Shown: one piece after another, positions 1 through 64,000 of the stretch
Layout: each line of letters opens with the position of its first letter
Numbering within the stretch: position 1 is the stretch's first letter
Assembly (NCBI GenBank): GCA_016214545.1
Contig: JACROH010000003.1
Span: 3,342-67,341 of the forward strand
Direction of reading: 5' to 3'
Length of the DNA: 64,000 nt
Origin: Candidatus Lloydbacteria bacterium
GTDB lineage: Bacteria; Patescibacteriota; Minisyncoccia; Phycocordibacterales; 21-14-all-47-15
Notes under the pieces: model-generated
Database searches by the model: none
What the model was told of the DNA's origin: nothing
Seen by the model: the letters and a program-made list of their open reading frames with translations, nothing else
Made by a program: the position numbers and the translations under genes

Positions 1-1566
1 GATGAAGTATGGGCCGGTGATGACGCCGGTGGCGGTGAGGGAGCCTCCTCCGCCAGAGCTGCAGTTGATGCAGGTGCCTCCGATGGCAAGAGAGCCTAAG
101 ACCAAGAGGTTGCTTGATATGGTGGAAGTGCCAGAGCCCGTGATGTCGACGAGACCTGTCACCGTGCCGCCTGAGGTCGCGAGGTAGTTTGATGCGGTGA
201 TGTTGTTTGGAATGTCGGCGTCGGTGAGACCCGAGACGCCTGAGACGGTGAGGCTTGTTGCGGTAACGTTTGAGAGGTTGTCGATTTTGTTTGAGAGAGA
301 GACGGCGCGGTAGACGTTTTGGGTTTGGGTGTCTCCGCGGCTTGAGAGTTCGTTTATCATCGCCACGAGCTTGTTGTTGTATTGTTCGAGTTTTTGCTTG
401 AGTTCGGCGTCTGAGATGCCGAGCTCGGTGATTTGGGTGATTGGCTGTTGGTAGATGATACGGGTTGATGGGGTTGCCGCGTTTCCCATCGCGCGAAGAG
501 ATGATTTGAGATTTGAGAGTTCGGTCTGGATGGCAGTGATGGTTTGGTCGGGTTCTTTTGTGACGGACGGTACCGAGGTGGTGATTTGGGTGTTGCTCTC
601 CGACGGCTCTCTTTGGAGACTCCTGACGATGGCTTGTTTGGTTTGTTCGAAGAACGGGGAGATGGCGCGGTAGATGGAGCGGGAGGTGATATCCAAAACA
701 GACTGCAATATGCCGACAGCTTCTTCTGCAAATGAAACTGCCGCCGGTGTTTTTTCTGACATAGCGAGCGAAGCGGAAGCAAGCATTTCTTTCCCATCGT
801 TTTCGTCTTTCGCATCTTTCGATAAAGATTTCAATGAAGAAATTTTATTTTCACCAGCAAACGATGTGCTATACATCATCGTCCCCGCAAAAGCAGCGCG
901 GGCATTATTGACGAGAGCGTCTGCCGTCATCGCAAGCTCATTTTTTTTCAGAGTAATTTCTTTTTTTGCAGAAGCGAGCATTTCTCCTCCCGCTCCGACG
1001 AGCGCGGGGTCGGAAGAAAAAGCATGCACTCCGGCGACAGCAGAAACGCCTAGAAGTGTCAGAACAATTTTTGAAATAATTTCACGGCGGAAAAATTGCG
1101 CCGGAGTCGGCAGAAATTCGTCGCTTCTAAAACTCGGGGGGTTCGATGGACTCGCCACTCCCCCACTTTCCTTCGAGAGATTTGCACTTGCCTGCGCCGA
1201 CTCTCCAGCATAAGAAATTTTCCCCCACAGGTCGTCGACGGATTTTTTTATACCCGCCGCTTCTCCTTCCAAGCCCCCTTTCTTGAGCGGAGGAAAATAG
1301 GAAGGCGATGCGGTTTGACTGAAATCTTGAGCAGGAGGAATTTGAGTGTTAAGACCTTCCTCTTTGACGCCGCTATCAAGCATAGCTTTATAAGAAAGAA
1401 GCGACGCCTCATCTACAAATCGAATACGTCCGATTAACTTACCATCCACTTTTCCGGCACGGCAAAGCTGGCCGATATAATCGTTGGTATATCTGGTTAT
1501 CTCGCCTGCTCGGCGAGACGAGATATATTTTTTTCCGTCTAAAATTATTTCGTCGCTAGCGCTCAT
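1..1566 (-). CDS. Large membrane-anchored surface protein with N-terminal excisionase/HTH_17-like motif; C-terminus lies outside the window (absent from ORF track)
   Basis: ATG at 1566..1564. I read every codon of this frame down to position 1 and found no stop (522 codons). N-terminus is MSASDEIILDGKKYISSRRAGEITRYTNDYIGQLCRAGKVDGKLIGRIRFV. One TM helix (IISKIVLTLLGVSAVAGVHAF), a coiled-coil-like middle, and a G/T/S-rich distal part (LTDADIPNNITASNYLATSGGTVTG). Confidence 0.75.
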   Translation of the reverse strand, partial: MSASDEIILDGKKYISSRRAGEITRYTNDYIGQLCRAGKVDGKLIGRIRFVDEASLLSYKAMLDSGVKEEGLNTQIPPAQDFSQTASPSYFPPLKKGGLEGEAAGIKKSVDDLWGKISYAGESAQASANLSKESGGVASPSNPPSFRSDEFLPTPAQFFRREIISKIVLTLLGVSAVAGVHAFSSDPALVGAGGEMLASAKKEITLKKNELAMTADALVNNARAAFAGTMMYSTSFAGENKISSLKSLSKDAKDENDGKEMLASASLAMSEKTPAAVSFAEEAVGILQSVLDITSRSIYRAISPFFEQTKQAIVRSLQREPSESNTQITTSVPSVTKEPDQTITAIQTELSNLKSSLRAMGNAATPSTRIIYQQPITQITELGISDAELKQKLEQYNNKLVAMINELSSRGDTQTQNVYRAVSLSNKIDNLSNVTATSLTVSGVSGLTDADIPNNITASNYLATSGGTVTGLVDITGSGTSTISSNLLVLGSLAIGGTCINCSSGGGGSLTATGVITGPYFI

Positions 1567-1874
1567 TTTTGGTAGATTTTGCTCGGTACGTTAACCTTTT
1601 TAAGCTTTCCGTCTCAATGCGCGTCAAAGCTTATTTTATAAACCCAACGAGAAACTCCATTTTTTGCCCGCGAAAGTTTTTGGAATTTTCAACATCTTAT
1701 TTTATAAAGACATCTCGTCCGCCTCGCCGTGACGAGATGCAATCAATACCTCTATTTTACAACGAACGCGGAGTTTTTACTTTGATTTTTTACATAAAAC
1801 TGTGGATAACTAAAAATCCCGTTTTACGACGGGATTTGGCTTCTTTATCTGCCTATTAAAAACAGCGAGAAGAA

Positions 1875-2183
1875 TTATTTTTTACGAGCAAGCGATGTTT
1901 GCACAATACGCATTTTGTCTTCCAACATCTCAAGGCGATTACTTAATCCTCCAACCAAAAGATATTCAATGCGGTCTAAACGTGTGTCTATCACATCAAA
2001 ACGTTTATTAACATCAGCTTTTGTTGCCATTTTGGCAATGATATCTTCAAAACCACGTTGAGTCATTTGAACCAATTCTTCAATTGTCATCGCAAGATCA
2101 TTGACTGTCGCTGTTAAGTTATTAACCGTCACCGCCAAATCATCAACAGTTACTCCTTTTTTCTTTGTCGATTTGTTGTTCAT
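1875..2183 (-). CDS. Hypothetical small coiled-coil protein
   Basis: Track ORF is 1875..2267. I prefer the internal ATG at 2183 (MNNKSTKKKGVTVDDLAVTVNNL...) because a TATAAT box (RC of 2191..2196) lies 7 nt upstream. No family recognised. Confidence 0.45.
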   Translation of the reverse strand: MNNKSTKKKGVTVDDLAVTVNNLTATVNDLAMTIEELVQMTQRGFEDIIAKMATKADVNKRFDVIDTRLDRIEYLLVGGLSNRLEMLEDKMRIVQTSLARKK

Positions 2184-2336
2184 GCAAATCATTATAATAC
2201 GGAGAATTTTTTTGTACAAATGCACAACGGGCTGCTTTTTTCTTTGTAATTTTATGCGGCAAGCCACTTTGTTTCAAGTTTCATATTGCGTGAATTCCTT
2301 GTTGCTTGGTGGTCGCTGGTATATAATTAAAAGATA

Positions 2337-2699
2337 ATGAAAAACAATACTATCAATCGTGTGTTTTGGTCTGCCATGTATGTCGCGCTTTTTTTGCCGA
2401 CAATAATTGCGCTGGCTAACAGCCCTGGTTCAGGCTCAAACGCCCTTCCAAATCCAATTGCCGCGAGCACCTTTCAAGAGCTTATTCAAAAAATGCTCAA
2501 GGTCGTCATTGATATCGGCGTACCGGTCGCAACGCTCTTCATCATTTATTCCGGTTTTCTTTTCGTCAAAGCGCAGGGCAACCCTGAAAAATTAAAAGAA
2601 GCGAAAGAAACTTTTTTCTGGACAATTGTAGGCACGGCGGTTTTGCTCGGCGCATGGGTATTGGCGCAAGCGATCGCGGGCACCATCAATCAACTCTAA
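2337..2699 (+). CDS. TrbC/VirB2-like (T4SS-pilin-like) small membrane protein, paralog 1
   Basis: Signal/TM segment, then two hydrophobic helices flanking a charged loop: IIYSGFLFVKAQGNPEKLKEAKETFFWTIVGTAVLLGAWVL. The architecture matches the T4SS pilin family common in CPR genomes. Confidence 0.6.
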   Translation: MKNNTINRVFWSAMYVALFLPTIIALANSPGSGSNALPNPIAASTFQELIQKMLKVVIDIGVPVATLFIIYSGFLFVKAQGNPEKLKEAKETFFWTIVGTAVLLGAWVLAQAIAGTINQL

Positions 2700-2710
2700 A
2701 TTAAAGAATT

Positions 2711-3202
2711 ATGACTCGCCGACAAGAAATTATTTTTTTTAAAGGCATCTTCTTTGTAATTGCATTGTTTATTTTTATATCATTACCATCGTCTACTCAC
2801 GCCGTTGACCCAAACATTGAAAGCCTCGGGACTAGCCTACACCCTGAATCTCAGTTGCTCACAGGAGGGCAAACAGACGTTACTGGCACCCAATCATGCA
2901 CCGTCCCGCCCAAAAATTTTAGCGAGCTTATGTGCGTCGTCACCTATAGCATCCTCTCCCCGCTCATTCCCATACTCGTCACTTTAGCGCTCATCGCTTT
3001 CTTTTGGGGAGTGACAAAATACGCAATCAAGGGGGCCGACGATGAGAAAGAGAGAGAACAGGGAAAGCAAATTATGATTTGGGGAATTATCGGACTTTTT
3101 GTAATCGTATCTGTGTGGGGGCTTGTGGCCGTGGTACAAAATACATTTAATTTGGGGAACGCGTCTTTTAAATCAAGCAACGTGAAGCTCCCGGGCAGAT
3201 AA
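2711..3202 (+). CDS. T4SS-pilin-like small membrane protein, paralog 2
   Basis: ALIAFFWGVTKYAIKGADDEKEREQGKQIMIWGIIGLFVIVSVWGLVAVV. Same helix / charged-loop / helix core as its neighbours, with a longer N-terminal secreted part. Confidence 0.6.
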   Translation: MTRRQEIIFFKGIFFVIALFIFISLPSSTHAVDPNIESLGTSLHPESQLLTGGQTDVTGTQSCTVPPKNFSELMCVVTYSILSPLIPILVTLALIAFFWGVTKYAIKGADDEKEREQGKQIMIWGIIGLFVIVSVWGLVAVVQNTFNLGNASFKSSNVKLPGR

Positions 3203-3463
3203 TTTTTCCAAGTAACTAACTTGGCTTTCGCATAGCCAAAGCTACATTACCCTCCTATCGCCAACCTCGCACGGCTCGGTAATGGCGATTTCCTCGCTTT
3301 GCTCGGAATCGGATAAAAAGTAAAGCAGTTTACTTTTTATCCACACAGCACATTTGCGTTTGGGTGGGGCATATTCTATGATAAAGACACTTGATTTTGA
3401 TTACATAATGATGGTCGGTTAACCTTACAAACATTAAAAATTCTTAATTTTAAATATAAAAAT

Positions 3464-3811
3464 ATGATGAAAAAATTACTTTTAACGCTTGGAGTTATCG
3501 CATTACCTTCAGTCGCGTTTGCAGCAACATTAATTGATGTCTTTAATACGGTAAAAAGCATACTTGATATTATCATCCCGATTGCCCTTACCGTTGCGGT
3601 AATTTACTTCTTCTGGGGTGTCGGCAAATACATGACAGCCACCGGCGATTCTGAAAAGCAAGAAGAGGCGCGTGGAATCATGATTTACGGCATCATTGGT
3701 CTCTTTGTGATGGTATCCGTATGGGGACTTGTTCGAGTTGTTGGTGACACCTTCGGGGTGACATCAGGCGGAACACAGCAAATTCCAGGCGTTCCTCGTG
3801 TGACCCAATAG
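3464..3811 (+). CDS. T4SS-pilin-like small membrane protein, paralog 3
   Basis: Signal peptide MMKKLLLTLGVIALPSVAFA. Core is VIYFFWGVGKYMTATGDSEKQEEARGIMIYGIIGLFVMVSVWGLVRVV. Confidence 0.6.
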   Translation: MMKKLLLTLGVIALPSVAFAATLIDVFNTVKSILDIIIPIALTVAVIYFFWGVGKYMTATGDSEKQEEARGIMIYGIIGLFVMVSVWGLVRVVGDTFGVTSGGTQQIPGVPRVTQ

Positions 3812-3838
3812 TTAGTTACCGAGAGTCTGTTGCAAAAA

Positions 3839-3869
3839 ACAATCCCGCTTATCGTGGGATTGTTTTTTT
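3839..3869 (+). terminator. Rho-independent terminator after pilin paralog 3
   Basis: Stem ACAATCCC/GGGATTGT, 9-nt loop, followed by TTTTTTT. Confidence 0.7.
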
Positions 3870-3896
3870 GTATGGTTCATAATATTATATAAGCAT

Positions 3897-4175
3897 ATGA
3901 ATCTCTTTCAAATACCAATCGCCTACGCTGCGGGCATTGAGGAAACTATCGGAAAAATATCGAGCAACATCATCCAGCCGATTATCGGGTTTTTGTTTGC
4001 GTTGGCGCTTGTTATGTTCCTTTGGGGCATCGTACAGTTTATTGCAAATGCGGAAAACGAGGAAAAGTTAAACGAGGGTAAAGAACACATGCTCTGGGGC
4101 ATTATGGGCATGTTTATCATGGTATCGGTCTTCGGCATCATGAACCTCATCTGCAACACCATCGGCGCATGCTAG
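3897..4175 (+). CDS. T4SS-pilin-like small membrane protein, paralog 4
   Basis: LVMFLWGIVQFIANAENEEKLNEGKEHMLWGIMGMFIMVSVFGIMNLI. Same core motif as the other three. Confidence 0.6.
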   Translation: MNLFQIPIAYAAGIEETIGKISSNIIQPIIGFLFALALVMFLWGIVQFIANAENEEKLNEGKEHMLWGIMGMFIMVSVFGIMNLICNTIGAC

Positions 4176-4202
4176 TTTACATAGGGTAACCCTATGTAAA
4201 CT
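4174..4202. repeat. Perfect 14-bp-arm DNA palindrome overlapping the stop codon of pilin paralog 4
   Basis: AGTTTACATAGGGT a ACCCTATGTAAACT. CTATGTAAA is then repeated directly. Confidence 0.8.
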
Positions 4203-4224
4203 ATGTAAAAATGAAATAAAAAAA

Positions 4225-4248
4225 ACGGGAAACATTGCTGTTTCCCGT
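4225..4248. terminator. Bidirectional terminator hairpin between convergent genes
   Basis: ACGGGAAAC/GTTTCCCGT stem, with an A-run upstream and a T-run downstream. Confidence 0.65.
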
Positions 4249-4279
4249 TTGTAGCTTTGTAGGCTAAGCCTCCAAGTGA

Positions 4280-4768
4280 CTATTTTACGGCTTGGAGCCA
4301 CATCACTCCATCCTCCCCTCCTTTGTTGTCGTGGTACCAGCCGTTATATAAATCAGGCGATACCATGGTAAGCGCCCACGTGCCGCTTAATTTCGGCGCC
4401 GGCTGAGACCAATACCCTTTCTCGTCTTTCGCCTTTTCCCAATTGAGCACCGCCTGGTGCTTTTGCCATTGATGCTCGTAATTTGCCGTGATAGTGAAAT
4501 ATGCTTCGTCCAGCCGCACTATCTTGGCCGGACTGCACTTCTCACGAATACCCAGAGATGATTTGGCGCTCGGCGGCATACGCCAGCAAAGCCGCCATGC
4601 CCTATCTTCAGGGCGCACCACCGGTTTTGCCTGTGCTCCTACAACAGAAATCCCGTGCGAAGCATTGGAAATCAAAGCCGATACCTTTTCTTTTTTGATA
4701 TCACACGCAAATACGATTACGGAAAGAACGGCGCACGCCATCAATATCTTTTTTGTCAGCGGCTTCAT
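4280..4768 (-). CDS. Hypothetical lipoprotein
   Basis: Signal peptide ending in a Cys (MKPLTKKILMACAVLSVIVFAC). ATGA overlap with the upstream SPFH gene implies co-translation. Confidence 0.5.
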   Translation of the reverse strand: MKPLTKKILMACAVLSVIVFACDIKKEKVSALISNASHGISVVGAQAKPVVRPEDRAWRLCWRMPPSAKSSLGIREKCSPAKIVRLDEAYFTITANYEHQWQKHQAVLNWEKAKDEKGYWSQPAPKLSGTWALTMVSPDLYNGWYHDNKGGEDGVMWLQAVK

Positions 4769-5679
4769 TGCTTGCCTCCTTTCAGGTTATCGCCAAAGAC
4801 ACCTGCGGCTTTCACAACTTGAGAAGCATTCCCGTCAATTACCGACCGCTTTATTTTCCCCCGCTCGGCCTGAATGAGATTAAAAATCTCAATATCGGTC
4901 AAGTTTGGAAATTCTTTTTTGTACTTTTGCGCCAGAGCAAGCGTGTGCTCCGCTTCTATCGTCTCGGAATCCTTTTGGGATTTTTCGACTTCTTTTTGTT
5001 CGTTTGCCTTTTCAATGCTTTCCGGCAAACGAATATTTTCAACAATAGCCTTTGTGATATCGAGCCCCCACTTGGACGCTTCTTTGTCGAGCTCTTCTTC
5101 AAGAAGATTCGACAAATTTTTTGCTTCCAAGGGAAGCTCGACGGCGATTTTTTCTCGGAACGACCATCGGATCGTGCGGTCCGCAAGATCTTCGAGCAAC
5201 TCGGCCGCCTCTTCAACTTGGGTAAACTTAAACGGATCGCTAATTCGATACGCCAAGGAAACCGTTACTTCGAGAGGAATCTCATCTTTTGAGAGCACTT
5301 TAGTAACCGGAATTTGTTTTCTCTGCGTGCGCACATCAACGATCTTTACCCCCATGAAAAGTACCGGCAGAATCCAGTGCCTCCCTTCTCCCAAAAGAAA
5401 CGACGGTACCCGTTCCCCGAAGATAAGGGGCACTCCCTTATGGCCTATCGGTATCTCAATCAACCCTTCTATGCAAAAGTAGGCCGAGATAGCCAGAGCA
5501 CTAATAGCCCCCATGAGCATATTCCCGAATAACTGAGCGGACGCTCCGTAGGTTATTGTTGTCAGTATCGCCAAGAAGATGGCTCCGACAACAAATGTCG
5601 TCCTGAAAGACAGGCTTATTGGTGTCTTTACCCCAGTTATTCCTTCCGTGTCTTCTTTCCATTCCAGCTTTTCACTCAT
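4765..5679 (-). CDS. SPFH/band-7 (stomatin/prohibitin-like) membrane protein
   Basis: N-terminal TM helices, then a band-7-like core (KGVPLIFGERV...VDVRTQ...LEVTVSLAYRISDP...) and a C-terminal coiled coil. Confidence 0.7.
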   Translation of the reverse strand: MSEKLEWKEDTEGITGVKTPISLSFRTTFVVGAIFLAILTTITYGASAQLFGNMLMGAISALAISAYFCIEGLIEIPIGHKGVPLIFGERVPSFLLGEGRHWILPVLFMGVKIVDVRTQRKQIPVTKVLSKDEIPLEVTVSLAYRISDPFKFTQVEEAAELLEDLADRTIRWSFREKIAVELPLEAKNLSNLLEEELDKEASKWGLDITKAIVENIRLPESIEKANEQKEVEKSQKDSETIEAEHTLALAQKYKKEFPNLTDIEIFNLIQAERGKIKRSVIDGNASQVVKAAGVFGDNLKGGKQ

Positions 5680-5814
5680 ACAGCCTCCTATCGTTTGGTT
5701 TGTTTTATATGCTTGATTTTCAAATAACTTTTTATAATTTTATGATACATTAAAATAGAGAAAAGTCAATACCCCTGCCATGACCCAGCGGCTTATATTG
5801 CGAAGAAGCATCCT

Positions 5815-6573
5815 TTACAGATTTTCAAGCGACAACGTTTCAAGCGCCCTGAGAAAGTCATCGGGCAGCGGCGCTTCGAGTTTTAGAGGTGCCCCGTTAG
5901 GGGATGCCAATACAAGCGATTGAGCATGGAGAGCAAGACGCCCAAGTTCTGCGGGGCAGGGTTTCCCTTTTGCGTAGAGGGCATCGCAGAGCACCGGATG
6001 TCCGATTGCTTTCAAATGCACCCTGATTTGATGCGTCCGCCCGGTTTTCGGATACACTTCAAGGTAGGTCACCCTTGCTTCACTTGGACGTCGGACGTCC
6101 AAGTGAAGCCCCCCGCGCGCGAGCACTTTGTATTGGGTTACCGCCTCGCGCAAGACGCCGCGCGCGCCGTATTCCGCCGACCATTTGCGAAAATCACTCC
6201 TGCTTTTCCCTATCGGTTTTTCAATCACACCGGAATCATTCTTCATCGCGCCGTACACAATCGCGCGGTACGTTTTTTTTATCTCCCGCGATTGAAATTG
6301 TTTTTTTAAAAAGGCAAACGCTTCATTCGTTTTTGCAATCACTAAAACGCCCGAGGTCTCTTTATCAAGACGGTGCACTATGCCCGGACGAAATATCGTC
6401 TTCCCGCTTGAGAGCACGAGCGGCTCGCCGACATTTTTCATATCGGGGTATTCCTGTAAAATCCAGTCCACGAGCGTAGGGCCAATACTCCGCCCGTCGG
6501 GATGAACGACGAGTCCCGACGGTTTGTTTATCGCAACAAGATACCGGTCTTCATATATCTTCTCTATCTGCAT
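5815..6573 (-). CDS. RluA-family pseudouridine synthase
   Basis: Catalytic motif HRLDKETSGVLVIAK and a C-terminal HQIRVH motif. Confidence 0.85.
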   Translation of the reverse strand: MQIEKIYEDRYLVAINKPSGLVVHPDGRSIGPTLVDWILQEYPDMKNVGEPLVLSSGKTIFRPGIVHRLDKETSGVLVIAKTNEAFAFLKKQFQSREIKKTYRAIVYGAMKNDSGVIEKPIGKSRSDFRKWSAEYGARGVLREAVTQYKVLARGGLHLDVRRPSEARVTYLEVYPKTGRTHQIRVHLKAIGHPVLCDALYAKGKPCPAELGRLALHAQSLVLASPNGAPLKLEAPLPDDFLRALETLSLENL

Positions 6574-6594
6574 GAGATTACCTTATCAATTCTC

Positions 6595-6631
6595 CATACA
6601 AAAAACAAAGTCCTGCGTGCGCAGGACTTTG
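6595..6631 (-). terminator. Terminator directly after rplB
   Basis: 13-bp stem ACAAAGTCCTGCG/CGCAGGACTTTGT followed on the minus strand by TTTTTTG. It ends the S10-type transcription unit at rplB. Confidence 0.7.
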
Positions 6632-6640
6632 TTTTAAAAA

Positions 6641-7480
6641 TTAGGTTCGTTTCTTTTTGGTTCGTCGAGAGACAATGAAAATATTTGAATACTTTTTCGG
6701 GCGGCGGGTTTTGACTCCGCGAATTCCCCTGCCCCAGAGGTTCTTCGGACGGCGCATACCGGCTCCTTGTCGGCCTTCGCCTCCTCCAAACGGGTGGTCT
6801 ACCGGGTTCATGGCCGAGCCGCGAACGGTCGGACGAACTCCTTTCCACCGCGTACGCCCCGCTTTGCCAAAATTCACCAGTTTGTGTTCGGCGTTTGACA
6901 CTTCGCCGATTGACGCCCACGCACTATCGATTATTTTTCGAACTTCTCCCGAAGGCATTTTGATATGCGCGTATCCCGAGTCGTTTGCAACCAATTCGGC
7001 ATAATTACCGGCCCCGCGCACGAGTTTTGCGCCGTTATTTGGCTGTAGTTCAATGTTGAAAATAAAGGTGCCGACCGGAATCAATTTGAGCGGCAGGCGA
7101 TTTCCCGCCTTTAATTCCGCGTTTTCAGAAATTAAAAAGGTGTCTCCGACTTTGAGTGACTTCGGCGCCAAGACATAGCGGCGTTCGCCGTCGGCATAGC
7201 AGACAAGCGCGATAAATCCCGAACGGTATGGGTCGTATTCGATAGTCTCAATTTTTGCAGGGATATTTTTTTTATCGTAAGTAAAATCAATCAAACGATG
7301 CAGCCGCTTGTGCCCGCCTCCTTTGTGGCGCACGGTAATCCGTCCATCGCTGTTTCTGCCGGCTCTTTTTGTTCCGCCTTTGGTAAGCGCTTTGTGCGGT
7401 TCAGACGCGGTCAAAACACTGCGATATGAAATCGTGCTCATGTGCCGTCGTGATGGAGTTATCGGATTATATTTTTTCAT
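6641..7480 (-). CDS. rplB: 50S ribosomal protein uL2
   Basis: GGGHKRLHRLIDF and RGSAMNPVDHPFGGGEGR motifs. Confidence 0.97.
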   Translation of the reverse strand: MKKYNPITPSRRHMSTISYRSVLTASEPHKALTKGGTKRAGRNSDGRITVRHKGGGHKRLHRLIDFTYDKKNIPAKIETIEYDPYRSGFIALVCYADGERRYVLAPKSLKVGDTFLISENAELKAGNRLPLKLIPVGTFIFNIELQPNNGAKLVRGAGNYAELVANDSGYAHIKMPSGEVRKIIDSAWASIGEVSNAEHKLVNFGKAGRTRWKGVRPTVRGSAMNPVDHPFGGGEGRQGAGMRRPKNLWGRGIRGVKTRRPKKYSNIFIVSRRTKKKRT

Positions 7481-7512
7481 ACAGGTATTTAAAAATTAGT
7501 TTCAAGAAAAAA

Positions 7513-7788
7513 TTACAGCGCTTCGATTACGTCCCCTTTCTTTAAAAACACCATCGCCTTTTTCATTTTTGCGGTAAAACCGACACGTCCTCTTACAAAA
7601 ACTTTCTTTGCCGGCACCGTAATCATCCGTACTTTGACGGGGGTGATGTTGTATAGCGCCTGCACCGCTTTTACGACCTCGCGCTTATTTGTTTTCGGAG
7701 AAACCTCAAAAACATATATGCCTTTTTCGGAGAGGTGTGTCGCTTTTTCGGTAATATGCGGCCGTTTGATAATCGTGTGTGCTTTCAT
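7513..7788 (-). CDS. rplW: 50S ribosomal protein uL23
   Basis: Length, position between rplD and rplB, and a typical uL23 sequence (ITEKA...VFEV...KREVKKAV). Confidence 0.9.
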   Translation of the reverse strand: MKAHTIIKRPHITEKATHLSEKGIYVFEVSPKTNKREVVKAVQALYNITPVKVRMITVPAKKVFVRGRVGFTAKMKKAMVFLKKGDVIEAL

Positions 7789-7798
7789 GGTCGTACGG

Positions 7799-8461
7799 TT
7801 AGAGTGCTTTTTTTGCTAAAAAGGCGACGGCTGATTCAGGCTCGGTGATAATAAGATATTTGTGCCGCAACACCAAAACCGGATTGATATTTTGCAACGC
7901 GTCCACCGTAACTCCTTGAAGATTTCGGAGGCTTTTTTTCGTGTTGCCTGAATCCTTGGATATCGCCACCAGAGCGGCGTTCTTTGATTTGGTCACAAGT
8001 GTCGGCATTTCTGCAGCAACGCTTAATGCCCTGAGCATGGTGTGTGCCGCTTTCGTTTTCGGAGCAGAGAAGGCAATAGAATCAACAAACAGGAGCTCGT
8101 TGTCTCGGAGTTTTTGTGAGAGCACGGAGTAGAGCGCCTTTGTCCTCATTTTTTTATTTATTTTCTTTGCAAAAACTTTTTCATTTGTCGGACCATGCGC
8201 GACTCCTCCTCCGACCCAAATCGGCGAACGGGTAGAGCCGTGCCGCGCGCGCCCGGTTCCTTTTTGCTTCCACGGTTTCCTTCCTCCTCCCCGCACATCA
8301 GCGCGGCTTTTCGTGTGGGCCACCGGCGTACGTGCGTTTGCCTCCATGGCAATCACCGCCTGGTGCACTAAGTCGGGATTCCATTTGACACCAAAAACAG
8401 CCGCGGGCAACGATACTTTCCCGATTTCTTTTCCTTCTTGGTTGTAAACGTTTGTTTCCAT
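7799..8461 (-). CDS. rplD: 50S ribosomal protein uL4
   Basis: GGGRKPWKQKGTGRARHGS motif; synteny. Confidence 0.95.
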   Translation of the reverse strand: METNVYNQEGKEIGKVSLPAAVFGVKWNPDLVHQAVIAMEANARTPVAHTKSRADVRGGGRKPWKQKGTGRARHGSTRSPIWVGGGVAHGPTNEKVFAKKINKKMRTKALYSVLSQKLRDNELLFVDSIAFSAPKTKAAHTMLRALSVAAEMPTLVTKSKNAALVAISKDSGNTKKSLRNLQGVTVDALQNINPVLVLRHKYLIITEPESAVAFLAKKAL

Positions 8462-8488
8462 AAAAGCCCTTTGTCGTCACTAATAAAA

Positions 8489-8941
8489 TTACCCGCGCAC
8501 CTCAAGAAGCGTCCCTCGGCGGCCCGGCACGGCACCGGACACCACGAGCATACGCGCTTCCGGATCAACCGCAAGTACGGTTAAATTTTTTACTTGAATC
8601 CGGGCATTTCCCATGCGGCCCGCCATGCGCATTCCTTTGATAACCCTGCCGCCGGCGCGTCCTCCGCCTCCAATAGAGCCCGGCTCTCGCTCGGAATGTC
8701 GAAATTCCCTGACGTTTTGGAAAGATCCTTTGTCCCCAAAGTGCCCTTTCTCTGCTTTGGTGAGACGTTTTGGATTCGTTTCCCCATATCCGACTTGCAC
8801 CGCAACGTACCCGTCTTTTTCTTTGCTGCGGACTTGCGTGACCACAATCGGTCCGGCAGAAATAACCGTCGCGGGGTGCACCGTTCCGTTCTCGTCGAAC
8901 ACTTGCGTCATGTATTGTTTTTTTCCAAGAATGTATTTCAT
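8489..8941 (-). CDS. rplC: 50S ribosomal protein uL3, unusually short (150 aa)
   Basis: N-terminus ILGKKQYMTQVFDENG and C-terminus GRMGNARIQVKNLTVLAVDPEARMLVVSGAVPG are canonical uL3. The central ~50 aa (the VDVTGxSKGKGFxG..KRH block) is absent. Confidence 0.9.
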   Translation of the reverse strand: MKYILGKKQYMTQVFDENGTVHPATVISAGPIVVTQVRSKEKDGYVAVQVGYGETNPKRLTKAEKGHFGDKGSFQNVREFRHSEREPGSIGGGGRAGGRVIKGMRMAGRMGNARIQVKNLTVLAVDPEARMLVVSGAVPGRRGTLLEVRG

Positions 8942-9006
8942 GTTTTAGAAAACAGAGCACTGAAATTAGATAATAGGAAATAACCTGCTACTTCCTTCTT
9001 TCTAAA

Positions 9007-9393
9007 TCAAAGCATCTTCACGTCAATATTTACCCCCGACGGCAAATTTAGGTTTGTCAGCGCTTCAATCACGTTTGCCGCAGGATTCAAGATATCAATC
9101 ACCCGCTTGTGCACTCGCATTTCAAATTGTTCTCGCGCATCTTTGTACACGAATGCAGCACGGTTAACCGTATATTTTTTAATTTCGGTCGGGAGAGGCA
9201 CCGGCCCTACAATAATCGCTCCGTAGCGAAGCGCCGTGTCGATAATTTGTTTTACCGAATTATCGAGCACTTTGTGTTCATAGGCCTGAACGCGAATGCG
9301 CAATTTTGCAACCGCCTCTTCTTTTTTAATCCGAGGCTTTGCTTTTGCTTTCGGAACTTTCGCGACTATTTTTGTTTTTGTTTCAGTGGGCAT
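9007..9393 (-). CDS. rpsJ: 30S ribosomal protein uS10 with Lys-rich N-terminal extension
   Basis: LRIRVQAYEHKVLD...PLPTEIKKYTVNRAAFVYKDAREQFEMRVHKRVIDI, preceded by about 25 extra K/A-rich residues. Confidence 0.93.
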   Translation of the reverse strand: MPTETKTKIVAKVPKAKAKPRIKKEEAVAKLRIRVQAYEHKVLDNSVKQIIDTALRYGAIIVGPVPLPTEIKKYTVNRAAFVYKDAREQFEMRVHKRVIDILNPAANVIEALTNLNLPSGVNIDVKML

Positions 9394-9422
9394 ACCGATA
9401 ACCGAGATAATACGGCGATTAT

Positions 9423-10616
9423 TTATTTGATGATTTTGGTTACAACTCCGGCACCGACAGTTTTGCCTCCTTCGCGGATAGCAAATCGCTGTTTTGCTTC
9501 AAGCGCAACCGGCGAAATAAGCTTTACCGTAAAGGTGACCGTGTCGCCCGGCATAACCATTTCACGTCCTTCCGGCAACGTAACTTCACCGGTAACGTCG
9601 GTCGTTCGGATATAGAATTGAGGCTTGTAGCCTTTGAAGAACGGGGTGTGTCGTCCTCCTTCTTCTTTCTTCAAGATATAGACTTCCGCTTCAAAGTCGG
9701 TGTGCGGCGTTACTGAGCCCGGTTTTGCAAGCACTTGTCCTCGGGTAATGTCTTCTTTTTTCGTTCCTCGGAGGAGAATTCCTGCGTTGTCGCCGGCCAT
9801 TCCTTCGTCGAGCGACTTATTGAACATTTCAATACCGGTAACGGTCGTTTTCGCCGTATCTTTGAGCCCAATGATTTCAATTTCCTCCCCTACTTTAATT
9901 TTTCCGCGTTCAATGCGTCCGGTGGCTACCGTACCGCGTCCTTCAATTGAGAAGATGTCTTCTACCGGCATAAGGAACGGCTTATCAACTTCACGAACCG
10001 GAATCGGAATATATTCATCGAGCGCTTTTGCCAAATCAAGAATTTTCTTTGCCCATTCGTCGTCAACCGATTTCGCTTCAAGCGCCTTAAGCGCCGAGCC
10101 GCGAATAACCGGCGCGGTATCTCCTTCGTACTGGTACTTGCTCAACAGTTCGCGAACTTCCGCCTCAACGAGGTCGATCAAATCAGGGTCGTCAACCATA
10201 TCTACTTTGTTTAAGAAGACGATGATTTTCGGCACTCCCACTTGGCGCGCGAGCAAAATGTGTTCGCGGGTCTGGGGCATAACGCCGTCGGTTGCGGCAA
10301 CCACCAAGATGGCTCCGTCCATTTGAGCGGCGCCCGTGATCATGTTTTTAATATAGTCGGCGTGTCCCGGCGCATCAATGTGCGCATAGTGACGAGCATC
10401 CGTTGAATACTCGTTGTGTGAAAGCGCGATGGTAATACCTCGAGCTTTTTCCTCCGGAGCCGAGTCAATTTGGTCAACTCCTTTTAGTTTTACTTGCTTG
10501 CCCGCCAAGTGCAATACATTGAGAATTGCGGCGGTAAGGGTGGTCTTGCCGTGGTCGACGTGGCCGATGGTGCCTACGTTTACGTGCGGCTTTGACCGAT
10601 CAAATGCTTCTGCCAT
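9423..10616 (-). CDS. tuf: Elongation factor Tu
   Basis: [18 protein letters not shown] and NKVD motifs; 397 aa. Confidence 0.98.
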
Positions 10617-10800
10617 AACGTTTTTTATAGCGGCGAAACATTACTCTGCGAGAACAAATGGGTAATGTTTTGCCGTTATGTAATTAATTATTAACGACTG
10701 ATAATACGTCGCCCGACGCATAGCCTTTCCTTCAACCGACATACGCAAGGGCATACGTCGAAAAAGCAAAAAAAAACGCGTTCATGCGATAGTTCTCGTA

Positions 10801-10829
10801 TCATAACGTAAGGGGAGTAAAATTGTCAA
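10801..10829 (-). promoter_or_regulatory. Sigma70-type promoter for tuf (TTGACA-17-TTATGA)
   Basis: RC of 10824..10829 is TTGACA; RC of 10801..10806 is TTATGA; spacing is exactly 17 nt. It would give a ~180-nt leader. Confidence 0.5.
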
Positions 10830-10898
10830 CCCCATTAGCGGTTTCTTTACACAAGAACCCCCGCACCGGAATCGGCGCGGGGGTATATGCTTATTTTC

Positions 10899-12098
10899 TT
10901 ATTTTCTCGGAGGTCTTGGTCCTTTCCGCGGAGGCTGAAATTCTTTTTTCAAGTTTTTCATGGCCGAAGAATCACGCTTCTCAATAACAACAGAAACGAC
11001 TTCTTTTTTCCCGTTTCTCCACACTTCAACGGGAACCGATGTCCCGGGATGCACGGCCGCAACCATTTTTGGCAATTCTTCCAAGGAAGATACCTCTTTG
11101 CCGTTGAAAGAAACGATAACGTCTTCGCGCTTGATGCCGCCTTTTTCAGCCGGCCCGCCGGAAACCACTTCTTTCACCAAGGCACCGGAATCACTTTCCA
11201 GCTTGAGCATTTGTGACAGCTCTTTCGTAAGCGGTTGAAACACGATGCCAAACCATCCGCGAGTCACACTGCCGCTTTCTTTGAGGCTGGCGATAATCTC
11301 TTTGATGAGATTGCTCGGAACGGCAAAACCAATGCCGACATTTCCTTCCCCGCCTCTTCCGCTCAAAATCGCGGTGTTCATTCCGATAACCTTGCCGTTA
11401 GTATCAATAAGCGGTCCGCCGCTATTGCCGGGGTTTATAGAGGCATCAGTCTGGATATAGTTGTCGTAAACATCACCGCTTACTTGACGGCGATTTTTCG
11501 CGCTAACAATTCCGGTTGTAACCGAGCCACTGAGACCAAACGGGCTGCCAATAGCCATCACCGGTTCTCCCACCTCAAGGGTATCTGAATCCCCCATTGA
11601 AAGAGAGGGGAACGACGCCCCCTCTATTTTAATGAGGGCAATGTCTGTTTCTGGGTCAGTGCCGATTGTTTTTGCCGGGTACTCCTTTTTCCCGACAAAC
11701 ACGGATATTTTTGCGGCACCCTCTACCACATGATTGTTGGTGACGATATATCCATCGGCGCTAATGATAAACCCGGAGCCTGAGCTAGGACCGCTGCGCG
11801 GCTGTTCAGGCTGATTAGGATCCATCTGGTCAGGTCCGCCAAACGGCGAGAAGGGAGAATCTTTTCCCTTTGGGTCAACAGGGACTTCCGAATGCTCCTT
11901 TTCTTGTTCCTGCCCGGGGAAAGACGTGTGCTCTACCTGAATGCTGACCACTGCCGGTAAAGATTTTTTTGCCATATCTACGAATGTTTTGACGGTGACC
12001 GGTTTGTTCGGGTCTCCGCTCATTCCAGACGCCTGATTCGATAAACCGAATGATATTAAAAACAGTGCGGTTGCTATTGCCAGAGAAGATTTCTTCAT
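10899..12098 (-). CDS. htrA: HtrA/DegP-family serine protease with PDZ domain
   Basis: Track ORF runs to 12194. I use the ATG at 12098 (MKKSSLAIATALFL, signal peptide), which is preceded by AAGGAGG. Has GNSGGPL catalytic Ser motif, a trypsin-like core and a C-terminal PDZ-like region. Confidence 0.88.
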   Translation of the reverse strand: MKKSSLAIATALFLISFGLSNQASGMSGDPNKPVTVKTFVDMAKKSLPAVVSIQVEHTSFPGQEQEKEHSEVPVDPKGKDSPFSPFGGPDQMDPNQPEQPRSGPSSGSGFIISADGYIVTNNHVVEGAAKISVFVGKKEYPAKTIGTDPETDIALIKIEGASFPSLSMGDSDTLEVGEPVMAIGSPFGLSGSVTTGIVSAKNRRQVSGDVYDNYIQTDASINPGNSGGPLIDTNGKVIGMNTAILSGRGGEGNVGIGFAVPSNLIKEIIASLKESGSVTRGWFGIVFQPLTKELSQMLKLESDSGALVKEVVSGGPAEKGGIKREDVIVSFNGKEVSSLEELPKMVAAVHPGTSVPVEVWRNGKKEVVSVVIEKRDSSAMKNLKKEFQPPRKGPRPPRK

Positions 12099-12206
12099 GG
12101 TGGCCTCCTTATGTTTAAAGACAAAAAACATCTCGTACGCTTCTATCTCAGAGCTATAGGAAAAGAGCGGGAATGTCAATAACACAAGCTCCAATCATAA
12201 CCTAAT

Positions 12207-12247
12207 CAAAAAACCGCCTGGACATTGGGCGTCCAAGCGGTTTTTTT
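12207..12247 (-). terminator. Terminator after fusA
   Basis: CCGCCTGGAC/GTCCAAGCGG stem (one G.U pair), flanked by A-run and T-run. Confidence 0.75.
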
Positions 12248-12264
12248 CTAACTAGCCAGCTTGA

Positions 12265-14403
12265 TTATTTTCTCGCTTCAATAATCGTCTGAGCCACATT
12301 TTGCGGAACAATCGCATAGCTATCAAATTCCATGACGTAGTTTGCGCGGCCTTCAGTGAGCGAACGGAGCGTCGTGATATAGCCAAACATTTCCGAGAGC
12401 GGCACTTTTGCTTTGATGACCTTAAACATGGCGCGGTCTTCCATTCCTTCAATCTGCGCGCGGCGCGAACTCAAGTTGCCGGTGATATCACCCATGAATT
12501 TTTCAGGGGTAGACACCTCCACGCGCATAATCGGCTCAAGAAGCACCGGCTTGGCTCGTTTTGCCGCATCTTGAAACGCCATTGACGCCGCGATTTTGAA
12601 AGCAATTTCCGAAGAGTCCACATCATGGAACGAACCGTCGTACAGCTCAACCGAAATATCGGTCATCTTGTAGCCGGCGACAACGCCGCGCTCCATTCCT
12701 TCTTTGATTCCTTTTTCAGACGGCGCAATAAATTCCTGCGGAATAACTCCTCCTTTGATCGAGTCGATAAATTCAAACCCGGGATACCGTTTAATATTTT
12801 TCGGAATCTTCGCTTCGGGGTCGAGCTTCTCAAGCGGCTTGATACGAATTCTCACATGCCCATACTGTCCGCGTCCGCCTGATTGCTTGATGTATTTGCC
12901 TTCCGCTTCCGCCGGTATCGTGATGGTTTCTTTGTATGCCACCTGCGGCTTGCCGACATTGGCTTCCACTTTGAATTCCCGCTTCATGCGGTCAACGATG
13001 ACGTCGAGATGAAGTTCTCCCATTCCCCAAATGACGGTTTCGAGTGTTTCTGGGTCGGAGGTAATGCGAAACGTCGGGTCTTCGTCGGAGAGACGTTTCA
13101 AAGCCATTCCCATTTTTTCCTGGTCAGCTTTTGTTTTTGGCTCAATACGCATTGATACCACCGGCTCCGGGAATACAATCTTCTCAAGAATAATCGGGTG
13201 CGCTTCGTCGCAGAGCGTATCTCCCGTGGTCGTATCTTTCAGCCCCACCGCGGCGGCAATTTCTCCCGCGTATACTTTCTTCACTTCTTCACGATGGTTT
13301 GCGTGCATCCGCAATATTCGGCCCACGCGTTCTTTTTTATCTTTGCTTGAGTTGTAGACATACGAGCCTGATTCAAGCGTTCCTGAGTAGACGCGGAAAT
13401 AGGTGAGCTGCCCCACAAACGGGTCGGACCACAATTTGAAAGCGAGCGCCGAGAACGGCTCTTCATCGCTTGAGTGGCGCACTTCTTCCTTGTCGGTTTC
13501 CGGATTGATGCCCTTGAACGGCGGAATATCGAGCGGCGACGGCAAGTAATCAACCACTCCGTCGAGCACAAGCTGCACGCCGATATTTTTCAACGCCGAG
13601 CCGGTAAACACCGGTACAAGGGCGCCCGTGAGCGTCGCCTTGCGCAAGGTTTGCTTCAAATCAGCCAAAGGAATTTCCTTCCCTTCCAAATAGGCATTCA
13701 TTTGCGTCTCGTTGTTTTCAACGATTTTTTCAATAAGTTCACTGCGATATTTTTCTGCGTCGGATTTCAATTCATCGGGTATAGGAATTTCTTTTATTTC
13801 ATTTCCCATGTTCCCCTCAAAAATAAACGCTTTCATCGTAAGCAAATCAACAACCCCGCGGTGTTTTTCCTCTTCGCCGATGGGAATCTGCATCCGCACC
13901 GCGTGTTTGGTGAGACGGTCAAGAATTGTATGGTACGAACGCTCAAAAGAGGCACCCGTACGGTCTAATTTATTTATAAAACAAATGCGCGGCACATGAT
14001 ATTTATCTGCTTGCCTCCACACCGTTTCGGATTGAGGCTCAACGCCCGCGACTCCGTCAAATACAACAACGCCGCCGTCGAGCACCTTGAGCGAGCGCTC
14101 CACCTCCACGGTAAAATCGACGTGTCCGGGCGTATCAATAATGTTGATGCGATGTTTAAAAGACTGGTCTTTGTTCGCATACGTCGGCGTCCAGAAAGCC
14201 GTGGTCGCCGCCGAGGTAATCGTAATGCCGCGCTCCCGCTCCTGCTCCATCCAATCCATCACCGCGGCTCCTTCATGCACTTCGCCGATTTTATGCGACA
14301 CGCCGGTATAAAAAAGAACCCGCTCGGTAGTGGTTGTTTTCCCCGCATCAATGTGTGCGATAATGCCGATATTTCGTACTTTTTCCAGTGGATAATCTCT
14401 CAT
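12265..14403 (-). CDS. fusA: Elongation factor G
   Basis: [12 protein letters not shown] and DTPGHVDF motifs; 712 aa. Confidence 0.98.
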
Positions 14404-14415
14404 GTTTAGCTTTTT

Positions 14416-14495
14416 AGCTTGTTAGGTTTTAGCTTGTTAGGAAATTTGCAAAAAAATAATGCCTAACTAGCTAATAAGCTAAGACCTAACAGGCT
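14416..14495 (-). promoter_or_regulatory. Long imperfect inverted repeat filling the rpsG-fusA spacer
   Basis: AGCTTGTTAGG occurs twice (14416..14426 and 14431..14441), facing CCTAACTAGCT (14462..14472) and CCTAACAGGCT (14485..14495). As RNA this is a two-segment stem of about 25 bp. Confidence 0.5.
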
Positions 14496-14500
14496 GATTT

Positions 14501-14971
14501 TTACCACGCAAAATGGGCAAATGCTTTGTTCGCCTCGGCCATTTTGTGTGTGTTTTCTCTTTTCTTGACCGCCTCGCCTTCGTTTTTGCTTGCGGCAATC
14601 AACTCGTCGGCAAGCCGGCGGTGCATCGGCACTCCTTTTTTTGCGCGAGCTGATTCCACAATCCAACGCATGGCAAGCGAGAGCCTGCGTTCGGCGCGCA
14701 CCTCGCGCGGCACTTGGTAGTTGGCACCTCCGACACGGCGAGAGCGGACTTCCATGAGCGGGCCGACATTTTTAACCGCTTCCTCAAAAATTTCAATGGG
14801 ATTTTCTGTCTTTGCTTTTTCCTTTATCAAATCAAACGCATCGTACACGACGTTTCGTGCCGCATTTTTTTTGCCGCGGGTCATGAGGTAATTGATAAAC
14901 TTCCCCACCTTTGGAGAATTATACACACGGTCCGGTCCCGGAATATTTCTGTTTTTAACTGGTCTTCGCAT
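14501..14971 (-). CDS. rpsG: 30S ribosomal protein uS7
   Basis: Typical uS7 sequence (PDRVYNSPKVGKFINYLM..., VRSRRVGGANYQVP). Confidence 0.96.
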   Translation of the reverse strand: MRRPVKNRNIPGPDRVYNSPKVGKFINYLMTRGKKNAARNVVYDAFDLIKEKAKTENPIEIFEEAVKNVGPLMEVRSRRVGGANYQVPREVRAERRLSLAMRWIVESARAKKGVPMHRRLADELIAASKNEGEAVKKRENTHKMAEANKAFAHFAW

Positions 14972-14979
14972 AGATTATA

Positions 14980-15393
14980 TTATTTTGCTTTTGGGCGTTT
15001 TGCGCCGTATTGGCTTCGTCCTTTCATGCGTTTATCAACACCTGTTGCGTCGAGCTTGCCGCGCACGATTGTGTAGCGTACGCCGATGTCTTTCACGCGT
15101 CCTCCGCGGACAACCACCACCGAGTGCTCCTGCAGCGCATGCCCGATGCCGGGAATATACGCAGTAATTTCCATGCCGTTCGTCAGACGAACACGGGCAA
15201 CTTTTCGGATAGCCGAGTTTGGTTTTTTGGGAGTCGTCGTCGTCACCTTGGTGCACACGCCGCGCTTAAAGGGCGACGGATAAAAAATCGGGCGATTTTT
15301 GAGCGTATTAAAACCACGAGCCAAAGCGACCGCTTTTGACTTTCTTGCCACATTTCTTCGCTTGTTTTTTACTAACTGATTAATCGTTGACAT
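14980..15393 (-). CDS. rpsL: 30S ribosomal protein uS12
   Basis: [19 protein letters not shown] motif. Confidence 0.97.
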
Positions 15394-15510
15394 GCTAATT
15401 TGTTGCTTTGGCTTTATTCTTCAATCAAGTACCTGTAAAGATAATATATAACCTCAAAAAAGGCAAGCTGAAAAATTCCGCCCTGCGGGCTTGGCTGAAA
15501 TACGCTCTAT

Positions 15511-16134
15511 TTATAGGAAAGCGCCGCCGGTAATCAGCCGAAACAGCCAATAAACCATCGGGACGACATATTGCCAAAAAAAGAGAACAAACAAAAGAAT
15601 AATAAAGAGAGAATATCGCTCAAAAAATTCCTGCACCGCGTGAAAGCGAAACGGCAGAAGCGCAAAAAGGACTTTCGAACCGTCGAGCGGCGGGATAGGC
15701 ACCAAATTAAACACTGCGAGCAAAATATTGATAAACACAATGAGCGCAACAATAGGGGCCGCCGATGGCGAAAAGACTCCTGAAGCAATCCCAAACCGCA
15801 TCGCGAGCCCAAACACGAGCGCGATGGTAAGATTCATTGCCGGACCCGCAAACCCGACAAACGCTTCTCCCCACTTGCCTCCGCGGACGTTGTATGGATT
15901 ATACGGTACCGGTTTCGCCCAACCAAAGATAAAGCCGCCAAGAAAAAAAGTTATGACGGGCACGATAAACGAACCGACGAGATCGAGATGTTTTATCGGA
16001 TTAAGCGAAAGCCGACCGGCGAGACGCGCCGTCGGATCGCCTAAACTATCGGCGGCGTATCCGTGAGACACTTCGTGCGCAATCACCGACATGATAAGAA
16101 TGGCGATTGAGAAAATGAAATCAAAACCTTGCAT
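15511..16134 (-). CDS. Site-2 protease family (peptidase M50-like) membrane metalloprotease
   Basis: HEVSHG (HExxH) inside a TM helix, and NLVPIPPLDGSKV near the C-terminus. Confidence 0.8.
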   Translation of the reverse strand: MQGFDFIFSIAILIMSVIAHEVSHGYAADSLGDPTARLAGRLSLNPIKHLDLVGSFIVPVITFFLGGFIFGWAKPVPYNPYNVRGGKWGEAFVGFAGPAMNLTIALVFGLAMRFGIASGVFSPSAAPIVALIVFINILLAVFNLVPIPPLDGSKVLFALLPFRFHAVQEFFERYSLFIILLFVLFFWQYVVPMVYWLFRLITGGAFL

Positions 16135-16177
16135 AATGTATTTTTTATGCTACCATGAAACTTCTAAACATAAAAAC

Positions 16178-16393
16178 ATGGCAAAAGCATGCGTTATCTG
16201 CGAAAAAAGTTCTCAAATGGGCGGCGGCTACTCAAATCGTGTTCGCGCTACCCAATTTAACCCCACCGGCAAACGCCGAAGGAAACCCAACCTCCAGTGG
16301 GCAACCCTTTCGTCGGGAGGGCGCATAAAAATCTGCACCCGATGCCTCAAAGCAAGCAAGCATCTCTCGTATAAAAGTAAAAAGGGGAAATAA
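16178..16393 (+). CDS. rpmB: 50S ribosomal protein bL28
   Basis: Start moved to the ATG at 16178 (MAKACVICEKSSQMGGGYSNRVRATQ...RRRKPNLQ); the track ORF begins at 16091. Confidence 0.8.
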   Translation: MAKACVICEKSSQMGGGYSNRVRATQFNPTGKRRRKPNLQWATLSSGGRIKICTRCLKASKHLSYKSKKGK

Positions 16394-16402
16394 AATAGAA
16401 AA

Positions 16403-16440
16403 AACCGTTCTGCAATAAACAGAGCGGTTTTTTGTTTTTT
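16403..16440. terminator. Terminator after rpmB, shared with the convergent gene
   Basis: AACCGTTCTG/CAGAGCGGTT stem plus a T-run. Confidence 0.7.
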
Positions 16441-16450
16441 AGTCACATTA

Positions 16451-16888
16451 CTAATTAAAAAAGAGCATACTTCCAGTTATTGCGGTACCGATAAAAAGCG
16501 CTATCGACGTGTGAGCAATTTTTTTGTGCAACAGAAGATTTTTTGTGCCCGTTATTTTGAAGCGCAAAAGAAGTAGCGTGCAAAGAAACGGAATTGCAAA
16601 AAAAAGATGCGCCCAGAAAAGCTCCGGCGCACGATCGGCAAATCCCCCAAGACGCACTTTCATTTCAATAAAAAGAACTGCGGCCGCCAAACTTAGCAAT
16701 GTGTAGTTGGCATACTGCCGATGTCCTTGTTTCCAATATTTAAAACAAGAGCGAGAAGATTCCGGCATCTCATCATCCCCTGCCATTGTTTTTCCGCTGA
16801 AAATCGTCGCGCCAAACATCCCCGTAAACACAATAGCCGCAATCAGAAAACAAAAATTCAACAAATTAAAAAGAACGACATTCTCCAC
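16451..16888 (-). CDS. Hypothetical integral membrane protein (about 4 TM)
   Basis: Hydrophobic-helix pattern only; no family recognised. Confidence 0.45.
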   Translation of the reverse strand: MENVVLFNLLNFCFLIAAIVFTGMFGATIFSGKTMAGDDEMPESSRSCFKYWKQGHRQYANYTLLSLAAAVLFIEMKVRLGGFADRAPELFWAHLFFAIPFLCTLLLLRFKITGTKNLLLHKKIAHTSIALFIGTAITGSMLFFN

Positions 16889-17005
16889 AGAAACCTCCTC
16901 TGCAAAATGGTTATTCTATTTTCTATAAGAAAGCATACACACAAAATCCATATACGCAACGGATACTTGCATACGTAACATACATCATTGCGACGTATTA
17001 TTGAG

Positions 17006-17581
17006 TTATTTATAACGAGCTTTCTTTTTATAATAAGAGTTGGCTAGACGGCTTAAAAGAATAAAGACACTGACACTAATAAGCAGCCCGATTTCTGCAA
17101 ACCGAAGATATTTTTTAAACAAGCCGATCGCCGCAGAAAATAATACGGCGCAAATGCCGACAACGATTATCCACAAGAGAGACGCGGCAACTTCCATTTT
17201 TATAAATGTATACAAATCTATCCCCGCTTCTTTGGCGCGCAATAATGTCGGGCGATGCAATCCATAAGTAAATTTTGAAAACAAAAGCGTGGCAAAAGGG
17301 CGCGCAGACAAATGGGTATCAATCGTTTTTGATGCCGGACGCAGGCACGCCGGTATCCATCCGCGCCGTTCAAGATAGGCGCCGGCAAAATACCAGAGGA
17401 TATCGCCTATGATAACTCCGGAAACTACAAAAAATAAGGTGTCATAAAAATCAATCACTCCCGATGAGGCGAGAAAAAAAGCGGTAAACAAAACGATCTC
17501 CCCTTCAAACAACATACCGATAAAGACAAGAAAGTACGTAAGAAACCGCCATGACGGTTCGTGCAGTAAAAGTGTTTCCAT
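17006..17581 (-). CDS. DedA/VTT-domain membrane protein
   Basis: FEGEIVLFTAFFLASSG...GDILWYFAGAYLER, typical of the DedA family. Confidence 0.65.
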   Translation of the reverse strand: METLLLHEPSWRFLTYFLVFIGMLFEGEIVLFTAFFLASSGVIDFYDTLFFVVSGVIIGDILWYFAGAYLERRGWIPACLRPASKTIDTHLSARPFATLLFSKFTYGLHRPTLLRAKEAGIDLYTFIKMEVAASLLWIIVVGICAVLFSAAIGLFKKYLRFAEIGLLISVSVFILLSRLANSYYKKKARYK

Positions 17582-17598
17582 ATCGATTGATAAAAAAA

Positions 17599-18768
17599 TT
17601 AAGAAATCGCCGCTTTATACACCGCTTCGGCGATGGAGGACGCCACGCGTCTATCGGTGAGCGGGGGTAAAATATTCTCGGGAGACGGCTCGGTGATAAA
17701 CGCTGAAAGCGCCTTCGCGGCCGCTTGCTTCATCGCGGGCGTTATACGCGGCGCCCGAGCAAGAAGCGCCCCTTTGAAAATCCCCGGATACGCAAGGGCA
17801 TTATTCACCTGATTGGGAAAATCACTTCGTCCGGTGGCGACCACCGCGGCCCCCGCATTTTTGGCGAGCTGGGGCATTATTTCCGGCACCGGATTGGCAA
17901 GCGTAAACACAATCGCCTTCGGAGCCATGCTTCGTATCATATCTTCGGTAATCACCCCGGGGGCCGAGACGCCAATGAGAACGTCCGCCCCGACCAATGC
18001 ATCTGCAATGGTTCCTTTTTTGCCTAACATATTCGTACGCAACGCAATATCTTTTTTTATGTCGTTCAAATCAGCGCGGCTTTTTTCTACGATACCTTTT
18101 GAATCGCACACGACAATATCGCGAACGGGCGTGCATGTTTTTTCATCAGTGCCGATGCATGACAATAGTTTTGTCACCGCAATCCCCGCAGCGCCCGCGC
18201 CGCTAATCACCACCGAGAGCTCGTGTAAGTTTTTTCCCACCGCTTTGGCGGCATTCATGATGCCCGAGAGCACTACCACGGCCGTCCCGTGTTGGTCGTC
18301 GTGAAATACCGGAATACCGACATCTTGAAGCCGCTCTTCAATTTCAAAACACCTCGGCGCCGAAATATCTTCGAGGTTTACCGCACCGATTCCCGGGACG
18401 ATATTTTTTACGATACGGATAATCTCTTCCGTGTCTTGCGTGGCAAGGCACAGCGGAAAGGCGTCAATGCCCGCGAATTCCTTGAAAATCACCGCTTTCC
18501 CTTCCATCACCGGAAGGGCCGCTTCGGGGCCAATATTGCCAAGCCCAAGCACCGCGCTCCCGTCGGTCACAATCGCAACCGTATTTCCTTTGCCCGTGTA
18601 TTCGTAGACAAGATTTTTATCTTTTGCGATTGCCGACGACACCGCCGCAACTCCCGGCGTGTATGCCACCGACAAATCATCGCGCGTCACAAGCGGCACT
18701 TTTGACACCATCGCGAGCTTCCCTTTTTTCTCTTTATGTATACGCAGAGATTCCTCAGAATAATTCAT
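17599..18768 (-). CDS. NAD(P)-dependent malic enzyme
   Basis: Start at the ATG at 18768 (MNYSEESLRIHKEKKGK...). LSVAYTPGVA, VTDGSAVLGLGNIGP and GAGAAG motifs. Confidence 0.88.
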   Translation of the reverse strand: MNYSEESLRIHKEKKGKLAMVSKVPLVTRDDLSVAYTPGVAAVSSAIAKDKNLVYEYTGKGNTVAIVTDGSAVLGLGNIGPEAALPVMEGKAVIFKEFAGIDAFPLCLATQDTEEIIRIVKNIVPGIGAVNLEDISAPRCFEIEERLQDVGIPVFHDDQHGTAVVVLSGIMNAAKAVGKNLHELSVVISGAGAAGIAVTKLLSCIGTDEKTCTPVRDIVVCDSKGIVEKSRADLNDIKKDIALRTNMLGKKGTIADALVGADVLIGVSAPGVITEDMIRSMAPKAIVFTLANPVPEIMPQLAKNAGAAVVATGRSDFPNQVNNALAYPGIFKGALLARAPRITPAMKQAAAKALSAFITEPSPENILPPLTDRRVASSIAEAVYKAAIS

Positions 18769-18866
18769 TGGGGTAGTATAGCACACACGCGCTTTTGAAA
18801 AACAAAAACAGCAGAAGACCGAGTAAATTCTTCCGCTCAAAAATTCACAAGAACATCAAAAAATTT

Positions 18867-19700
18867 TTATTTATATTCTCCCTTCTTTTCCTCTGGGAGG
18901 CTTGCCGCCAATTTCTCCATAATGGCATCGGATTGCGCTTGCAAAGATTTTTTGAGTTCGGAAAATCGCTCCCGCTCTTCAGGCGTCAACCGCTCTCCCG
19001 CTTCCCGCTTATGCACCATTTTTGACAAATCCTCTATGCCCGGGATTTTATTCAATTCCATCGGCTCACTGATGTATACATTCACTATCGGTTTTTCGGT
19101 CAAATTTTTTAATTGCGTTTCGTACATGCCGGCAAGTTTCTCCGATTCCAAATTAACGGCGACCGGAAGCACCACTGTCTCGCCTTCGGTGATGTCTGAC
19201 AAATACGATGCCCCGTATCCCCCTTTCGGCAAGCTCCATTTTTGTGTCGGATTATGCGCCGCGATAACCACCGCTTTCCCTTTTTCAAGAGCCTCTTTCA
19301 TCGGCAGAAAATTATCAGGATTAAAGGACGCGCGTTTTATCCCTTCTGTTTTATGAAAATCAATGGGGAGAAAATTTTCCTTGCCGGCAATTCTCATTCC
19401 GATATTCGTGGGCGGTTCAGCGAGAAAAGAGTGGTGAATCGACATATTGGTGATAGCGATATTGAAATGCCTGCCAAGCGCCGCCGCAACAATCGGTATA
19501 TCAAGATCTGAAATATGGGTAGTGGCAATAATCACTTTCTTGCCTTCGGGAATTTGCCGCAAGTGTTCCTCGCCATGAAGTTTTAGTTCTTTTACCGTTA
19601 GTTTCAGTTGCGCCTCAAGAGCAAGGAGCAGACGCTCGGGGGTCTTCTCCTTTTTCTTTTTTTCTTCTGCTTGATTGAAATTTATTGATTCAAAAGACAT
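18867..19700 (-). CDS. Putative acyltransferase (HX4D motif), otherwise hypothetical
   Basis: THISDLD matches the H-x4-D motif of PlsC-like acyltransferases. The other motifs are not clear. Confidence 0.35.
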   Translation of the reverse strand: MSFESINFNQAEEKKKKEKTPERLLLALEAQLKLTVKELKLHGEEHLRQIPEGKKVIIATTHISDLDIPIVAAALGRHFNIAITNMSIHHSFLAEPPTNIGMRIAGKENFLPIDFHKTEGIKRASFNPDNFLPMKEALEKGKAVVIAAHNPTQKWSLPKGGYGASYLSDITEGETVVLPVAVNLESEKLAGMYETQLKNLTEKPIVNVYISEPMELNKIPGIEDLSKMVHKREAGERLTPEERERFSELKKSLQAQSDAIMEKLAASLPEEKKGEYK

Positions 19701-19754
19701 GTATCTTTATTAAACACCCCATCGGATAAAAAGTATACTGTCCTGCGAATAAAA

Positions 19755-19830
19755 TGGGGTGCCTATCCGGATTTGAACCGGAACTGAGGGCTCCACAAAC
19801 CCTAGTGCTAACCGTTACACCATAGGCACC
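19755..19830 (-). tRNA. tRNA-His (anticodon GTG) with encoded G-1 and encoded CCA
   Basis: Hand-folded from G GTGCCTA TG GTGT..GCAC T AGGGT TTGTGGA GCCCT ... TCCGG TTCAAAT CCGGA TAGGCAC C CCA. The extra 5' G pairs with C73. Confidence 0.9.
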
Positions 19831-19952
19831 ATATTTTTGCCGCCGCAAGAGTGCGGCGGCTTTTCTTTTATACCACGATTTTTGTCGTTCTGTCGAGAAA
19901 AAGGACAAAAAGAAAACCGCCGCTTTAAAAATTAAAAGCGGCGGAGCTACTA

Positions 19953-21161
19953 TCATCTTGGCAAATAAACTCTGACCGTGGTCTTCCCCTTGCCGGATTT
20001 AACCACTATCTCGCCTCCGTGCCGTTTGACGATTACTTTTGCGCCAAACAGCCCGAGGCCGGAACCATCTTCCTTTGTCGAAAAAAACGGGTCAAAAACC
20101 TGCTCCAATATTCCGGGAGGAATTTCTCCATCGTTCTCAACTTCAATAAGGAAACTCGTGTACTTTCCGTCATATAAGCTGGTACGACAGGTGATATTGA
20201 TATCACCATGACGCTGCGCCAAGGCTTCGGTTGCATTTTGCAGAAGCTCATTCAAAACTTCTTTGATCTGCGCTTCATCAACCATGACGCTGGCATTTGT
20301 CTTGAGGTCGCGGGAAAACCTGACTTTCTTTCCTTTTTTTGTTTCTGAAGGGAACCCATCGATGACGCCGGACAAAAGCGAACCAATATCCGTCATCCTC
20401 AATTTTGGCTGACTCTTGCTGACGCTCAAGATATGCCGAAGCTTTTTTGTCAGTTTTTCATTTTCAGACAAAATAATCCCGGCATACTTATCGATAACGT
20501 TTATTTTTTCAACAAGCGTTTCGACAGAAAGGGGCGCTTCCATGCATTTTTTAATGCTGTTCCTGATTCGCATCGCAAACCCGGCAACAATCGTGCTTGC
20601 GTTTTTAATGGCATGAGTAATGTGGCCCGCCTGCTCGCCTATTAAACGAAACTTCTCCATTTCCAAAGACTTTTTCTGGAGAGCCTCGACTTCTTCCGCA
20701 TGCTCTTTGCAGACGATGATGGCGGCCATATTATTGGTTATCGTCTCGGCAAGGCGTTTCTCCTTCTTCGAGAAGACATAGTCTTTTGTTTTTGAATAGA
20801 TTTGGACAACCCCCTTTGGCTGCCCCAAAAACATGATTGCGACTGCCATCATAGACGTGTAACCGGCGTTCAAAATCTTTTGGTTGCTAAACCGATGGTC
20901 TTTCGCTAAATCGGGAACTTCTTGAATTTTTCCGGTACGCACCGCGTCTCCGCCGACCGTGCCTTCCACCGGAATAACATCTTCCATCTCCGGCATATCC
21001 GGAGAATGCTCTGAAGAGAACCGCGCGGCCGAAACAAGAAAATTCCCCTCCGGATTCAAAATACGAATACTGCACAGCACCGCGTTCGAAGAGAGGTCGT
21101 CAACAAGCGACCTTGTATTTTCTTCAAACAATCGCTGCAGGTCTTCCTGCGTATAACGCAT
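19953..21161 (-). CDS. GAF-domain sensor histidine kinase (no cognate regulator in window)
   Basis: N-terminal GAF-like region, H-box (GHITHAIKNAST), and a C-terminal HATPase_c (NELLQNATEA...DGSGLGL). Confidence 0.75.
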   Translation of the reverse strand: MRYTQEDLQRLFEENTRSLVDDLSSNAVLCSIRILNPEGNFLVSAARFSSEHSPDMPEMEDVIPVEGTVGGDAVRTGKIQEVPDLAKDHRFSNQKILNAGYTSMMAVAIMFLGQPKGVVQIYSKTKDYVFSKKEKRLAETITNNMAAIIVCKEHAEEVEALQKKSLEMEKFRLIGEQAGHITHAIKNASTIVAGFAMRIRNSIKKCMEAPLSVETLVEKINVIDKYAGIILSENEKLTKKLRHILSVSKSQPKLRMTDIGSLLSGVIDGFPSETKKGKKVRFSRDLKTNASVMVDEAQIKEVLNELLQNATEALAQRHGDINITCRTSLYDGKYTSFLIEVENDGEIPPGILEQVFDPFFSTKEDGSGLGLFGAKVIVKRHGGEIVVKSGKGKTTVRVYLPR

Positions 21162-21302
21162 GACAATCGCCCCCTTTTGAATGAATATTATTTATTGATA
21201 TCAAAGATTAACCTTGTTTTATGAAATCACATTTTTCAAAAAAAGTCAAGGTTTTCTGGGGCCCCGCCGCTTCCTGCGCACGGCGTTCACTTTGTTCACT
21301 TG

Positions 21303-21374
21303 TGCGCAGGAGAGGATTTGAATCTTACAGATTCAGTACAGGTTGTTGATATTTCATTTCATAAATTCATGAAA
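21303..21374. repeat. 72-bp perfect direct repeat, copy 1
   Basis: Identical to 21459..21530 (tgcgcaggagaggatttgaatcttacagattcagtacaggttgttgatatttcatttcataaattcatgaaa). Confidence 0.95.
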
Positions 21375-21438
21375 TATCTAACAACCTTTTCAAATCCTTG
21401 CTCCCGTTTGCCTGTGCAAACGGATGCGCCTCCTGCGC
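21303..21438 (-). other. tRNA-like unit 2: acceptor-like ends closing a hairpin-rich 136-nt imperfect palindrome
   Basis: The minus strand starts GCGCAGG and ends TTCAAATCCTCTCCTGCGCA. The interior has CCGTTTGC/GCAAACGG (8 bp), AGGATTTGAA/TTCAAATCCT, and GGTTGTTAGATATTTCAT/ATGAAATATCAACAACC. There is no D arm or anticodon arm. Confidence 0.6.
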
Positions 21439-21458
21439 ATATTACGCTTCGCTACATA

Positions 21459-21530
21459 TGCGCAGGAGAGGATTTGAATCTTACAGATTCAGTACAGGTT
21501 GTTGATATTTCATTTCATAAATTCATGAAA
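21459..21530. repeat. 72-bp perfect direct repeat, copy 2 (forms the 3' part of the tRNA-Leu-like gene)
   Basis: Identical to 21303..21374; period is 156 bp. Confidence 0.95.
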
Positions 21531-21577
21531 GCGCTACCACCTCAAGGTAGTGCGTCTACCAATTTCGCCACCTGCGC
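21459..21577 (-). tRNA. Aberrant tRNA-Leu(GAG)-like gene: canonical 5' half, non-canonical 3' half (119 nt)
   Basis: The 5' 47 nt GCGCAGG TG GCG AAATTGGTAGA CGC A CTACC TTGAGGT GGTAG is a textbook type-II tRNA up to position 43. The 3' end TTCAAAT CCTCT CCTGCGC A supplies the T-loop, 3' T-stem, 3' acceptor strand and discriminator. The 50 nt in between contain no sequence able to pair with CCTCT (there is no GG at all). Confidence 0.5.
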
Positions 21578-21654
21578 AAAACGTTTTTAGTATAGGCTAT
21601 ATTATGGGGAGCGTCAAAAAAATCGCCTTTCTCGGGCGATTTTTTAATGCGTTA

Positions 21655-22104
21655 TTATTCAGATGCCGTAGTTTGTTCTTGAGAAACTTCGGGTGAATTT
21701 TCAATCTCCTCCTCTTTAACTTTCCCAAGCAGCACATGCTTCAATTTCTTGCGCGCTTCTTTCGCCACTTTTTCGCGGATGTAGTAGAGTTTCGCGCGAC
21801 GCGTCTTTGCGTGTTTTACCACCTCAATACGGTCAATGGCCGTAGAGTAGAGGGGGAAAACACGCTCAACGCCAACGCCGCTTGCCACTTTGCGGACCGT
21901 AAAGGTTGAGCCCTGTTCTTTGCCGTGTTTACGGGCAAGCACAAGCCCCTCAAATGCCTGCAAGCGGGTCTTGCCTTTTTCTTGAATTTTCTGAAACACC
22001 TTTACCGTGTCGCCCGACTTAAAATCAAGCGTTGCCCGCTTTTCGGTACCGGCCGGTATTAGAGATATTGTTTTCCGCACTGTCATAGTAAAACACTCTA
22101 GCAT
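21655..22104 (-). CDS. rplS: 50S ribosomal protein bL19 with acidic C-terminal tail
   Basis: FKSGDTVKV...RLQAFEGLVLARK...FTVRK. Alternative start is the ATG at 22086. Confidence 0.92.
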   Translation of the reverse strand: MLECFTMTVRKTISLIPAGTEKRATLDFKSGDTVKVFQKIQEKGKTRLQAFEGLVLARKHGKEQGSTFTVRKVASGVGVERVFPLYSTAIDRIEVVKHAKTRRAKLYYIREKVAKEARKKLKHVLLGKVKEEEIENSPEVSQEQTTASE

Positions 22105-22166
22105 GTCTTGCTCGTCACCGCAAGAGAAAAGCCCCTCGGGAAAGCGGGGGCTTTTTTAGTATGAGT

Positions 22167-22400
22167 TTATTCCCAATCTGCCATAAGAGACACCGCGTGG
22201 CACGAGCAACACCGAAATCGAAGCGGCCCGTTGGCATCGGTTATTTGTTCACGTGCGGTATTTTTTCCACAACGAGGACAGCAATTGCCCTGTTTGGCAA
22301 AATCGGGAAATTTATCTAACACGTCTTTCGGAATATCTTCCTGGTCCGTGCTTTTTAAAAGTTTTTCCACTTCTTCTCTTGTCAGCAGGTGATCAAACAT
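22167..22400 (-). CDS. Small zinc-ribbon protein
   Basis: CPRC...(19 aa)...CCSC cysteine pairs; 77 aa. Confidence 0.5.
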   Translation of the reverse strand: MFDHLLTREEVEKLLKSTDQEDIPKDVLDKFPDFAKQGNCCPRCGKNTAREQITDANGPLRFRCCSCHAVSLMADWE

Positions 22401-22443
22401 CGCTTTTCTCCTTCAGGAAAAATTGTCGATTGCCTTTGTCTGC

Positions 22444-23757
22444 TTAGAGTATCAATGAATTAACACGCGAAGTCAACTCTGAAATCGGCACGCGCTCCTG
22501 CTTCCCCGTGTCGCGGTCACGCACGGTTATGGTATCGTCCGTAAGCGTGTCAAAATCGACCGTTACACAAAAAGGCGTGCCGATTTCATCTTGCCTCCGG
22601 TAGCGTTTGCCGATGTTGCCGTTATCGTCAAACATCACGGCGCCAAATTCTTTTTTAAGGATCGTATACACCTCGCGCGCTTTTAGAACCAGCTCCGGCT
22701 TATTTTTTAACAGCGGAAACACCGCCACTTTTACCGGCGCCAGATGCGGAGGAAATCTTAACACTACCCGCTTCTCTCCCCCTAATTCGTCTTCCGTATA
22801 CGCTTTCACCAACACCGCGAGCACGTGCCGCCCTAATCCAAACGTCGGCTCAAGCACATGCGGAATAAATTTCTCATTCGTAGTTTGATCCACATACCGC
22901 AAATCAACACCGCTCGTCTCTGTGTGCCTCCGCAAATCAAAATCCGTACGATACGCAATCCCTCCTATTTCATCAAACTTATGCGGATATTTGAAATAAA
23001 AATCCATAGTACGCTTGGAGTAATGCGCCCGCTCGCCGTCAGGAAGCTCCACCTCTTTGATATCTGATTTTTCAAAACCGAGAGCGGCAAACCATTCGTG
23101 CGTCTTTTCTCTCCAGTATTCAAAAAGTTCATTCCATCTTTTTTCTTCGACGAAATATTCAAATTCCATGATTTCAAGTTCTCGCACCCTAAAAATAAAA
23201 TCGCGCGGAGCAATTTCGTTACGAAACGATTTTCCTATTTGAGCAATGCCGAAGGGTAATTTCGGATGAAACGAATCGACGATATTTTTAAAATTCACAA
23301 ACATTCCTTGCGCGGTTTCCGGTCGCATGTATACAATCGACGAGCCGTCTTCAGCCGCTCCGATATTCGCCTTAAACATCATATTAAATTGCCGTTCTCC
23401 GCCAAGTTTTCCTCCGCAATCCGGACATTTATTTTTATCTTCAAGATGGTCGGCTCGAAAACGGCGCTTGCATTTTTGACATTCCACGAGCGGGTCCGAG
23501 AAGCCGGAAACGTGCCCGCTTGCTTCCCACACTTTTGGGTTCATTAAAATCGCCGAATCAACGCCGTACATGTCTTCCCGACTTTCCACAAACATACGCC
23601 ACCAAAGATTCTCGATATTTTTTTTCAGCGCCACCCCGAGCGGACCGTAATCCCACGTGCCCGCAAGTCCTCCGTAGATTTCGGAACCCTGGTAAATAAA
23701 ACCGCGCCGTTTGGCGAGCGATACTATTTTTTCCATTGTTGATTCTTCTTTTTTCAT
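22444..23757 (-). CDS. glyQS: Glycyl-tRNA synthetase (class II, single-chain type)
   Basis: RRGFIYQGSEIYGGLAGTWDYGPLG, the class II motifs, and a C-terminal anticodon-binding domain. Alternative start is the ATG at 23736. Confidence 0.95.
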   Translation of the reverse strand: MKKEESTMEKIVSLAKRRGFIYQGSEIYGGLAGTWDYGPLGVALKKNIENLWWRMFVESREDMYGVDSAILMNPKVWEASGHVSGFSDPLVECQKCKRRFRADHLEDKNKCPDCGGKLGGERQFNMMFKANIGAAEDGSSIVYMRPETAQGMFVNFKNIVDSFHPKLPFGIAQIGKSFRNEIAPRDFIFRVRELEIMEFEYFVEEKRWNELFEYWREKTHEWFAALGFEKSDIKEVELPDGERAHYSKRTMDFYFKYPHKFDEIGGIAYRTDFDLRRHTETSGVDLRYVDQTTNEKFIPHVLEPTFGLGRHVLAVLVKAYTEDELGGEKRVVLRFPPHLAPVKVAVFPLLKNKPELVLKAREVYTILKKEFGAVMFDDNGNIGKRYRRQDEIGTPFCVTVDFDTLTDDTITVRDRDTGKQERVPISELTSRVNSLIL

Positions 23758-23801
23758 ACGATTTCCCTCTGTGTATTATGATACATACTACCTTCCAAAA
23801 A

Positions 23802-25757
23802 TTATTTCGCAACCACTACCTCATCACCTGATTTAAAGCCCGGGTCGGTCGAGAGACGCGTTGAAACCGGCCGCGCGGTTATACCAACCGGCACAAAAGT
23901 AAAGTCATCGTTTGCGGAAAATGCCGCTTCCGAAAGAATGTCGGGTGTCTGCCCTACCTGATTCACGCTCGGGAAAAGCCCCACCTGAAAAGCCACCTCG
24001 CGTGCCTTTGATGAAAACCCGACGCCCGCATCCACCTTTCCAAGCGACCAGAGTACCTCGCCCGACGCCGGATCAAAAGAAATATTCTCTCCGGGAGTCG
24101 TCATTCCTTTCCATCGGACATACGACGGCAGCGTGGCCCGCACCTCCGCCGAGGAGAGGTTATTTGACGAATTCAGTACCGTCCATACAACGGTATAGGT
24201 TGTTTCTTTTTCCGCAACCGGCGGCAAGGATCCCGCATTTGAGAGTGGTCCTACAAAATGCGTCGCGCGCGAAGTCATCTGAAGTCCGGAAGAAAACTTG
24301 ATAACGCGGGTTGATGAAGTCGTAATTTTTGTCGGGACATCCGATTCAGAGGTTCGGTTGCCGCCAATGGTAAGCGCCATGGACACTTCCGGATTGTAGA
24401 TTATTTTGTCAGTACCAAATAATGATTTTGGTTTAAAACTAAACTGCAGCCGCCCTTCCTTGCCTGATTCAATAACGCCAAAGGCCGGGTAGGAACGCTT
24501 ATCCCACGATATAGTATTTCGAGACGAGTCATAGTTTCCTTTTTCAACGCTGATTGTCGATTCGTCGACAATGTCGCCCGAAAGCGTCACCTCTATGCTG
24601 CCGTCGGTCACGCGCACCGGCAGGTTGTTGACCCAAGAAATTTCAACGCGGACATCTTCTCCCGCATGCGCAATGTATTCTTCATTGGTGCTGCCATTCA
24701 CCGCCATCTCCGCACTCATAAACGGCCGACGGAGCGTTATTTCTTGGAACGTAGTGCTATACATAACTCCGAGAGCCTGCTGTCCGGAAGTATTCGCCGT
24801 TCCCACGGCAATGCGAAATACTTTTTTCTCGCTATCTTGCCCGCGCATAATGCCCGTAACCGTAATGGTACGAGATCCGTTTTCCGGCACGTCTCCCAAA
24901 AGCCAGAGCGTCTGCCCCGATGCCGGAGAAGGGGTCGCCCCGCTAAACTCAAATCCGGACGGGTATTCAATTTGCACGGCAAGATTTTGGAGCGCCGTAT
25001 TACTGCGCGAATCAACTTTAATGGCCATGCTCATTTCTTGATTTACGCTCACTTCTTTGAGCGCAGAAATCGAAACGCTCACCGGAGAAGAACTGAGCGC
25101 AATTTCATACGTTTTGTCTTTCACGAAAATGGCGTTGGATCCTTCAACGCGGTACTCCAAAGAAATTTTGATTTGCTCGACACTTTGCTCCTGTCCGAAC
25201 AAAACGGCGCGCACGACTTCATTTACCGTCTGTCCGGCGCTGATATTCCCGAGAGATTTTCTTATGCGAGGCAGCTCTTTTTCCAGATTACCCACGGCAC
25301 GAGTGCCGCTTGGATATTCAATGAGCAAATCGGAAAGCTCCAGGGCAACGTTATTATTGTTGTGTACGGAAATTTGAAGCGCCAGCTCTTCTCCGCCTCC
25401 TATAGAAACCGGCCCTGAAACATCGATCACTATGTTGTCGGGAGAAACAACATTTGACCCGCGAAAAAACACAAACGCCGCGACAACAAGCGCAACGAAA
25501 AAGAAAACGATAGACCCGATAAAAAACCATTTTATCCATCCGAATCCGAGATACTCTTTGGGTAATTCTTGCGGCATGGTATTTTCTTCTTTCCAGGTAC
25601 CGCTCACGTCATATTTTTTTTCATGCAATTCGTGAGCGCCTCTTTGCCCGTCTCCCGATTGTTTGAGGGGGTTTATTTTACGATAGAGCCTTTTCTTGAG
25701 CGCCTCAAGACTGCTCGGTTTATTTTCTTCTGGAGAGAATCGGTCTTTGTTGTCCAT
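23802..25757 (-). CDS. Hypothetical single-pass membrane protein with large extracytoplasmic beta-rich region
   Basis: One TM helix (WIKWFFIGSIVFFFVALVVAAFVFF), followed by about 550 aa of S/T/V/G-rich sequence. No family recognised. Confidence 0.5.
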   Translation of the reverse strand: MDNKDRFSPEENKPSSLEALKKRLYRKINPLKQSGDGQRGAHELHEKKYDVSGTWKEENTMPQELPKEYLGFGWIKWFFIGSIVFFFVALVVAAFVFFRGSNVVSPDNIVIDVSGPVSIGGGEELALQISVHNNNNVALELSDLLIEYPSGTRAVGNLEKELPRIRKSLGNISAGQTVNEVVRAVLFGQEQSVEQIKISLEYRVEGSNAIFVKDKTYEIALSSSPVSVSISALKEVSVNQEMSMAIKVDSRSNTALQNLAVQIEYPSGFEFSGATPSPASGQTLWLLGDVPENGSRTITVTGIMRGQDSEKKVFRIAVGTANTSGQQALGVMYSTTFQEITLRRPFMSAEMAVNGSTNEEYIAHAGEDVRVEISWVNNLPVRVTDGSIEVTLSGDIVDESTISVEKGNYDSSRNTISWDKRSYPAFGVIESGKEGRLQFSFKPKSLFGTDKIIYNPEVSMALTIGGNRTSESDVPTKITTSSTRVIKFSSGLQMTSRATHFVGPLSNAGSLPPVAEKETTYTVVWTVLNSSNNLSSAEVRATLPSYVRWKGMTTPGENISFDPASGEVLWSLGKVDAGVGFSSKAREVAFQVGLFPSVNQVGQTPDILSEAAFSANDDFTFVPVGITARPVSTRLSTDPGFKSGDEVVVAK

Positions 25758-25816
25758 AATAATAGATGAGATACGTCAAGTATACCACCGCGCCCACACA
25801 TTAAGAAGTGAAAAAG

Positions 25817-26407
25817 TTACAGGTGGCTTTCGCGGAGAGAACGCGAGACACTTGCGGTCACGTTGCCGCAATGCGGCTCAAATGCCTTGAGAAGCTCCCG
25901 ATCAAGCGACGGCAGTCCTACAAAACTCCTCCAGGCGGGATTTTTTTCCCCATACCCTAACGCATCAAGAACCGAGAGCGCCGAGAGCGCCTCGACGCAT
26001 GCGAGTTCTTTTGCCGTGAGCTTTTCGGAAGCAAGAAAAAGAGCCATGCGAAAAATGAAGTCAAAAAGTTCCGCATGTTCCGTCTCACCCGCAACAAGCC
26101 TTCTCACGAGCGACGCCGTTCTTGCAAAAGTACGGAGTTTGTCTCGGTCAAAAAAAAGCGCCTGGTATGATGGGAGCGGAATGGCACTCGTAACCCGCCA
26201 CATATCTTTCCCCCGCACCATGGCAATTTCTGTATGCGAGAAATTATCCAGAGCGAAACGCAATTTTGAGCGAAGCTCGCGCGCTCCTTGCACGTGCGCC
26301 CCGACAAGCCCGAGATTTTTGGTCAGGATATACACGTATCGGTTGGATTCGCCAACGGATATTCCTCCCAACACGATACCTTCGGTCGTGTAGATATGAT
26401 GGGACAT
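25817..26407 (-). CDS. recO: DNA repair protein RecO (short form)
   Basis: N-terminal OB-fold pattern (YTTEGIVLGGISVGESNRYVYILTKNLGLV); length 196 aa. Confidence 0.6.
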   Translation of the reverse strand: MSHHIYTTEGIVLGGISVGESNRYVYILTKNLGLVGAHVQGARELRSKLRFALDNFSHTEIAMVRGKDMWRVTSAIPLPSYQALFFDRDKLRTFARTASLVRRLVAGETEHAELFDFIFRMALFLASEKLTAKELACVEALSALSVLDALGYGEKNPAWRSFVGLPSLDRELLKAFEPHCGNVTASVSRSLRESHL

Positions 26408-26412
26408 ACCAT

Positions 26413-29400
26413 TTATTTCTTTTCCGCCAAAACGTTAAACGAAATGCCGTCAATCAAGAATGACTCTCCGGAGATCTCTTTGGCAAAAACAATTGAGCTG
26501 GCACGAACCGTTTTCTGTATTTCTTTCGCAAACGCCTCAATCACGGCACGCCCCTCCTCATCGACAGCAACGGTAAGAGCAATAATATCCGACGGCGTCA
26601 ATCCGATTTTTTTTCGAATATCTTGCACGCTCCGCATAAATTCGCGTGCCTGACCTTCCTGTTTTAATGCGGGGGTAATATTCGTATCAAGAGACACTTC
26701 ATTTTCGATTGAACCACCGAAAACAATCTCCTTCACATTCACTTCATCTTTTATCAACAACAACAATCCTGTATCGTTTTTTATTTTTGAATCCTTGTCC
26801 TTTATGTTAAGCGAGGCGAGCGGCTGGCGCACTTTGATTTTTGATTTCATTCGTTCGTCAAGCGCGAGAGACACGATACGCCGAACCTCTGCCATTGCTT
26901 CAAGCAAAGATGTTTCGTGTTTCATGTTTCGTGTTTCATGTTTTGTCCATTCTTCCAAATGCACGCTCTCCTTTTCCCCACCCATCCGCTGATAAACATC
27001 CTCGGCAATAAACGGCATAAACGGCGCGATAATTTTTGCAAAAAGGAGCAAGGCTTCGCGCGTGGTCTTTCGCGCGTATTCTCTATCCTCCCCTTCTTCC
27101 TTAAACCGATCGCGCGAGCGACGAATGTACCACGTAGACAAATCGTCCACAAAATCACCGATTGGTTTTATGGCGCGGTCAAGTTCATAGGCATCAAGCG
27201 CTTCTTCTACCTGCCTGCCAAGTTCATTGACACGGGAAAGAATCCATTGGTCAAGCACGTTCGGAGATTCGTCTTTTCCGCCCAAGGCAGACGGACCCTC
27301 TTGATAAAGCTCATAAAAAGAAAGCACGTTTTCAAGACGCAAAATAATTTTTTTGTATATTTCGTCAACTCCTTTTTCCGAAAAAAAGAGCGTTTCTCCA
27401 TGCACCACCGGCGAAGAAAGAAGGTAGTATCGGAGCGCATCGGCGCCGTAGGCATTGATAATATCCGCCGGGTCGGGATAATTTTTCAAGCGCTTAGACA
27501 TTTTTTGGCCGTCCTCCGCAAGAATGAGGCCGTTCACAATAACACTCCGATACGCCGTTTCGCCAAAAATCCCCATCGAAAGGACGAGCATGTTATAAAA
27601 CCATCCGCGTGTCTGGTCCAACCCTTCGGCGATAAAGTCCGCCGGAAAATTTGCGCGGAAGAGCCTGCCTTCTTCCGTCGTGTCGTCGCCCAAGTAATGA
27701 AATTGCGCATAGGGCATGGAGCCCGACTCAAACCAGCAGTCAAACACTTCGGGAACGCGGCGCGCCACTCCCCCGCACTGGCAATCAAAAACCATTTCGT
27801 CTATATATGGCCGATGCAGGTCAAGTTCAAAATTCGCATTGTGCGGAAACGGCACAAACGAGAGTTCCATGGCGCCACCGGTCTCAATAAAATCCTCTCC
27901 CGCTTTTTCTTTCATGGCGACCGCTTCTTTCACATCCGCTCCGCGGGCCCCCGCCACGAGCATCCACGCCGGATACTCATGGGTCACTATCAGTATGGTT
28001 TTACCATCGTACGCCGCATCCGTTTCGGAAATAAATTCCATCACGCGACGTTTCATATCAAGAAGCGTCTCTCCATGCGGAGTGGGTTTATAAAATTTCT
28101 CTTCCGGAGATGAAAAATAGCTGTGATACACAGACACTGGCTTGCCGTCCAGGTCGCCGGTGACAAGCTCCCGGAGGCGATTGTCTTCAATGATATCGGC
28201 GCCCGAAAGGCCGAGCGTCTCCGCAAGAATATCGGCGGTCTCTTTGGCGCGCACAAATGGCGACGTGAAAATAAAATCAATTTTTTTGTCCTTCAATTTT
28301 TCTGCGGCGGCTTTCACTTCTCCTTTCCCTTTTTCGGTCAAATGATGCGGCGTGGCAGGATTCCCGCTCAATACATTTTCTTTGTTATGTTCGGCTTCTC
28401 CATGCCGTATCAAGATATACTCATTGCGCGGTTTTTTGCCGCCCATAACGTCGGCAAGTGAGCCGATGACGCGGGACGATTTGCATTTCTCGCACTTCCA
28501 AACGGGAATCGGCGCGCCCCAATATCGCGAGCGGGAAATCGCCCAATCACGCGCCCCTTCCAGCCACTTGCCGAAACGGCCGCCACGGATGTGCTCCGGC
28601 ACAAAATGTATTTTTTTATTCGCCTCAATGAGTTTGTCCTTGAATTTCGCCACGCCTACAAACCACGACGATGCCGCGTAATTCAAAAGAGGCGTGTCAC
28701 ACCGCCAGCAGTGCGGGTACGGGTGCGTTATTTTTTCTTTGGCAAACAAAAGCCCGCGCGCGGCAAGATTTTTTATCATCGCGATATCAGCTTCCTGGGG
28801 ATTTTGTTTGGGCTTCACCAAGGCTCCCGCGAAATCTTTGACTTCGTCTTTAAACCGCCCATCCATACCGACATGCTGAACAAACGGCAAATTATATTTT
28901 TTACCGAGCTCCATGTCGTCTTCGCCAAACGCCGGCGCAATATGGACAATCCCCGTGCCGCTTTCCGTGGTCACAAAATCCGCGCCATACACTTTCCAGC
29001 CGTTTTCGCGGTTCGGCAATTTTTCGTCTTTTGAGTAGTAATCAAAAAGCGGTTTGTACGATTTACCTATTAAAGCGTCGCCTTTGAATTCTTTGAGAAT
29101 TTGGTATTCTTCTTTTACTGTTTCCAAGCGGTTTTTTGCAAGTATGTATTTTTCTTTACCGACAGCAATTAACACGTATAGAATCTCTGTATTCACCGCA
29201 AGCGCCACATTCCCGGGCAGTGTCCACGGCGTCGTCGTCCACGCAAGCAAATAGGTGTCTGGCTCGTCAACCAATTCAAATTTCACATACACCGAAATAT
29301 CGGTGATGTCTTTGTACCCCTGCGTCACTTCGGAAATTGCCAAGGTCGTCTCGCACCGCGGGCAAATATGCATTGATTTGAATCCTTCATAGACGAGCCC

Positions 29401-29922
29401 TTTGTCAAAAAGCGTCTTGAACGCCCACCAGATTGATTCCGTGTACTGCCAATCCATCGTGCGGTAGCTTTTTTCCATGTCCACCCATCGCCCCATGCGC
29501 GGCACCACCTCTTTCCAATCCGTGTCATACCGAAGCACGCTCGCTTTCGCCGCCTCGTTAAATTTCCCCACGCCGAGCGCCTCTATCTCTTTTTTATTTT
29601 TCAAACCGAGCTCTTCTTCAATCAGGTTTTCAATCGGCAGACCGTGACAATCCCAGCCCCACTGACGGCGCACATATTTTCCTTTCATTGTCTGATATCG
29701 AGGAATGACATCTTTAATGGTGCCCGCGAGCAGGTGCCCGTAGTGCGGGAGACCCGTGGCAAACGGCGGTCCGTCGTAAAAAACGAAACGCTCCCCGCCT
29801 TTGTTTTTTTCAAGCGATTTTTGAAAAATATTCCGATCACACCAAAAACGGAGGGTTTTCATTTCCTTTTCGGCGACCTTTGATATTTCTTGTTTTTGCT
29901 CCGGTTCTTTTTTCATGCTCAA
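26413..29922 (-). CDS. ileS: Isoleucyl-tRNA synthetase (type 2) carrying an inserted histidine-phosphatase domain
   Basis: PHYGHLLAG (HIGH), GWDCHGLP, WTTTPWTLPGN (editing domain) and KMSKRLKN. Residues ~500-700 contain ILIRHGEAEHN, TSPFVRAKETA and LIVTHEY. Confidence 0.95.
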   Translation of the reverse strand: MSMKKEPEQKQEISKVAEKEMKTLRFWCDRNIFQKSLEKNKGGERFVFYDGPPFATGLPHYGHLLAGTIKDVIPRYQTMKGKYVRRQWGWDCHGLPIENLIEEELGLKNKKEIEALGVGKFNEAAKASVLRYDTDWKEVVPRMGRWVDMEKSYRTMDWQYTESIWWAFKTLFDKGLVYEGFKSMHICPRCETTLAISEVTQGYKDITDISVYVKFELVDEPDTYLLAWTTTPWTLPGNVALAVNTEILYVLIAVGKEKYILAKNRLETVKEEYQILKEFKGDALIGKSYKPLFDYYSKDEKLPNRENGWKVYGADFVTTESGTGIVHIAPAFGEDDMELGKKYNLPFVQHVGMDGRFKDEVKDFAGALVKPKQNPQEADIAMIKNLAARGLLFAKEKITHPYPHCWRCDTPLLNYAASSWFVGVAKFKDKLIEANKKIHFVPEHIRGGRFGKWLEGARDWAISRSRYWGAPIPVWKCEKCKSSRVIGSLADVMGGKKPRNEYILIRHGEAEHNKENVLSGNPATPHHLTEKGKGEVKAAAEKLKDKKIDFIFTSPFVRAKETADILAETLGLSGADIIEDNRLRELVTGDLDGKPVSVYHSYFSSPEEKFYKPTPHGETLLDMKRRVMEFISETDAAYDGKTILIVTHEYPAWMLVAGARGADVKEAVAMKEKAGEDFIETGGAMELSFVPFPHNANFELDLHRPYIDEMVFDCQCGGVARRVPEVFDCWFESGSMPYAQFHYLGDDTTEEGRLFRANFPADFIAEGLDQTRGWFYNMLVLSMGIFGETAYRSVIVNGLILAEDGQKMSKRLKNYPDPADIINAYGADALRYYLLSSPVVHGETLFFSEKGVDEIYKKIILRLENVLSFYELYQEGPSALGGKDESPNVLDQWILSRVNELGRQVEEALDAYELDRAIKPIGDFVDDLSTWYIRRSRDRFKEEGEDREYARKTTREALLLFAKIIAPFMPFIAEDVYQRMGGEKESVHLEEWTKHETRNMKHETSLLEAMAEVRRIVSLALDERMKSKIKVRQPLASLNIKDKDSKIKNDTGLLLLIKDEVNVKEIVFGGSIENEVSLDTNITPALKQEGQAREFMRSVQDIRKKIGLTPSDIIALTVAVDEEGRAVIEAFAKEIQKTVRASSIVFAKEISGESFLIDGISFNVLAEKK

Positions 29923-30035
29923 AGTGATTTCATCGTATCACGGACGGCAGTAGTTGAAAATCGGTTGTCTTCCTTGTTTCTTGAAGATATCATGATAAAA
30001 GAAGCCCCTTTGGTACCCCTTCATAGGAGGTATTT

Positions 30036-30485
30036 ATGCCGCTGATACGGTTTGTCTCGCCATGGTTATACGTTTTTATGTTTGCCCTAAACGGATGCGC
30101 TCTTGAAAAATATGCCCGTGAGGCCGAAACGAAACCACCTCCTCAAGCAACCGCTCACGGCGAAGAGTCGTTCACCGAAGAAGACCCGTTTGAAAAAGAT
30201 TCTCCGTCGGTTGAATGTTTTGAAAATGAGGAAGCAATAAAAAAAGCGTATGAACGCCTGAAGAAAGCCCGTGAATCTCTCCTTGCCGCCCTTTCTCTCC
30301 CGTCATTTTCGTTTTATACGCTCGAGCACGCCAAAACCCACGAAAAGAAAACGGTGTTTACCGAAAACCACATCCTTCCGCCGCCTTTTAACAACGAAAG
30401 CGAGTGGCGAGTTATAAAAGAAGATACGGCAAAAATAAAAACAATCGCCACCTGCGCGCTCATGCTTGAGCTCCAAAAATTTTAA
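30036..30485 (+). CDS. Hypothetical lipoprotein
   Basis: Lipobox-like FALNGC, SD AGGAGG upstream, and terminator CCCCGAC/GTCGGGG downstream. Confidence 0.5.
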   Translation: MPLIRFVSPWLYVFMFALNGCALEKYAREAETKPPPQATAHGEESFTEEDPFEKDSPSVECFENEEAIKKAYERLKKARESLLAALSLPSFSFYTLEHAKTHEKKTVFTENHILPPPFNNESEWRVIKEDTAKIKTIATCALMLELQKF

Positions 30486-30575
30486 ACCCCGACCTGCGTC
30501 GGGGTTTGTTGTTACATAAAAATTTAGCCCAATTCCGACAATGTCGAAATTGGGCTAGACTCAAAAAAATATTGC

Positions 30576-30950
30576 TCAGTCTTTTTCTAGCAAAACTGAC
30601 AGCAATCTCCTTTGTTTTTCGCTAAGTTGGAAATCCTCCAGCGAAAATCCGCTTGAACTAAAATCGCGTCTCAAAGGATCAAAACCTCTTGTTTTGAGGA
30701 ATTCTATTTTTTCAAGCAAACATTTAATCAACTCCTGAATCTCATTCGCGTAAGAATCTTTCAAGATTCCACGCACCTCAATCTCACTCCCTCCAATGTC
30801 GATCAAACTGATTCCCTCGTACATTAAGGCTTCTTTGAGTTTCTCAATTTTCCCCTTAACATAGTGGGGACGATACATACGGATATTTCTTAGCTCAGTG
30901 AGAAGGTCATTGGCAATACCACTATATTTCTCCGAACTATGTAAATTCAT
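30576..30950 (-). CDS. Hypothetical protein
   Basis: ORF only, in a locally AT-richer stretch; no family recognised. Confidence 0.35.
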   Translation of the reverse strand: MNLHSSEKYSGIANDLLTELRNIRMYRPHYVKGKIEKLKEALMYEGISLIDIGGSEIEVRGILKDSYANEIQELIKCLLEKIEFLKTRGFDPLRRDFSSSGFSLEDFQLSEKQRRLLSVLLEKD

Positions 30951-31072
30951 GATTATTCCTCCATAAATAATTTTGTAGAGAACATCGATGTTTATCGATA
31001 ATAACTTTAACCTATTAAATGCTCAAAGTCAACCCCCTGTAATCCTAATTTGTTTTCTCTTCTTTGCTGAGT

Positions 31073-32653
31073 TTACATCTTCTCCGGCGCGGAAATGCCG
31101 AGCAAAGAGAGCGACTGCTTGAGCGCCGCCCGGGCAAGGAGTGCTAATTTCAGCGCGCCTGCGTTATACGGCGCATCGTCATGCAGAATACGCACATCGC
31201 GGTAAAATTGAGAAAAGGCGGACGCCAATTCATACGCGTACGTAGTCAGTTTGTGTACTTGGTAATCATTCGAGACCGCTTCCGACACTTCGGCAAATTG
31301 AATGACTTTTGAAGCAAGCGCTCGCGCCGCAGGTACTGCAATATCGGAAAGAGTGCTTCCGTCCGAGGTTTTTCCACGCGTATTTTCTTCAATGGAACAA
31401 ATCCGCGCGTGCGCGTACTGCACATAGTACACCGGATTTTCGGCCGATTGTTTTTTTGCGAGTTCCACGTCAAATTCCATGTGCGTTCCGAGCGCTTTTT
31501 CAAGATAAAACCACCGGAGCGCATCAATGCCAACCTCCTCCACCATATCTTCCAAGAGAACTACGGTCCCCGCGCGTTTGCTCATTTTTTTCGTGAGACC
31601 ACCCGCCTTGAGCGACACGAGCTGGGTAATGAAAATTTCAAACTCGACGTCCCAGCCGAGCATTTTTTTTACCGCCTGCATCCGTTTCACATGCCCATGA
31701 TGGTCGGCGCCCCAGATATCAATCAGACGGTCGTACCCGCGCCCGATTTTATCCGCGTGGTAAACAATATCGTTCATAAAGTAGCTCCAGGTGCCATCGC
31801 TTCGCTTCACCACGCGGTCTTCGTCGTCTCCATATTCGCTCGTCTTTATCCACCACGCACCCTCTTTTTCATACACAAACCCTTTTTCGTTAAAAACATC
31901 AAAGAGTATCCGCACAATTCCCGAACCGCGCAATTTTTCATCTTCCGAATACCACACGTCAAAAGGAATGCCCAAGGTGTGTTCTATAAAATGGGCATTT
32001 TCTTTTTGCACTTCTTTCGCAAGGAGAAACCCGGCGTCCGATTCATTTTTGCCCGAAAAACGCAACGTTTTAATTTTTGATTCGAGCTCTAGCGTTTTGT
32101 ACTGTACGCCTTCCCCGAGCGCCGTCTTGCCGAGCTCGATAATTTGCTTGCTCTCGCGCGAATCATTGATGTAAAACTCGCGCGTAACGCTCCCGCCGAC
32201 ATACTCCAAAACCCGCGCGAGCACATCGCCGTAAAACGCGCCACGCCCGTGCCCGATGTGAAGCTTCCCCGTCGGATTTACCGAAATAAATTCAAGATTG
32301 ACGGCCCCCGATTTCCAAAACGAGAATCCGTGCGGGATTTCTTGTCCGATTTTTTCCGCCGTTTCAAAAATCGCCGCATCGGAAAGAAAAAAATTGACAA
32401 ATCCGGGCCCTGCCGCTTCCACGCGCGCGATACGAGAATCTTTTATTAAGGTGAGCCGTTCCGCAAGCGCCGCCGCCAATTCCCGCGGATTTTTTCCCAG
32501 ATTTTTCGCATACAGCAAAGCGGCATTGGTGGCATAATCGCCTTGATTTTGGTCGGCAGGCCGTTCTATAGTCGGCGCGCCATCCGCCACACCAAGGTTG
32601 GCAAGCGCCTCCACGACTATTTTTCTCAATTCCTCGCGTATCATACGTATCAA
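31073..32653 (-). CDS. argS: Arginyl-tRNA synthetase
   Basis: SVNPTGKLHIGHGRG (HIGH region), MSKRAG (KMSK-like), and a C-terminal DALR-type anticodon-binding region. Confidence 0.93.
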   Translation of the reverse strand: MIRMIREELRKIVVEALANLGVADGAPTIERPADQNQGDYATNAALLYAKNLGKNPRELAAALAERLTLIKDSRIARVEAAGPGFVNFFLSDAAIFETAEKIGQEIPHGFSFWKSGAVNLEFISVNPTGKLHIGHGRGAFYGDVLARVLEYVGGSVTREFYINDSRESKQIIELGKTALGEGVQYKTLELESKIKTLRFSGKNESDAGFLLAKEVQKENAHFIEHTLGIPFDVWYSEDEKLRGSGIVRILFDVFNEKGFVYEKEGAWWIKTSEYGDDEDRVVKRSDGTWSYFMNDIVYHADKIGRGYDRLIDIWGADHHGHVKRMQAVKKMLGWDVEFEIFITQLVSLKAGGLTKKMSKRAGTVVLLEDMVEEVGIDALRWFYLEKALGTHMEFDVELAKKQSAENPVYYVQYAHARICSIEENTRGKTSDGSTLSDIAVPAARALASKVIQFAEVSEAVSNDYQVHKLTTYAYELASAFSQFYRDVRILHDDAPYNAGALKLALLARAALKQSLSLLGISAPEKM

Positions 32654-32721
32654 GCATCATAGCATGCAAAATGGGGAAAATTAAAACGCCCCCAAGTAAA
32701 ACTCGGGGGCGCACGCAAGAG

Positions 32722-33336
32722 TCATTTTGTCGTTTGTTGGTTAAGGGACGGCTCAATAATGTCCCAAATATCGGAATGAACGCCCTCTTCTGACTGATTG
32801 GCACATACGAAATTCCAATCTCCGATTTCTTCAGCCATGGCGAGGTATTGTTTACGTACGGCCGAAAGTAAGCGCGTATTTTCTTCGTGGGTATGTCCTT
32901 TTTCTTTCCCTTCGGCAAACGGTTTCCCTTCGAGCAAAATAGAGACATCTTCCACTAAAAATCCGCTATTCATTTCACAGACTTTCTCTTTAGAAACCCC
33001 GGTCGCTATCCCCCAGACAATGCCGGTGGGCGTCCAGTCTTCAGCAACAACCACATGCCCTTCCGCAAGCATCTTTTTTATTCGCGGCTCCGCATCGCGC
33101 CGATTTTCCGCGCACAATTCTACAAATTGCTCAGCGGTAAGTTTCTCCGGATTCCCCTTTCGCAAATAGTCATTGATACGCGGACCGGTAGGAAGCAGGG
33201 TATAGTTTGGAAATTTTATATACCGTGCGCACCGCTCTGTTTTGTTGATTCTTTCCAAAAGCTTGAGCGCTTGCGTTGTTTTCCCGACTCCATTCACTCC
33301 GTATAACGCGATAAAAAGACCTTTTTGTTTAAGCAT
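32722..33336 (-). CDS. tmk: Thymidylate (dTMP) kinase, eukaryote/archaea-like type
   Basis: P-loop ALYGVNGVGKTTQ, then KFPNYTLLPTGPRINDYLRKG (compare FPERSTEIGKLLSSYLQ in human TMPK). Confidence 0.65.
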   Translation of the reverse strand: MLKQKGLFIALYGVNGVGKTTQALKLLERINKTERCARYIKFPNYTLLPTGPRINDYLRKGNPEKLTAEQFVELCAENRRDAEPRIKKMLAEGHVVVAEDWTPTGIVWGIATGVSKEKVCEMNSGFLVEDVSILLEGKPFAEGKEKGHTHEENTRLLSAVRKQYLAMAEEIGDWNFVCANQSEEGVHSDIWDIIEPSLNQQTTK

Positions 33337-33589
33337 CGCCGTTTCTCCCTATTGAATTTGATATGAACAAATACCTTTAAAAGCTCCCGAGACTATAGCT
33401 CATTACGAAAGACGAGACAAGCCCCTCGGTAAAAAGACTCGGGCGATACCTACCAGGCTTTACAACATTAAACAGCCATGATACCCATAATCAAAGTACT
33501 TGGACGAACATTTCGTTTTTTGAAAAATAAAGATTGCTTCAGGGCTTGCCCTGAGGGTAACGAAACAACAACCAACAAGGGAGAAAAGA

Positions 33590-35176
33590 ATGACTGACGA
33601 CATCAATCCTTATATCGAAAAGCAGGGAGAAGAACTCTTCATAACCGAAACCGGAAGAGAGCTTCTGCAAGAATTGGTCACGGACACGAGCGGCAATGTG
33701 TATGTTTTTACACCGAAGGCGTCTCCGCTTCTGGTTGCCGCCGCCATGGCGCGGCTGTCGCGCAGCCCCCACGATTTGAGAAAAACGTATTTGAACGAAT
33801 TTGCGGTAGACCCCCGGCATGCCGAAAACCTCATTGACCGTGTAGTGGCGGGCTATGGAGACGACTCGGTGCAACAGCTTTTTGGCATGCATCTGGTTGT
33901 TGAAAACGCATCGAATCTTTTAACGAAAAAGCTTGAGTGGGGCAGATTTCTTTCTTATCTGGAGCAATCAACCCGCTATATCTTTTTTGACCAAAAGATA
34001 AACGGTGCGTACCGATATTATGTTCCCGACCATTTGCCAAACGAGGTTAAGCATACCTATATCAGGCTCATGGACAACATCTTCACGCACTACTCTCACA
34101 TGGTCAGAGACCTGACGGAATACCTGAGAAAAAAACACGCCGACATCCGCACCGAATCGGGCGATGTCGTTTGGAAAAACACGACGCGCGCTCAGGCATG
34201 CGATGCGGTAAGACCCACCCTGCCCGCCGCGACCACCTCAACGGTCGGAATTTACGGTTCTTCGCAGGGCATAGAAAGCCTGATTATTCATCTCCTTTCC
34301 GAAGAAATCCCCGAATTCCAAAAAGCGGGCAAGGATATCCTCCGTGAAGCCGAAAAGGTGGCCCCGTCATTCATGAAGCGTGCCGGCATGGCAAATCGCG
34401 GACTGGTTACGGCTCACTACCTGCAGGAAAAACGGAGGGTAATTTGCGAACTTGCCGCACAAGAGATTCGAGGCACCCCGTGTGGCAGTGAAAAAGTTGC
34501 CCTGATTGATTATTGGCCCGCGAATGAACTCGACCTTGTTCCTGAAATGCTTTTTTCGGAAACCAATTGGTCTCTTTCGGAGATCCGCAAAAAAACAGCC
34601 GGTTGGACAGACGAGGAAAAAAGTCGAGTATTTGATGCCTATATCGGAATACGACAAAATCGCCGTCATAAACCAGGACGCGCTCTCGAGAAAGTTCATT
34701 ACGAATGGGAAATTGTCGGCGACTACGGCACCTTCCGAGATCTCCAGCGACATCGCGTTGTTGACTCGTGGGAATGGCAGCGGCTGACTCCCGGCTATGG
34801 GTACCGCATTCCTTCTTTGATAAGCGAAGCCGGAATGGAAGAAACGTTTAAAAAATGCTTCGTCCTTTCGGAAACGCTCTATCATTATTTGCGCGACGCT
34901 GGGTTTGAAGAAGAGGCGCAATATGCAACCCTGCTTGGGCATAATATGAGGTATCGGTTTCTATTAAATGGCCGCGCATCTTTCCATTTTCTTGAATTGC
35001 GCAGCCAGCCCGCAGGGCATCCCGGTTATCGCGCCATCGTCACGGAAATGCACCGTCAGCTATCCCAAGTGCATCCGCGAATCGGCAGCGCAATGACATT
35101 TATCAACAAAGCGGACGTGCATCTTTCACGGCTTGAGGCGGAAAAAGCCACCCAAGAAAAATTAAACCGCTTATAA
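33590..35176 (+). CDS. thyX: ThyX-like FAD-dependent thymidylate synthase, double-length (two Thy1-like halves)
   Basis: First half: DDSVQQLFGMHLVVENAS...LSYLEQSTRY. Second half: FRDLQRHRVVD... and FLELRSQPAGHPGYR. At 528 aa it is about twice a normal ThyX. Confidence 0.6.
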   Translation: MTDDINPYIEKQGEELFITETGRELLQELVTDTSGNVYVFTPKASPLLVAAAMARLSRSPHDLRKTYLNEFAVDPRHAENLIDRVVAGYGDDSVQQLFGMHLVVENASNLLTKKLEWGRFLSYLEQSTRYIFFDQKINGAYRYYVPDHLPNEVKHTYIRLMDNIFTHYSHMVRDLTEYLRKKHADIRTESGDVVWKNTTRAQACDAVRPTLPAATTSTVGIYGSSQGIESLIIHLLSEEIPEFQKAGKDILREAEKVAPSFMKRAGMANRGLVTAHYLQEKRRVICELAAQEIRGTPCGSEKVALIDYWPANELDLVPEMLFSETNWSLSEIRKKTAGWTDEEKSRVFDAYIGIRQNRRHKPGRALEKVHYEWEIVGDYGTFRDLQRHRVVDSWEWQRLTPGYGYRIPSLISEAGMEETFKKCFVLSETLYHYLRDAGFEEEAQYATLLGHNMRYRFLLNGRASFHFLELRSQPAGHPGYRAIVTEMHRQLSQVHPRIGSAMTFINKADVHLSRLEAEKATQEKLNRL

Positions 35177-35180
35177 AAAA

Positions 35181-35224
35181 CCCCGCCACTCTCAATGCTG
35201 AGAGTGGCGGGGTTTATTTTTTTA
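35181..35224 (+). terminator. Terminator after thyX
   Basis: 13-bp stem CCCCGCCACTCTC/GAGAGTGGCGGGG plus a T-run. Confidence 0.85.
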
Positions 35225-35247
35225 CTTCACACGGCTCATAAAAACTT

Positions 35248-35378
35248 TCAAAAGGTCCATCGATGTTTCTTATTTCACATCGATCCCTTACAGGGACTGT
35301 ACACCTTTTGGATATATTGCTTCGTAAACTCGCAATCTATCTCAAAAGGTCCATCGATGTTTCTTATTTCACATCGAT
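35248..35378 (-). repeat. Element copy E (partial) bracketed by a 37-bp direct repeat that includes the rplK stop codon
   Basis: 35248..35284 is identical to 35342..35378 (tcaaaaggtccatcgatgtttcttatttcacatcgat). On the minus strand the interior reads GACCTTTTGAGATAGATT...AATATATCCAAAAGGTGTACAGTCCCTGTAAGGGA, matching the H3+H4 part of copies A and B. Confidence 0.8.
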
Positions 35379-35783
35379 GCCCATGCTCCGTGCGGTGCCT
35401 TCAATAATTTTTGAAGCCGCTTCAATGTCGTGGGCATTAAGGTCGGGCATTTTCTTTTCGGCTATTTCACGAATTTGCGCCTTGGTCACGCTTCCCACTT
35501 TATTCACCGCGTTTTTGCCTGAGCCTTTTTCTTTTCCTGCCGCCTTGAGAAGCAAGCTTGACGCCGGCGGAGTTTTTAAAACAAAACTAAAACTGCGGTC
35601 CTCAAAAACGCTGATTTCAACCGGAATAATATCGCCTCTCATTTGCGCGGTTGCGTCGTTAAACCGTTTGACGAACTCGCCGATGTTAACACCCGCTTGT
35701 CCAAGCGCCGGCCCAACCGGAGGCGCCGGAGTCGCTGCTCCGCCGGAAATCTGTAATTTAAGTTTTTTTGTTACTTTTGCCAT
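35364..35783 (-). CDS. rplK: 50S ribosomal protein uL11
   Basis: [26 protein letters not shown] motif. Confidence 0.97.
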
Positions 35784-35793
35784 ATAATAATTG

Positions 35794-36342
35794 TTACATT
35801 TTTTTCACCTGTAAAAAATCCAGCTCAACCGGCGTACTGCGTCCGAACATAGATACCAACACTTTAACTTTTCCACGCAGCTCGTCAACCTCGCTCACCT
35901 TTCCCTCGAGCTCTTTAAACGGCCCGTCGACAACCGTGACCAAATCGCCTTCCATGAGATCAATCTTATGCGTTGCTTTTTTATCGCCCTCCAAACGAGA
36001 GAACAGCTCTCCAATTTCTTTCTCATCAAGCGGCACCGGGTGCACCCCCGCGCCGACGAATCCGGTCACTCGTGGCGTATTTCGTACCACGTACCACGAA
36101 TCATCGGTTACAATCATGTCCACAAGCACATACCCCGGATACACTTTTTCTTCTATCTCTGTTCGTTTCCCTCCTTTGATTTTAATTTTCTTTTCCGTCG
36201 GCACAAGCACATTGAAGATTTTGTCTTCCATGCCGAGCGACTCAATGCGCGCTTTCAAATTGCGGGCTACGGCATTTTCGTATCCCGAATAGGTGTGAAT
36301 GGCATACCAATGCCGCTCGCGCTGTGATTCTTGTTTGGTCAT
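35794..36342 (-). CDS. nusG: Transcription antitermination factor NusG
   Basis: [14 protein letters not shown] plus a C-terminal KOW ([18 protein letters not shown]). I use the ATG at 36342; the track uses the TTG at 36357. Confidence 0.93.
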
Positions 36343-36349
36343 GAGATGA

Positions 36350-36526
36350 TTAAACAATTAACTGGAGCAGACGCTCAAAGATAAAGTCAAAAAAACCAAG
36401 AAACATCGCCGTAGCAAACGAGAGTATGACAACCAAAACCGTAAAAGCAATGGTCTGACGCTGGGTAGGCCAGCTTACATGTTTCATCTCGCCCTTAGTC
36501 TCTTTGAAATAATTGAGGATTTCCAT
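36350..36526 (-). CDS. secE: Preprotein translocase subunit SecE (58 aa; absent from ORF track)
   Basis: Hand translation: [58 protein letters not shown]. Has the classic KEVxKVxWP-type motif plus one TM helix, directly upstream of nusG. Confidence 0.85.
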
Positions 36527-36731
36527 AATGCTTTGTATTATAAGGCTCTTTTCGACTTTTGACGTTTACCCATTTTTAAAAGGCCTTTCGGGCCTTTTCT
36601 TATAGTATGAACATACACCCCGAAAAGAAAAAAGTCAACCGATGTTTGCCACATTTGCTCAAACTTTTCAAATCTCTCACGCGGGCAAGCGGTTGCCCGC
36701 TCGCACCAAAAAATTCACTCTGTTCATTTTG

Positions 36732-36813
36732 TGGGTGCGGAGAGATTTGAACTCTCAAGCCTTGCGGCATACGCTCCTGAAGCGTACGCGTATACCAATT
36801 CCGCCACGCACCC
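36732..36813 (-). tRNA. tRNA-Leu (anticodon CAG), canonical type II
   Basis: GGGTGCG TG GCG GAATTGGTATA CGC G TACGC TTCAGGA GCGTA TGCCGCAAGGCTT GAGAG TTCAAAT CTCTC CGCACCC A. No encoded CCA. Confidence 0.92.
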
Positions 36814-36892
36814 GGAGAATTATATTTTATTGACTAAAATACACGGGTTGCTATTCTATATTGAGAATATTTACCCATACCAGGAGGATACC

Positions 36893-37069
36893 ATGGAAGT
36901 CATCGTCCACCTTTACACACAATCCAAACCGATTGTCATGACCGATGTCCGCAACACCTATCAGAAGGGAGACCTTTACTGCGTTATGCTTAATAACGGC
37001 ACAGTCGAAAAATTTCCCATTCAACACATCTTTCGTATTACAGAAGCCCCCGCGCCAGCCACCACATAG
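36893..37069 (+). CDS. Hypothetical small protein (58 aa)
   Basis: ATG preceded by AGGAGG. The track ORF 36731..37069 starts inside the tRNA gene, so I trimmed it. Sequence begins MEVIVHLYTQSKPIVMTDVRNTYQKGDLYCVML... Confidence 0.45.
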   Translation: MEVIVHLYTQSKPIVMTDVRNTYQKGDLYCVMLNNGTVEKFPIQHIFRITEAPAPATT

Positions 37070-37110
37070 GGGGCTTTTTCTTTTCCCCCGATACCATAGC
37101 AACGATTATT

Positions 37111-38895
37111 TTACTTCACCGTCACCGATTTTGCCAGATTGCGGGGCATATCGGGATTGTTGCCGCGGAGCACCGCAAGGTAGTAGGCAAGAATCTGAAT
37201 CGGAATGAGATTGGCAATGGGCGAAGCGGCGCCGACATCGGGCACGGAAATCCATTTATCAAAGAGAGCGTGGTCTTCCGGCGCGATACCAATGATATAG
37301 GCGCCGCGTGCTTTCAATTCCGCAACGTTGGAAAGCATGTCGTCTTTGGTTTCGTCGTTTGCGAGGAGCGCAATGCACGGAGTATTTTTTTTAACAAGAG
37401 CGATCGGTCCGTGCTTTAATTCGCCTCCCGCGAACCCTTCGGCATGAATGTAAGACACTTCCTGTATTTTAATCGCCGCTTCAAGGGCCATCGGATAATT
37501 TGCCGACTTGCCGATGATGTACACGTCGTTTTCACGAAAGATAATTTCGGCCACTTTTTTAATGTACTCCAAGTATTTCGGGTTGAGCTGGTCATTAATT
37601 TTCCCAACAAGCCCGATAAGCAACTCTTTCCCTTCTTTTAATTTCCCCGCCGTGGCATAGGCAATAAGAAGAAGGAGGGCTAATTGAGATGTTGCCGCTT
37701 TCGTGGAGGCGACCGCTTTTTCGGGCCCCGCGTTTATGAGAAGCGAATAATCGGACGCCCTCGCCACCGACGAGCCCGAAACATTGACCAGCGAAAGCAC
37801 CTTTGATTTTTTGCGTTTCGCAACCTTCATCGCCTCAAGCACATCGGCGGTCTCTCCGCTTTGAGAGACCGCGACAAGCAAGCTTTCCGGCCTCAAAAAA
37901 TGATGGTAAATCGGAAACTCGGAAGACGGCGCAAAATTTGTATGCCGCTCCGCAACAACGGAGAAAAAATATTCCGCCGCCATGCACACCTTCCCCGCCG
38001 TGCCGCACCCGGAAAGAAATACGCCACGCGCTTTCTGTATCTCCCGCGCGATTTTTTTGATAGCTTTGTCGTCCTGATTGATTGCTCGCGCAAGCGAATC
38101 TTTCTGCTCGACAATTTCTTTGAGCATAAAGTGGTCCCATTCGCCCTTTGACGCCGCTTCTTTGTTGAAAACGATTGGAATATCTTTTTTCTGTATTTTT
38201 TTCTGTGTGTGGAACGAGCGGAATCGCGCTTCTGTACGATTGAGTTTCACGTACTCACCGTCGTCAAGATAATTCACCACCTGCGTATACTCAAGAAAAG
38301 CGGGAATGTCGGACGCAATAAAATATTCGCCCTCTCCTTTGCCAATGATGAGGGGTGAGCCAGAGCGCGCCGCAAGCAAAAAATCACTCTCGGTGTGCAT
38401 CACCACAAAAGCAAAACGTCCTTTGAGATCGCCGCAGGTTGCGACAAACGCGTCTTCAAGCGATTTTCCCATCTTCATATGATAATCAATCAGGTGTGGG
38501 ATAACCTCCGTGTCCGTTTCAGACACAAAGAGATTTCGTTTGCCTTCCGACAAGCGCCGGCGAAGCACGTCGGCGTTTTCAATAATGCCATTGTGCACCA
38601 CCGCAATCGTTTTGTCGTGATTAAAATGCGGATGTGCATTTTTTTTAGTCACCCCGCCATGCGTCGCCCAACGAGAGTGCCCGATAGACATATCTCCGAC
38701 AATGTTCGCAAAATCTTTTTCGGCAACGCCGGAGATTTTCCCGACATTTTTTCTTGAGTAAAGTTCTTGCGCACGAGGACTGCGGACCGCAATCCCCCAG
38801 CTGTCATAGCCGCGGTATTCCAAGTCTTTCAACCCATTAACTGTTTTTTGCGCCGCGTGATTATCGGTGCCGATATATCCAAAAATGCCGCACAT
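37111..38895 (-). CDS. glmS: Glutamine--fructose-6-phosphate aminotransferase
   Basis: MCGIFGYIG N-terminal nucleophile, two SIS domains, and a C-terminal ...NLAKSVTVK. Confidence 0.96.
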   Translation of the reverse strand: MCGIFGYIGTDNHAAQKTVNGLKDLEYRGYDSWGIAVRSPRAQELYSRKNVGKISGVAEKDFANIVGDMSIGHSRWATHGGVTKKNAHPHFNHDKTIAVVHNGIIENADVLRRRLSEGKRNLFVSETDTEVIPHLIDYHMKMGKSLEDAFVATCGDLKGRFAFVVMHTESDFLLAARSGSPLIIGKGEGEYFIASDIPAFLEYTQVVNYLDDGEYVKLNRTEARFRSFHTQKKIQKKDIPIVFNKEAASKGEWDHFMLKEIVEQKDSLARAINQDDKAIKKIAREIQKARGVFLSGCGTAGKVCMAAEYFFSVVAERHTNFAPSSEFPIYHHFLRPESLLVAVSQSGETADVLEAMKVAKRKKSKVLSLVNVSGSSVARASDYSLLINAGPEKAVASTKAATSQLALLLLIAYATAGKLKEGKELLIGLVGKINDQLNPKYLEYIKKVAEIIFRENDVYIIGKSANYPMALEAAIKIQEVSYIHAEGFAGGELKHGPIALVKKNTPCIALLANDETKDDMLSNVAELKARGAYIIGIAPEDHALFDKWISVPDVGAASPIANLIPIQILAYYLAVLRGNNPDMPRNLAKSVTVK

Positions 38896-38909
38896 GTGAT
38901 TATTTAAAA

Positions 38910-40340
38910 TTAAAAATATTTTTGAGTAAGCCGATTAAATTGCTCGCCCCGGTCAAATTCGTTTTTAAATTTTTCAAAACTAGCCGCCCCCGGGGAGAAA
39001 AGGATTGTTTTGTGTTTTGGCGCGAGAATTTCCGACGCCCGAGAAACACATTCGCGCAGTGTACCGTGTCGGCACGCGCGCGTATCGCCATATCCTATGT
39101 TTTGTAACTCTCTTTCGAGAATATCGGTTGCAGAGCCCTCCAAAAGAATAAGGTGTTTTGGCAGTATACGCCGTTTGATTTCTTTCGCCAATTGACAATA
39201 CGACAAATTTTTATTCGTACCGCCGGTGATCAATACGCATTGTTTTTTTGACCCGCGAGAGAACCGTCTAAGGGCGGCGATGGTTGCCTCTTCGGTCGTC
39301 GCTGCAGAATCGTTCACCACCGTCTGTTTACCTGACCGCGAGAGTATCTCCTGCCGAAACGGCACGGACGGCAGCGTCTTTATCACCGACGAAGACAGTT
39401 TGAAACGCGGAAAGAAAAGCCGTGTGGCAAGCGTCGCGGCAAGCAGGTTTTCCAGATTGTGTTTCCCGAACGCACGCTCAAATCCGCTAATCCGCCCAAG
39501 TGGTTTTTGCACTCCGTCTTTTTGAAATACCACCCGCTCATTTTTCACAAAAATCCCGTCTACCACTCGCGGAAGCGGTTTCGCCGAAAAATAAAAAATG
39601 CGTGACTTCGGCTTTTTTGAAAGAAAAAAGGAAGTCCATTCATTTCCATAATTCAAAATCAAAAAATCATCCGGTGTTTGCCATCTGAAGATATTCGCCT
39701 TTGCCTCCGCATACGCCTCGATAGACGGGTAGGTATTGAGGTGGTCGGGGAAAAGGTTGGTGATAAGCGCGATATGCGGACTTTTATTCGCCTCCGGCAG
39801 AAGCTCGAGCTGCCACGATGGCAGCTCGAGCGTCGCTGGCGCATTTTTTTTGAGACCATCGAGCTCTTTCAAAAACGGACGTTTTGGATTATTCCCGATA
39901 GGGTGTATGTCTTTGGCAAGCGCACGCGACAAAAAATGTGCTGCCCAATGAACCGTCGTGGTTTTACCGCGCGTACCGGTAACGCCGATAAGCGGGCTCT
40001 CGGCAAAACGAAAAAAGAGGGTCAGTTCGTTTTCAACGGAGACGCCCTGTTCCCGGGCATACTGCACCAATGGATTATGAAGCCGCACCGCAGGATTGAT
40101 GACAAGCATGTCACTCTTCGCAATATCTTCTTTGCGATGTGTGCCAAAAACGCCCGACACTTTTTTCGATATTTTTTTAAGAGAATCTTTAAGCTCTTCT
40201 TTCGTGCGTAAATCGGTAACCGTCACCTTCGCCCCGTGCCTTAAAAGCCAGTTGGTCGTTGCGACTCCTCCGCCAAGCCGTCCCAGCCCCATGACAAGAG
40301 CGCGTTTCCCTTGTAAGTATTTTTTTCTTTTATTCATCAA
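38910..40340 (-). CDS. murD: UDP-N-acetylmuramoylalanine--D-glutamate ligase
   Basis: N-terminal Rossmann (VMGLGRLGGG), Mur ligase P-loop GVTGTRGKTTT, and a C-terminal Mur ligase domain. Confidence 0.85.
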   Translation of the reverse strand: MMNKRKKYLQGKRALVMGLGRLGGGVATTNWLLRHGAKVTVTDLRTKEELKDSLKKISKKVSGVFGTHRKEDIAKSDMLVINPAVRLHNPLVQYAREQGVSVENELTLFFRFAESPLIGVTGTRGKTTTVHWAAHFLSRALAKDIHPIGNNPKRPFLKELDGLKKNAPATLELPSWQLELLPEANKSPHIALITNLFPDHLNTYPSIEAYAEAKANIFRWQTPDDFLILNYGNEWTSFFLSKKPKSRIFYFSAKPLPRVVDGIFVKNERVVFQKDGVQKPLGRISGFERAFGKHNLENLLAATLATRLFFPRFKLSSSVIKTLPSVPFRQEILSRSGKQTVVNDSAATTEEATIAALRRFSRGSKKQCVLITGGTNKNLSYCQLAKEIKRRILPKHLILLEGSATDILERELQNIGYGDTRACRHGTLRECVSRASEILAPKHKTILFSPGAASFEKFKNEFDRGEQFNRLTQKYF

Positions 40341-40394
40341 AATGAGTATATCAAAAAGGGGCTTCGCTTCAATATAAGCGAAACCCCCTTGTCC

Positions 40395-41621
40395 TTAAAA
40401 TACTTTCTCAAACGCTTGTCTGAAATCGCGAATCAGATATTCCCGAAACGTTTTTTCGTCTTCAGCGCTCGGAGATACCCGAATGAGATTTGATTTGATA
40501 CCAACGGCACGCTGCGTTTCTTCGTCCATATCGGCGTGCGTTGTTGCTCCGGAACAATTAACGAGCGTGTAGCGATGATCGCAAATATGAACCATGGTCG
40601 CTGAATGTTGCAGAGCGTCAACAAACGCTTCCGCTTTTTCCAAGCCGCCGTTAATTTCAAACGAAAGAAGCGGCCCTCCGCACCCGTTCATTTGGTCGCG
40701 GAGAATCTCACCGCCGCAAGGATACAAAGCGCTCGGATAATACACCTTCTCCACGAAATTTTCCTCGGTCATCAAATAGAGCGAAAGGATACGGGCGTTT
40801 TCAGAATGCCTTTTCATGGCAACTTCAAGATACGGAAGATGCTGGAGCAGACAGCCGGCGGTCGAAGGACTCATAACCGGCCGCATGGTGTGAAAAAATT
40901 TTCGAGAGCTCATCTCTTCAAAAATTTCCTTTTTTGCCAAAAGAATCCCTCCGAGATCGGTCGATGAACCGTTGAGACCTTTTGAAGCCGAAATCACCAC
41001 CGCGTCAATCCCCCACAAAAACGGCCTTTGGAGCGCGTGCGTCATGATGGTGTTGTCGATTGCGCTCACGGCATTGAATTCGCGGGCAATGCTAGCAAGC
41101 ATGCGGATGAGAAAACAGTCGGTTAACGGATTGCTCGGCGTTTCGCCGAACAAACATCCGACGTCGTGCCCGTCCGAAATCGCTTTCTCCGCCGCCTCTC
41201 TCCACGCCTTTTCATCTCCGGGGTTATCTACCCGATACGTCGGAATGCCGAGGTCCGGCAAGAGCTCGTAACAGGCGACAAAAGTGCACCCGTAAATTTT
41301 TCCGGAATATATAACGGCCTTTCCGGGAGCGCATACCGAGAGAAGAAACATCCAGATCGCCGACATGCCCGAGGCAAAAGTGATACCGTCATATTCATTC
41401 TTATCGGCACCGCACTCTCCCTCGAGTATTTTTTTAACCAGGGCATAATTTTCAGGCGTATGCCGTCCGACCCCGTGATAAAAAAACGGGATTTCGTTCT
41501 CGCGAATATCCCCTGAAAAAAAGCGTCTCAGCTGGCTCGCGCCTTCCGGCGGAGCAAAAGCAATGCTCTTCCATGGCGTTTCGTTAACGGCTCCGTCTCC
41601 TCCATGCAAACGTCGTCCCAT
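40395..41621 (-). CDS. PLP-dependent Cys/Met-metabolism enzyme (cystathionine gamma-synthase/lyase, OAH sulfhydrylase family)
   Basis: VISASKGLNGSSTDLGG (PLP-lysine region); overall length and pattern fit. Confidence 0.7.
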   Translation of the reverse strand: MGRRLHGGDGAVNETPWKSIAFAPPEGASQLRRFFSGDIRENEIPFFYHGVGRHTPENYALVKKILEGECGADKNEYDGITFASGMSAIWMFLLSVCAPGKAVIYSGKIYGCTFVACYELLPDLGIPTYRVDNPGDEKAWREAAEKAISDGHDVGCLFGETPSNPLTDCFLIRMLASIAREFNAVSAIDNTIMTHALQRPFLWGIDAVVISASKGLNGSSTDLGGILLAKKEIFEEMSSRKFFHTMRPVMSPSTAGCLLQHLPYLEVAMKRHSENARILSLYLMTEENFVEKVYYPSALYPCGGEILRDQMNGCGGPLLSFEINGGLEKAEAFVDALQHSATMVHICDHRYTLVNCSGATTHADMDEETQRAVGIKSNLIRVSPSAEDEKTFREYLIRDFRQAFEKVF

Positions 41622-41643
41622 GCAAACCTCCTTGGTAAATTTT

Positions 41644-41846
41644 TATTTCGTCTGAGCTGAAAGCGAAATGAGAATCGCAATTCTCATTTCGTCCGTGAGG
41701 GGCGAATACATGGAGCCCCGCAAGACCTTTTGAGATAGATTTGAGCTGAAGCGAAAATATATCCAAAAGGTGTACTGCTCCTGTTACGGAGCAAAGACCA
41801 AACATAGGTTCAATATCTCGCAGCTTGCTGCGAGGAACCTTTATTA
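41644..41846 (+). repeat. Structured intergenic element, copy A (full length)
   Basis: Runs from TTATTTCGTCT to GGAACCTTTATT with five hairpins (H1-H5). See findings for the copy-to-copy compensatory changes. Confidence 0.85.
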
Positions 41847-41939
41847 TCTGACTGCCAAAGAACCCCGAAAACTAAGGTTACTTATATCACTCTTTGGACA
41901 GGCCGTCAACATAAAACCCCCCACGCACTTGGCAGAAAA

Positions 41940-42353
41940 TCAGGTTCGCAAGCCGCGCATGACAAGCGCTCGTTTTTTCAGCTCATCAAAAAATTCCTTT
42001 GCTTGTTTTTTGTAGGTTATGTCTTTCATTTCTCCGTTCTCTCCAAACAGCTCCGTAATATTTGGAAAATAGAGTCCTTGTTTCAGAGGGTACATTGATA
42101 ACGTCACGAGCACCGGAAGAAGGTTTTCAACGGCTCGCGCGCCGCCGAAATGGCCGGAAGAGACAGCGGCAATCCCCACGGGCTTGTGCGCGTATTCTTC
42201 GTAGAGAGAGTCCAGCAATATTTTGAGCTCCCCCGGATACCCGTGGTTATACTCGGGGACGACAAAAATAAATCCATCGGCACGCTCCGCGCTTTCTTTC
42301 CAGTACGCCACATTCGAATTGGGAACCCACGCGGGAACTGTTTCGCGGCTCAA
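41940..42353 (-). pseudogene. NADPH-dependent FMN reductase family, N-terminally truncated (possible remnant)
   Basis: ADGFIFVVPEYNHGYPGELKILLDSL is the family core. Only ~20-35 codons are open upstream (in-frame TGA at 42402..42404), the start is TTG, and the usual first beta-strand/GSxR phosphate loop is missing. Confidence 0.5.
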
Positions 42354-42430
42354 AAAATCTTTTATTGTTAAATAGTAACCTAATTTTTTGATAAAAACTC
42401 CTCAAGCCCTCGACAGAGAAACCGAGCTTT

Positions 42431-43135
42431 TTATTTCCCAGGCACAAGCTCTTTGATAAGTGCGCGCGCTTCTTCCGCAGAATCAACCAGATGATAAATA
42501 TCCATATCTTCTTTGTCGATTGATTTATCGCGTTCATACACATCCTTTTTAATCCAGTCAAATAGCGGCGTCCAGTACATTTTTCCGACGGCAATTACCG
42601 GAATCGGCTTAATTTTTTTAGTCTGGACAAGCGTTACTATTTCAAAAAATTCGTCGAGGGTACCAAACCCGCCCGGAAAAAAGATGTACACTTCGGAAGC
42701 AAACGAGAGAATCACTTTTCTGGTGAAGAAGTAATGGAAAGAAAGCGTGTCGTTGACGTAGGTGTTGAGAATCTGACCGCCGGGCAATTCAATGTTTAAC
42801 CCCGCCGATTTTCCTCCCGCCTCAAACGCTCCTTTGTTTGCCGCCTCCATGATCCCCGGGCCGCCGCCGGTGATAATGTCAAAACCGTCCGCAACCAACA
42901 TGCCGGCAAGCCGCGTCGCTTCTTTATAGATGGCGTCGTCAAGCGCGCATTTTGATGACCCGAAAAAAGTGGCCGTTTTCCCGTACTTGCGCAAAAACTC
43001 AAATCCGGAAACAAATTCGGACATAATCTTAAAAATACGCCACGTCGCCGCGTCTTCGGAATGAATATCGAGCAGCTCATCAACGCGCGCCTTTGGCAGA
43101 CAAACCTCCCCGTCTTGTTTTTTGTGAATATCCAT
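42431..43135 (-). CDS. LOG family protein (TIGR00730-type; cytokinin riboside 5'-monophosphate phosphoribohydrolase-like)
   Basis: GGGPGIMEAANKGA and PGGFGTLDEFFE motifs. Confidence 0.88.
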   Translation of the reverse strand: MDIHKKQDGEVCLPKARVDELLDIHSEDAATWRIFKIMSEFVSGFEFLRKYGKTATFFGSSKCALDDAIYKEATRLAGMLVADGFDIITGGGPGIMEAANKGAFEAGGKSAGLNIELPGGQILNTYVNDTLSFHYFFTRKVILSFASEVYIFFPGGFGTLDEFFEIVTLVQTKKIKPIPVIAVGKMYWTPLFDWIKKDVYERDKSIDKEDMDIYHLVDSAEEARALIKELVPGK

Positions 43136-43169
43136 TATGCTTATTATATACTAAATAACAAGAAAAAAT

Positions 43170-43364
43170 AAAGGTTCCTCGCAGCAAGCTGCGAGGAACC
43201 TGTGTTTCGTCTTCGCTCCTTACAGGAGCAGTCCACTCATTGGGTCTTTTGTTTCGCTTCGCTCACAAAAGTCCTCAATGAGTCTTGCGGTGCTCCATGT
43301 ATTCGCACCTCACGGACGAAATGAGAGTTGCGATTCTCATTTCGCTCCTCGCTAGACGAAATAA
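43170..43364 (-). repeat. Structured intergenic element, copy C (full length, inverted relative to A and B)
   Basis: The reverse complement aligns with A end to end. H2 and H3 carry different but still complementary stems. Confidence 0.85.
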
Positions 43365-43382
43365 CTCCTTCTCAAAAAGTTT

Positions 43383-44006
43383 TTATGACTCGCGCCAAAA
43401 TGTATGCTTCATTCGTTTATACCCGACAAACAGAGCGCCGATACCTACGGCTCCCGCAACAAGCTGATAGTGAGGAGGCAGAGTAGCCGCATAAGAGAAA
43501 ATAAAAGCAAACGGAAGAATACCCAAAAGGGTTGAGGAGAAGTAGGTCAGAAAACGAATTTTTGTAAAAAGCCCCACCGCATAGCTCAGCACGTCAACCG
43601 GAAGCGCCATGCGCAAAAAAACAAGGCTCCAAAAAACATGCTGCTCGGGCAATGCTTTCTCAAATTGTTCCACTTTGTGCAAATCAACAAATCGATGAAC
43701 CACCGGTCTGCCAAAACACCTCGCCAGAAAAAAGGCGACGACCGCCCCCACCGTCCACCCCAGAACGCTTAAAAGCGCCGCGGCCAAACTCCCCCATAAA
43801 CCGACGGCAACCGGCAGCAACGGAAGCGTGCTCACCGGCGCAATAACAACCGCAACAATGGTAATCGCCACATACACAATCATCCCCTCCATGCCCAACG
43901 CAAAGGGAATGTTTACAAAAAAATCCGCATATTCCTGCACCGCCGCCGAAGCCCCGATAAACAAGGCGATTACCAGAACGGCAATGCCTATTTCTTTTAA
44001 CGACAT
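43383..44006 (-). CDS. TVP38/TMEM64 (DedA-related) membrane protein
   Basis: Multi-TM protein with FFLARCFGRPVVHRF, typical of the family. Confidence 0.6.
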   Translation of the reverse strand: MSLKEIGIAVLVIALFIGASAAVQEYADFFVNIPFALGMEGMIVYVAITIVAVVIAPVSTLPLLPVAVGLWGSLAAALLSVLGWTVGAVVAFFLARCFGRPVVHRFVDLHKVEQFEKALPEQHVFWSLVFLRMALPVDVLSYAVGLFTKIRFLTYFSSTLLGILPFAFIFSYAATLPPHYQLVAGAVGIGALFVGYKRMKHTFWRES

Positions 44007-44092
44007 GCTTTTAGTATAGCACCATAAATTACAAAGAGACCAAAGCCTCGCTTTTTAGGCGAGGCTTTGGTCTCAAAAACCCGAGACAAAAA

Positions 44093-44794
44093 TTAATTTT
44101 TGAGCGCTTGGTCTATGGCGTTTTTTATCTGTTCAAACGGCAATGCGCCGCTAAACGGAAAAACATCGCCCTTTGAGGTCAAAATGACCGAGTACGGGGT
44201 CCCATTCCCGCCGGAAGCGATGGCGTCCGCGAGATTATCGGAAACGCGGCTTGCAAACTTGCCGCTATCGAGACAGTTTTGAAACGCTTTTACATCAAGC
44301 CCGATATTTTTTGCAATCACCGGCAGCTGATTCAAATCAAGACCGTTGTTTGACGGCGTAACAGCAAAAATACCGTCGGCATAGCTCCAGAACGCGGCGT
44401 TGCCACCCTGGTCTGCGGCACATTCAGACGCTTCGGCTTCTTTTCGCGCCTTCGAGTGAAGGCCATCGAGCGGAAAATGCCGATACACCCAGGCAACGCG
44501 CCCGTCTTTCCCGTACGTGTCCACGACTTGTTTCATCGTCTCGTGAAATACTTTACAAAACGGACATTCGAAATCGGAAAATTCCACAATCGTCACTTGA
44601 GCATTCGGGCTTCCCAAAATATGGTCTTTATCGCTGAGCGGCCTCACCTTTTCTGCAGCGGCTGACGGAACGTTATTCAGCGCTTCTTTTTTTACGTCAT
44701 TATTCCGTGAGCTCATAACCGCTCCGGCAATAATAAGACCGGCGATAATGATTGCTCCCGGAATCAGGTACGATGTTTGTTTTGATTCTTGCAT
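44093..44794 (-). CDS. DsbA-family thiol:disulfide oxidoreductase, membrane-anchored
   Basis: Start at the ATG at 44794 (MQESKQTSYLIPGAIIIAGLIIAG); the track ORF extends to 44998. CPFC active site (FSDFECPFCKVFHE). Confidence 0.8.
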   Translation of the reverse strand: MQESKQTSYLIPGAIIIAGLIIAGAVMSSRNNDVKKEALNNVPSAAAEKVRPLSDKDHILGSPNAQVTIVEFSDFECPFCKVFHETMKQVVDTYGKDGRVAWVYRHFPLDGLHSKARKEAEASECAADQGGNAAFWSYADGIFAVTPSNNGLDLNQLPVIAKNIGLDVKAFQNCLDSGKFASRVSDNLADAIASGGNGTPYSVILTSKGDVFPFSGALPFEQIKNAIDQALKN

Positions 44795-44918
44795 ATGAGT
44801 GATATTATACACCGGCCATTTCATAAAACAAGAAATGCTTGACGAACTATCGCCACGTGTTACCATCCAACAAACAAATCCGTTCGTTGTCATTACCAAT
44901 ACCTTGAAGGAGTGGCCC

Positions 44919-46076
44919 ATGCTCAAGCTTTTTATTGAAAAGAAAGAGATCCAAGATTCAGTACTGCCGATTCGATGGAACATCGACCAAGAAACCACTG
45001 AAAAAATACTTGAGTCGGAAATAGGCGAACCTCTTCTTTTTTTGGTAGCCGTAGGAAAAGATAGGGTAGAACACCGCGAGGTGGTGCCTCTAAAGCAAAT
45101 GATGCACTACCTTCAGCTAAGGACCTCCGGTGAAATTAAAATTTTCGCCGGAATAATCTACTCACAAAACAAATCTCAGTGGGAGCTTAAAAAAATCTTC
45201 CTTGAAAGAAGCAACCACTGTTCCTACCGGACCGAAGTTTTTGAAGAAACAACGGATTCTTTGAAATTAGGGAGGGTCTTCTATAGCATAAATCATGGCT
45301 ATGCGTATTTATTCCGCGAAACTTCCGCGGCCGAAATCAGCATACATGTCCCAAAAGAGGCTTTTGCAAAAGAGCCGCCGAAATGGGAACAAAAATGGGT
45401 CAATTGGTTTTACGAAACAAAGCCCGTTGACCAATGCCAGTATCGCAGACGGCGAATTATCGCCTATACGGTTCAGCCCTTTATTATTAGTGTTTGTTTC
45501 ATTTTAAAGATGGTCCTTAATAGTGCCCTGGTATGTTTTAACGGAGTGATTTGCGGCAGACGAGACACCGAGTGGCGATCGATTATTAGACCTTTCTTGT
45601 ATGCCCCAGACGACAACGGATACGATTCTTCGTCGGTGTACTTCACGAAAAAAGGCGGCAAGACGCAATTCTTACCCTTGTTCCTTTTCAATCCGGCGAC
45701 AATAGTATTTGGGGTGATAATCATGTGGGTGGTTCTATACAAACAATACGACGCAGCGTTTTCGTTTTGGCCGACCTTCGCGTATACCATAATCGCGATA
45801 GGTTCTTTTTCGGTTATTGGAATTACTCTCTATTCCGCGGCAGATTTCCTTGCGTCAGGGAAACTCACAGGGAAACTCAAGAAATACGCCTACTTCAAGA
45901 ATCTGTTTGAAACCGCCAGAGAAGAAAGACGGGCTTATCTTAAAAATGCCTACGCCGTCTTGTCGTCTGAAGTCCCCGAAACGGTTAGCCTGGACACGCT
46001 TCCGAAAGAAAAGCAGACTATTTACTTGAGATTTTTGGATCTCAAGGCAAAGGTTTGCCGTCCTTTTGCAGATTAG
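44919..46076 (+). CDS. Hypothetical membrane protein (soluble N-terminal domain + about 4 TM)
   Basis: ATG at 44919 is preceded by GAAGGAG; the track starts at the GTG at 44799. No family recognised. Confidence 0.5.
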   Translation: MLKLFIEKKEIQDSVLPIRWNIDQETTEKILESEIGEPLLFLVAVGKDRVEHREVVPLKQMMHYLQLRTSGEIKIFAGIIYSQNKSQWELKKIFLERSNHCSYRTEVFEETTDSLKLGRVFYSINHGYAYLFRETSAAEISIHVPKEAFAKEPPKWEQKWVNWFYETKPVDQCQYRRRRIIAYTVQPFIISVCFILKMVLNSALVCFNGVICGRRDTEWRSIIRPFLYAPDDNGYDSSSVYFTKKGGKTQFLPLFLFNPATIVFGVIIMWVVLYKQYDAAFSFWPTFAYTIIAIGSFSVIGITLYSAADFLASGKLTGKLKKYAYFKNLFETAREERRAYLKNAYAVLSSEVPETVSLDTLPKEKQTIYLRFLDLKAKVCRPFAD

Positions 46077-46095
46077 CGAAAGAAACAATCAAAAA

Positions 46096-46127
46096 GCCCA
46101 ATGAATTTAATTCATTGGGCTTTTTTT
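46096..46127 (+). terminator. Terminator after 44919..46076
   Basis: GCCCAATGAA/TTCATTGGGC stem plus TTTTTTT. Confidence 0.85.
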
Positions 46128-46140
46128 AAATTTTTAAAAA

Positions 46141-46345
46141 TTATTTCGTCTGAGCTGAGAGCAAAATAAGAATGGCAATTCTTATTTTGTCCGTGAGGGG
46201 CGAATACTTGGAGCCCCGCAAGACCTTTTGAGATAGATTTGAGCTGAAAGCGAAAATATATCCAAAAGGTGTACTGCTCCTGTAAGGAGCGAAGACCAAA
46301 CATAGGTTCAATTCCTCGGGGCTTTGCCCCGAGGAACCTTTATTT
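46141..46345 (+). repeat. Structured intergenic element, copy B (full length); its 3' end touches the rplE stop codon
   Basis: Same order of segments as copy A. H1 and H5 stems differ by paired substitutions. Confidence 0.85.
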
Positions 46346-46879
46346 CTTAAACGGCACGCCCAGGTGTTCAAGAAAGGCGACCGCTTCATCTTTATTTTTT
46401 GCCGTTGTGACAACCGTAATCGCAAGACCAAACACGTCTTTCAAATCTTCGTCGGCCGTCTCGGGGAAAATCGTATGTTCTTTCAATCCGAGCGTTACGT
46501 TTCCGATGGCGTCGATTGCCGACTTACTGAATCCGCGGAAGTCGCGCATGCGGGGCACCGCAATATTAAAAAGCTTATCGAGAAATGCGTACATTCGTGC
46601 GCCACGGAGCGTTACGACATATCCGACAGGATCTCCCTCTCGGAGCTTAAACGTTGCAATCGATTTCTTTGCGCCGCGCAACGCCGGTTTTTGTCCGGTA
46701 ATTTTTGCCAACCGACTCGCGACTACTTCATTTCGCTGCTTTTTGTCTTTGGCAGAGCCAGTCCCCGCGCTCACCGCAACCTTAATCACGCGCGGAGCTT
46801 GCATAGTATTGGTGTACCCAAATTTAGCTTGGAGCGCCTTGAAAGCGGTTTTTTCGTTTTGTTTTGTTGAAATCATCAT
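46340..46879 (-). CDS. rplE: 50S ribosomal protein uL5
   Basis: Typical uL5 sequence; synteny after rplX. Confidence 0.95.
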   Translation of the reverse strand: MMISTKQNEKTAFKALQAKFGYTNTMQAPRVIKVAVSAGTGSAKDKKQRNEVVASRLAKITGQKPALRGAKKSIATFKLREGDPVGYVVTLRGARMYAFLDKLFNIAVPRMRDFRGFSKSAIDAIGNVTLGLKEHTIFPETADEDLKDVFGLAITVVTTAKNKDEAVAFLEHLGVPFKK

Positions 46880-46897
46880 ATACGTATCTTAAAAAGA

Positions 46898-47203
46898 TTA
46901 TATTGCGTTGCCGCTTTTTGCGCTTACGCGCACTTTTTTATTTCCGTCGGTCTTCATGCGCACGCGTGACGGCTTGCCGCTTTTCGAATCAACCAACATT
47001 ACGTTTGAAACGTGCATCGGCGCCGGATATTCCACGATCTGCCCCTTTTGTCCGCCGCGTCGCGCTCGCTGGTGTCTCTTTTTTATATTAACGCCCTCAA
47101 CAACCACCCGTCCTTCTTTCGGAAACGCTTTCAGGATTTTTCCTTTTTTTCCTTTGTCTTTGCCGGTAATTACGGCAACCGTATCATTTTTTTTGATATG
47201 CAT
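46898..47203 (-). CDS. rplX: 50S ribosomal protein uL24
   Basis: MHIKKNDTVAVITGKDKGKKGKI (KOW motif). Confidence 0.95.
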   Translation of the reverse strand: MHIKKNDTVAVITGKDKGKKGKILKAFPKEGRVVVEGVNIKKRHQRARRGGQKGQIVEYPAPMHVSNVMLVDSKSGKPSRVRMKTDGNKKVRVSAKSGNAI

Positions 47204-47214
47204 GGCAGTGATAA

Positions 47215-47586
47215 TTAAACGACTTCCGGCGCAAGCGATATTACTTTCTGATATCCGGCATCCGCAAGCTCTCGGGGTATCGGCCCGAAGACACGCCCGC
47301 CCCGCGGTTCTTTTTTATCGGGATCGACAATAACTACCGCATTTTCATCAAATCGAATGTATGAACCGTCTTTCCTGCGAAACGGTTTCCTCTGACGAAC
47401 CACCACCGCTTTCAAGACATCTTTTTTCTTCACCTGTTTGCGCGGCTCGGCAACCTGCACCGACAACACGACAATCTCTCCGATTTCCGCATAACGTTTT
47501 TTAGAACCGCCAAGCACCTTGAAAATGCGCCCGATTTTACCGCCGGTGTTGTCTGCAATTTTTACTATGGATCGTGGTTGAATCAT
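47215..47586 (-). CDS. rplN: 50S ribosomal protein uL14
   Basis: MIQPRSIVKIADNTGGK; 123 aa. Confidence 0.97.
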   Translation of the reverse strand: MIQPRSIVKIADNTGGKIGRIFKVLGGSKKRYAEIGEIVVLSVQVAEPRKQVKKKDVLKAVVVRQRKPFRRKDGSYIRFDENAVVIVDPDKKEPRGGRVFGPIPRELADAGYQKVISLAPEVV

Positions 47587-47603
47587 GATAGCTATTTAAA
47601 AAT

Positions 47604-47876
47604 TTATCCGGTGACGACTTTAAAATGTTTATCTTTTGAAAGCGGGCGGGTTTCTTCTATTTCCACCATGTCCCCCACTTTATAGGTGTTTGCTTCGTCG
47701 TGCGCTTTGTATTTTTTGCTCTGTTTGACGCGCTTTTTATACTTTGGATGCTCAACGAAACGATTCACCAAAACAACAATCGTTTTGTCCATTTTATCGG
47801 ACACGACGACGCCGCGGAGCCTTTTACCTGTCGGCCGGAGAGATGCGTCTGTTTTTTTTGTTGCTTTGGTATTCAT
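47604..47876 (-). CDS. rpsQ: 30S ribosomal protein uS17
   Basis: [14 protein letters not shown]...[18 protein letters not shown]. Confidence 0.95.
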
Positions 47877-47883
47877 ATGAAAA

Positions 47884-48090
47884 TTATTTAGCTTCGTTTT
47901 TACGGATGTTCAGTTCGGTTAGAATACGGGCGACGACTTTGCGGCGATTCGCCGATTCTTTTACGTTTTTTGTCTTGCTGCCGGCGGCACCAAACCGAAA
48001 TTGTCGCAGCGCTTCCCGATTGTCGGCAAGCTCTTTCTTCAAATCGGCATCGGTCTTTTTTTTAATATCTTTTTGTTTCATGTTTGCCAT
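47884..48090 (-). CDS. rpmC: 50S ribosomal protein uL29
   Basis: Length 68 aa, a LRQFRFGAA-type helix pattern, and synteny. Confidence 0.88.
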
Positions 48091-48096
48091 ACCGAA

Positions 48097-48516
48097 TTAC
48101 CGCGTTATTACTTTGGACTTGAGCGGAAGTTTTGACCCGGCCTTCCGAAGCGCTTCGTGCGCAACTTCTTCGCCGATTCCGTCGACTTCAAAAATTACCC
48201 GCCCGGGCTTTATCTCGACGGAATATCCCTGCAAATCCCCTTTGCCTTTTCCCATGGGAGTTTCCGCACCTTTCGCCGTATACGGGCGGTCCGGAAAAAT
48301 GCGGATCCACATCTTCCCCGTCTTGCCCATGGTGCGAGAAATCACCTTTCGCGCCGCTTCAATCTGGTTTGACCTGACACGGGCGGGAGACGTGGCCTTC
48401 AGCCCGAAAGAGCCGAAAGAAATTTTTGTTCCCCTCGTGTCGGGGTGCGCAAGTTTCAGCGGATTCCTCCGTCCGGTCTGCCATTTTCTAAATTTTACTT
48501 TTTTTGGAAACAGCAT
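48097..48516 (-). CDS. rplP: 50S ribosomal protein uL16
   Basis: MLFPKKVKFRKWQTGR... Confidence 0.96.
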   Translation of the reverse strand: MLFPKKVKFRKWQTGRRNPLKLAHPDTRGTKISFGSFGLKATSPARVRSNQIEAARKVISRTMGKTGKMWIRIFPDRPYTAKGAETPMGKGKGDLQGYSVEIKPGRVIFEVDGIGEEVAHEALRKAGSKLPLKSKVITR

Positions 48517-48521
48517 GTTAA

Positions 48522-49202
48522 TTACATTCTTACCGGCGCATCTTTTTCGACCTGGAAGACCTCCCCTTTATAAATCCATACTTTAATGCCGATATCGCCG
48601 TAAGGCATGTGCGCCTTCTCGCGTGCAAAATCGATATCCGCACGAAACGTCTGAAGCGGAATGGTCCCGCGCTTGATGCTTTCTCGTCGTCCCATATCAG
48701 CGCCTCCCAATCGCCCCGAAAGCGCAATCTTTGCCCCCTTCACGTTTCGGTTTGCCATCACCTTTTCAATCATTTGTTTTAAAATCCGTCGAAAAGTCAG
48801 GCGCTTCTCCAGCCCTTCCGCGACCATCTGAGCGACGAGCGCCGCATCAGCTTCCGGCTGCTTCACCTCTTCGATGTCGACTTTTATATCTTCCGGAACC
48901 GCAAGCGAGCGCTTTTTAAAGAAAGCGACGATTTCTTCTTTGAGTTTGACCGAGCCTTCACCGCCGCGGCCGATGATAACGCCCGCCCGTCCTGTTTTTA
49001 TGATAATTCGAAACGTATTGCGGTTTCGTTCAATTTCAATACCGGAAACAAGATTGCCGCGCAATCGCTTTTCGAGATATTCGCGAACAAGCACGTCTTC
49101 TTTCAGTGTTTTTGCATATCCCTTGCCAACGCCAAACCAGCGAGATTTCCAATCTCTTAAAATAACGAGGCGATGAGCATATGGATGGACGACGTGGGAC
49201 AT
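48522..49202 (-). CDS. rpsC: 30S ribosomal protein uS3
   Basis: KH-domain region (FRIIIKTGRAGVIIGRGG); synteny. Confidence 0.96.
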   Translation of the reverse strand: MSHVVHPYAHRLVILRDWKSRWFGVGKGYAKTLKEDVLVREYLEKRLRGNLVSGIEIERNRNTFRIIIKTGRAGVIIGRGGEGSVKLKEEIVAFFKKRSLAVPEDIKVDIEEVKQPEADAALVAQMVAEGLEKRLTFRRILKQMIEKVMANRNVKGAKIALSGRLGGADMGRRESIKRGTIPLQTFRADIDFAREKAHMPYGDIGIKVWIYKGEVFQVEKDAPVRM

Positions 49203-49232
49203 GATAAAAAATTTAGAATATAAAAAGTAACA

Positions 49233-49586
49233 TTATTTTTTTGTTTTCTTGTTGTGCTCTTTCTCTCCCAAAATAAGAGTAACGTGGCTTGAGCGTTTGT
49301 TGATAGGCGTCGCGCGACCCATAGCCCGCGGCATACTTCGCTTAAGTGTTACCCCTTTGTTAACCTGAATCTCTTTCACAAACAACGACTGCAACTCTTT
49401 CCCTTCGCCGTTTTGTTTTGCGTTGGCAATCGCCGATTCAAGCAACTTCTTGAGCGGCGCCGTCGCACGCTTCGGGAGAGCCGAAAGAGCCACCAGAGCT
49501 TCGGGGACCAGCTTGCCGCGTATCGCACTGGCGACTAAGCGCACTTTACGAGGAGATTGTCTGTAATTTTTGAGAAAGGCACGCAT
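49233..49586 (-). CDS. rplV: 50S ribosomal protein uL22
   Basis: YRQSPRKVRLVASAIRG... Confidence 0.95.
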   Translation of the reverse strand: MRAFLKNYRQSPRKVRLVASAIRGKLVPEALVALSALPKRATAPLKKLLESAIANAKQNGEGKELQSLFVKEIQVNKGVTLKRSMPRAMGRATPINKRSSHVTLILGEKEHNKKTKK

Positions 49587-49619
49587 AAATAAATGTTTTT
49601 AACGAGACCGGGTGGTTCT

Positions 49620-49970
49620 TTATTTCTTTTTTGTTGTATCGACAGTAGTCGCTTTTGCGGCCTGAGCGGCGGCAATTTCGGCTTCTTTCTTTTTCTGTTC
49701 GATTTCTTTTTGCATCTTTCCGCCGTGTCGAACAAATTTCTTTGTCGGAGAAAATTCCCCCAAGCGATGCCCGACCATTTCTTCTGAAACCAGCACTTCG
49801 ATGTGGTCTTTGCCGTTGTATACGCCAAAGGTAAACCCGACCATTTCGGGAGAAATTTGACCTCCGCGCGCCCACGTCTTAACAACCCCGGCTTGCTCCG
49901 GTTTCTTTCCCTGAATTTTTTTCAGGAGTTTTTCGTCCACATAGGGACCTTTTTTGAGCGAACGTGTCAT
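49620..49970 (-). CDS. rpsS: 30S ribosomal protein uS19 with K/E/A-rich C-terminal extension
   Basis: Start at the ATG at 49970 ([19 protein letters not shown]); the track ORF extends to 50036. About 25 extra C-terminal residues. Confidence 0.93.
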
Positions 49971-50007
49971 ACGACAAATGAAAACGCCCACACAAGGGCT
50001 GCCCCAT

Positions 50008-50036
50008 ATACTAAACAAAAGCGTATTTATTGTCAA
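50008..50036 (-). promoter_or_regulatory. Sigma70-type promoter for the rpsS..rplE unit (TTGACA-17-TAGTAT)
   Basis: RC of 50031..50036 is TTGACA; RC of 50008..50013 is TAGTAT; the spacer is 17 nt. It lies just downstream of a terminator. Confidence 0.6.
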
Positions 50037-50087
50037 TAAAAGAAGCCTATGTTTTTATAGACCCCAGCCCACCCCAGAGAACCGGAA

Positions 50088-50130
50088 CTAAAAATCCCGT
50101 ATTCGTTATTATCTAAAACGAATACGGGAT
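50088..50130 (-). terminator. Terminator after the MBL-fold gene
   Basis: 14-bp stem ATCCCGTATTCGTT/AACGAATACGGGAT followed on the minus strand by TTTTTAG. Confidence 0.8.
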
Positions 50131-50144
50131 TAAATCACTCGCGC

Positions 50145-51179
50145 TTATTCATACACACAAGGCATCGGCATTGCGAAACCGGCAAAGCCATCGTCAAGAA
50201 CGCGCCGGTCACCCCCGAGCATGCCGTCATCGTCAACGGGCCTCATGCCGTCATCGCAATGGTAGAGATATATTTTTTTCTTTATTTCATCGGGGAGGCC
50301 GCGCAAATCGCCATAATACGCGTGGACCCCGCCCGAAAACGATTGGCAGTCGTGAAAAATCGTTTCGCATTTATCACCAATTCTCATAAAAACTTCCGGG
50401 TCAAACTGTGTGTCTCCGGAAATCATGACGCGCCCGTCGACAATCAACCCACACGAGAAAAAATTTTCTTCGAGGGTGCGTGTCATGTCGGGAATATGTT
50501 TGGTGCGATACAAAAGAAAGTGTATGGCGCTTTCTCTTTCTCCAATCGTGCACTCCCAAACGTCGCGACCGTACTTCTCGTTAAAAATTTTATGCGGCGG
50601 TGTCAGCCTGAAAAAATGGTCAATCCCCATGGGCTGTGTCGGGCCTCCGTTTGTCATGCTCTCAGAGTACCCCATACCTCCCACGAGACTCTTCTCCCAA
50701 AGAGCTTTGGCATACTCATACGGCACATGCAGATACGGAAGCATTTCTTTTCCGGCCTTGATTTCATTGATGCGTTCGAGAAACGCCGGCGTTCCGGGTG
50801 TGTATCCCTCCATGGCCTTTTTCACCGGCGCTTCATATCGCGCCTTGAGTCCGCATTCTTCAAGCGAGCCGATGTGGTCGGCATGGCTATGGGTCACGAT
50901 AATATGTTTGATGTCGTTTACCGATAACCCAAATTCGCGCATTCGGAAGGTTGCCTTCGTCCCCAGATCAACAAAAACCGACGTCTTCCCTTTGGTGACG
51001 ATCAGATTACTCTGAAACTGGTTGTTTGAAAACGCCGAGCCGCAACCAAGAAAACTGATTCGCAACTTATCCGGGTCACTTTGCAGAGGGAACGGGAGTT
51101 CCCATTTCCACTTCCCCATTTTTAGACGATGACCAACGGGAAAATATTTGCCCAAATCCACTGTAATTTCTTTAAGCAT
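50145..51179 (-). CDS. MBL-fold metallo-hydrolase
   Basis: HSHADHIG (HxHxDH) motif. Confidence 0.75.
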   Translation of the reverse strand: MLKEITVDLGKYFPVGHRLKMGKWKWELPFPLQSDPDKLRISFLGCGSAFSNNQFQSNLIVTKGKTSVFVDLGTKATFRMREFGLSVNDIKHIIVTHSHADHIGSLEECGLKARYEAPVKKAMEGYTPGTPAFLERINEIKAGKEMLPYLHVPYEYAKALWEKSLVGGMGYSESMTNGGPTQPMGIDHFFRLTPPHKIFNEKYGRDVWECTIGERESAIHFLLYRTKHIPDMTRTLEENFFSCGLIVDGRVMISGDTQFDPEVFMRIGDKCETIFHDCQSFSGGVHAYYGDLRGLPDEIKKKIYLYHCDDGMRPVDDDGMLGGDRRVLDDGFAGFAMPMPCVYE

Positions 51180-51324
51180 GGCTGCCTCCTTTGTAAGAGT
51201 TTGTGTGTCAAAAAACTGTGAATAACTGGGAAAAACTTTAACACGGCAAGATGCTCTTTGTCAATAAATATTGGAAATATCAAAATCTATGCTACAGTAA
51301 AAGGCGTTGCGAGAAATTATATTT

Positions 51325-51350
51325 GCGCGCTTAGCTGTCTTGGTAGGCTC
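51325..51350 (+). pseudogene. Degenerate duplicate of the 5' part (acceptor + D arm) of tRNA-Val
   Basis: GCGCGCTTAGCTGTCTTGGTAGGCTC compared with GCGCGCTTAGCTCAGTTGGTAGAGC in the gene 76 bp downstream. Confidence 0.7.
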
Positions 51351-51400
51351 AAAAGGCGCAAGATATAATTAATTGAAATTTTTGAGATTTAAATAAGAAT

Positions 51401-51476
51401 GCGCGCTTAGCTCAGTTGGTAGAGCAACCCGTTTACACCGGGAAGGTCGGGGGTTCAAGTCCCTCAGCGCGCACCA
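51401..51476 (+). tRNA. tRNA-Val (anticodon TAC), CCA encoded
   Basis: GCGCGCT TA GCTC AGTTGGTA GAGC A ACCCG TTTACAC CGGGA AGGTC GGGGG TTCAAGT CCCTC AGCGCGC A CCA. Confidence 0.9.
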
Positions 51477-51610
51477 AAAATGAGCGCGCGAGAAAAATTT
51501 TCGTCAGAAAATTTATTCGTGACCAAGTCTAAAAAAGCGCGCACAAACGAACGAAGTGAGTGCCGTGCGCGCTGAGGCGCAGCTTTTCTTGCAAGAAAAG
51601 CGTCGCGCGG

Positions 51611-51680
51611 AGTCCGCCCGAGGCGGACGTGAGAAGCGAATACATGGAGCTTCGCAAGACTCATTGAGGATTTTTGTGAG
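51611..51680 (+). repeat. Structured intergenic element, copy D (5' part only: H1, H2, 5' strand of H3), cut off at the island boundary
   Basis: GTCCGCC cga GGCGGAC GTGAG AAGC GAATACATGGA GCTT CGCAAGACTCATTGAGGATTTTTGTGAG aligns with copy C, then similarity stops at 51680. Confidence 0.75.
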
Positions 51681-51682
51681 GA

Positions 51683-52477
51683 TTAGGAATTAATTTTTTC
51701 TTCTTTTTTCCACAATACCTCAAATATACTTTTAAACATTGCTACAATATATTCGTCCTCAATAAGAACTAGGAGCGGTGCTTTTGGTTGCCATATAATA
51801 ACTTTGTTCGCATAAAGCATAAATCCAGTTACGAATCGAATAGAACCTTTGAATATTTTGGTTGTTCTCATTCCTTCGGCGTCTGTCTCCTGCAGAGTAT
51901 CGGCGTCTTCACCGGAAGTAAGGAGACAGTCTATATGAATACCTTTTTCTTTTCTCTTTTTTATCCATTCATTCTCTGTGTTCCATCCGATAAGTCCAAT
52001 AAAATCGTCAGCTGAACCTAAGTATTTGATGCTTTCTTTTGCTTCATCAAGAATTTGAAAAAATATTTTCATCCACTGCTCACGACTATCATAAACTCGT
52101 ATCTTGGTCGGGGTTTCACCTTGATGATAATTAGCAAGAAGTTCTGGCATTGCCACAACAAGTGTTTGATCAAGATTTGCCATTGTTTCTCTTTTGTCCT
52201 GCAAAAGTTCTAATATCAAAGTCGGTGGCTCTACCACAAATATTCTTGCATAACGTTTTTTCTCCGAAAACTTCGCTAGCCTGTGTTTTTCTAAGCCCGA
52301 AATAGCTTTGTAGACATTAGGACGAGAGGTATTAAGATGCTCGGCTAATATTGCAATACTTGTGGGACCGAGAGTAAGAGATGTTAGATAAAGATTCGCC
52401 TCAGACTCTAAAAGGCCTAATTCCTTTAGGGCAGTGTGTAGACTTTTCTTTATTTCTGTTTCTTGATTTGTAGCCAT
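51683..52477 (-). CDS. TrmB-family transcriptional regulator
   Basis: N-terminal winged HTH (LGLLESEANLYLTSLTLGPTSIAILAEHLNTSRPNVYKAISGLEKHRLA) plus a C-terminal effector-like domain. The DNA is AT-rich. Confidence 0.6.
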   Translation of the reverse strand: MATNQETEIKKSLHTALKELGLLESEANLYLTSLTLGPTSIAILAEHLNTSRPNVYKAISGLEKHRLAKFSEKKRYARIFVVEPPTLILELLQDKRETMANLDQTLVVAMPELLANYHQGETPTKIRVYDSREQWMKIFFQILDEAKESIKYLGSADDFIGLIGWNTENEWIKKRKEKGIHIDCLLTSGEDADTLQETDAEGMRTTKIFKGSIRFVTGFMLYANKVIIWQPKAPLLVLIEDEYIVAMFKSIFEVLWKKEEKINS

Positions 52478-52633
52478 AAAATAAGGGTTTTTTTGATTAA
52501 TTGTATATTTCTAATATACACTATAGGTAAAAATAAATCAAATACTTGACAAAGTTGTTTGTTTAGAATATACTCAATATCAGAAAGCTGAGGGATGGCC
52601 CCGAAGCTACACAAATTCATTAAGGAGGTTCAA

Positions 52634-52861
52634 ATGGACAGTAATCAAATTAGGGTAATTAAGAATGACAAAGGAACATATATAGAATTCCCGTGTTGTA
52701 AAACAAAAGTCAATTCGAATGATTTTGGTGGTCCGTTTGGTGGGGCTGTTGCAAGCGAGAATTGTCAAAAGTGCAATAAGCTCCTGTCTTTGAAGGGTAA
52801 GTCGTTCATTATAGTGGACAACGATGGGAAAGAATTATATCGAAAGCCTCCCATTTGTTAA
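52634..52861 (+). CDS. Small zinc-ribbon-like protein (75 aa)
   Basis: ATG at 52634 preceded by AAGGAGG. Contains CC...(30 aa)...CQKC. Confidence 0.45.
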   Translation: MDSNQIRVIKNDKGTYIEFPCCKTKVNSNDFGGPFGGAVASENCQKCNKLLSLKGKSFIIVDNDGKELYRKPPIC

Positions 52862-52948
52862 GAAACTATCGCCTATTAAGGTCTGAGACACCCTAATTAA
52901 AAATCCAGAACCCCCTCTGAAGGACCATCCTTCGCCGGGGGTTTTTAT

Positions 52949-53308
52949 TTATTTTTTCACCCCATGCGCCACGGGCCTCCCCTTTTCGTCAATCGCGACG
53001 TACACAATTTTTGCTATGTTCACGATTTCTTCTTTCGTAGTGTAATTGCGCACGCTACATCGAATAGAAAATGACGTGCGCCCGACGGCGGCATCCTCAA
53101 CTCCGATTTCAATAATATCACCTTGCTTTGCTGGTCTGACAAAATCAATTTCGCTGATGAATTTTGTCGTGATGTGTTTGGTGCCCAACTTGCAAATGCT
53201 GTACACCGCACACTCTTCATCAATCCACTCCAAAAGCCGCCCGCCAAAAAGCGTGTTCGCGGAATTCAAGTCATGCGGCTTGATCATTTTTCTGCTTATA
53301 TATTCCAT
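52949..53308 (-). CDS. Acyl-CoA thioesterase (hotdog fold, YciA-like)
   Basis: PHDLNSANTLFGGRLLEWIDE...ITTKFISEIDFVRPAKQGDIIE...GRTSF. Confidence 0.75.
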   Translation of the reverse strand: MEYISRKMIKPHDLNSANTLFGGRLLEWIDEECAVYSICKLGTKHITTKFISEIDFVRPAKQGDIIEIGVEDAAVGRTSFSIRCSVRNYTTKEEIVNIAKIVYVAIDEKGRPVAHGVKK

Positions 53309-53320
53309 AATTTAAAAGTA

Positions 53321-53392
53321 TGCCCCCGCAAGGAATCGAACCTTGATCTAGAGCTTAGAAGGCTCTCGTTTTATCCATTAAACTACGGGGAC
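53321..53392 (-). tRNA. tRNA-Arg (anticodon TCT)
   Basis: GTCCCCG TA GTTT AATGGATA AAAC G AGAGC CTTCTAA GCTCT AGAT CAAGG TTCGATT CCTTG CGGGGGC A. No encoded CCA. Confidence 0.9.
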
Positions 53393-53423
53393 TAAATATT
53401 GATAATTATTTGCTCTGTGTTTA

Positions 53424-53732
53424 TTATTTCTTTGTTTTACCCCAATAACCAAGCTGAATGTAAGATTTGCGCCTATGACAATTAGCACACCTTATGTCAC
53501 ATTTATTTATTTCTATCAAAACTGATTTCCATGAATAATGCCCCGATAGCATTTTTGCCACAGATTTAAATTTAGTATGCGGATTTAAATGATCAAAATC
53601 AAGAACAACAGGATCCTTCTCTCCACAATCAACACATTGTTTTGAGGACAAAAAATCTAGCAACCGCTCCCTTATTTTAACGCGGTGCCTTTTTTGTGCT
53701 TTATATAAATCTTCTCTGTGTTTATATGGCAT
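53424..53732 (-). CDS. Free-standing HNH endonuclease
   Basis: CVDCGEKDPVVLDFDHLNP...IRCANCHRRKS. I use the ATG at 53732. Confidence 0.75.
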   Translation of the reverse strand: MPYKHREDLYKAQKRHRVKIRERLLDFLSSKQCVDCGEKDPVVLDFDHLNPHTKFKSVAKMLSGHYSWKSVLIEINKCDIRCANCHRRKSYIQLGYWGKTKK

Positions 53733-53795
53733 AAATATATATGGATTATACCACATAACTCTAACCCTACCAACACGCAACCTAAAATATTCTGC

Positions 53796-54170
53796 CTAGT
53801 GAACCGACGCGGGAACGGAAGGGTCGGCCACTTTCGGCGCTTCGCGAGAAAGAGCCTCAAATTGTCGTGTCTTTTCTTCAAAATATCCGATTGCTTTTTC
53901 CATACGTTCTCTGTCTATGACAACCGGAAGAGAAGACGGGGGCCGTCGATTCTGGAAAATCCGCTCATTATCGATTTCAAAAAACAAATAAGCACTCCCG
54001 ATTGCCACAAAGACCGTCCCCACAATAGCCGAGACCAGGAGAACCTTCCAATCACGCGAAGCGGGGATAACTTCTTTGCGCTCATAAGAATCTTTTCTCC
54101 CAACAAACTTCAACAGTTGTTTGAAATTAAACGACTTCATATTATTTTTTATCACCGGCCCCCGTGGCAC
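53796..54170 (-). CDS. Single-pass membrane protein, last gene of the pilMNO-like cluster
   Basis: One TM helix (WKVLLVSAIVGTVFVAIGSAYLFF). It overlaps the upstream gene, implying operon membership. Confidence 0.45.
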   Translation of the reverse strand: MPRGPVIKNNMKSFNFKQLLKFVGRKDSYERKEVIPASRDWKVLLVSAIVGTVFVAIGSAYLFFEIDNERIFQNRRPPSSLPVVIDRERMEKAIGYFEEKTRQFEALSREAPKVADPSVPASVH

Positions 54171-54690
54171 TATTAAAACTCAACAAATCAAACGTGGCGA
54201 GCGCTTGCCATTCGTTCCCTTTTTTATCTTCAGGAAGTTTAAGAATGCTAACCTTTTCAAACACGGTCCGATACGGCAGTTTTTCCAGAAGCGTAAGAAA
54301 ATGAAAGACCTCGGAAAAAGCTCCCGTTGCTGAAATATCGAGCTTAAGCACCCCCCCCTCCACACTCACCGACTGCAGCAGAACCTGCGCGTGAGAAGAA
54401 ACACCGAGTGATTCGACTCGCTCTATAAAAGAAACGATGCCGTCTTCTGAAACAAAGAGTGCTGCAATTTGAGCACGGTCCCCTTCCGTATTTTGCACGC
54501 TGTTTTTCAACAAGCGAAGATTTTCTTCTTTATGAGTTTCCTCCGCAATCTCTCCCAACACAAACACGGCTTTATCAACCGTACGAACAACCCAAAATAC
54601 CAAAGCCGCATACACAGCAAACAGCGCGAGGGCCGATGTCCCGACGACAGAAGCTATTTTTTTTGTTTTTTGGTTTATATTCATAATCAA
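54142..54690 (-). CDS. PilO-like type IV pilus assembly protein
   Basis: N-terminal TM helix, coiled coil and a ferredoxin-like C-terminus. Position after the pilN-like gene. Confidence 0.5.
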   Translation of the reverse strand: MIMNINQKTKKIASVVGTSALALFAVYAALVFWVVRTVDKAVFVLGEIAEETHKEENLRLLKNSVQNTEGDRAQIAALFVSEDGIVSFIERVESLGVSSHAQVLLQSVSVEGGVLKLDISATGAFSEVFHFLTLLEKLPYRTVFEKVSILKLPEDKKGNEWQALATFDLLSFNSATGAGDKK

Positions 54691-54720
54691 TTTCTGTTTG
54701 GAAGCCCCTTTGACGGTAAC

Positions 54721-55275
54721 TTATTTGTCCCGCGGCTTTATCGTCAATGAAATAGTAAACAGAATATTCTTTTCCTGAACAAAATGGGACACGGGCAGCA
54801 CCGCTTCGGCAAAATATCCATTTGTTTCAAGAAACGTAACGTACGAAAGAAGCGCTTCGCGGCTTGCGGCAATCCCGCGCAGCGACACTTTATCGAGGGC
54901 GTTATTTTTCGCCTTTTCGTATAGCAGACCGGTGATCGCGATGTCTTCAGGCTTTGTGTTTAAAAGATACCGCGTCAACCCTCCGATAACCGGCATCGGG
55001 GAGGCGTCTTCTTCCAGGAGCTCAACATTTGCATTTGCCCGAGAGATGATATTTTGCATTTGCTCTTCGGCGTTTTGTGTCTGCCCGCCGCGCAAGAGCG
55101 CCAGTCGCATTTCAGATTCTTTTGCCTTAATAGACGAAAGGAGAAGCGAAGGCGCAAGGAGGATGCCGGCAAATATAATAATGGCAGCCAGCAAAAAAAA
55201 TATAATTACCGCGCGGCGAAGCCGGTACTCTTGGCGAATTTTTTCTTGCGACTCAGGTAAAAGAAGGTTGGCCAT
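54721..55275 (-). CDS. PilN-like type IV pilus assembly protein
   Basis: N-terminus NLLLPESQEKIRQEYRLRR followed by a TM helix is the PilN signature. Confidence 0.6.
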   Translation of the reverse strand: MANLLLPESQEKIRQEYRLRRAVIIFFLLAAIIIFAGILLAPSLLLSSIKAKESEMRLALLRGGQTQNAEEQMQNIISRANANVELLEEDASPMPVIGGLTRYLLNTKPEDIAITGLLYEKAKNNALDKVSLRGIAASREALLSYVTFLETNGYFAEAVLPVSHFVQEKNILFTISLTIKPRDK

Positions 55276-55298
55276 AATTAATAATGAAGTGAGATTAA

Positions 55299-56402
55299 TC
55301 AGTTGTTTGCAGACATCATCGCAAGACCTATTGCCGACGCATATCGAAGGGCCTCTTCAAGAGGAATGGTTGGGACATACTCATCAAATGAAATGATATT
55401 GACCCACGGGTTTGCAAGTGTTACCGGAATACCGAGGGATTGTTCGAGATATTCCGCAAACCCCGGAAGGTTGCTTCCCCCTCCGCTCATGATCACCCGC
55501 TCAACCGGCATTTTTTTGTTTTGGAGCGTTTCTTGATACGACAAATGCTGACGTATTTTTTCTTCTATCGGCTTAAGCTGTTTCAAAATTTCTTCCGCGA
55601 CCTCTTTATGCGACGAGGGAGGAACAACCCCGTATAAGCATTTGACCTGTTCCGCTTTTGCAAGGGGGAGCGAGAGCGCTTCGCCAAGCGCCTGCGTAAT
55701 TGACTCGCCTCCAAACTCAAAAGAGGAAGTAAACCATACCGAGCCCTCGTGAACAATGGCAAAGGTTGTCTCCCGTTTCCCGATATCGACGACAAGCGCC
55801 GTCCCCGGGGCGCCCTCTTGCACAATCGCTCGCGCAAGCGCTTGCTCTTCTGCTTCAAAAGCAAGCGGCAACATTCCCGCATTTCTAAAAACCGACTCAT
55901 ACGTCCGAGCAAATGCCTGCGAGGCCGCCGATACCTGCACGCGGGCAATCCCTTGTTTTTCTGAAACACCGGCAACATCAAAATCAAAAACGGATTCTGC
56001 GCGCCTCATCGGTACATATTCTTCAAATTGGGATTCAATCGTCTCGCGCAAAGATTCCCTCGGCGCAAGAGGGAGTGAACGCTCCAAGAGATACGCCTCT
56101 TTTTCGGGAAAAGAGGCCCGAACAAAAGAAAGGTTATGTTTTGTTTGGAGAGACGAAAGCGCTTTTTCAACCAGAGCGGCATTTTGAATAACTCCGTTTG
56201 AAATAGCGCCGCTCGGAATAATTTCTTCTCCAAATCTGCCTATTCGCATACCACTTGGCGTGGCTACCAGCTCAATACACTTTACCGAATCATCGGAAAC
56301 AGCAACTCCTGCCGGCAGCATGCTTAAAAATTTCGGGGGCGGAAAAAAATCAAAAAAACCGCGATGTTTCGATAGGACCTTCATATCGTAAGTATACCGC
56401 AC
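55299..56402 (-). CDS. pilM: PilM-like type IV pilus assembly ATPase-fold protein
   Basis: Actin/FtsA-like fold pattern (DIGKRETTFAIV...MSGGGSNLPGFAEYLE). GTG at 56402 or ATG at 56384. Confidence 0.75.
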   Translation of the reverse strand: MRYTYDMKVLSKHRGFFDFFPPPKFLSMLPAGVAVSDDSVKCIELVATPSGMRIGRFGEEIIPSGAISNGVIQNAALVEKALSSLQTKHNLSFVRASFPEKEAYLLERSLPLAPRESLRETIESQFEEYVPMRRAESVFDFDVAGVSEKQGIARVQVSAASQAFARTYESVFRNAGMLPLAFEAEEQALARAIVQEGAPGTALVVDIGKRETTFAIVHEGSVWFTSSFEFGGESITQALGEALSLPLAKAEQVKCLYGVVPPSSHKEVAEEILKQLKPIEEKIRQHLSYQETLQNKKMPVERVIMSGGGSNLPGFAEYLEQSLGIPVTLANPWVNIISFDEYVPTIPLEEALRYASAIGLAMMSANN

Positions 56403-56457
56403 AATAACGCTTCTTTAAACACTCTGCGTGAAATATTCGCAAGCCTGAAAGCGGTGG

Positions 56458-58038
56458 CTATCGCTGCCGATACTGGAGCGCTTCGAGAAGGTGCCCTTCA
56501 CCGATATTTTCCTCTCCCGCCAAATCGGCAATCGTCCGCGCCAATTTTAATATTTTATGATACCCGCGGGCCGATACACTTAAGCGTTCCGCCGAAGCGG
56601 ACAAGAGTCGTTTCACGGGAGGAGAGAGAGCTAACCCCGAAATATCGCGTGCCGTCATCGCGCTGTTGAGCCGGCGCACTCTCCTTTTTCTGTCGGTGCT
56701 TTTTTCCGCCGCAAAACGTTTTTCTTGCGCCGCTCGGGCACTGGCAACCTGCCCCCGAAACAGCTCGGTTTCATTTTTCACGCTCTTTTGTTCTGCAAGC
56801 TCAGCGTAATCCACATCCCCCACCTGCACCCACACATCGATACGGTCTATTATAGGCCCGGATACTTTACGCTGGTATCGGGCAATGTCTCCGGCAGAGC
56901 AAACACATTGTTTTTTTGACGAGCCGGCGTACCCGCACGGACACGGATTCATCGCCGCCACAAGAATAAAATCGGCCGGAAACAGCGCGGAGGATTTCGC
57001 GCGAGAAACCGAAACGACTTTGTCCTCAAGCGGCTGACGGAGCGCTTCGATTACCCGCCGTTCAAATTCAGGAAATTCATCGGCAAAAAGAACCCCTCGG
57101 TGCGCGAGCGTGATTTCTCCCGGACGAGGAAACGCCCCTCCACCGACGAGAGACACGTACGACGCCGTGTGGTGTGGAGCGCGAAACGGAGGTGTCGTAA
57201 TAAGATTTTTTTCGAGCGCTCCCGCGATGGAATGAATACCGCTGACCTCAAGTACTTCATCAAAAGAGAGCGGCGGCAAAATTCCCGCAAACGCGCGGGC
57301 AAGCATTGTCTTCCCTGTCCCGGGCGGACCATGTAGTAATATGTTGTGCCCTCCGGCCGCCGCAATAAGAAGACCTCTTTTGGCCGCGGCCTGCCCCTTA
57401 ATGTCCGAAAAATCAAACGGCGCATCAATGATGTGTTCAAAAGAAGAAAGTTCGGTTTTATCGTGCGGCAAAAGAGAAATAAACAACTCTTCGTGCGAGC
57501 GGCGAGACGCAACCGGTGAACAGTCCAAGTGACTGATAATTTCTTTCAGATGTTTTGCGGGGAAAATACTGACGCCGTCGATGGCAGCGGCTTCGCGGGC
57601 ATTTTCGTAGGGAAGAAAAATTTCCGTCAATCCGCGTTTTTTTGCCTCGGCAACAAGCGGGAGTGCCCCGCGGATCGGACGCAACGCCCCATCAAGAGAA
57701 AGTTCCCCAAAAAAAAGTTTTCCTGACGGGTCAAAAGAAATATCGCCGGCCGATAAAAGATATGACATAGCGATTGCGGTATCAAAAAGCGGACCCTCTT
57801 TTCTCAAGTCCGCAGGAGCAAGCGATATGACAATTTTTTGATTGTGCGATTTCGGAGAAATGAATCCTGAATTTTTTATTGCAGCCGACACTCTATCCCG
57901 CGATTCTTCTACGGCCTTGTCGGGGAGACCCACAATCGCAAATGCGTGCAGCGTCTTTTTTGAAATATCCGTTTCTACATCAATAATCCGCGCGCCAATA
58001 CCCACCGGCTGCGCAGAATATACTTTGGAGAATGACAT
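56458..58038 (-). CDS. comM: ComM/YifB-family Mg-chelatase-like AAA+ protein
   Basis: Start at the ATG at 58038 (MSFSKVYSA...). Walker A LHGPPGTGKTM, and a C-terminal Mg-chelatase subunit ChlI-like region. Confidence 0.88.
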   Translation of the reverse strand: MSFSKVYSAQPVGIGARIIDVETDISKKTLHAFAIVGLPDKAVEESRDRVSAAIKNSGFISPKSHNQKIVISLAPADLRKEGPLFDTAIAMSYLLSAGDISFDPSGKLFFGELSLDGALRPIRGALPLVAEAKKRGLTEIFLPYENAREAAAIDGVSIFPAKHLKEIISHLDCSPVASRRSHEELFISLLPHDKTELSSFEHIIDAPFDFSDIKGQAAAKRGLLIAAAGGHNILLHGPPGTGKTMLARAFAGILPPLSFDEVLEVSGIHSIAGALEKNLITTPPFRAPHHTASYVSLVGGGAFPRPGEITLAHRGVLFADEFPEFERRVIEALRQPLEDKVVSVSRAKSSALFPADFILVAAMNPCPCGYAGSSKKQCVCSAGDIARYQRKVSGPIIDRIDVWVQVGDVDYAELAEQKSVKNETELFRGQVASARAAQEKRFAAEKSTDRKRRVRRLNSAMTARDISGLALSPPVKRLLSASAERLSVSARGYHKILKLARTIADLAGEENIGEGHLLEALQYRQR

Positions 58039-58103
58039 GGTTTGGGTGTAACCGTTAAGCCGATTGGTGGGCGTAATAATGAGACTGAACGACAAAGACG
58101 AGA

Positions 58104-58478
58104 TTACGGGAGAGGTTCGTTGATATGGGCTTTGCAGGTGCGTGCCGCAGGATTTGCCATAAGCCGGTCGTGTTCAATTTTTTCTCCTCCAATTTCGCAC
58201 ACTCCATAGGTCCCCGCTTCCATCCGGTCAAACGCGCTTGCAATCTCATTGAGACGGTTCTCAAGTGTTACTTCAATCGCTGCGTTTGTTTCAAATTCTT
58301 CGATGCGGTCGGCGCGTTCGTTTTTGTCCGCCTCTGAAATATCCATTTTTGCAGGCTCTCCTTCCCAATCAGCCGGATTATCAGGATTCACATGTCCGAC
58401 CTGAGAAAGCTCCCGCTCAAGAAGTTTTTTTTCTTCCGCGAGTTTACTTTTAAAAAAAGGAATGTCTATGTTTGTCAT
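58104..58478 (-). CDS. DksA/TraR-family protein (degenerate zinc finger)
   Basis: Coiled-coil N-terminus, then GTYGVCEIGGEKIEHDRLMANPAARTCKAH. Only two Cys are retained. Confidence 0.55.
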   Translation of the reverse strand: MTNIDIPFFKSKLAEEKKLLERELSQVGHVNPDNPADWEGEPAKMDISEADKNERADRIEEFETNAAIEVTLENRLNEIASAFDRMEAGTYGVCEIGGEKIEHDRLMANPAARTCKAHINEPLP

Positions 58479-58563
58479 ACTAGTTATCATAACAGAAATT
58501 GAACGGAAACAACTTCTTGACAACAAAAGAAAAGATAGGGGCGGTGAAAAAATCCCCGCTCTT

Positions 58564-59505
58564 TCATTGTACCGCCGGTTTCGGCGTTTTTAATCGGTCT
58601 ATAATTTCCTTGAAAGTATCCTGACTGGTGGTAATCACCAGAGTATTGCGATCGGGAAAAGCATAGAGCAAGACAATGTCCCCCATTTTGTTTCGCAGCA
58701 CCCGTGTGTCTTGATTAATAAAAAGGTAATCTTCAAAATGTTCCGCCTGGGTGAGTGTTTTTAACACTTCTCCTTTGCCAAAGAGCGGCAAGAGGTCGTC
58801 GGCCATAAAGGTTTCCCATTTGAGCATGCCGGAAAACGCGTTTTCAAAAGAATTGAGTCGAATAATGAGAAAAGGAATGTTGCCATTAAATGCGTGAATA
58901 CCCAACATATAGTCTCCTTCAAACGACCGCAAAAGCGACGGCTGGATATGCTCCAAAGAAAGCGAGAAAAAATCTCTGACGGGGACAAGCTCCTTTGCCC
59001 CTCCGATGACCTTGGTAAAAAAAAGATTCTCTATGAAGTCGAGCCTGACATTCGCTCCTTGTATTTCTTTTCCAATTTTTGGAACAAGGGTGTCGCGAGT
59101 TTCTCCGTCAAAAGACATTTCTCTTTGGGAATTTACAAAAATAACATTCGGCACGGCAAAGGACGTGGGTCCCGTAGGCGCAGTTTCTTGTTTTCCAAAA
59201 AATAAAATGGCGAACACCCCGATCCCGATAACCCCCAAAGAAACCGCGGCGACCAAAAGCCATTTCTTTTTTCTTGCCGTGTCGGCGTCCGGTTCAAACA
59301 CCACGTCATGCTCTTGGCGGCGTCTTTCTTCCGCCGCGGCGATGCTGACGACTGACCCTTTTTTCTCTTTGAGAGCGGCCGCGAGGTCAGATTGATACGT
59401 ACGAACAATCGGCTTTGAGGAGACCACTTCGTTTTGAGGTGTTTGATTTTGATTATTTTCCGGTTCCATAGATTGGGTTTCTTTTATTTTACCATTTTGT
59501 TGCAA
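58564..59505 (-). CDS. Hypothetical membrane-anchored protein
   Basis: One TM helix (WLLVAAVSLGVIGIGVFAILFF). No family recognised. Confidence 0.45.
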   Translation of the reverse strand: MQQNGKIKETQSMEPENNQNQTPQNEVVSSKPIVRTYQSDLAAALKEKKGSVVSIAAAEERRRQEHDVVFEPDADTARKKKWLLVAAVSLGVIGIGVFAILFFGKQETAPTGPTSFAVPNVIFVNSQREMSFDGETRDTLVPKIGKEIQGANVRLDFIENLFFTKVIGGAKELVPVRDFFSLSLEHIQPSLLRSFEGDYMLGIHAFNGNIPFLIIRLNSFENAFSGMLKWETFMADDLLPLFGKGEVLKTLTQAEHFEDYLFINQDTRVLRNKMGDIVLLYAFPDRNTLVITTSQDTFKEIIDRLKTPKPAVQ

Positions 59506-59596
59506 TTATTAAAAAGTTTTGGCGTGTGCGAATAAACAAAAAAATCGGCAAAGGACGGTCCTTTACCGATTTTTCCGGGCTTATACAGTGGGAACC

Positions 59597-61816
59597 TTAA
59601 CGACTGAAATGTGTATTGCCGCGGGAGTGGTTATCACGATGATATGGCTTGCGTCCGCTGTTTCCATTGCCGTTTTCATAGGAACCCATCGGCGCGGGTT
59701 TCACCCCTTTGCGTGAAGCGAATTCAAGGTCCGCATCTTTGATAGACAATTTTATTTTTCCGCTCTCGTCGGTTTCTTTCACAATAACCGGCACAATTTC
59801 GCCCAAAGAAACTACTTCTTCAACGCGCCCCACGCGAAACGGCGCCATTTCAGAAACATGCACAAGCCCTTCGCGCCCCGCCCCGACTTCAACGAGCGCT
59901 CCGAAGTCAAAGAGCTTCGTTACTTTTCCGTGAAACATCTCTCCTGCGTGATATTCGCGCGTCATGTCGTTGATAATTTTGTGCGCTTTTTCGGCAGTGC
60001 CGTTTTTGCCAGTGATATAGACCGTGCCGTCATCCGAAATATCAATCGCGAGAACCCCGGTCTCTTCTTTTATTTTATTGATTACCTTTCCTCCCGGCCC
60101 GATGACCGCGCCAATCTTACCAGCATCAATTTTAAGCATCAAAATTTTTGGCGCGTACGGAGAAATGTCCGACCGGGGCTCGGCAATCGCCTTGGTCATC
60201 ACCGCAAGAATTTTTAACCGCGCCTCGCGCGCCTCTTCAAGCGCTTCCCGTAAAATAGAAACCGGAATGCTGTCCACCTTAATATCAAGCTGAATCGCCG
60301 TCACCCCTTCGCTCGTGCCCGCCACTTTGAAATCCATATCTCCGTGATGGTCTTCCGGCCCCTGGATATCCGTGAGAATTTTGTAGGCGCCGTCCGAGCG
60401 CGACATAAGCCCCATGGCAATACCGGCGACAGGTCGTTTGATGGGCACTCCTGCGTCCATGAGCGCAAGCGAACTTCCGCAGACCGAACCCATGGAAGTG
60501 GAGCCGTTTGACGCCATTGATTCTGAAACGATGCGAATAGTATATGGAAATAGTTCCTGCGAAGGAACGACAGCGGCAAGCGCGCGCTCGGCGAGGGCTC
60601 CGTGTCCTATCATGCGGCGGTTGGTATTGCCGACGCGCCCCGTCTCCCCCGAAGAAAATGGCGGAAAATTGTAATGGTGCATGAAACGTTTTTTCGCGTG
60701 CACTTCCATTCCTTCAATCACCTGCGAATCCCCGGGGCCTCCCAAGGTAAGTGCCGACAAAATGTGTGTTCCCCCGCGGTAAAAAATTCCCGTTCCGTGA
60801 AGCACCGGTGAAATGCCTCCCGCCTGTGCTTGGATCTCGCGCAAGGCGTCCATCGCGCGCCCGTCCGCGCGGCGATTCCTCTCTATCGCCTCTTCGTGCA
60901 GTATTTCGTCCACCATCTCTTCAAAATAGTGAGACGCGAGCGCTTTATTCGCCTCCGGAAGTTCTTCGGCAAGCAACCCTTCCCACTGTCCCATGAGTGC
61001 GTTCATGCCGGTGTATCCCGCGCCGTGCGAAAATATCGCCGCGTCAAGTTTCGGCAATATTTTTTCGGCAAAAAGCTCTTTGACATCGTCAAACACTTCT
61101 TCTTTTTCAAGAATTATTTTTTCTTTTCCGATTTCTTTGATTATTTTTTTCTGAAACGTCTGTAGTTTTTCAATTTCTTCAACGGCTTTTTCAAATACGT
61201 CGCCCACGAAGGACTCCGTCATTTCAAACACGCCTCCTTCAATCATGACGATTTTCCCGTCTTTGCCGGAAACAATGAAATCAAGTTCCGAGTCGGGGCT
61301 GTTTCTGAAATCGTATCGCGGATTCACTTCCAAAGAATCTTTTCCTTTGTGCTTGCCTATGCGCACCGCCGATACCGGACCGTTCCATGGAATGTTTGAG
61401 GTCGCGAGCGCCAAAGACGCCGCGTTGAGCGCCAAAATATCGGGGTCATCTTCCGCAATGGAGAGCACCGTGATAATGACCTGTAAATCATTCCGGAGCG
61501 ATTGGTCAAAAAGGGGTCGAATCGTGCGGTCAATCACCCGACCGGTTAAAATCGCCTCATCGGAAGGTTTCCCTTCCCGCCGCACGAAGCGGCTCCCCAA
61601 AATCGCCCCCGCCGCGTAAAACCTCTCTTCGTAATCAACGGTGAGCGGAAAGAAATCAAGTTCGTTTCGCCGTTCGGGAGACATCACCGCCGTGGCAAGC
61701 ACCGTCGTGTTGCCGTATGAAAGAATGACCGACCCGTTTGCCTGGTCTGCTAAATCGGAGAAAGTCGCAGTCAGTGTTTTCCCGCCAATCTCCGTAGAAA
61801 ACTCTTTTTTCTGCAT
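59597..61816 (-). CDS. pnp: Polyribonucleotide nucleotidyltransferase (PNPase)
   Basis: Start at the ATG at 61816 (MQKKEFSTEIGGKTL). Two RNase PH domains, KH, and S1 (GKVTKLFDFGALVEV). Confidence 0.96.
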   Translation of the reverse strand: MQKKEFSTEIGGKTLTATFSDLADQANGSVILSYGNTTVLATAVMSPERRNELDFFPLTVDYEERFYAAGAILGSRFVRREGKPSDEAILTGRVIDRTIRPLFDQSLRNDLQVIITVLSIAEDDPDILALNAASLALATSNIPWNGPVSAVRIGKHKGKDSLEVNPRYDFRNSPDSELDFIVSGKDGKIVMIEGGVFEMTESFVGDVFEKAVEEIEKLQTFQKKIIKEIGKEKIILEKEEVFDDVKELFAEKILPKLDAAIFSHGAGYTGMNALMGQWEGLLAEELPEANKALASHYFEEMVDEILHEEAIERNRRADGRAMDALREIQAQAGGISPVLHGTGIFYRGGTHILSALTLGGPGDSQVIEGMEVHAKKRFMHHYNFPPFSSGETGRVGNTNRRMIGHGALAERALAAVVPSQELFPYTIRIVSESMASNGSTSMGSVCGSSLALMDAGVPIKRPVAGIAMGLMSRSDGAYKILTDIQGPEDHHGDMDFKVAGTSEGVTAIQLDIKVDSIPVSILREALEEAREARLKILAVMTKAIAEPRSDISPYAPKILMLKIDAGKIGAVIGPGGKVINKIKEETGVLAIDISDDGTVYITGKNGTAEKAHKIINDMTREYHAGEMFHGKVTKLFDFGALVEVGAGREGLVHVSEMAPFRVGRVEEVVSLGEIVPVIVKETDESGKIKLSIKDADLEFASRKGVKPAPMGSYENGNGNSGRKPYHRDNHSRGNTHFSR

Positions 61817-62001
61817 AGCTATGTGGCTGCCCTTCGAATGGAAGCATTGAACACCCATTCAATACTCGGTATCCGGAGGCCAGCGATTATTCTTGATAAA
61901 GACTTCCTTTGTTGTAGCAGATTCTTATTAAGGATACAACCAATAACAAACACGAGCGATTTTTTACTAAAAAATATTTTTATAAAAATTGAAAAAGAAA
62001 A

Positions 62002-62045
62002 GACCTCTTTATAAAATTCGAATCGAATTATAAAGAGGTCTTTTT
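62002..62045. terminator. Bidirectional terminator
   Basis: 13-bp stem GACCTCTTTATAA/TTATAAAGAGGTC with A-run and T-run flanks. Confidence 0.75.
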
Positions 62046-62064
62046 ATTTGATCATAGTTCGGCT

Positions 62065-62352
62065 TCACCCGAAGTGCCGGAGGTAGAATATAAGCGCAAT
62101 GGTCGCCGCACTAATGAGAGAGCTTAACCCAAGACACGTCATAAACATTCTATTTCTCTTGAAGTAGCCCTCGAACGAGAAAGCGACTTGGATGAAAAAA
62201 TAGGTAACGAACATCTCAAGAGACAGCCCTTCGACATTTTTGGTTTGAATGATTCTTATCAACTGCGGGAGCATTGCCACAACGTTGATAAAACCAAAAG
62301 CCCAAATAATAAACTCCCAGTGGATCTTCTTTGCCACTTCTTCTCTTCTCAT
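62065..62352 (-). CDS. SemiSWEET/PQ-loop family small transporter (3 TM)
   Basis: MLPQLIRIIQTKNVEGLS PQ-loop motif; 95 aa. Confidence 0.55.
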   Translation of the reverse strand: MRREEVAKKIHWEFIIWAFGFINVVAMLPQLIRIIQTKNVEGLSLEMFVTYFFIQVAFSFEGYFKRNRMFMTCLGLSSLISAATIALIFYLRHFG

Positions 62353-62519
62353 TTGATTTTCCTCCCCTTTCAGGTTTTTTATTGTGAATGTTCACTATAA
62401 ATTTTCTCGTTATGGTTTAGCACGTTCTGTTTATTTTGTCAACCCCCTAATGTTCTTAAAAACAAACAAAAACGCCCTTGTTTCAAGGGCGTTTTTGTAT
62501 AGTCCTATTTTAATCTCTC

Positions 62520-63044
62520 TTACTTCCTCCCCCGTCCGCCGCCGATCAAATAATTTTTCGGATTTTCGCAGAGGTCAATGAAATCATCTGCCGCTTCTTT
62601 CAGGCGAAGCGACGAAGATTTGCCAAACGACACCACTTCCACCTGCACGCCGGCATGGTATTTCAAAAACTCCACAAGCGGGATGAAATCGCCGTCTCCG
62701 GAGACAATCACCACCGCGTCAAGCTTTGACGAAAGGCGTATCGCGTCTACCGCGAGCCCCACGTCCCAATCCGCCTTTTTTGCTCCGCCGTAAAACACCT
62801 GCAAATCTTTAGTCATAACCTCAATCCCCATTTTGCCAAGTGCCTCAAAAAAATTCTTCTCTTCGCCCGATTCCGTCGTTACCACGTAGGCAAGCGCGCG
62901 AATGAGGTTGCGTCCCGCGACGGCCTCTTTCAGCACCGCGTCAAAATTGACCCGCTGTTTGTATAAATTTTTTGCCGTGTGGTAGAGATTTTGCGTATCA
63001 ATAAAAACACCCACCCGTTGGTCTTTATGCTTAATAACTGGCAT
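62520..63044 (-). CDS. NYN-domain (LabA/DUF88-like) protein
   Basis: RVGVFIDTQNLYH...VIVSGDGDFIPLVEFLK. Confidence 0.65.
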   Translation of the reverse strand: MPVIKHKDQRVGVFIDTQNLYHTAKNLYKQRVNFDAVLKEAVAGRNLIRALAYVVTTESGEEKNFFEALGKMGIEVMTKDLQVFYGGAKKADWDVGLAVDAIRLSSKLDAVVIVSGDGDFIPLVEFLKYHAGVQVEVVSFGKSSSLRLKEAADDFIDLCENPKNYLIGGGRGRK

Positions 63045-63153
63045 ATTCGATAGTATTAAAAATAAATGATAATGATATTAAAAAAAATAAAAACGACCGC
63101 ATAGTAAGCATAGCATAATTGTCATTAAAAAAATAATCCGCCCAGGAGGCGGA

Positions 63154-63420
63154 TTATTTTTTTAATTTGAGCTTCTTGGTAATTTTTCCATAGCGAGACT
63201 CGTCTTTCTTTTGGAGATATTTCATGTGCTTGCGACGATCGGCAACCATTTTAAGAAGCCCGCGGCGCGAATGATTGTCTTTTTTATTTTTTTTCAAGTG
63301 TGCCGAAAGACGGGCAATTTGTTCGGTTAATACCGCAATTTGCACCTCTGGGGAACCGGTATCTTTTTCATGAATACGGCTCTCTTTTACCACTTTTTCT
63401 TTTCGGCTCTTCGTTAACAT
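63154..63420 (-). CDS. rpsO: 30S ribosomal protein uS15
   Basis: [38 protein letters not shown]. Confidence 0.95.
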
Positions 63421-63551
63421 TTTTTCATGCTAACACATATTAAATCTTTTTGCAATAATCCTTTACGCTTGCGTAAAAGATTCCTTCCTCTATCATGGTA
63501 AAAGAAGGTTTCTCTTGAAAAATAACGTTCTTATCCAACGGAGGTCCCTGC

Positions 63552-64000
63552 ATGCGCTACATCATAGTGAGGGGTATCTTGTTATATATCCTATGCGTCC
63601 CCATAGGATGCGCGTCATCAACACGCCACAGCATCATCCAGAAAAGCGAAGTAAAAACAGTTACCACCGGGTTGTTTCCCTGTGAAGCAAACGCCGAAAA
63701 CAAACACTGCGTGGCCAATATTGAAAAGATGCTGGAACAATTCAGAAAAATCCGCGTCACCGACAAAAAAACCGATAGCCTCGGAGACACCGTGACCGAG
63801 GTTACCCAAAAAGGATTTACCATCTGCCTCAACCCTTTGTGCACAAAATTCCGGTCAAACACCCAGGAGTATCGGGGAACAAAAGCGCTTGAGGCGGCCG
63901 GAAGAGGGAACTTCCAGCAAACATTCTCCGGAATCAAAGAGGTTCAGGAGTACGGCGTGTTTCTCGGAAACATCAGCGCGCAAGAATACCGCGAAACAAA
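63552..64000 (+). CDS. Putative lipoprotein, 3' end outside the window (absent from ORF track)
   Basis: ATG at 63552 preceded by GGAGG. MRYIIVRGILLYILCVPIGCASS (lipobox). I read 149 codons to the window edge without a stop. Confidence 0.6.
   Translation, partial: MRYIIVRGILLYILCVPIGCASSTRHSIIQKSEVKTVTTGLFPCEANAENKHCVANIEKMLEQFRKIRVTDKKTDSLGDTVTEVTQKGFTICLNPLCTKFRSNTQEYRGTKALEAAGRGNFQQTFSGIKEVQEYGVFLGNISAQEYRET

Follow-up and report, generated by a model that had tools for sequence, protein, structure and literature searches.

Downstream of the L19 gene (rplS, ORF 22104-21655), in the 64-kb stretch of Parcubacteria (CPR) DNA that was analysed as a whole and is here called the window, lies a minus-strand locus made up of the 5′ part of a tRNA-Leu(GAG) gene, the 3′ half of a structured repeat unit, a spacer and a second, complete unit (Table 1). 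The position of rplS upstream of the tRNA was correctly given in the initial annotation. A terminator-like hairpin directly follows the L19 ORF, and the promoter-like site beyond it has its 3′ edge 12 nt before tRNA position 1; a TATACT box stands at the equal position 5′ of the tRNA in the related loci L002, L003 and L010. The tRNA part holds the acceptor 5′ strand, the D arm, the anticodon arm with a 7-nt loop (UUGAGGU) and the first three nucleotides (CGC) of the variable region, and at the junction 21530/21531 GGTAGCGC runs directly into TTTCATGAA. The spacer between the units forms the loop of a 13-bp inverted repeat (I3). Just 5′ of the promoter region of a GAF-histidine-kinase gene lies a fragment that resembles the start of a third unit, and L002 has a comparable piece (GTGCGCGCGC...GGTGCCCC) at the matching place.

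Table 1. Features of the tRNA-Leu(GAG) locus and further module copies in the window
Feature	Position	Strand	Basis and remarks
Intrinsic-terminator-like hairpin of rplS	21617..21645	-	AAAAAATCGCC / GGCGATTTTTT, inverted repeat I7, 11/11 complementary, loop 7 nt
Promoter-like site TTGACG-17-TATACT	21589..21617	-	10/12 consensus matches; consensus match only
tRNA-Leu(GAG) 5′ part, 47 nt	21531..21577	-	sequence, Rfam tRNA alignment, L002 identity
Truncated unit 1	21459..21530	-	exact 72-nt copy of 21303-21374
Unit 1, H2 3′ strand	21496-21530	-	
Unit 1, GTAC	21492-21495	-	
Unit 1, H3	21476-21490	-	GAATC-TGTAA-GATTC
Unit 1, tail	21459-21478	-	TTCAAATCCTCTCCTGCGCA
Spacer	21440..21458	-	TATGTAGCGAAGCGTAATA; GCGAAGC mini-hairpin motif inside; kept in L002 as TATTGGGGCGAAGCGTAATA
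Complete unit 2, 137 nt	21303..21439	-	R1 99.3 bits, E = 1.4e-22
Unit 2, a′	21430-21439	-	
Unit 2, H1	21404-21423	-	
Unit 2, t′	21389-21398	-	
Unit 2, H2	21340-21387	-	
Unit 2, GTAC	21336-21339	-	
Unit 2, H3	21320-21334	-	
Unit 2, tail	21303-21322	-	
Third-unit-start-like fragment	21258..21280	-	TGCGCAGGAAGCGGCGGGGCCCC; exact TGCGCAGGA at 21272-21280
Module copy	35283..35351	-	R1 39.9 bits, E = 1.1e-7; 13 nt after rplK (L11) stop codon
Module copy in ~205-nt repeat (about 41650-41860)	41722..41792	+	R1 33.2 bits
Module copy in ~205-nt repeat (about 43135-43365)	43215..43286	-	R1 42.4 bits
Module copy in ~205-nt repeat (about 46150-46355)	46220..46290	+	R1 45.6 bits; alignment A3

Most of what the initial annotation had described at the locus is borne out. 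The tRNA 5′ half that it called perfect (21577-21531) matches the intact tRNA of L002 over 47 nt except one acceptor base, with identical D and anticodon arms. Unit 1 ends, as it had claimed, in a T-loop without a preceding 5′ T-stem strand, no AGAGG or GGAGG being found 5′ of the T-loop; the exact 72-nt repeat recurs at a spacing of 156; and unit 2 folds into the branched rod with the stems that had been named (-65.2 kcal/mol, z = -10.6). Its count of five copies of the 9-mer TGCGCAGGA at the locus has to be corrected to four exact ones, at 21272 (-), 21303 (+), 21431 (-) and 21459 (+), the first of them starting at 21272 and not 21271. The similar stretch at 21570-21578 reads TGCGCAGGT, and the fifth exact match lies unrelated at 6618. 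For the window, these five matches compare with 0.48 expected, and none of 100 shuffles reached five.

Read as a tRNA, the chimera has a canonical class II Leu acceptor of 7 bp (GCGCAGG/CCTGCGC) with discriminator A. It has no long variable arm and no 5-bp T stem closing a UUCRANY loop, both of which the class requires: UAAGA stands opposite CCUCU, pairs at two of five positions and leaves no T arm possible. The canonical tRNA-Leu(CAG) that had been put forward for comparison is indeed present at 36731-36813, with the T stem GAGAG/CTCTC. ARAGORN returned no tRNA-Leu at unit 1 in its default, -i, -i0,120 and -ps80 modes; -ps80 with introns and -ps70 gave only forced non-Leu calls, for example a tRNA-Ser(tga) with a 44-nt intron. 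The Rfam tRNA model reached 32.3 bits (threshold 29), only by way of a 47-nt insertion and four broken T-stem pairs. An overlooked normal cloverleaf thus did not emerge from the default, intron and low-threshold ARAGORN searches or from the Rfam alignment. Lacking a variable arm as well as the 5′ strand of a T stem, the chimera is most likely a dead tRNA gene. CUU and CUC nevertheless make up 55.6% of Leu codons in the window, and no second Leu(GAG) gene occurs within its 64 kb; this codon usage implies either that a working decoder is encoded elsewhere in the genome or that the junction is misassembled. The earlier caveat, that an only GAG gene would need some form of processing, stands.

Other RNA identities were considered for the locus. 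An intron-containing tRNA (group I or BHB) was rejected: such introns sit in or beside the anticodon loop between complete exons, whereas here the additional sequence falls in the variable/T region, where it takes the place of 17 nt of exon; Rfam intron families gave no match at the locus at E <= 10. Scans with Rfam 15 of the locus (E <= 10), of 34.8-47 kb (E <= 1) and of 15 related loci (gathering threshold) returned tRNAs and chance-level matches only, and so lend no support to a ribozyme, riboswitch, Y-RNA-like or HEARO-type identity. The idea that H3 (CUGUAAG) is a tRNA-Tyr anticodon loop was dropped because no T arm follows it.

The complete unit begins with a copy of the acceptor 5′ strand (a′), continues through hairpin H1, a complement of the T-loop (t′) and a three-way module, and finishes by repeating the last 20 nt of the tRNA, from T-loop to discriminator. 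The module consists of a long hairpin H2 with GA-rich internal loops and bulges, GUAC, and hairpin H3 with a UGUAA loop. With the acceptor strand and T-loop complement at its start and the tail at its end, the unit would have its ends close a long helix. Four elements present in all complete units, namely a′, H1, t′ and the 5′ strand of H2, are absent from unit 1, which scores 42.5 bits against our covariance model R1, the 5′ strands of P2 and H2 being missing. This architecture is common to 43 aligned units, with 89.6% paired cells. Covariation is strong: shuffling lowers the number of cells with double changes from 167 to 58.5 and the covariation score from 0.419 to 0.134, and sliding leaves a score of no more than 0.106. 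In 42 of the 43 units the two free positions of H3 are complementary, each with three pair types, and RNAalifold independently finds P2, H2 and H3.

G.A mismatches are purine-rich on the sense strand (22 vs 5), and the sense strand folds better than the antisense by only 2.3 kcal/mol; G.U and A.C mismatches in stems are about equal (20 vs 23), which is not the bias expected from a purely RNA-level constraint. In units with drifted tails, a′ usually still matches the tRNA tail and not the unit's own, so that the outer helix is not clearly a selected pairing. The idea of a primer-binding site, in which the 5′ arm would pair with a mature tRNA 3′ end, was rejected on the same arm: it has no TGG complement where the gene has no CCA (window, L002) and has one where the gene encodes CCA (L182), and is thus a copy of the gene, not of the mature tRNA.

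Comparison with relatives downstream of rplS, which the initial annotation had thought informative, bears directly on the truncation. The close relative L002 has there an intact 85-nt tRNA-Leu(GAG) followed by two tandem 156-nt periods, each a spacer of 19-20 nt and a unit of ~137 nt; the window period is likewise 156. The window and L002 can be aligned position by position as far as GGTAGCGC. Next come 17 nt (CCGCAAGGGCTTGGAGG) in L002 and, in the window, 52 nt that repeat the 3′ half of unit 2 exactly; beyond them both continue with tail, spacer and full unit. We interpret the disruption most readily as a deletion running from a tRNA that was once intact into the first of two units behind it. 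From an L002-like ancestor with an intact tRNA and two periods of spacer and unit, ~120 nt would have been lost between tRNA position 48 and the middle of H2 in the first unit. With them would have gone the variable arm, the 5′ T-stem strand, the first tail, the spacer and the 5′ half of unit 1; what would have remained is tRNA positions 1-47, unit 1 as a 3′ half only, a spacer and unit 2 in full. An insertion into the tRNA does not fit, as the long hairpin of unit 1 is missing its 5′ strand. The earlier suggestion of a gene disrupted and partly duplicated by a palindromic element comes closest: a real, recurrent element is involved, with the tRNA joined to its 3′ half, but the event would have been a deletion. 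The alternative suggestion, a tRNA-derived pair of structured RNAs, probably holds for the ends and for the covarying structure, but only unit 2 is complete.

Among close relatives, the number of units at this locus is 0, 1.5 or 2. Relatives have ordinary 85-nt tRNA genes, and four loci (L003, L004, L010, L230) have a tRNA 5′ remnant together with a LAGLIDADG gene. These differences in units and LAGLIDADG insertions show the rplS-tRNA-Leu locus to be a rearrangement hotspot in these small genomes. The four homing-endonuclease-disrupted tRNAs resemble the window in locus, in the tRNA concerned and in an orphan 5′ fragment that keeps its promoter-like site. They combine the remnant with the LAGLIDADG gene and a replacement tRNA, whereas the window contains no endonuclease gene and, near the locus, no replacement tRNA, and its break falls in the variable region instead of the anticodon loop.

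R1 matched 140 times in 96 metagenome contigs that had been found by motif scan. A same-strand tRNA lies at most 400 nt upstream in 109 of the 140 matches, and 16 more are at contig ends. Units follow Leu, Ser, Val, Lys, Cys and His tRNA genes, strictly co-oriented. A seeming confinement to class II tRNAs (Leu/Ser) came from the search pattern, as R1 also yields the other four types. Unit and tRNA have the same tail in 59 of 86 Leu and seven of eight Ser cases, and behind a Val, Lys, Cys or His tRNA, t′ fits the T-loop of that very tRNA. Tandem arrays occur in L002, the window, L153, L165 and L181. A terminator-like hairpin follows the unit in 18/47 and stands between tRNA and unit in 26/47, where read-through would be limited. 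In L184, L173, L138 and L222, units lie behind tRNA-type -10 boxes with the tRNA absent. The module structure is kept with compensatory changes across lineages whose L19 is only ~60-70% identical. The element motif was not found in viral contigs, and a full-text literature search turned up no description of such elements in CPR bacteria. The unit is thus a member of a large, widespread and apparently undescribed repeat family of Patescibacteria.

The H2-GUAC-H3 module also occurs apart from tRNAs, four of its six copies in the window being without tRNA ends. The copy behind rplK lies between direct repeats of 25 nt formed by the 3′-end hairpin of rplK. The other three lie in ~205-nt repeats with sharp borders (TTATTTCGTCT...GGAACCTTTATT, alignment A3), two of them near-identical by eye; the H2 of the copy at 43215..43286 has compensatory changes relative to the other two. 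The H2 type of the L002 tRNA unit matches that of the rplK copy in the window, the same type at different sites in different genomes. The direct repeats on the flanks consist of host sequence and differ in extent, with 20 nt, 25 nt at rplK and, in L207, tail and terminator together. The six copies and sharp-bordered repeats look like a mobile or duplicative DNA repeat.

As to what the units do, we favour, by analogy, a putative role at the RNA level, on the grounds of strict co-orientation with tRNAs, the terminator-like hairpins, the promoter-linked units without tRNA and the G.A bias of the sense strand. The units would be transcribed with the tRNA or by read-through from it, and the transcript would fold into a rod whose acceptor-like end may let tRNA end-processing enzymes cut out a discrete, stable RNA; an MBL-fold candidate for RNase Z is encoded at 50145-51179. 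The inner module may be a protein-binding or stabilising element that is also dispersed in the genome as 3′-flank repeats. For the combined reading, a tRNA truncated by deletion, a widespread family of tRNA-tail repeats and a unit RNA processed via tRNA enzymes, we estimate a probability of roughly 60%.

A precedent for the release of such an RNA is the RtT RNA from the tyrT operon repeats of E. coli. In PMC3318445, rttR is the RNA encoded by one tyrT operon repeat unit, and a discrete RNA from one unit is reported with reference to Bosl and Kersten 1991. We found E. coli tyrV to be followed by 178-nt units, annotated as rttR, each ending with the tRNA's last 19 nt and containing an inverted copy of the tail (GGGGAAGGAT). 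The likeness to the CPR units, of 110-170 nt, is considerable: both are co-oriented and tandem directly 3′ of a tRNA gene, end with its last 19-20 nt from the T-loop on, hold the inverted copy inside and carry GCGAAGC motifs. The CPR units differ in their H2-GUAC-H3 module, which is also found without tRNA ends and after many tRNA types, and in the absence of a Tpr-like ORF; and the E. coli tail has CCA, where neither the unit tail nor the tRNA gene of the window has any. Membership of the RtT family was rejected, no homology being detected in either direction: the RtT model (rttR, RF00391) gave no match at E <= 10 in window positions 20000-23000, with 133-137 bits for the E. coli control units, and R1 in turn gave these units a score of only about 6.5 bits. 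The tyrT-linked RtT repeats are therefore the closest analogue, and our unit is not in that family.

The strongest competing explanation holds that the units are primarily DNA elements, REP/REPIN- or MITE-like or a folded single-strand recombination site, which multiply between genes and insert beside genes ending in hairpins (tRNA T-arms, the rplK 3′ hairpin); RNA structure would then be a by-product and the truncated tRNA collateral damage. REPs are dispersed structured 3′-flank repeats in alternating and tandem arrangement, variable in copy number among relatives and with a conserved tetranucleotide, GTAG, beside the hairpin. The units share these traits, mostly occupying 3′ flanks, with GTAC directly 5′ of the hairpin, and GCGAAGC, which forms very stable DNA mini-hairpins, recurs in them. 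The six module copies with three sharp-bordered repeats, presence or absence of units at one locus in close relatives, the tandem arrays, the spread of one H2 type, the near equality of G.U and A.C and the variable direct repeats of host sequence all fit as well. However, the units are much longer than REPs, have a three-way junction and ends built from the neighbouring gene's own 3′ end, keep a strict orientation to the tRNA, and conserve their structure by compensation across distant lineages, which is unusual for species-specific MITEs. They also lack a target-site duplication of fixed length (the direct repeats measure 20, 25 and >50 nt) and element-borne terminal inverted repeats, as the inverted ends copy the adjacent tRNA 3′ end and change with the tRNA. 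Moreover, a Pfam scan of 62 ORFs in the window, a fraction of the genome, revealed no transposase, integrase, HUH or reverse-transcriptase domain and no RAYT (Y1 HUH transposase) gene. We regard units that are primarily DNA elements as less probable than the combined reading.

More tentatively, the H2-GUAC-H3 module may mark a new class of CPR element that builds its closing helix from inverted and direct copies of the preceding gene's 3′ end. This could come about by target-templated copying or insertion aimed at T-loops, or the units could be RNAs that mimic tRNA ends and are matured, perhaps CCA-tagged, by tRNA enzymes; we hold the two versions jointly to be rather unlikely. Were the latter true, the unit's 5′ arm, antisense to the neighbouring tRNA tail, could act in tRNA maturation or homeostasis. 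The 3′ ends copied would be that of the tRNA, from T-loop to discriminator, and the rplK 3′ hairpin.

The junction itself could be an assembly or chimeric-read artefact in a tandem repeat, the real genome being L002-like (GGTAGCGCC...GGAGGTTCAAAT). Repeats of 156 nt break short-read graphs, and a Logan unitig (L001, SRR12113407) ends 30 nt inside the repeat; the gene looks essential from codon usage, and no independent assembly with the junction was found. Look-up of a spurious 96-aa ORF spanning it found no recorded match. Nevertheless, the two sides share no k-mer, so a de Bruijn assembler should not be able to make the junction by repeat collapse, and collapse would drop whole 156-nt periods rather than join tRNA position 47 to the middle of a hairpin. 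The same locus is also unstable in relatives, as their tRNA 5′ remnants and LAGLIDADG gene attest. We therefore think an artefact unlikely.

An origin of the units as integrase leftovers (attL/attR, or a decayed or miniature CIME-like element) with the 20-nt repeat as att core is very improbable. In every tRNA type examined by eye the repeat runs from T54 to the discriminator or beyond, reportedly the classic footprint of T-loop-class tRNA integration sites, and co-oriented elements with possible tandem accretion are likewise reminiscent of tyrosine-recombinase sites. Yet only about 110-140 nt separate the repeats, whose length is not fixed, and they enclose no cargo at >100 independent loci; neither the window ORFs scanned with Pfam nor the listed genes near L002-L004 included an integrase, and no full-length relative was found. 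The interior is a conserved, covarying module rather than random remnants, and the module also occurs away from tRNA sequence.

Least probable of all is the unconventional intron or insertion of the initial annotation, with unit 1 a working tRNA-Leu(GAG) whose insertion is excised like an intron or tolerated, for example with the H3 loop UGUAA, which fits the generic 5-nt T-loop motif U..RA, in a substitute T arm: the intact promoter-like site, acceptor stem, D arm, anticodon arm and discriminator, the supra-threshold Rfam score, the codon usage without another Leu(GAG) gene in 64 kb and a second tRNA 5′ part joined to a unit with matching tail (L181) speak for it, but the variable arm and 5′ T-stem strand are missing with CCUCU unpaired, nine extra nucleotides would separate H3 from the acceptor strand, ARAGORN is negative in its intron and low-threshold modes, the inserted 52 nt make up one half of a hairpin without the other, as in a truncation, relatives have normal 85-nt genes, and L181 carries, besides its interrupted tRNA, an intact copy that shares its anticodon.

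In conclusion, the window locus should be left out of a tRNA inventory, since its only visible tRNA-Leu(GAG) gene is broken, and this break, with CUU/CUC as the main Leu codons, flags a second gene, unusual decoding or an assembly error. Units of this family also give rise to false or unusual tRNA calls in CPR genomes. To our knowledge, tRNA-linked repeats that copy the tRNA tail were previously known essentially from E. coli tyrT/RtT alone. The units described here apparently add an independent and much larger family, with >100 loci, several tRNA types, a supported three-way-junction core and no Rfam model, and give comparative access to the reason for such repeats, which could be a signal for processing, a stabiliser, a regulator that acts on tRNA maturation, or selfish DNA.

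The sequence joined to the tRNA-Leu(GAG) start in the window belongs to a family of structured repeats of about 110-170 nt, hereafter units, that follow tRNA genes. Read 5' to 3', the tRNA is followed by a spacer, which in many cases holds a long hairpin with A/T flanks; next may come a copy of the 5' acceptor strand (a'), then hairpin H1, a segment complementary to the T-loop and 3' T-stem strand (t'), the long hairpin H2 (with tandem G.A loops or a bulged A), GUAC, hairpin H3 (GAANN-UGUAA-NNUUC) and, finally, the tRNA's last 20 nt. A scan of the genome collection with this tail alone gave at least 120 loci; among the matches listed, most were plain Patescibacteria tRNA-Leu(GAG) genes, with units after the tRNA in L029, L093 and L131 (the last from the genome of L002, a close relative) and an inverted tail copy in L087. 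The element-specific motif GAANNTGTAANNTTCAARTCCTCTC matched in 96 metagenome contigs, lying about 80-150 nt 3' of an intact tRNA-Leu(GAG), Leu(TAG), Leu(CAG), Ser(CGA) or Ser(GGA) on the same strand. With a covariance model of the unit (R1) we found 140 copies in these 96 contigs. Of the copies, 109 follow a tRNA on the same strand by no more than 400 nt (Leu 86, Ser 8, Val 6, Lys 4, Cys 3, His 2), 16 sit at contig ends and 15 lack an upstream tRNA. That the family seemed confined to class II tRNAs was due to the search pattern, as R1 finds the Val, Lys, Cys and His cases; behind these, t' and tail agree with that tRNA's own T-loop and acceptor, a copying of the host tail. Rfam scans of the window locus, a further window region and related loci returned no model covering the units or their H2-GUAC-H3 core (the module).

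The structure was scored over three helices (P2, H2 and H3) in an alignment of 43 units, with shuffles and slid structures as controls. Paired cells made up 89.6%, double-sided changes occurred in 167 cells (58.5 in shuffles), and the covariation score was 0.419, against 0.134 in shuffled and at most 0.106 in slid controls. Two H3 positions left unconstrained by the search pattern were complementary in 42/43 units, with three pair types each, and RNAalifold recovered the same helices. A strand-specific function is favoured by the strict co-orientation of unit and tRNA, by G.A mismatches on the sense strand (22 vs 5) and by a sense fold that is more stable in 30/43 units. By analogy with E. coli RtT, the units would be co-transcribed with the tRNA and their transcripts processed into discrete RNAs via the acceptor-like end. 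A strong, though less likely, rival is that the units are a REP- or MITE-like DNA repeat. Stem G.U (20) is about as frequent as A.C (23), a terminator-like hairpin stands between tRNA and unit in 26/47, unit presence varies among close relatives, several copies with sharp borders occur in the genome, and where a unit tail has drifted, a' usually still fits the tRNA tail; all this argues against a role at the RNA level only. Among 62 window ORFs, none was found to carry a transposase, integrase, HUH or reverse-transcriptase domain. Both readings could hold at once.

In E. coli, three 178-nt RtT units follow tyrV and a fourth match lies between tyrT and tyrV. Like the CPR units, each of the three terminates in a copy of the tRNA tail, here the final 19 nt, and each holds an inverted tail copy, GGGGAAGGAT. 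The tyrV repeat region is annotated rttR, an RNA that a single repeat unit encodes (PMC3318445) and whose mode of action is not known (bioRxiv 10.1101/2024.07.17.603846). On sequence grounds RtT is an analogue of the CPR unit and not a relative, because RF00391 has no match in the window and R1 gives ~6.5 bits on E. coli. The heptamer GCGAAGC occurs in spacers and hairpin tips, namely in the window (21446-21452), L002 (3643-3649), many H2 apices and the E. coli RtT units (L229). As DNA, it forms an unusually stable mini-hairpin.

R1 found four additional copies in the window consisting of the module alone. Three lie in repeats of ~205 nt whose borders are sharply defined (TTATTTCGTCT ... GGAACCTTTATT), each comprising an outer helix, two hairpins, the module and a final terminator-like hairpin, and without an Rfam match; flanking genes are housekeeping ones (LOG family, DedA, FMN reductase, L5). 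The copy behind rplK lies between direct repeats of 25 nt, CGATGTGAAATAAGAAACATCGATG, a sequence that is itself the 3'-terminal hairpin of the gene; a degenerate second module copy and a terminator come next. Among other contigs, L181 carries tandem H1-module arrays. On its reverse complement (2670-2940), the H2 apex of one unit encloses an intact tRNA-Leu(TAG). The 5' side of this unit is joined to the initial 53 nt of a second, outer tRNA-Leu(TAG), which the unit's tail matches; the cassette recurs in L220 (reverse complement, 4215-4445), giving two different contexts. Units without tRNA stand behind tRNA-type -10 boxes in L184, L173, L138 and L222. A conserved stretch of ~100 nt (…GGGGCTTTC…GAGCGTACGGGGCAGTTTCAAGCCACCACG…) precedes the promoter-like box of such units in L184 (3990-4110) and L173 (reverse complement, 125-235); Rfam gives no match for this stretch, which may represent a further structured element.

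The window comes from a Parcubacteria/Patescibacteria (CPR) genome; the closest matches to its L19 bear names such as Parcubacteria and Nomurabacteria. As the initial annotation had described, the acceptor 5' strand, D arm and anticodon arm of tRNA-Leu(GAG) are faultless, a 72-nt stretch recurs exactly (21530-21459 = 21374-21303, spacing 156), and unit 2 folds as a branched rod (-65.2 kcal/mol, z = -10.6). A 9-mer counted there five times has four exact copies at the locus, TGCGCAGGA; that at the tRNA 5' end reads TGCGCAGGT. Doubt about a cloverleaf in unit 1 was well placed, and the structure is real and non-random. ARAGORN did not call unit 1 as a tRNA, its intron and low-threshold modes yielded no tRNA-Leu, and the Rfam tRNA model gave 32.3 bits (threshold 29) only by allowing 47 inserted nt and breaking T-stem pairs. 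The suggested unconventional tRNA is instead a truncated one, joined to a truncated unit that lacks a', H1, t' and the H2 5' strand; the chimera is probably a dead tRNA gene.

Features of the window and of relatives' contigs encoding close L19 homologues (percentages, L19 identity; for relatives, the arrangement is that downstream of rplS)
Sequence	Position	Strand	Feature	Remark
Window	2337-3811	+	Three successive small ORFs	Type IV secretion pilin (T4SS_pilin / TrbC) domains
Window	21161-19953	-	GAF-histidine-kinase gene	Downstream of feature, then tRNA-His
Window	21439-21303	-	Unit 2
Window	21577-21531	-	tRNA-Leu(GAG) 5' part	Acceptor 5' strand, D arm, anticodon arm + CGC
Window	21617-21589	-	Promoter-like TTGACG-17-TATACT	Before feature
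Window	21645-21617	-	Terminator-like hairpin	After rplS
Window	22104-21655	-	rplS
Window	upstream of rplS	-	GlyRS, then 77-aa ORF
Window	26413-29922	-	Class I aminoacyl-tRNA synthetase, 1169 aa	tRNA-synt_1 family (Ile/Leu/Met/Val type); His_Phos_1 (histidine-phosphatase) domain inserted at residues 503-667, inside catalytic domain
Window	35225-35375	-	rplK module copy	Lies 13 nt past rplK stop codon
Window	41650-41860	+	Module in ~205-nt repeat
Window	43135-43365	-	Module in ~205-nt repeat	Differs by compensatory changes
Window	46150-46355	+	Module in ~205-nt repeat
Window	50145-51179	-	Metallo-beta-lactamase-fold protein	Adjoins tRNA-Val (51401-51476); may be RNase Z, which would suit tRNA genes not encoding CCA
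L002 (GCA_016181845.1)			Intact 85-nt tRNA-Leu(GAG), then 2x (20-nt spacer + 136-nt unit)	93%; period 156
L003	3395-4244		tRNA 5' remnant, LAGLIDADG gene, complete replacement tRNA-Leu(GAG)	86%; same promoter-like site
L004-L009			Decayed tRNA 5' remnant, LAGLIDADG gene	91%; then intact tRNA where contig extends far enough
L010	1094-1125		tRNA 5' remnant	95%; behind same promoter-like site; contig ends inside remnant
L011			Intact tRNA, diverged unit	72%
L012			Intact tRNA, then terminator only	72%
L230	815-860		Decayed remnant only	91%; contig stops before any endonuclease gene
L231			Intact tRNA	79%; no unit within 33 nt available

L002 shows the same synteny (GlyRS-rplS-...-GAF kinase-tRNA-His), and it matches the window through GGTAGCGC. 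There, L002 continues with the variable arm and the 5' strand of the T stem (CCGCAAGGGCTTGGAGG), the window with 52 nt identical to the 3' half of unit 2; beyond, both resume with tail, spacer and full unit. The simplest history would be an L002-like ancestor, a tRNA with two units, that lost ~120 nt between position 48 of the tRNA and the middle of H2 in its first unit. Because unit 1 is a truncated unit, this event would be a deletion and not an insertion into the tRNA; of the earlier proposal that a palindromic element had disrupted the gene, the disruption itself holds. In other relatives, remnants of tRNA-Leu(GAG) are fresh, reaching the anticodon loop (L003, L010), or decayed (L004, L230). 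The neighbouring gene in L003 and L004 is assigned to LAGLIDADG homing endonucleases (Pfam 30.8 and 39.7 bits; PDB 2dch), and L004:2255-3061 spans decayed remnant, this gene and a complete replacement tRNA-Leu(GAG). A homing endonuclease appears to invade the tRNA gene and bring a new copy, with no intron involved.

CUU and CUC together account for 55.6% of the leucine codons in 30 long window ORFs, CUA for 2.6%, and no second Leu(GAG) gene lies within the 64-kb window. CUY decoding could rely on a second gene elsewhere, an option on which the replacement copies in relatives bear, or on another tRNA that reads CUY, or the junction could be artefactual. An assembly artefact is improbable, because the two sides of the junction share no k-mer and de Bruijn collapse cannot join such sequences; a Logan unitig of the same strain (L001, SRR12113407) breaks inside the repeat.

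The real object of interest is the repeat family, which is widespread in CPR bacteria, has a well-supported structured core and is a new form of a little-understood tRNA-linked repeat phenomenon.

Follow-up and report, generated by a model that had tools for sequence, protein, structure and literature searches.

What is the ~200-nt intergenic element that recurs in this genome with its stems changing from copy to copy? The initial annotation of the 64-kb window (the whole stretch of DNA analysed) described five loci, A to E, of one family, and all five are present where it placed them, with every stem and loop that it quoted reading as given (Table 1). A repeat search of the window recovers the family as direct and inverted repeats, and global identity between the full ~200-nt copies is 90.3% (A–B), 80.1% (A–C) and 76.9% (B–C). 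When a covariance model (CM) built on the core was applied to the window with filters off, it detected the five loci again and added two partial copies between 21.3 and 21.6 kb. Within the window, no copy lies inside a gene.

Table 1. Positions in the window of the element copies, their parts and adjoining features. Blank cells indicate that no value is given.
Feature	Position	Strand	Remarks
Two extra partial copies	21298..21580	-	CM; absent from the initial annotation
Extra partial copy	21320-21397	-	CM 36.8 bits
Extra partial copy	21476-21560	-	CM 22.7 bits
Copy E	35248..35381	-	CM 35283-35381, 54.1 bits
Copy E, duplication	35248-35287, duplicating 35342-35381		37-40 nt
Copy A, full composite	41644..41846	+	CM core 41693-41792, 83.9 bits
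Copy A, P1	41645-41653 with 41795-41803	+	
Copy A, H1	41664-41691	+	
Copy A, GUGAG	41695-41699	+	
Copy A, H2	41700-41718	+	
Copy A, CGCAAG	41719-41724	+	
Copy A, H3	41725-41771	+	
Copy A, GUAC	41772-41775	+	
Copy A, H4	41777-41792	+	
Copy A, outer stem AGGUUC/GAACCU	41806-41811 with 41835-41840	+	
Copy A, H5	41817-41834	+	terminator-like
Copy A, intrinsic-terminator pattern	41816-41835		scan
LOG-family gene	42431-43135		same strand as copy C
Copy C, full composite	43170..43364	-	CM core 43215-43315, 89.7 bits
Copy C, intrinsic-terminator pattern	43201-43172		scan
DedA/VTT gene	43383-44006		same strand as copy C
Gene with terminator hairpin before copy B	44799-46076	+	
Copy B, full composite	46141..46345	+	CM core 46191-46290, 93.9 bits
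Copy B, intrinsic-terminator pattern	46312-46336		scan
rplE	46340-46879	-	stop codon overlaps end of copy B
tRNA-Val	51401-51476		ARAGORN
Fragment directly 3' of tRNA-Val	51486..51544	+	read against relatives' M4 modules
M4-type hairpin	51486-51523		starts the fragment
Copy D, 3'-truncated	51565..51680	+	CM 51627-51695, 41.5 bits
Copy D, inverted tRNA-Val 3' end	51565-51577		complementary to 51462-51474
Copy D, H1'	51612-51628		

Conservation beyond the source genome is limited to the central ~90-100 nt (GUGAG-H2-CGCAAG-H3-GUAC-H4). H2, H3 and H4 alone are common across the phylum; H1, P1 and H5 are lineage- or copy-specific, so the ~200-nt unit does not hold up as the conserved entity that the initial annotation took it for. 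The core is a three-hairpin junction, GUGAG-H2-CGCAAG-H3-G(U/G/A)AC-H4, of about 80-120 nt, closed by a fourth, copy-specific stem (P1) or by a neighbouring hairpin. The fold predicted for the copies consists of P1, H1-H4 and an outer AGGUUC/GAACCU stem that encloses H5. Copy A folds with z = -6.1 relative to shuffles, and its complement equally well (z = -6.5).

Selection on the folded stems, which had been proposed from the window's copies, is borne out in 76 distinct copies. Pairing was found in 92.4% of cells compared to 76.9% in shuffles, both sides change in 14 of the 20 pairs, and 215 compensatory cells were observed where about 50 were expected. No shuffle out of 500 matched the covariation values, and slid controls were 34-45% paired. 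Unpaired bases of the junction and loops are near-invariant, while the helices covary almost wholly from one Watson-Crick pair to another. One example had been misread: the H3 difference between A and C is not a stepwise compensation that took place within this genome. The two forms, ACCUUUUG/CAAAAGGU and ACUCAUUG/CAAUGAGU (the latter carried by copy C), are both widespread in other genomes and reassorted relative to the H1/H5 versions; they are two old versions of H3.

The strand on which the element was originally drawn is also the better-folding one. It is the more stable strand in 70 of the 76 cores, and it is marked by tandem G.A pairs in H3 and, in relatives, by G.U pairs that are conserved in the M4 hairpin. 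Counts of G.U versus A.C in H2 and H4 gave no strand decision. The M4 G.U pairs and the energy asymmetry modestly favour this strand. The two termini of A, B and C, UUAUUUCGUCU.. and ..GGAACCUUUAUU, do not form inverted repeats; UUAUU, an AT-rich motif seen in these three copies only, borders each of them on both sides.

The initial annotation could not place the element in an RNA class, and Rfam 15 has no match for it either. No copy in the window or in 18 loci reaches a gathering threshold, and permissive searching (E<=1-10) added no match on any copy, including E<=1 over 35-52 kb of the window. The full composite from one relative (L009) gave chance sRNA matches only, with E>1. A guide or omega RNA of TnpB, IscB or IS110 and a retron RNA were considered and rejected, with no such protein adjacent to a copy in the window or recurrent in the 120 listed loci. 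A phage origin was likewise rejected, as the pattern is missing from the viral contig collection searched.

The family extends far beyond this genome. Among the matches listed, a 30-nt pattern picks out at least 120 loci; they are spread over about 95 assemblies, almost all of Patescibacteria, and several of these assemblies have 3-5 loci each. Altogether, 150+ copies were collected. The covariance model found no match in 824 kb of unrelated control loci. A metagenome scan for the LOG-family protein (80 loci) returned a best identity of only ~60%, with no usable synteny and no element. Most copies are intergenic; 40 share the strand of the upstream gene and 24 run opposite to it. Clusters are seen in five loci (L082, L084, L052, L081, L058), with additional copies no more than a few hundred nt from the first one. 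Type-1 cores are nested within type-2 units, one genome has near-identical copies at contig ends, and duplications at copies vary from 0 to 86 nt (examples are 21, 37 and 86 nt). Turnover is visible at orthologous sites: the RNR orthologues of L026 and L059, 87% identical, differ by presence of the core with both frames open, and L094 carries a copy at a site whose orthologue in L013 has none.

On balance, we favour reading these loci as copies of a Patescibacteria-wide, non-autonomous, structure-dependent family of interspersed repeats. The family behaves like a selfish structured repeat and not like a single-function sRNA gene. It is probably mobile, judging from copy number, nesting, truncation, target duplications, both orientations and turnover at orthologous sites. 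Mobility is read from this pattern because more direct marks are missing: the comparisons recovered no clean empty site that would show exact element ends, terminal inverted repeats shared by the whole family and a target duplication of fixed length were not seen across copies, and no candidate enzyme was identified. Flanking inverted repeats in other genomes are unique to each copy, and TRF found no tandem array. No transposase adjoins the copies, and neither a transposase nor any other recurrent protein family is linked to the 120 listed loci. No Y1 transposase was found among the genes of the window and of 8-kb pieces of relatives. Closing stems vary from copy to copy; simple cut-and-paste or copy-and-paste of a fixed element leaves this unexplained, which weighs against a repeat.

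Under the repeat reading, we infer that the core would serve as the module recognised by a factor whose gene lies elsewhere in the genome. This factor, which could be a nuclease, recombinase or polymerase, would read the first-described strand, folded either as RNA or as single-stranded DNA. New copies would insert at or beside hairpins, especially tRNA 3' ends, in a process that would also copy the adjacent target in direct and inverted orientation and, as proposed here, thereby supply the closing stem. A, B and C would then be a younger sub-family that has spread as a ~200-nt unit with its own P1, H1 and terminator-like H5. Copies at operon ends and at breaks in ribosomal-protein order may serve incidentally as transcript-end hairpins and recombination sites.

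The core is strongly associated with tRNA genes and with 5S rRNA. Within 300 nt of a tRNA gene lie 35 of 124 cores (28%), compared to roughly 3% expected. Of these tRNA-proximal copies, 30 (86%) are on the tRNA's strand and 21 of those are downstream of the tRNA. Closing stems beside tRNAs are built from inverted and direct copies of the neighbouring tRNA's 3' end, and their 5' arm is complementary to that tRNA's T-loop-to-3'-end segment, so two mutually exclusive pairings are possible. Copies are also located in partial 5S and tRNA duplicates. A position upstream of tRNA-Asn is occupied in three lineages and a position after rplK in two. Away from tRNAs, a general rule of target copy, inverted copy, modules and target copy fails: the upstream target copy was seen in 4 of 33 copies compared to 2-3 in controls. 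Phylum-wide conservation of junction and loops, together with the 86% orientation bias, is equally predicted by a cellular RNA function, which speaks against a repeat.

These features raise the possibility, which we regard as unlikely, that the core is a functional, tRNA-linked structured RNA domain: a protein-binding or catalytic module co-transcribed after tRNA, 5S and ribosomal-protein genes. Its framing stems would be copied from the tRNA acceptor and T arm, it would be released by tRNA-processing enzymes or would compete with the tRNA for folding, and its repeat-like copies would form a multigene family. The near-invariant unpaired bases between covarying helices, the better-folding + strand, the strand bias beside tRNAs, the two exclusive pairings and the shared positions before tRNA-Asn and after rplK all fit such a domain. 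However, copies occur in both orientations relative to the upstream gene, copy A runs antisense to the genes on both sides, and some copies within genes are translated in either orientation. Many copies are truncated, copy number differs among genomes, and A, B and C have no promoter-like site in front. We can suggest only tentatively that the core represents a new, Patescibacteria-specific class of tRNA-associated RNA elements that takes its closing stem from a neighbouring tRNA 3' end or a local hairpin and spreads or acts via tRNA-handling machinery. If so, it would be either the bacterial equivalent of tRNA-derived SINEs or a functional RNA, widely distributed, that modulates tRNA maturation.

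Copy D extends further upstream than first read and runs from an inverted copy of the tRNA-Val 3' end through a hairpin, H1' and GUGAG-H2-CGCAAG to the 5' strand of H3 only. The fragment directly 3' of tRNA-Val starts with an M4-type hairpin, GCGCGAG..UUCGUGAC, and continues with CAAGUC..AGCGCGCAC, in which the T-loop-to-3'-end segment of tRNA-Val is repeated directly but in decayed form. In copy E, the hairpin AUCGAUGU-GAAAUAAGAA-ACAUCGAU, which contains the rplK stop codon, takes the place of H2; H3 and H4 follow, and then a direct duplicate of the hairpin and the first H3 bases, so that the stop codon is included in the duplication. L032 has a copy at the same post-rplK position. The two extra partial copies have H3 AGGUUGUU/AACAACCU, GUAC and H4 GAAUC/GAUUC without H2. 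They are located within an 86-nt direct repeat, with sequences resembling the acceptor and T loop of tRNA-Leu(GAG) on either side; no tRNA is called there by ARAGORN or by Rfam.

Chimeras with tRNA and 5S fragments, and target duplications of 21-86 nt, would also be produced by a tRNA-derived, retroposon-like element, a bacterial SINE analogue descended from a class II tRNA (Leu). H2 would be the D arm, H3 an expanded anticodon arm and H4 the variable arm, and spread would occur via an RNA intermediate with template switching onto abundant tRNA and 5S. Weak similarity to tRNA-Leu is seen between H2 GCGAAUACUUGGAGC and the D arm GCGAAAUUGGUAGAC, and between ACC-UUGAG..GGUG and the anticodon arm of tRNA-Leu(GAG). 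Leu isoacceptors rank top in local alignment, with a best score matched by 1 of 200 shuffles, and the H4 loop CUGUAAG is shaped as an anticodon loop. Eukaryotic tRNA- and 5S-derived SINEs likewise combine a tRNA and 5S association with a conserved central domain and target duplications of variable length. However, we consider this descent improbable. The Rfam tRNA model (RF00005) is silent on all copies, including at E<=1. The four tRNAs that ARAGORN reports in the window are all ordinary; none lies over a copy, and permitting introns adds none there. The window contains neither a reverse transcriptase nor a LINE-like partner, and neither recurs among the 120 listed loci; Patescibacteria are reported to lack group II introns (PMC13011429). 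The tRNA fragments in the chimeras derive from the neighbouring parent gene and are not dispersed, and a tRNA ancestry of the core is a weak lead.

Copies within tRNA-like and 5S-like sequences could also be small introns or intervening sequences removed from tRNA, 5S and mRNA transcripts. Group I introns are abundant in CPR genomes; those in Patescibacteria tRNAs sit at position 35/36, match Rfam Intron_gpI and are self-splicing (PMC13011429). The element resembles them in phylum, in a preference for tRNA genes including tRNA-Asn, in having no ORF and in being structured. In silico, excision at T loops, from the tRNA-Ile T loop to a duplicated 3' part, restores a tRNA in L076 and L092 only. 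However, an intact tRNA or 5S gene always adjoins the interrupted copy, and the other half of the interrupted tRNA copies is missing. Intron_gpI matches no copy, while the same model does detect a true intron in L023. Most copies lie outside genes or at other positions, and the loss of the H4-loop stop codon from in-frame copies (below) implies translation through the element. An intron is therefore very unlikely.

H5 alone has the G+C-rich hairpin and U run of an intrinsic terminator. As first described, the pattern is present in A, B and C; the call is no more than a consensus match, with weak U tails in A and B. Copy B lies between convergent genes, 3' of the terminator hairpin of the preceding gene, and its final bases overlap the rplE stop codon. 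Copy C is flanked by a DedA/VTT gene and a LOG-family gene, all on one strand; its H5 can be a terminator for the upstream gene, and a promoter-like site of its own follows 3' of the element. The discrete ~200-nt transcript once suggested for each copy finds no support apart from the terminator-like H5: no promoter-like site was detected directly upstream of A, B or C in a pattern scan, and A lies antisense to the genes around it. A cis-regulatory leader (riboswitch or attenuator) with H5 controlling the downstream gene would suit this terminator and an aptamer-like multi-helix junction with conserved loops, and it is already contradicted by gene context, since downstream genes are unrelated, orientations are mixed (A antisense, B convergent, C followed by its own promoter-like site) and H5 is missing from the family outside the source genome.

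In-frame copies inside genes are rare, about 5 of 124 (about 4%), an observation that weighs against a repeat. Same-frame copies (GEKRILGASQ) are found in a class II RNR-like gene (L026), a ComEC-like gene (L074) and Tgt (L104), and antisense copies in two further ORFs (L025 and L101), with all frames open. All three sense copies have GGUACG in place of UGUAAG as the H4 loop, a change that removes the in-frame TAA. A peptide profile search for in-frame copies returned three short ORFs only. A protein-coding origin of the conservation was rejected because most copies have stop codons in sense frames; the window copies have TAG in the GEKRILGASQ frame. The initial statement that a protein-coding gene would not give this pattern holds with a reservation: some relatives are translated in frame within real genes.

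For the repeat reading, the closest known kinds appear to be REP/BIME and the Rickettsia palindromic elements (RPEs). With REP/BIME sequences, it is the folded single strand that an enzyme recognises, its gene lying elsewhere in the genome, and the repeats affect transcript ends as a side effect. Like the present family, they are extragenic structured repeats at operon ends, in mosaic clusters and in both orientations, with Watson-Crick covariation. However, REPs are single imperfect palindromes of 20-40 nt, whereas the core has three to five helices over 80-120 nt with long conserved single-stranded motifs, and no RAYT/Y1 transposase is present in the window or the 120 listed loci. Bacterial MITEs (Correia/NEMIS, ERIC, RUP, Nezha) are also short, non-autonomous, structured and transcribed with their neighbours, and some form in-frame fusions (PMC10969869). 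Their terminal inverted repeats match a parent IS and their target duplication is fixed; here each copy has different inverted repeats, duplication length varies between 0 and 86 nt, and no transposase is among the window genes examined.

RPEs occupy intergenic sites and also insert in frame into unrelated housekeeping genes, whose products thereby gain a peptide (PMC10969869). By kind only, and as drawn from descriptions, the likeness is close: each is a multi-copy structured repeat of ~100-150 nt from host-dependent bacteria with reduced genomes, without a transposase of its own and with an unexplained mode of spread. Here too, one repeat lies in frame in unrelated protein genes (RNR, ComEC and Tgt) and keeps the frame open. 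The proportion in frame is about 4% compared to nearly half of RPEs, the fold is a multi-helix junction with invariant loops instead of one long palindrome, tRNA and 5S linkage is strong with locally templated closing stems, and the range is phylum-wide instead of genus-wide. Since the hosts here are Patescibacteria, similarity in sequence would not be expected and we do not claim membership of the named families.

Patescibacteria hold a large share of bacterial diversity in tiny genomes and cannot yet be cultured alone. In genomes of this size, a multi-copy element of ~100-200 nt in about 95 assemblies (among the matches listed) is either unexpected ballast or performs a function that has gone unrecognised. 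Covariation strongly supports the family, and Rfam lacks it; a model there would improve annotation and prevent spurious ORF calls. Its locally templated closing stems beside tRNA genes point to an undescribed insertion or recombination mechanism or to new tRNA-linked RNA biology. The element also marks breaks in conserved gene order: copies B and D lie where the window's ribosomal-protein operon is interrupted. Peptides are added by it to essential enzymes; the Tgt that carries a copy has a ~67-aa insert compared to solved Tgt structures.

In the window, the repeat copies are found where operons end and where ribosomal-protein gene order is broken. Repeat detection placed full copies A, B and C in a single family, with global identities of 90.3% (A-B), 80.1% (A-C) and 76.9% (B-C), and re-reading confirmed their sequences, coordinates and strands as first annotated. 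A covariance model (R1) of the core, GUGAG-H2-CGCAAG-H3-GUAC-H4, recovered these copies and partial copies D and E, together with two partial copies that are new (H1 to H5 are the successive hairpins). Since A, B and C have the closing stem P1, H1 and H5 in common, they appear to have spread as a unit of ~200 nt. The H3 versions are reassorted relative to the H1/H5 versions, a sequence pattern that points to exchange between copies in the window.

Positions of repeat copies and other features (window coordinates, except loci L023, L110 and L117 of other genomes)
Feature	Position	Strand	Context
Copy A, full	41644-41846	+	Antisense to both neighbouring genes
Copy B, full	46141-46345	+	Between convergent genes, 3' of another terminator
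Copy C, full	43170-43364	-	Between two same-strand genes
Copy D, partial	51611-51680		3' of tRNA-Val; H1-like hairpin, H2 and H3 5' strand only
Copy E, partial			3' of rplK; H3 and H4 only
Extra partial copy	21320-21397	-	Found with R1
Extra partial copy	21476-21560	-	Found with R1
tRNA-Leu(GAG)-like sequence	21466-21580	-	Flanks of partial copies
Inverted tRNA-Val copy	51565-51577		Beside copy D; copied from 51462-51474
Ribosomal block 1	6641-14403		fusA..tuf..rplD..rplB
Ribosomal block 2	46340-51179		Flanked by copies D and B
Ribosomal block 3	35364-36357		nusG-rplK, then copy E
Pilin-like gene	2711-3202	+	Type IV secretion
Isoleucyl-tRNA-synthetase-like ORF	26413-29922	-	1169 aa
DsbA-like ORF	44093-44998	-	Start region overlapped by 425-aa ORF
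425-aa ORF	44799-46076	+	Membrane-protein-like, without Pfam match
NYN-domain nuclease gene	62520-63044	-	
L117 repeat copy with tRNA-Phe gene	4012-4195	-	Complete tRNA-Phe gene within H3 loop
L023 tRNA-Phe gene	5555-5860	-	230-nt group I intron
L110 23S rRNA gene	3361-6968	+	~3.6 kb
L110 tRNA-like match	4644-4721		Within 23S rRNA gene

The usual str-S10-spc order is split into three separate blocks, of which the first ends with rplB at 6.6 kb and the second extends between ~51.2 kb and rplE at 46.3 kb. The absence of rplA after rplK fits a Parcubacteria subgroup reported to lack uL1 (PMC9297842). The genes flanking the copies are ordinary (Cys/Met PLP enzyme, FMN reductase, LOG-family protein, DedA/VTT, DsbA-like protein, rplE and TrmB-like regulator), and 30 more window genes encode translation factors, aminoacyl-tRNA synthetases, ribosomal proteins, PNPase and similar products. 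No transposase, integrase or reverse transcriptase was found among these flanking and further genes. Also in the window are genes for an NYN-domain nuclease and a type IV secretion pilin-like protein, neither with an evident link to the repeats. Because the 425-aa ORF shares 200 nt with the start region of the DsbA-like ORF, the start codon assigned to one or other of them is probably incorrect. The isoleucyl-tRNA-synthetase-like ORF has its class I catalytic domain in two halves, with a His_Phos_1 (histidine-phosphatase) domain (residues 503-667) between them.

RNAalifold on A, B and C placed H1 to H4 within P1 (GUCU/AGAC, extendable), followed by an outer AGGUUC/GAACCU stem around H5, which matches the intrinsic-terminator pattern in all three copies. 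Folding of copy A compared to shuffles gave z = -6.1, and its complement gave z = -6.5; as the complement folds well too, single-copy folding energy cannot give the strand. We tested covariation with a 20-pair structure on an alignment of 76 distinct cores. Standard pairs occupied 92.4% of cells, compared to 76.9% in shuffles and 34-45% with partners slid. Fourteen of the 20 pairs changed on both sides, and the 215 compensatory cells (~50 expected) were reached in none of 500 shuffles, bearing out the proposal in the initial annotation of selection on a folded strand. The H2 stem, left unconstrained by the search pattern, occurs in 20 versions (12 fully Watson-Crick), and stem changes are nearly all from one Watson-Crick pair to another, with few G.U intermediates. 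Three weaker lines support the annotated strand as the one that probably folds: the commonest H3 version carries tandem G.A/A.G pairs, the M4 hairpin keeps its G.U pairs in 14 of 15 good instances (the complement would have A.C mismatches), and the plus strand is predicted to fold better in 70 of 76 cores (by a mean of 3.9 kcal/mol). Because the copies share ancestry, these clues are not independent tests.

The pattern GTGAGNNNNGAATACNTGGANNNNCGCAAG, in which the H2 stem is free, was run on a species-representative genome collection and matched at least 120 stretches, among ~95 assemblies in the matches listed. Nearly all listed hosts are Patescibacteria, chiefly Paceibacterota (Kaiser-, Zambryski-, Taylor-, Yonath-, Vogel- and Nomurabacteria), plus one Levyibacteriota MAG and MAGs that carry a Saccharibacteria label; in several genomes the pattern matched 3-5 loci. 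A single Pedobacter match lies inside a gene and is due to chance, and viral contigs gave no match to the pattern. R1 found 154 matches at E<=0.001 in the 120 listed loci, many of them second to fifth copies a few hundred nt from the first (L082, L084, L052, L081, L058), and none in 824 kb of unrelated loci.

The relatives have in common just the centre of the unit, (G)GUGAG-H2-CGCAAG-H3-G(U/G/A)AC-H4; the window's H1, P1 and H5 show no conservation among the matches listed. The data do not support the earlier suggestion that the copies are discrete 200-nt sRNA genes. A small number of old H3 versions exist: one with tandem G.A pairs (ACCUU-GAGC..GCGA-AAGGU), and ACCUUUUG..CAAAAGGU, ACUCAUUG..CAAUGAGU and AGGUUGUC..ACAACCU. 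As seen from R1 matches outside the search pattern, the H2 loop GAAUACNUGGA is limited to one sub-family, and in other copies the H2 that stands between these GUGAG and CGCAAG motifs differs in length and has a UGGGA-type loop. A type 2 architecture retains GUGAG-H2-CGCAAG; its H3 is short (ACCGGAGC..GCGAGGU), and another hairpin (M4, GGUCGCGR..YCGUGACC) comes last. Type 1 cores are often nested between type 2 H3 and M4, giving multi-helix composites of 220-300 nt with variable P1 closing.

Of 124 cores among the matches listed, 35 have a tRNA gene no more than 300 nt away, compared to ~3% expected from tRNA density, and these genes carry ~20 different anticodons. Thirty of the 35 are on the tRNA strand and 21 are downstream of the tRNA. 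In these copies the closing stem repeats a segment of the neighbouring tRNA (T-loop, T-stem and 3' side of the acceptor), inverted in the 5' arm and direct in the 3' arm (worked example L082). The inverted copy has three or fewer mismatches in 10 of 23 copies (at least six exact or near exact), and an 18-nt direct copy ending at the tRNA 3' end is present in 5 of 23. Away from tRNAs, closing stems are unique perfect inverted repeats of 9-20 bp. In the window, copy D is preceded by such an inverted tRNA-Val copy, and the partial copies at 21.3-21.6 kb have the same stem design on tRNA-Leu(GAG)-like flanks. Acceptor, D and anticodon arms are all good in that tRNA-like sequence; a segment of the repeat stands in for the 5' strand of its T-stem, and the sequence goes uncalled as a tRNA by both ARAGORN and Rfam. 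Truncated copies of the tRNA 5' half, with a type 2 unit at about position 26/27, lie 5' of tRNA-Asn in three lineages, and partial tRNA-Gly and tRNA-Phe copies have similar junctions after the anticodon stem. The element also occurs, in either orientation, at partial 5S copies beside the true 5S gene. Directly downstream of rplK, both copy E and L032 have a stop-codon-bearing hairpin in place of H2.

Some cores lie inside genes. A sense, in-frame core is read as GEKRILGASQ in class II RNR-like (L026), ComEC-like (L074) and Tgt (L104) genes; in L025 and L101 the core is read from the opposite strand. All three sense copies have GGUACG rather than UGUAAG in the H4 loop, which removes an in-frame TAA. 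Compared to solved structures, the Tgt has ~67 extra residues between FQVFSLG and LDEEGVTF. The orthologous RNR genes of L026 and L059 (87% nucleotide identity) are both open to the conserved C-terminal ..FICDSCQ, with an 84-nt core in the linker of L026 and other short modules in that of L059. An intergenic copy in L094 is missing from the L013 orthologue, and in one MAG three contigs end within near-identical copies, as expected of recent repeats. A metagenome scan gave relatives at no more than ~60% identity and no clean empty site, and no protein family recurs near copies in the 120 listed loci. Stop codons are unusually rare on the core complement (all three frames open in 50-57 of the 76 aligned cores); on the sense strand two frames out of the three share this, with 33 and 22 of the 76 cores open. 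As these frames owe much to shared conserved sequence, selection for tolerance within genes may be behind the scarcity or may play no part in it.

Most likely the family is an interspersed, non-autonomous repeat, and recognition, by selection or by a factor encoded elsewhere, would act on its folded core. This reading follows from the folded core with invariant single-stranded motifs, the many clustered, nested and truncated copies without a linked gene, occurrence in either orientation, in-frame survival with loss of the stop codon, target duplications, and gain or loss at orthologous sites. The nearest described kinds are REP/BIME elements and Rickettsia palindromic elements (PMC10969869), the latter because copies lie in frame within genes of a reduced genome. 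Unlike these, the present family forms a multi-helix junction, is closely tied to tRNA and 5S genes, and has closing stems that are copy-unique and, beside tRNAs, templated by the neighbouring gene. Such stems are unexplained by known cut-and-paste or copy-and-paste schemes.

A serious alternative is that the core is a functional tRNA-linked RNA domain, as suggested by its orientation bias relative to the tRNA, its invariant loops, and an inverted tRNA copy that could pair with the tRNA or its decoy. Descent from a tRNA, as in SINEs, is a weak lead: Leu isoacceptors head the similarity ranking, with a best score matched in 1 of 200 shuffles, but no tRNA model matches the copies. An intron is unlikely, given intact gene copies alongside, interrupted tRNA copies that lack their other half, and translated in-gene copies. 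Gene context contradicts a riboswitch or leader.

At the gathering threshold, Rfam 15 found only four tRNAs in the window. The window copies had no match at E<=1, and searches of 18 related loci and one full composite of another genome likewise assigned the element to no family, in agreement with the initial annotation, which could place it in no RNA class. Literature searches also found no description of the family. Structured interspersed repeats are a known kind, and as far as shown by Rfam 15 and the literature this family looks undescribed; that it is something more unusual than such a repeat seems improbable, if well short of negligible.

In L117, where a repeat copy has a complete tRNA-Phe gene in its H3 loop, a partial tRNA-Phe 5' half lies directly 5' of the copy's GUGAG. 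The L110 23S rRNA gene exceeds the 2.9-kb model, and its internal tRNA-like match is called tRNA-Glu by ARAGORN with introns allowed. The L023 tRNA-Phe intron lies at anticodon position 35, the unusual 35/36 site reported for Patescibacteria (PMC13011429).
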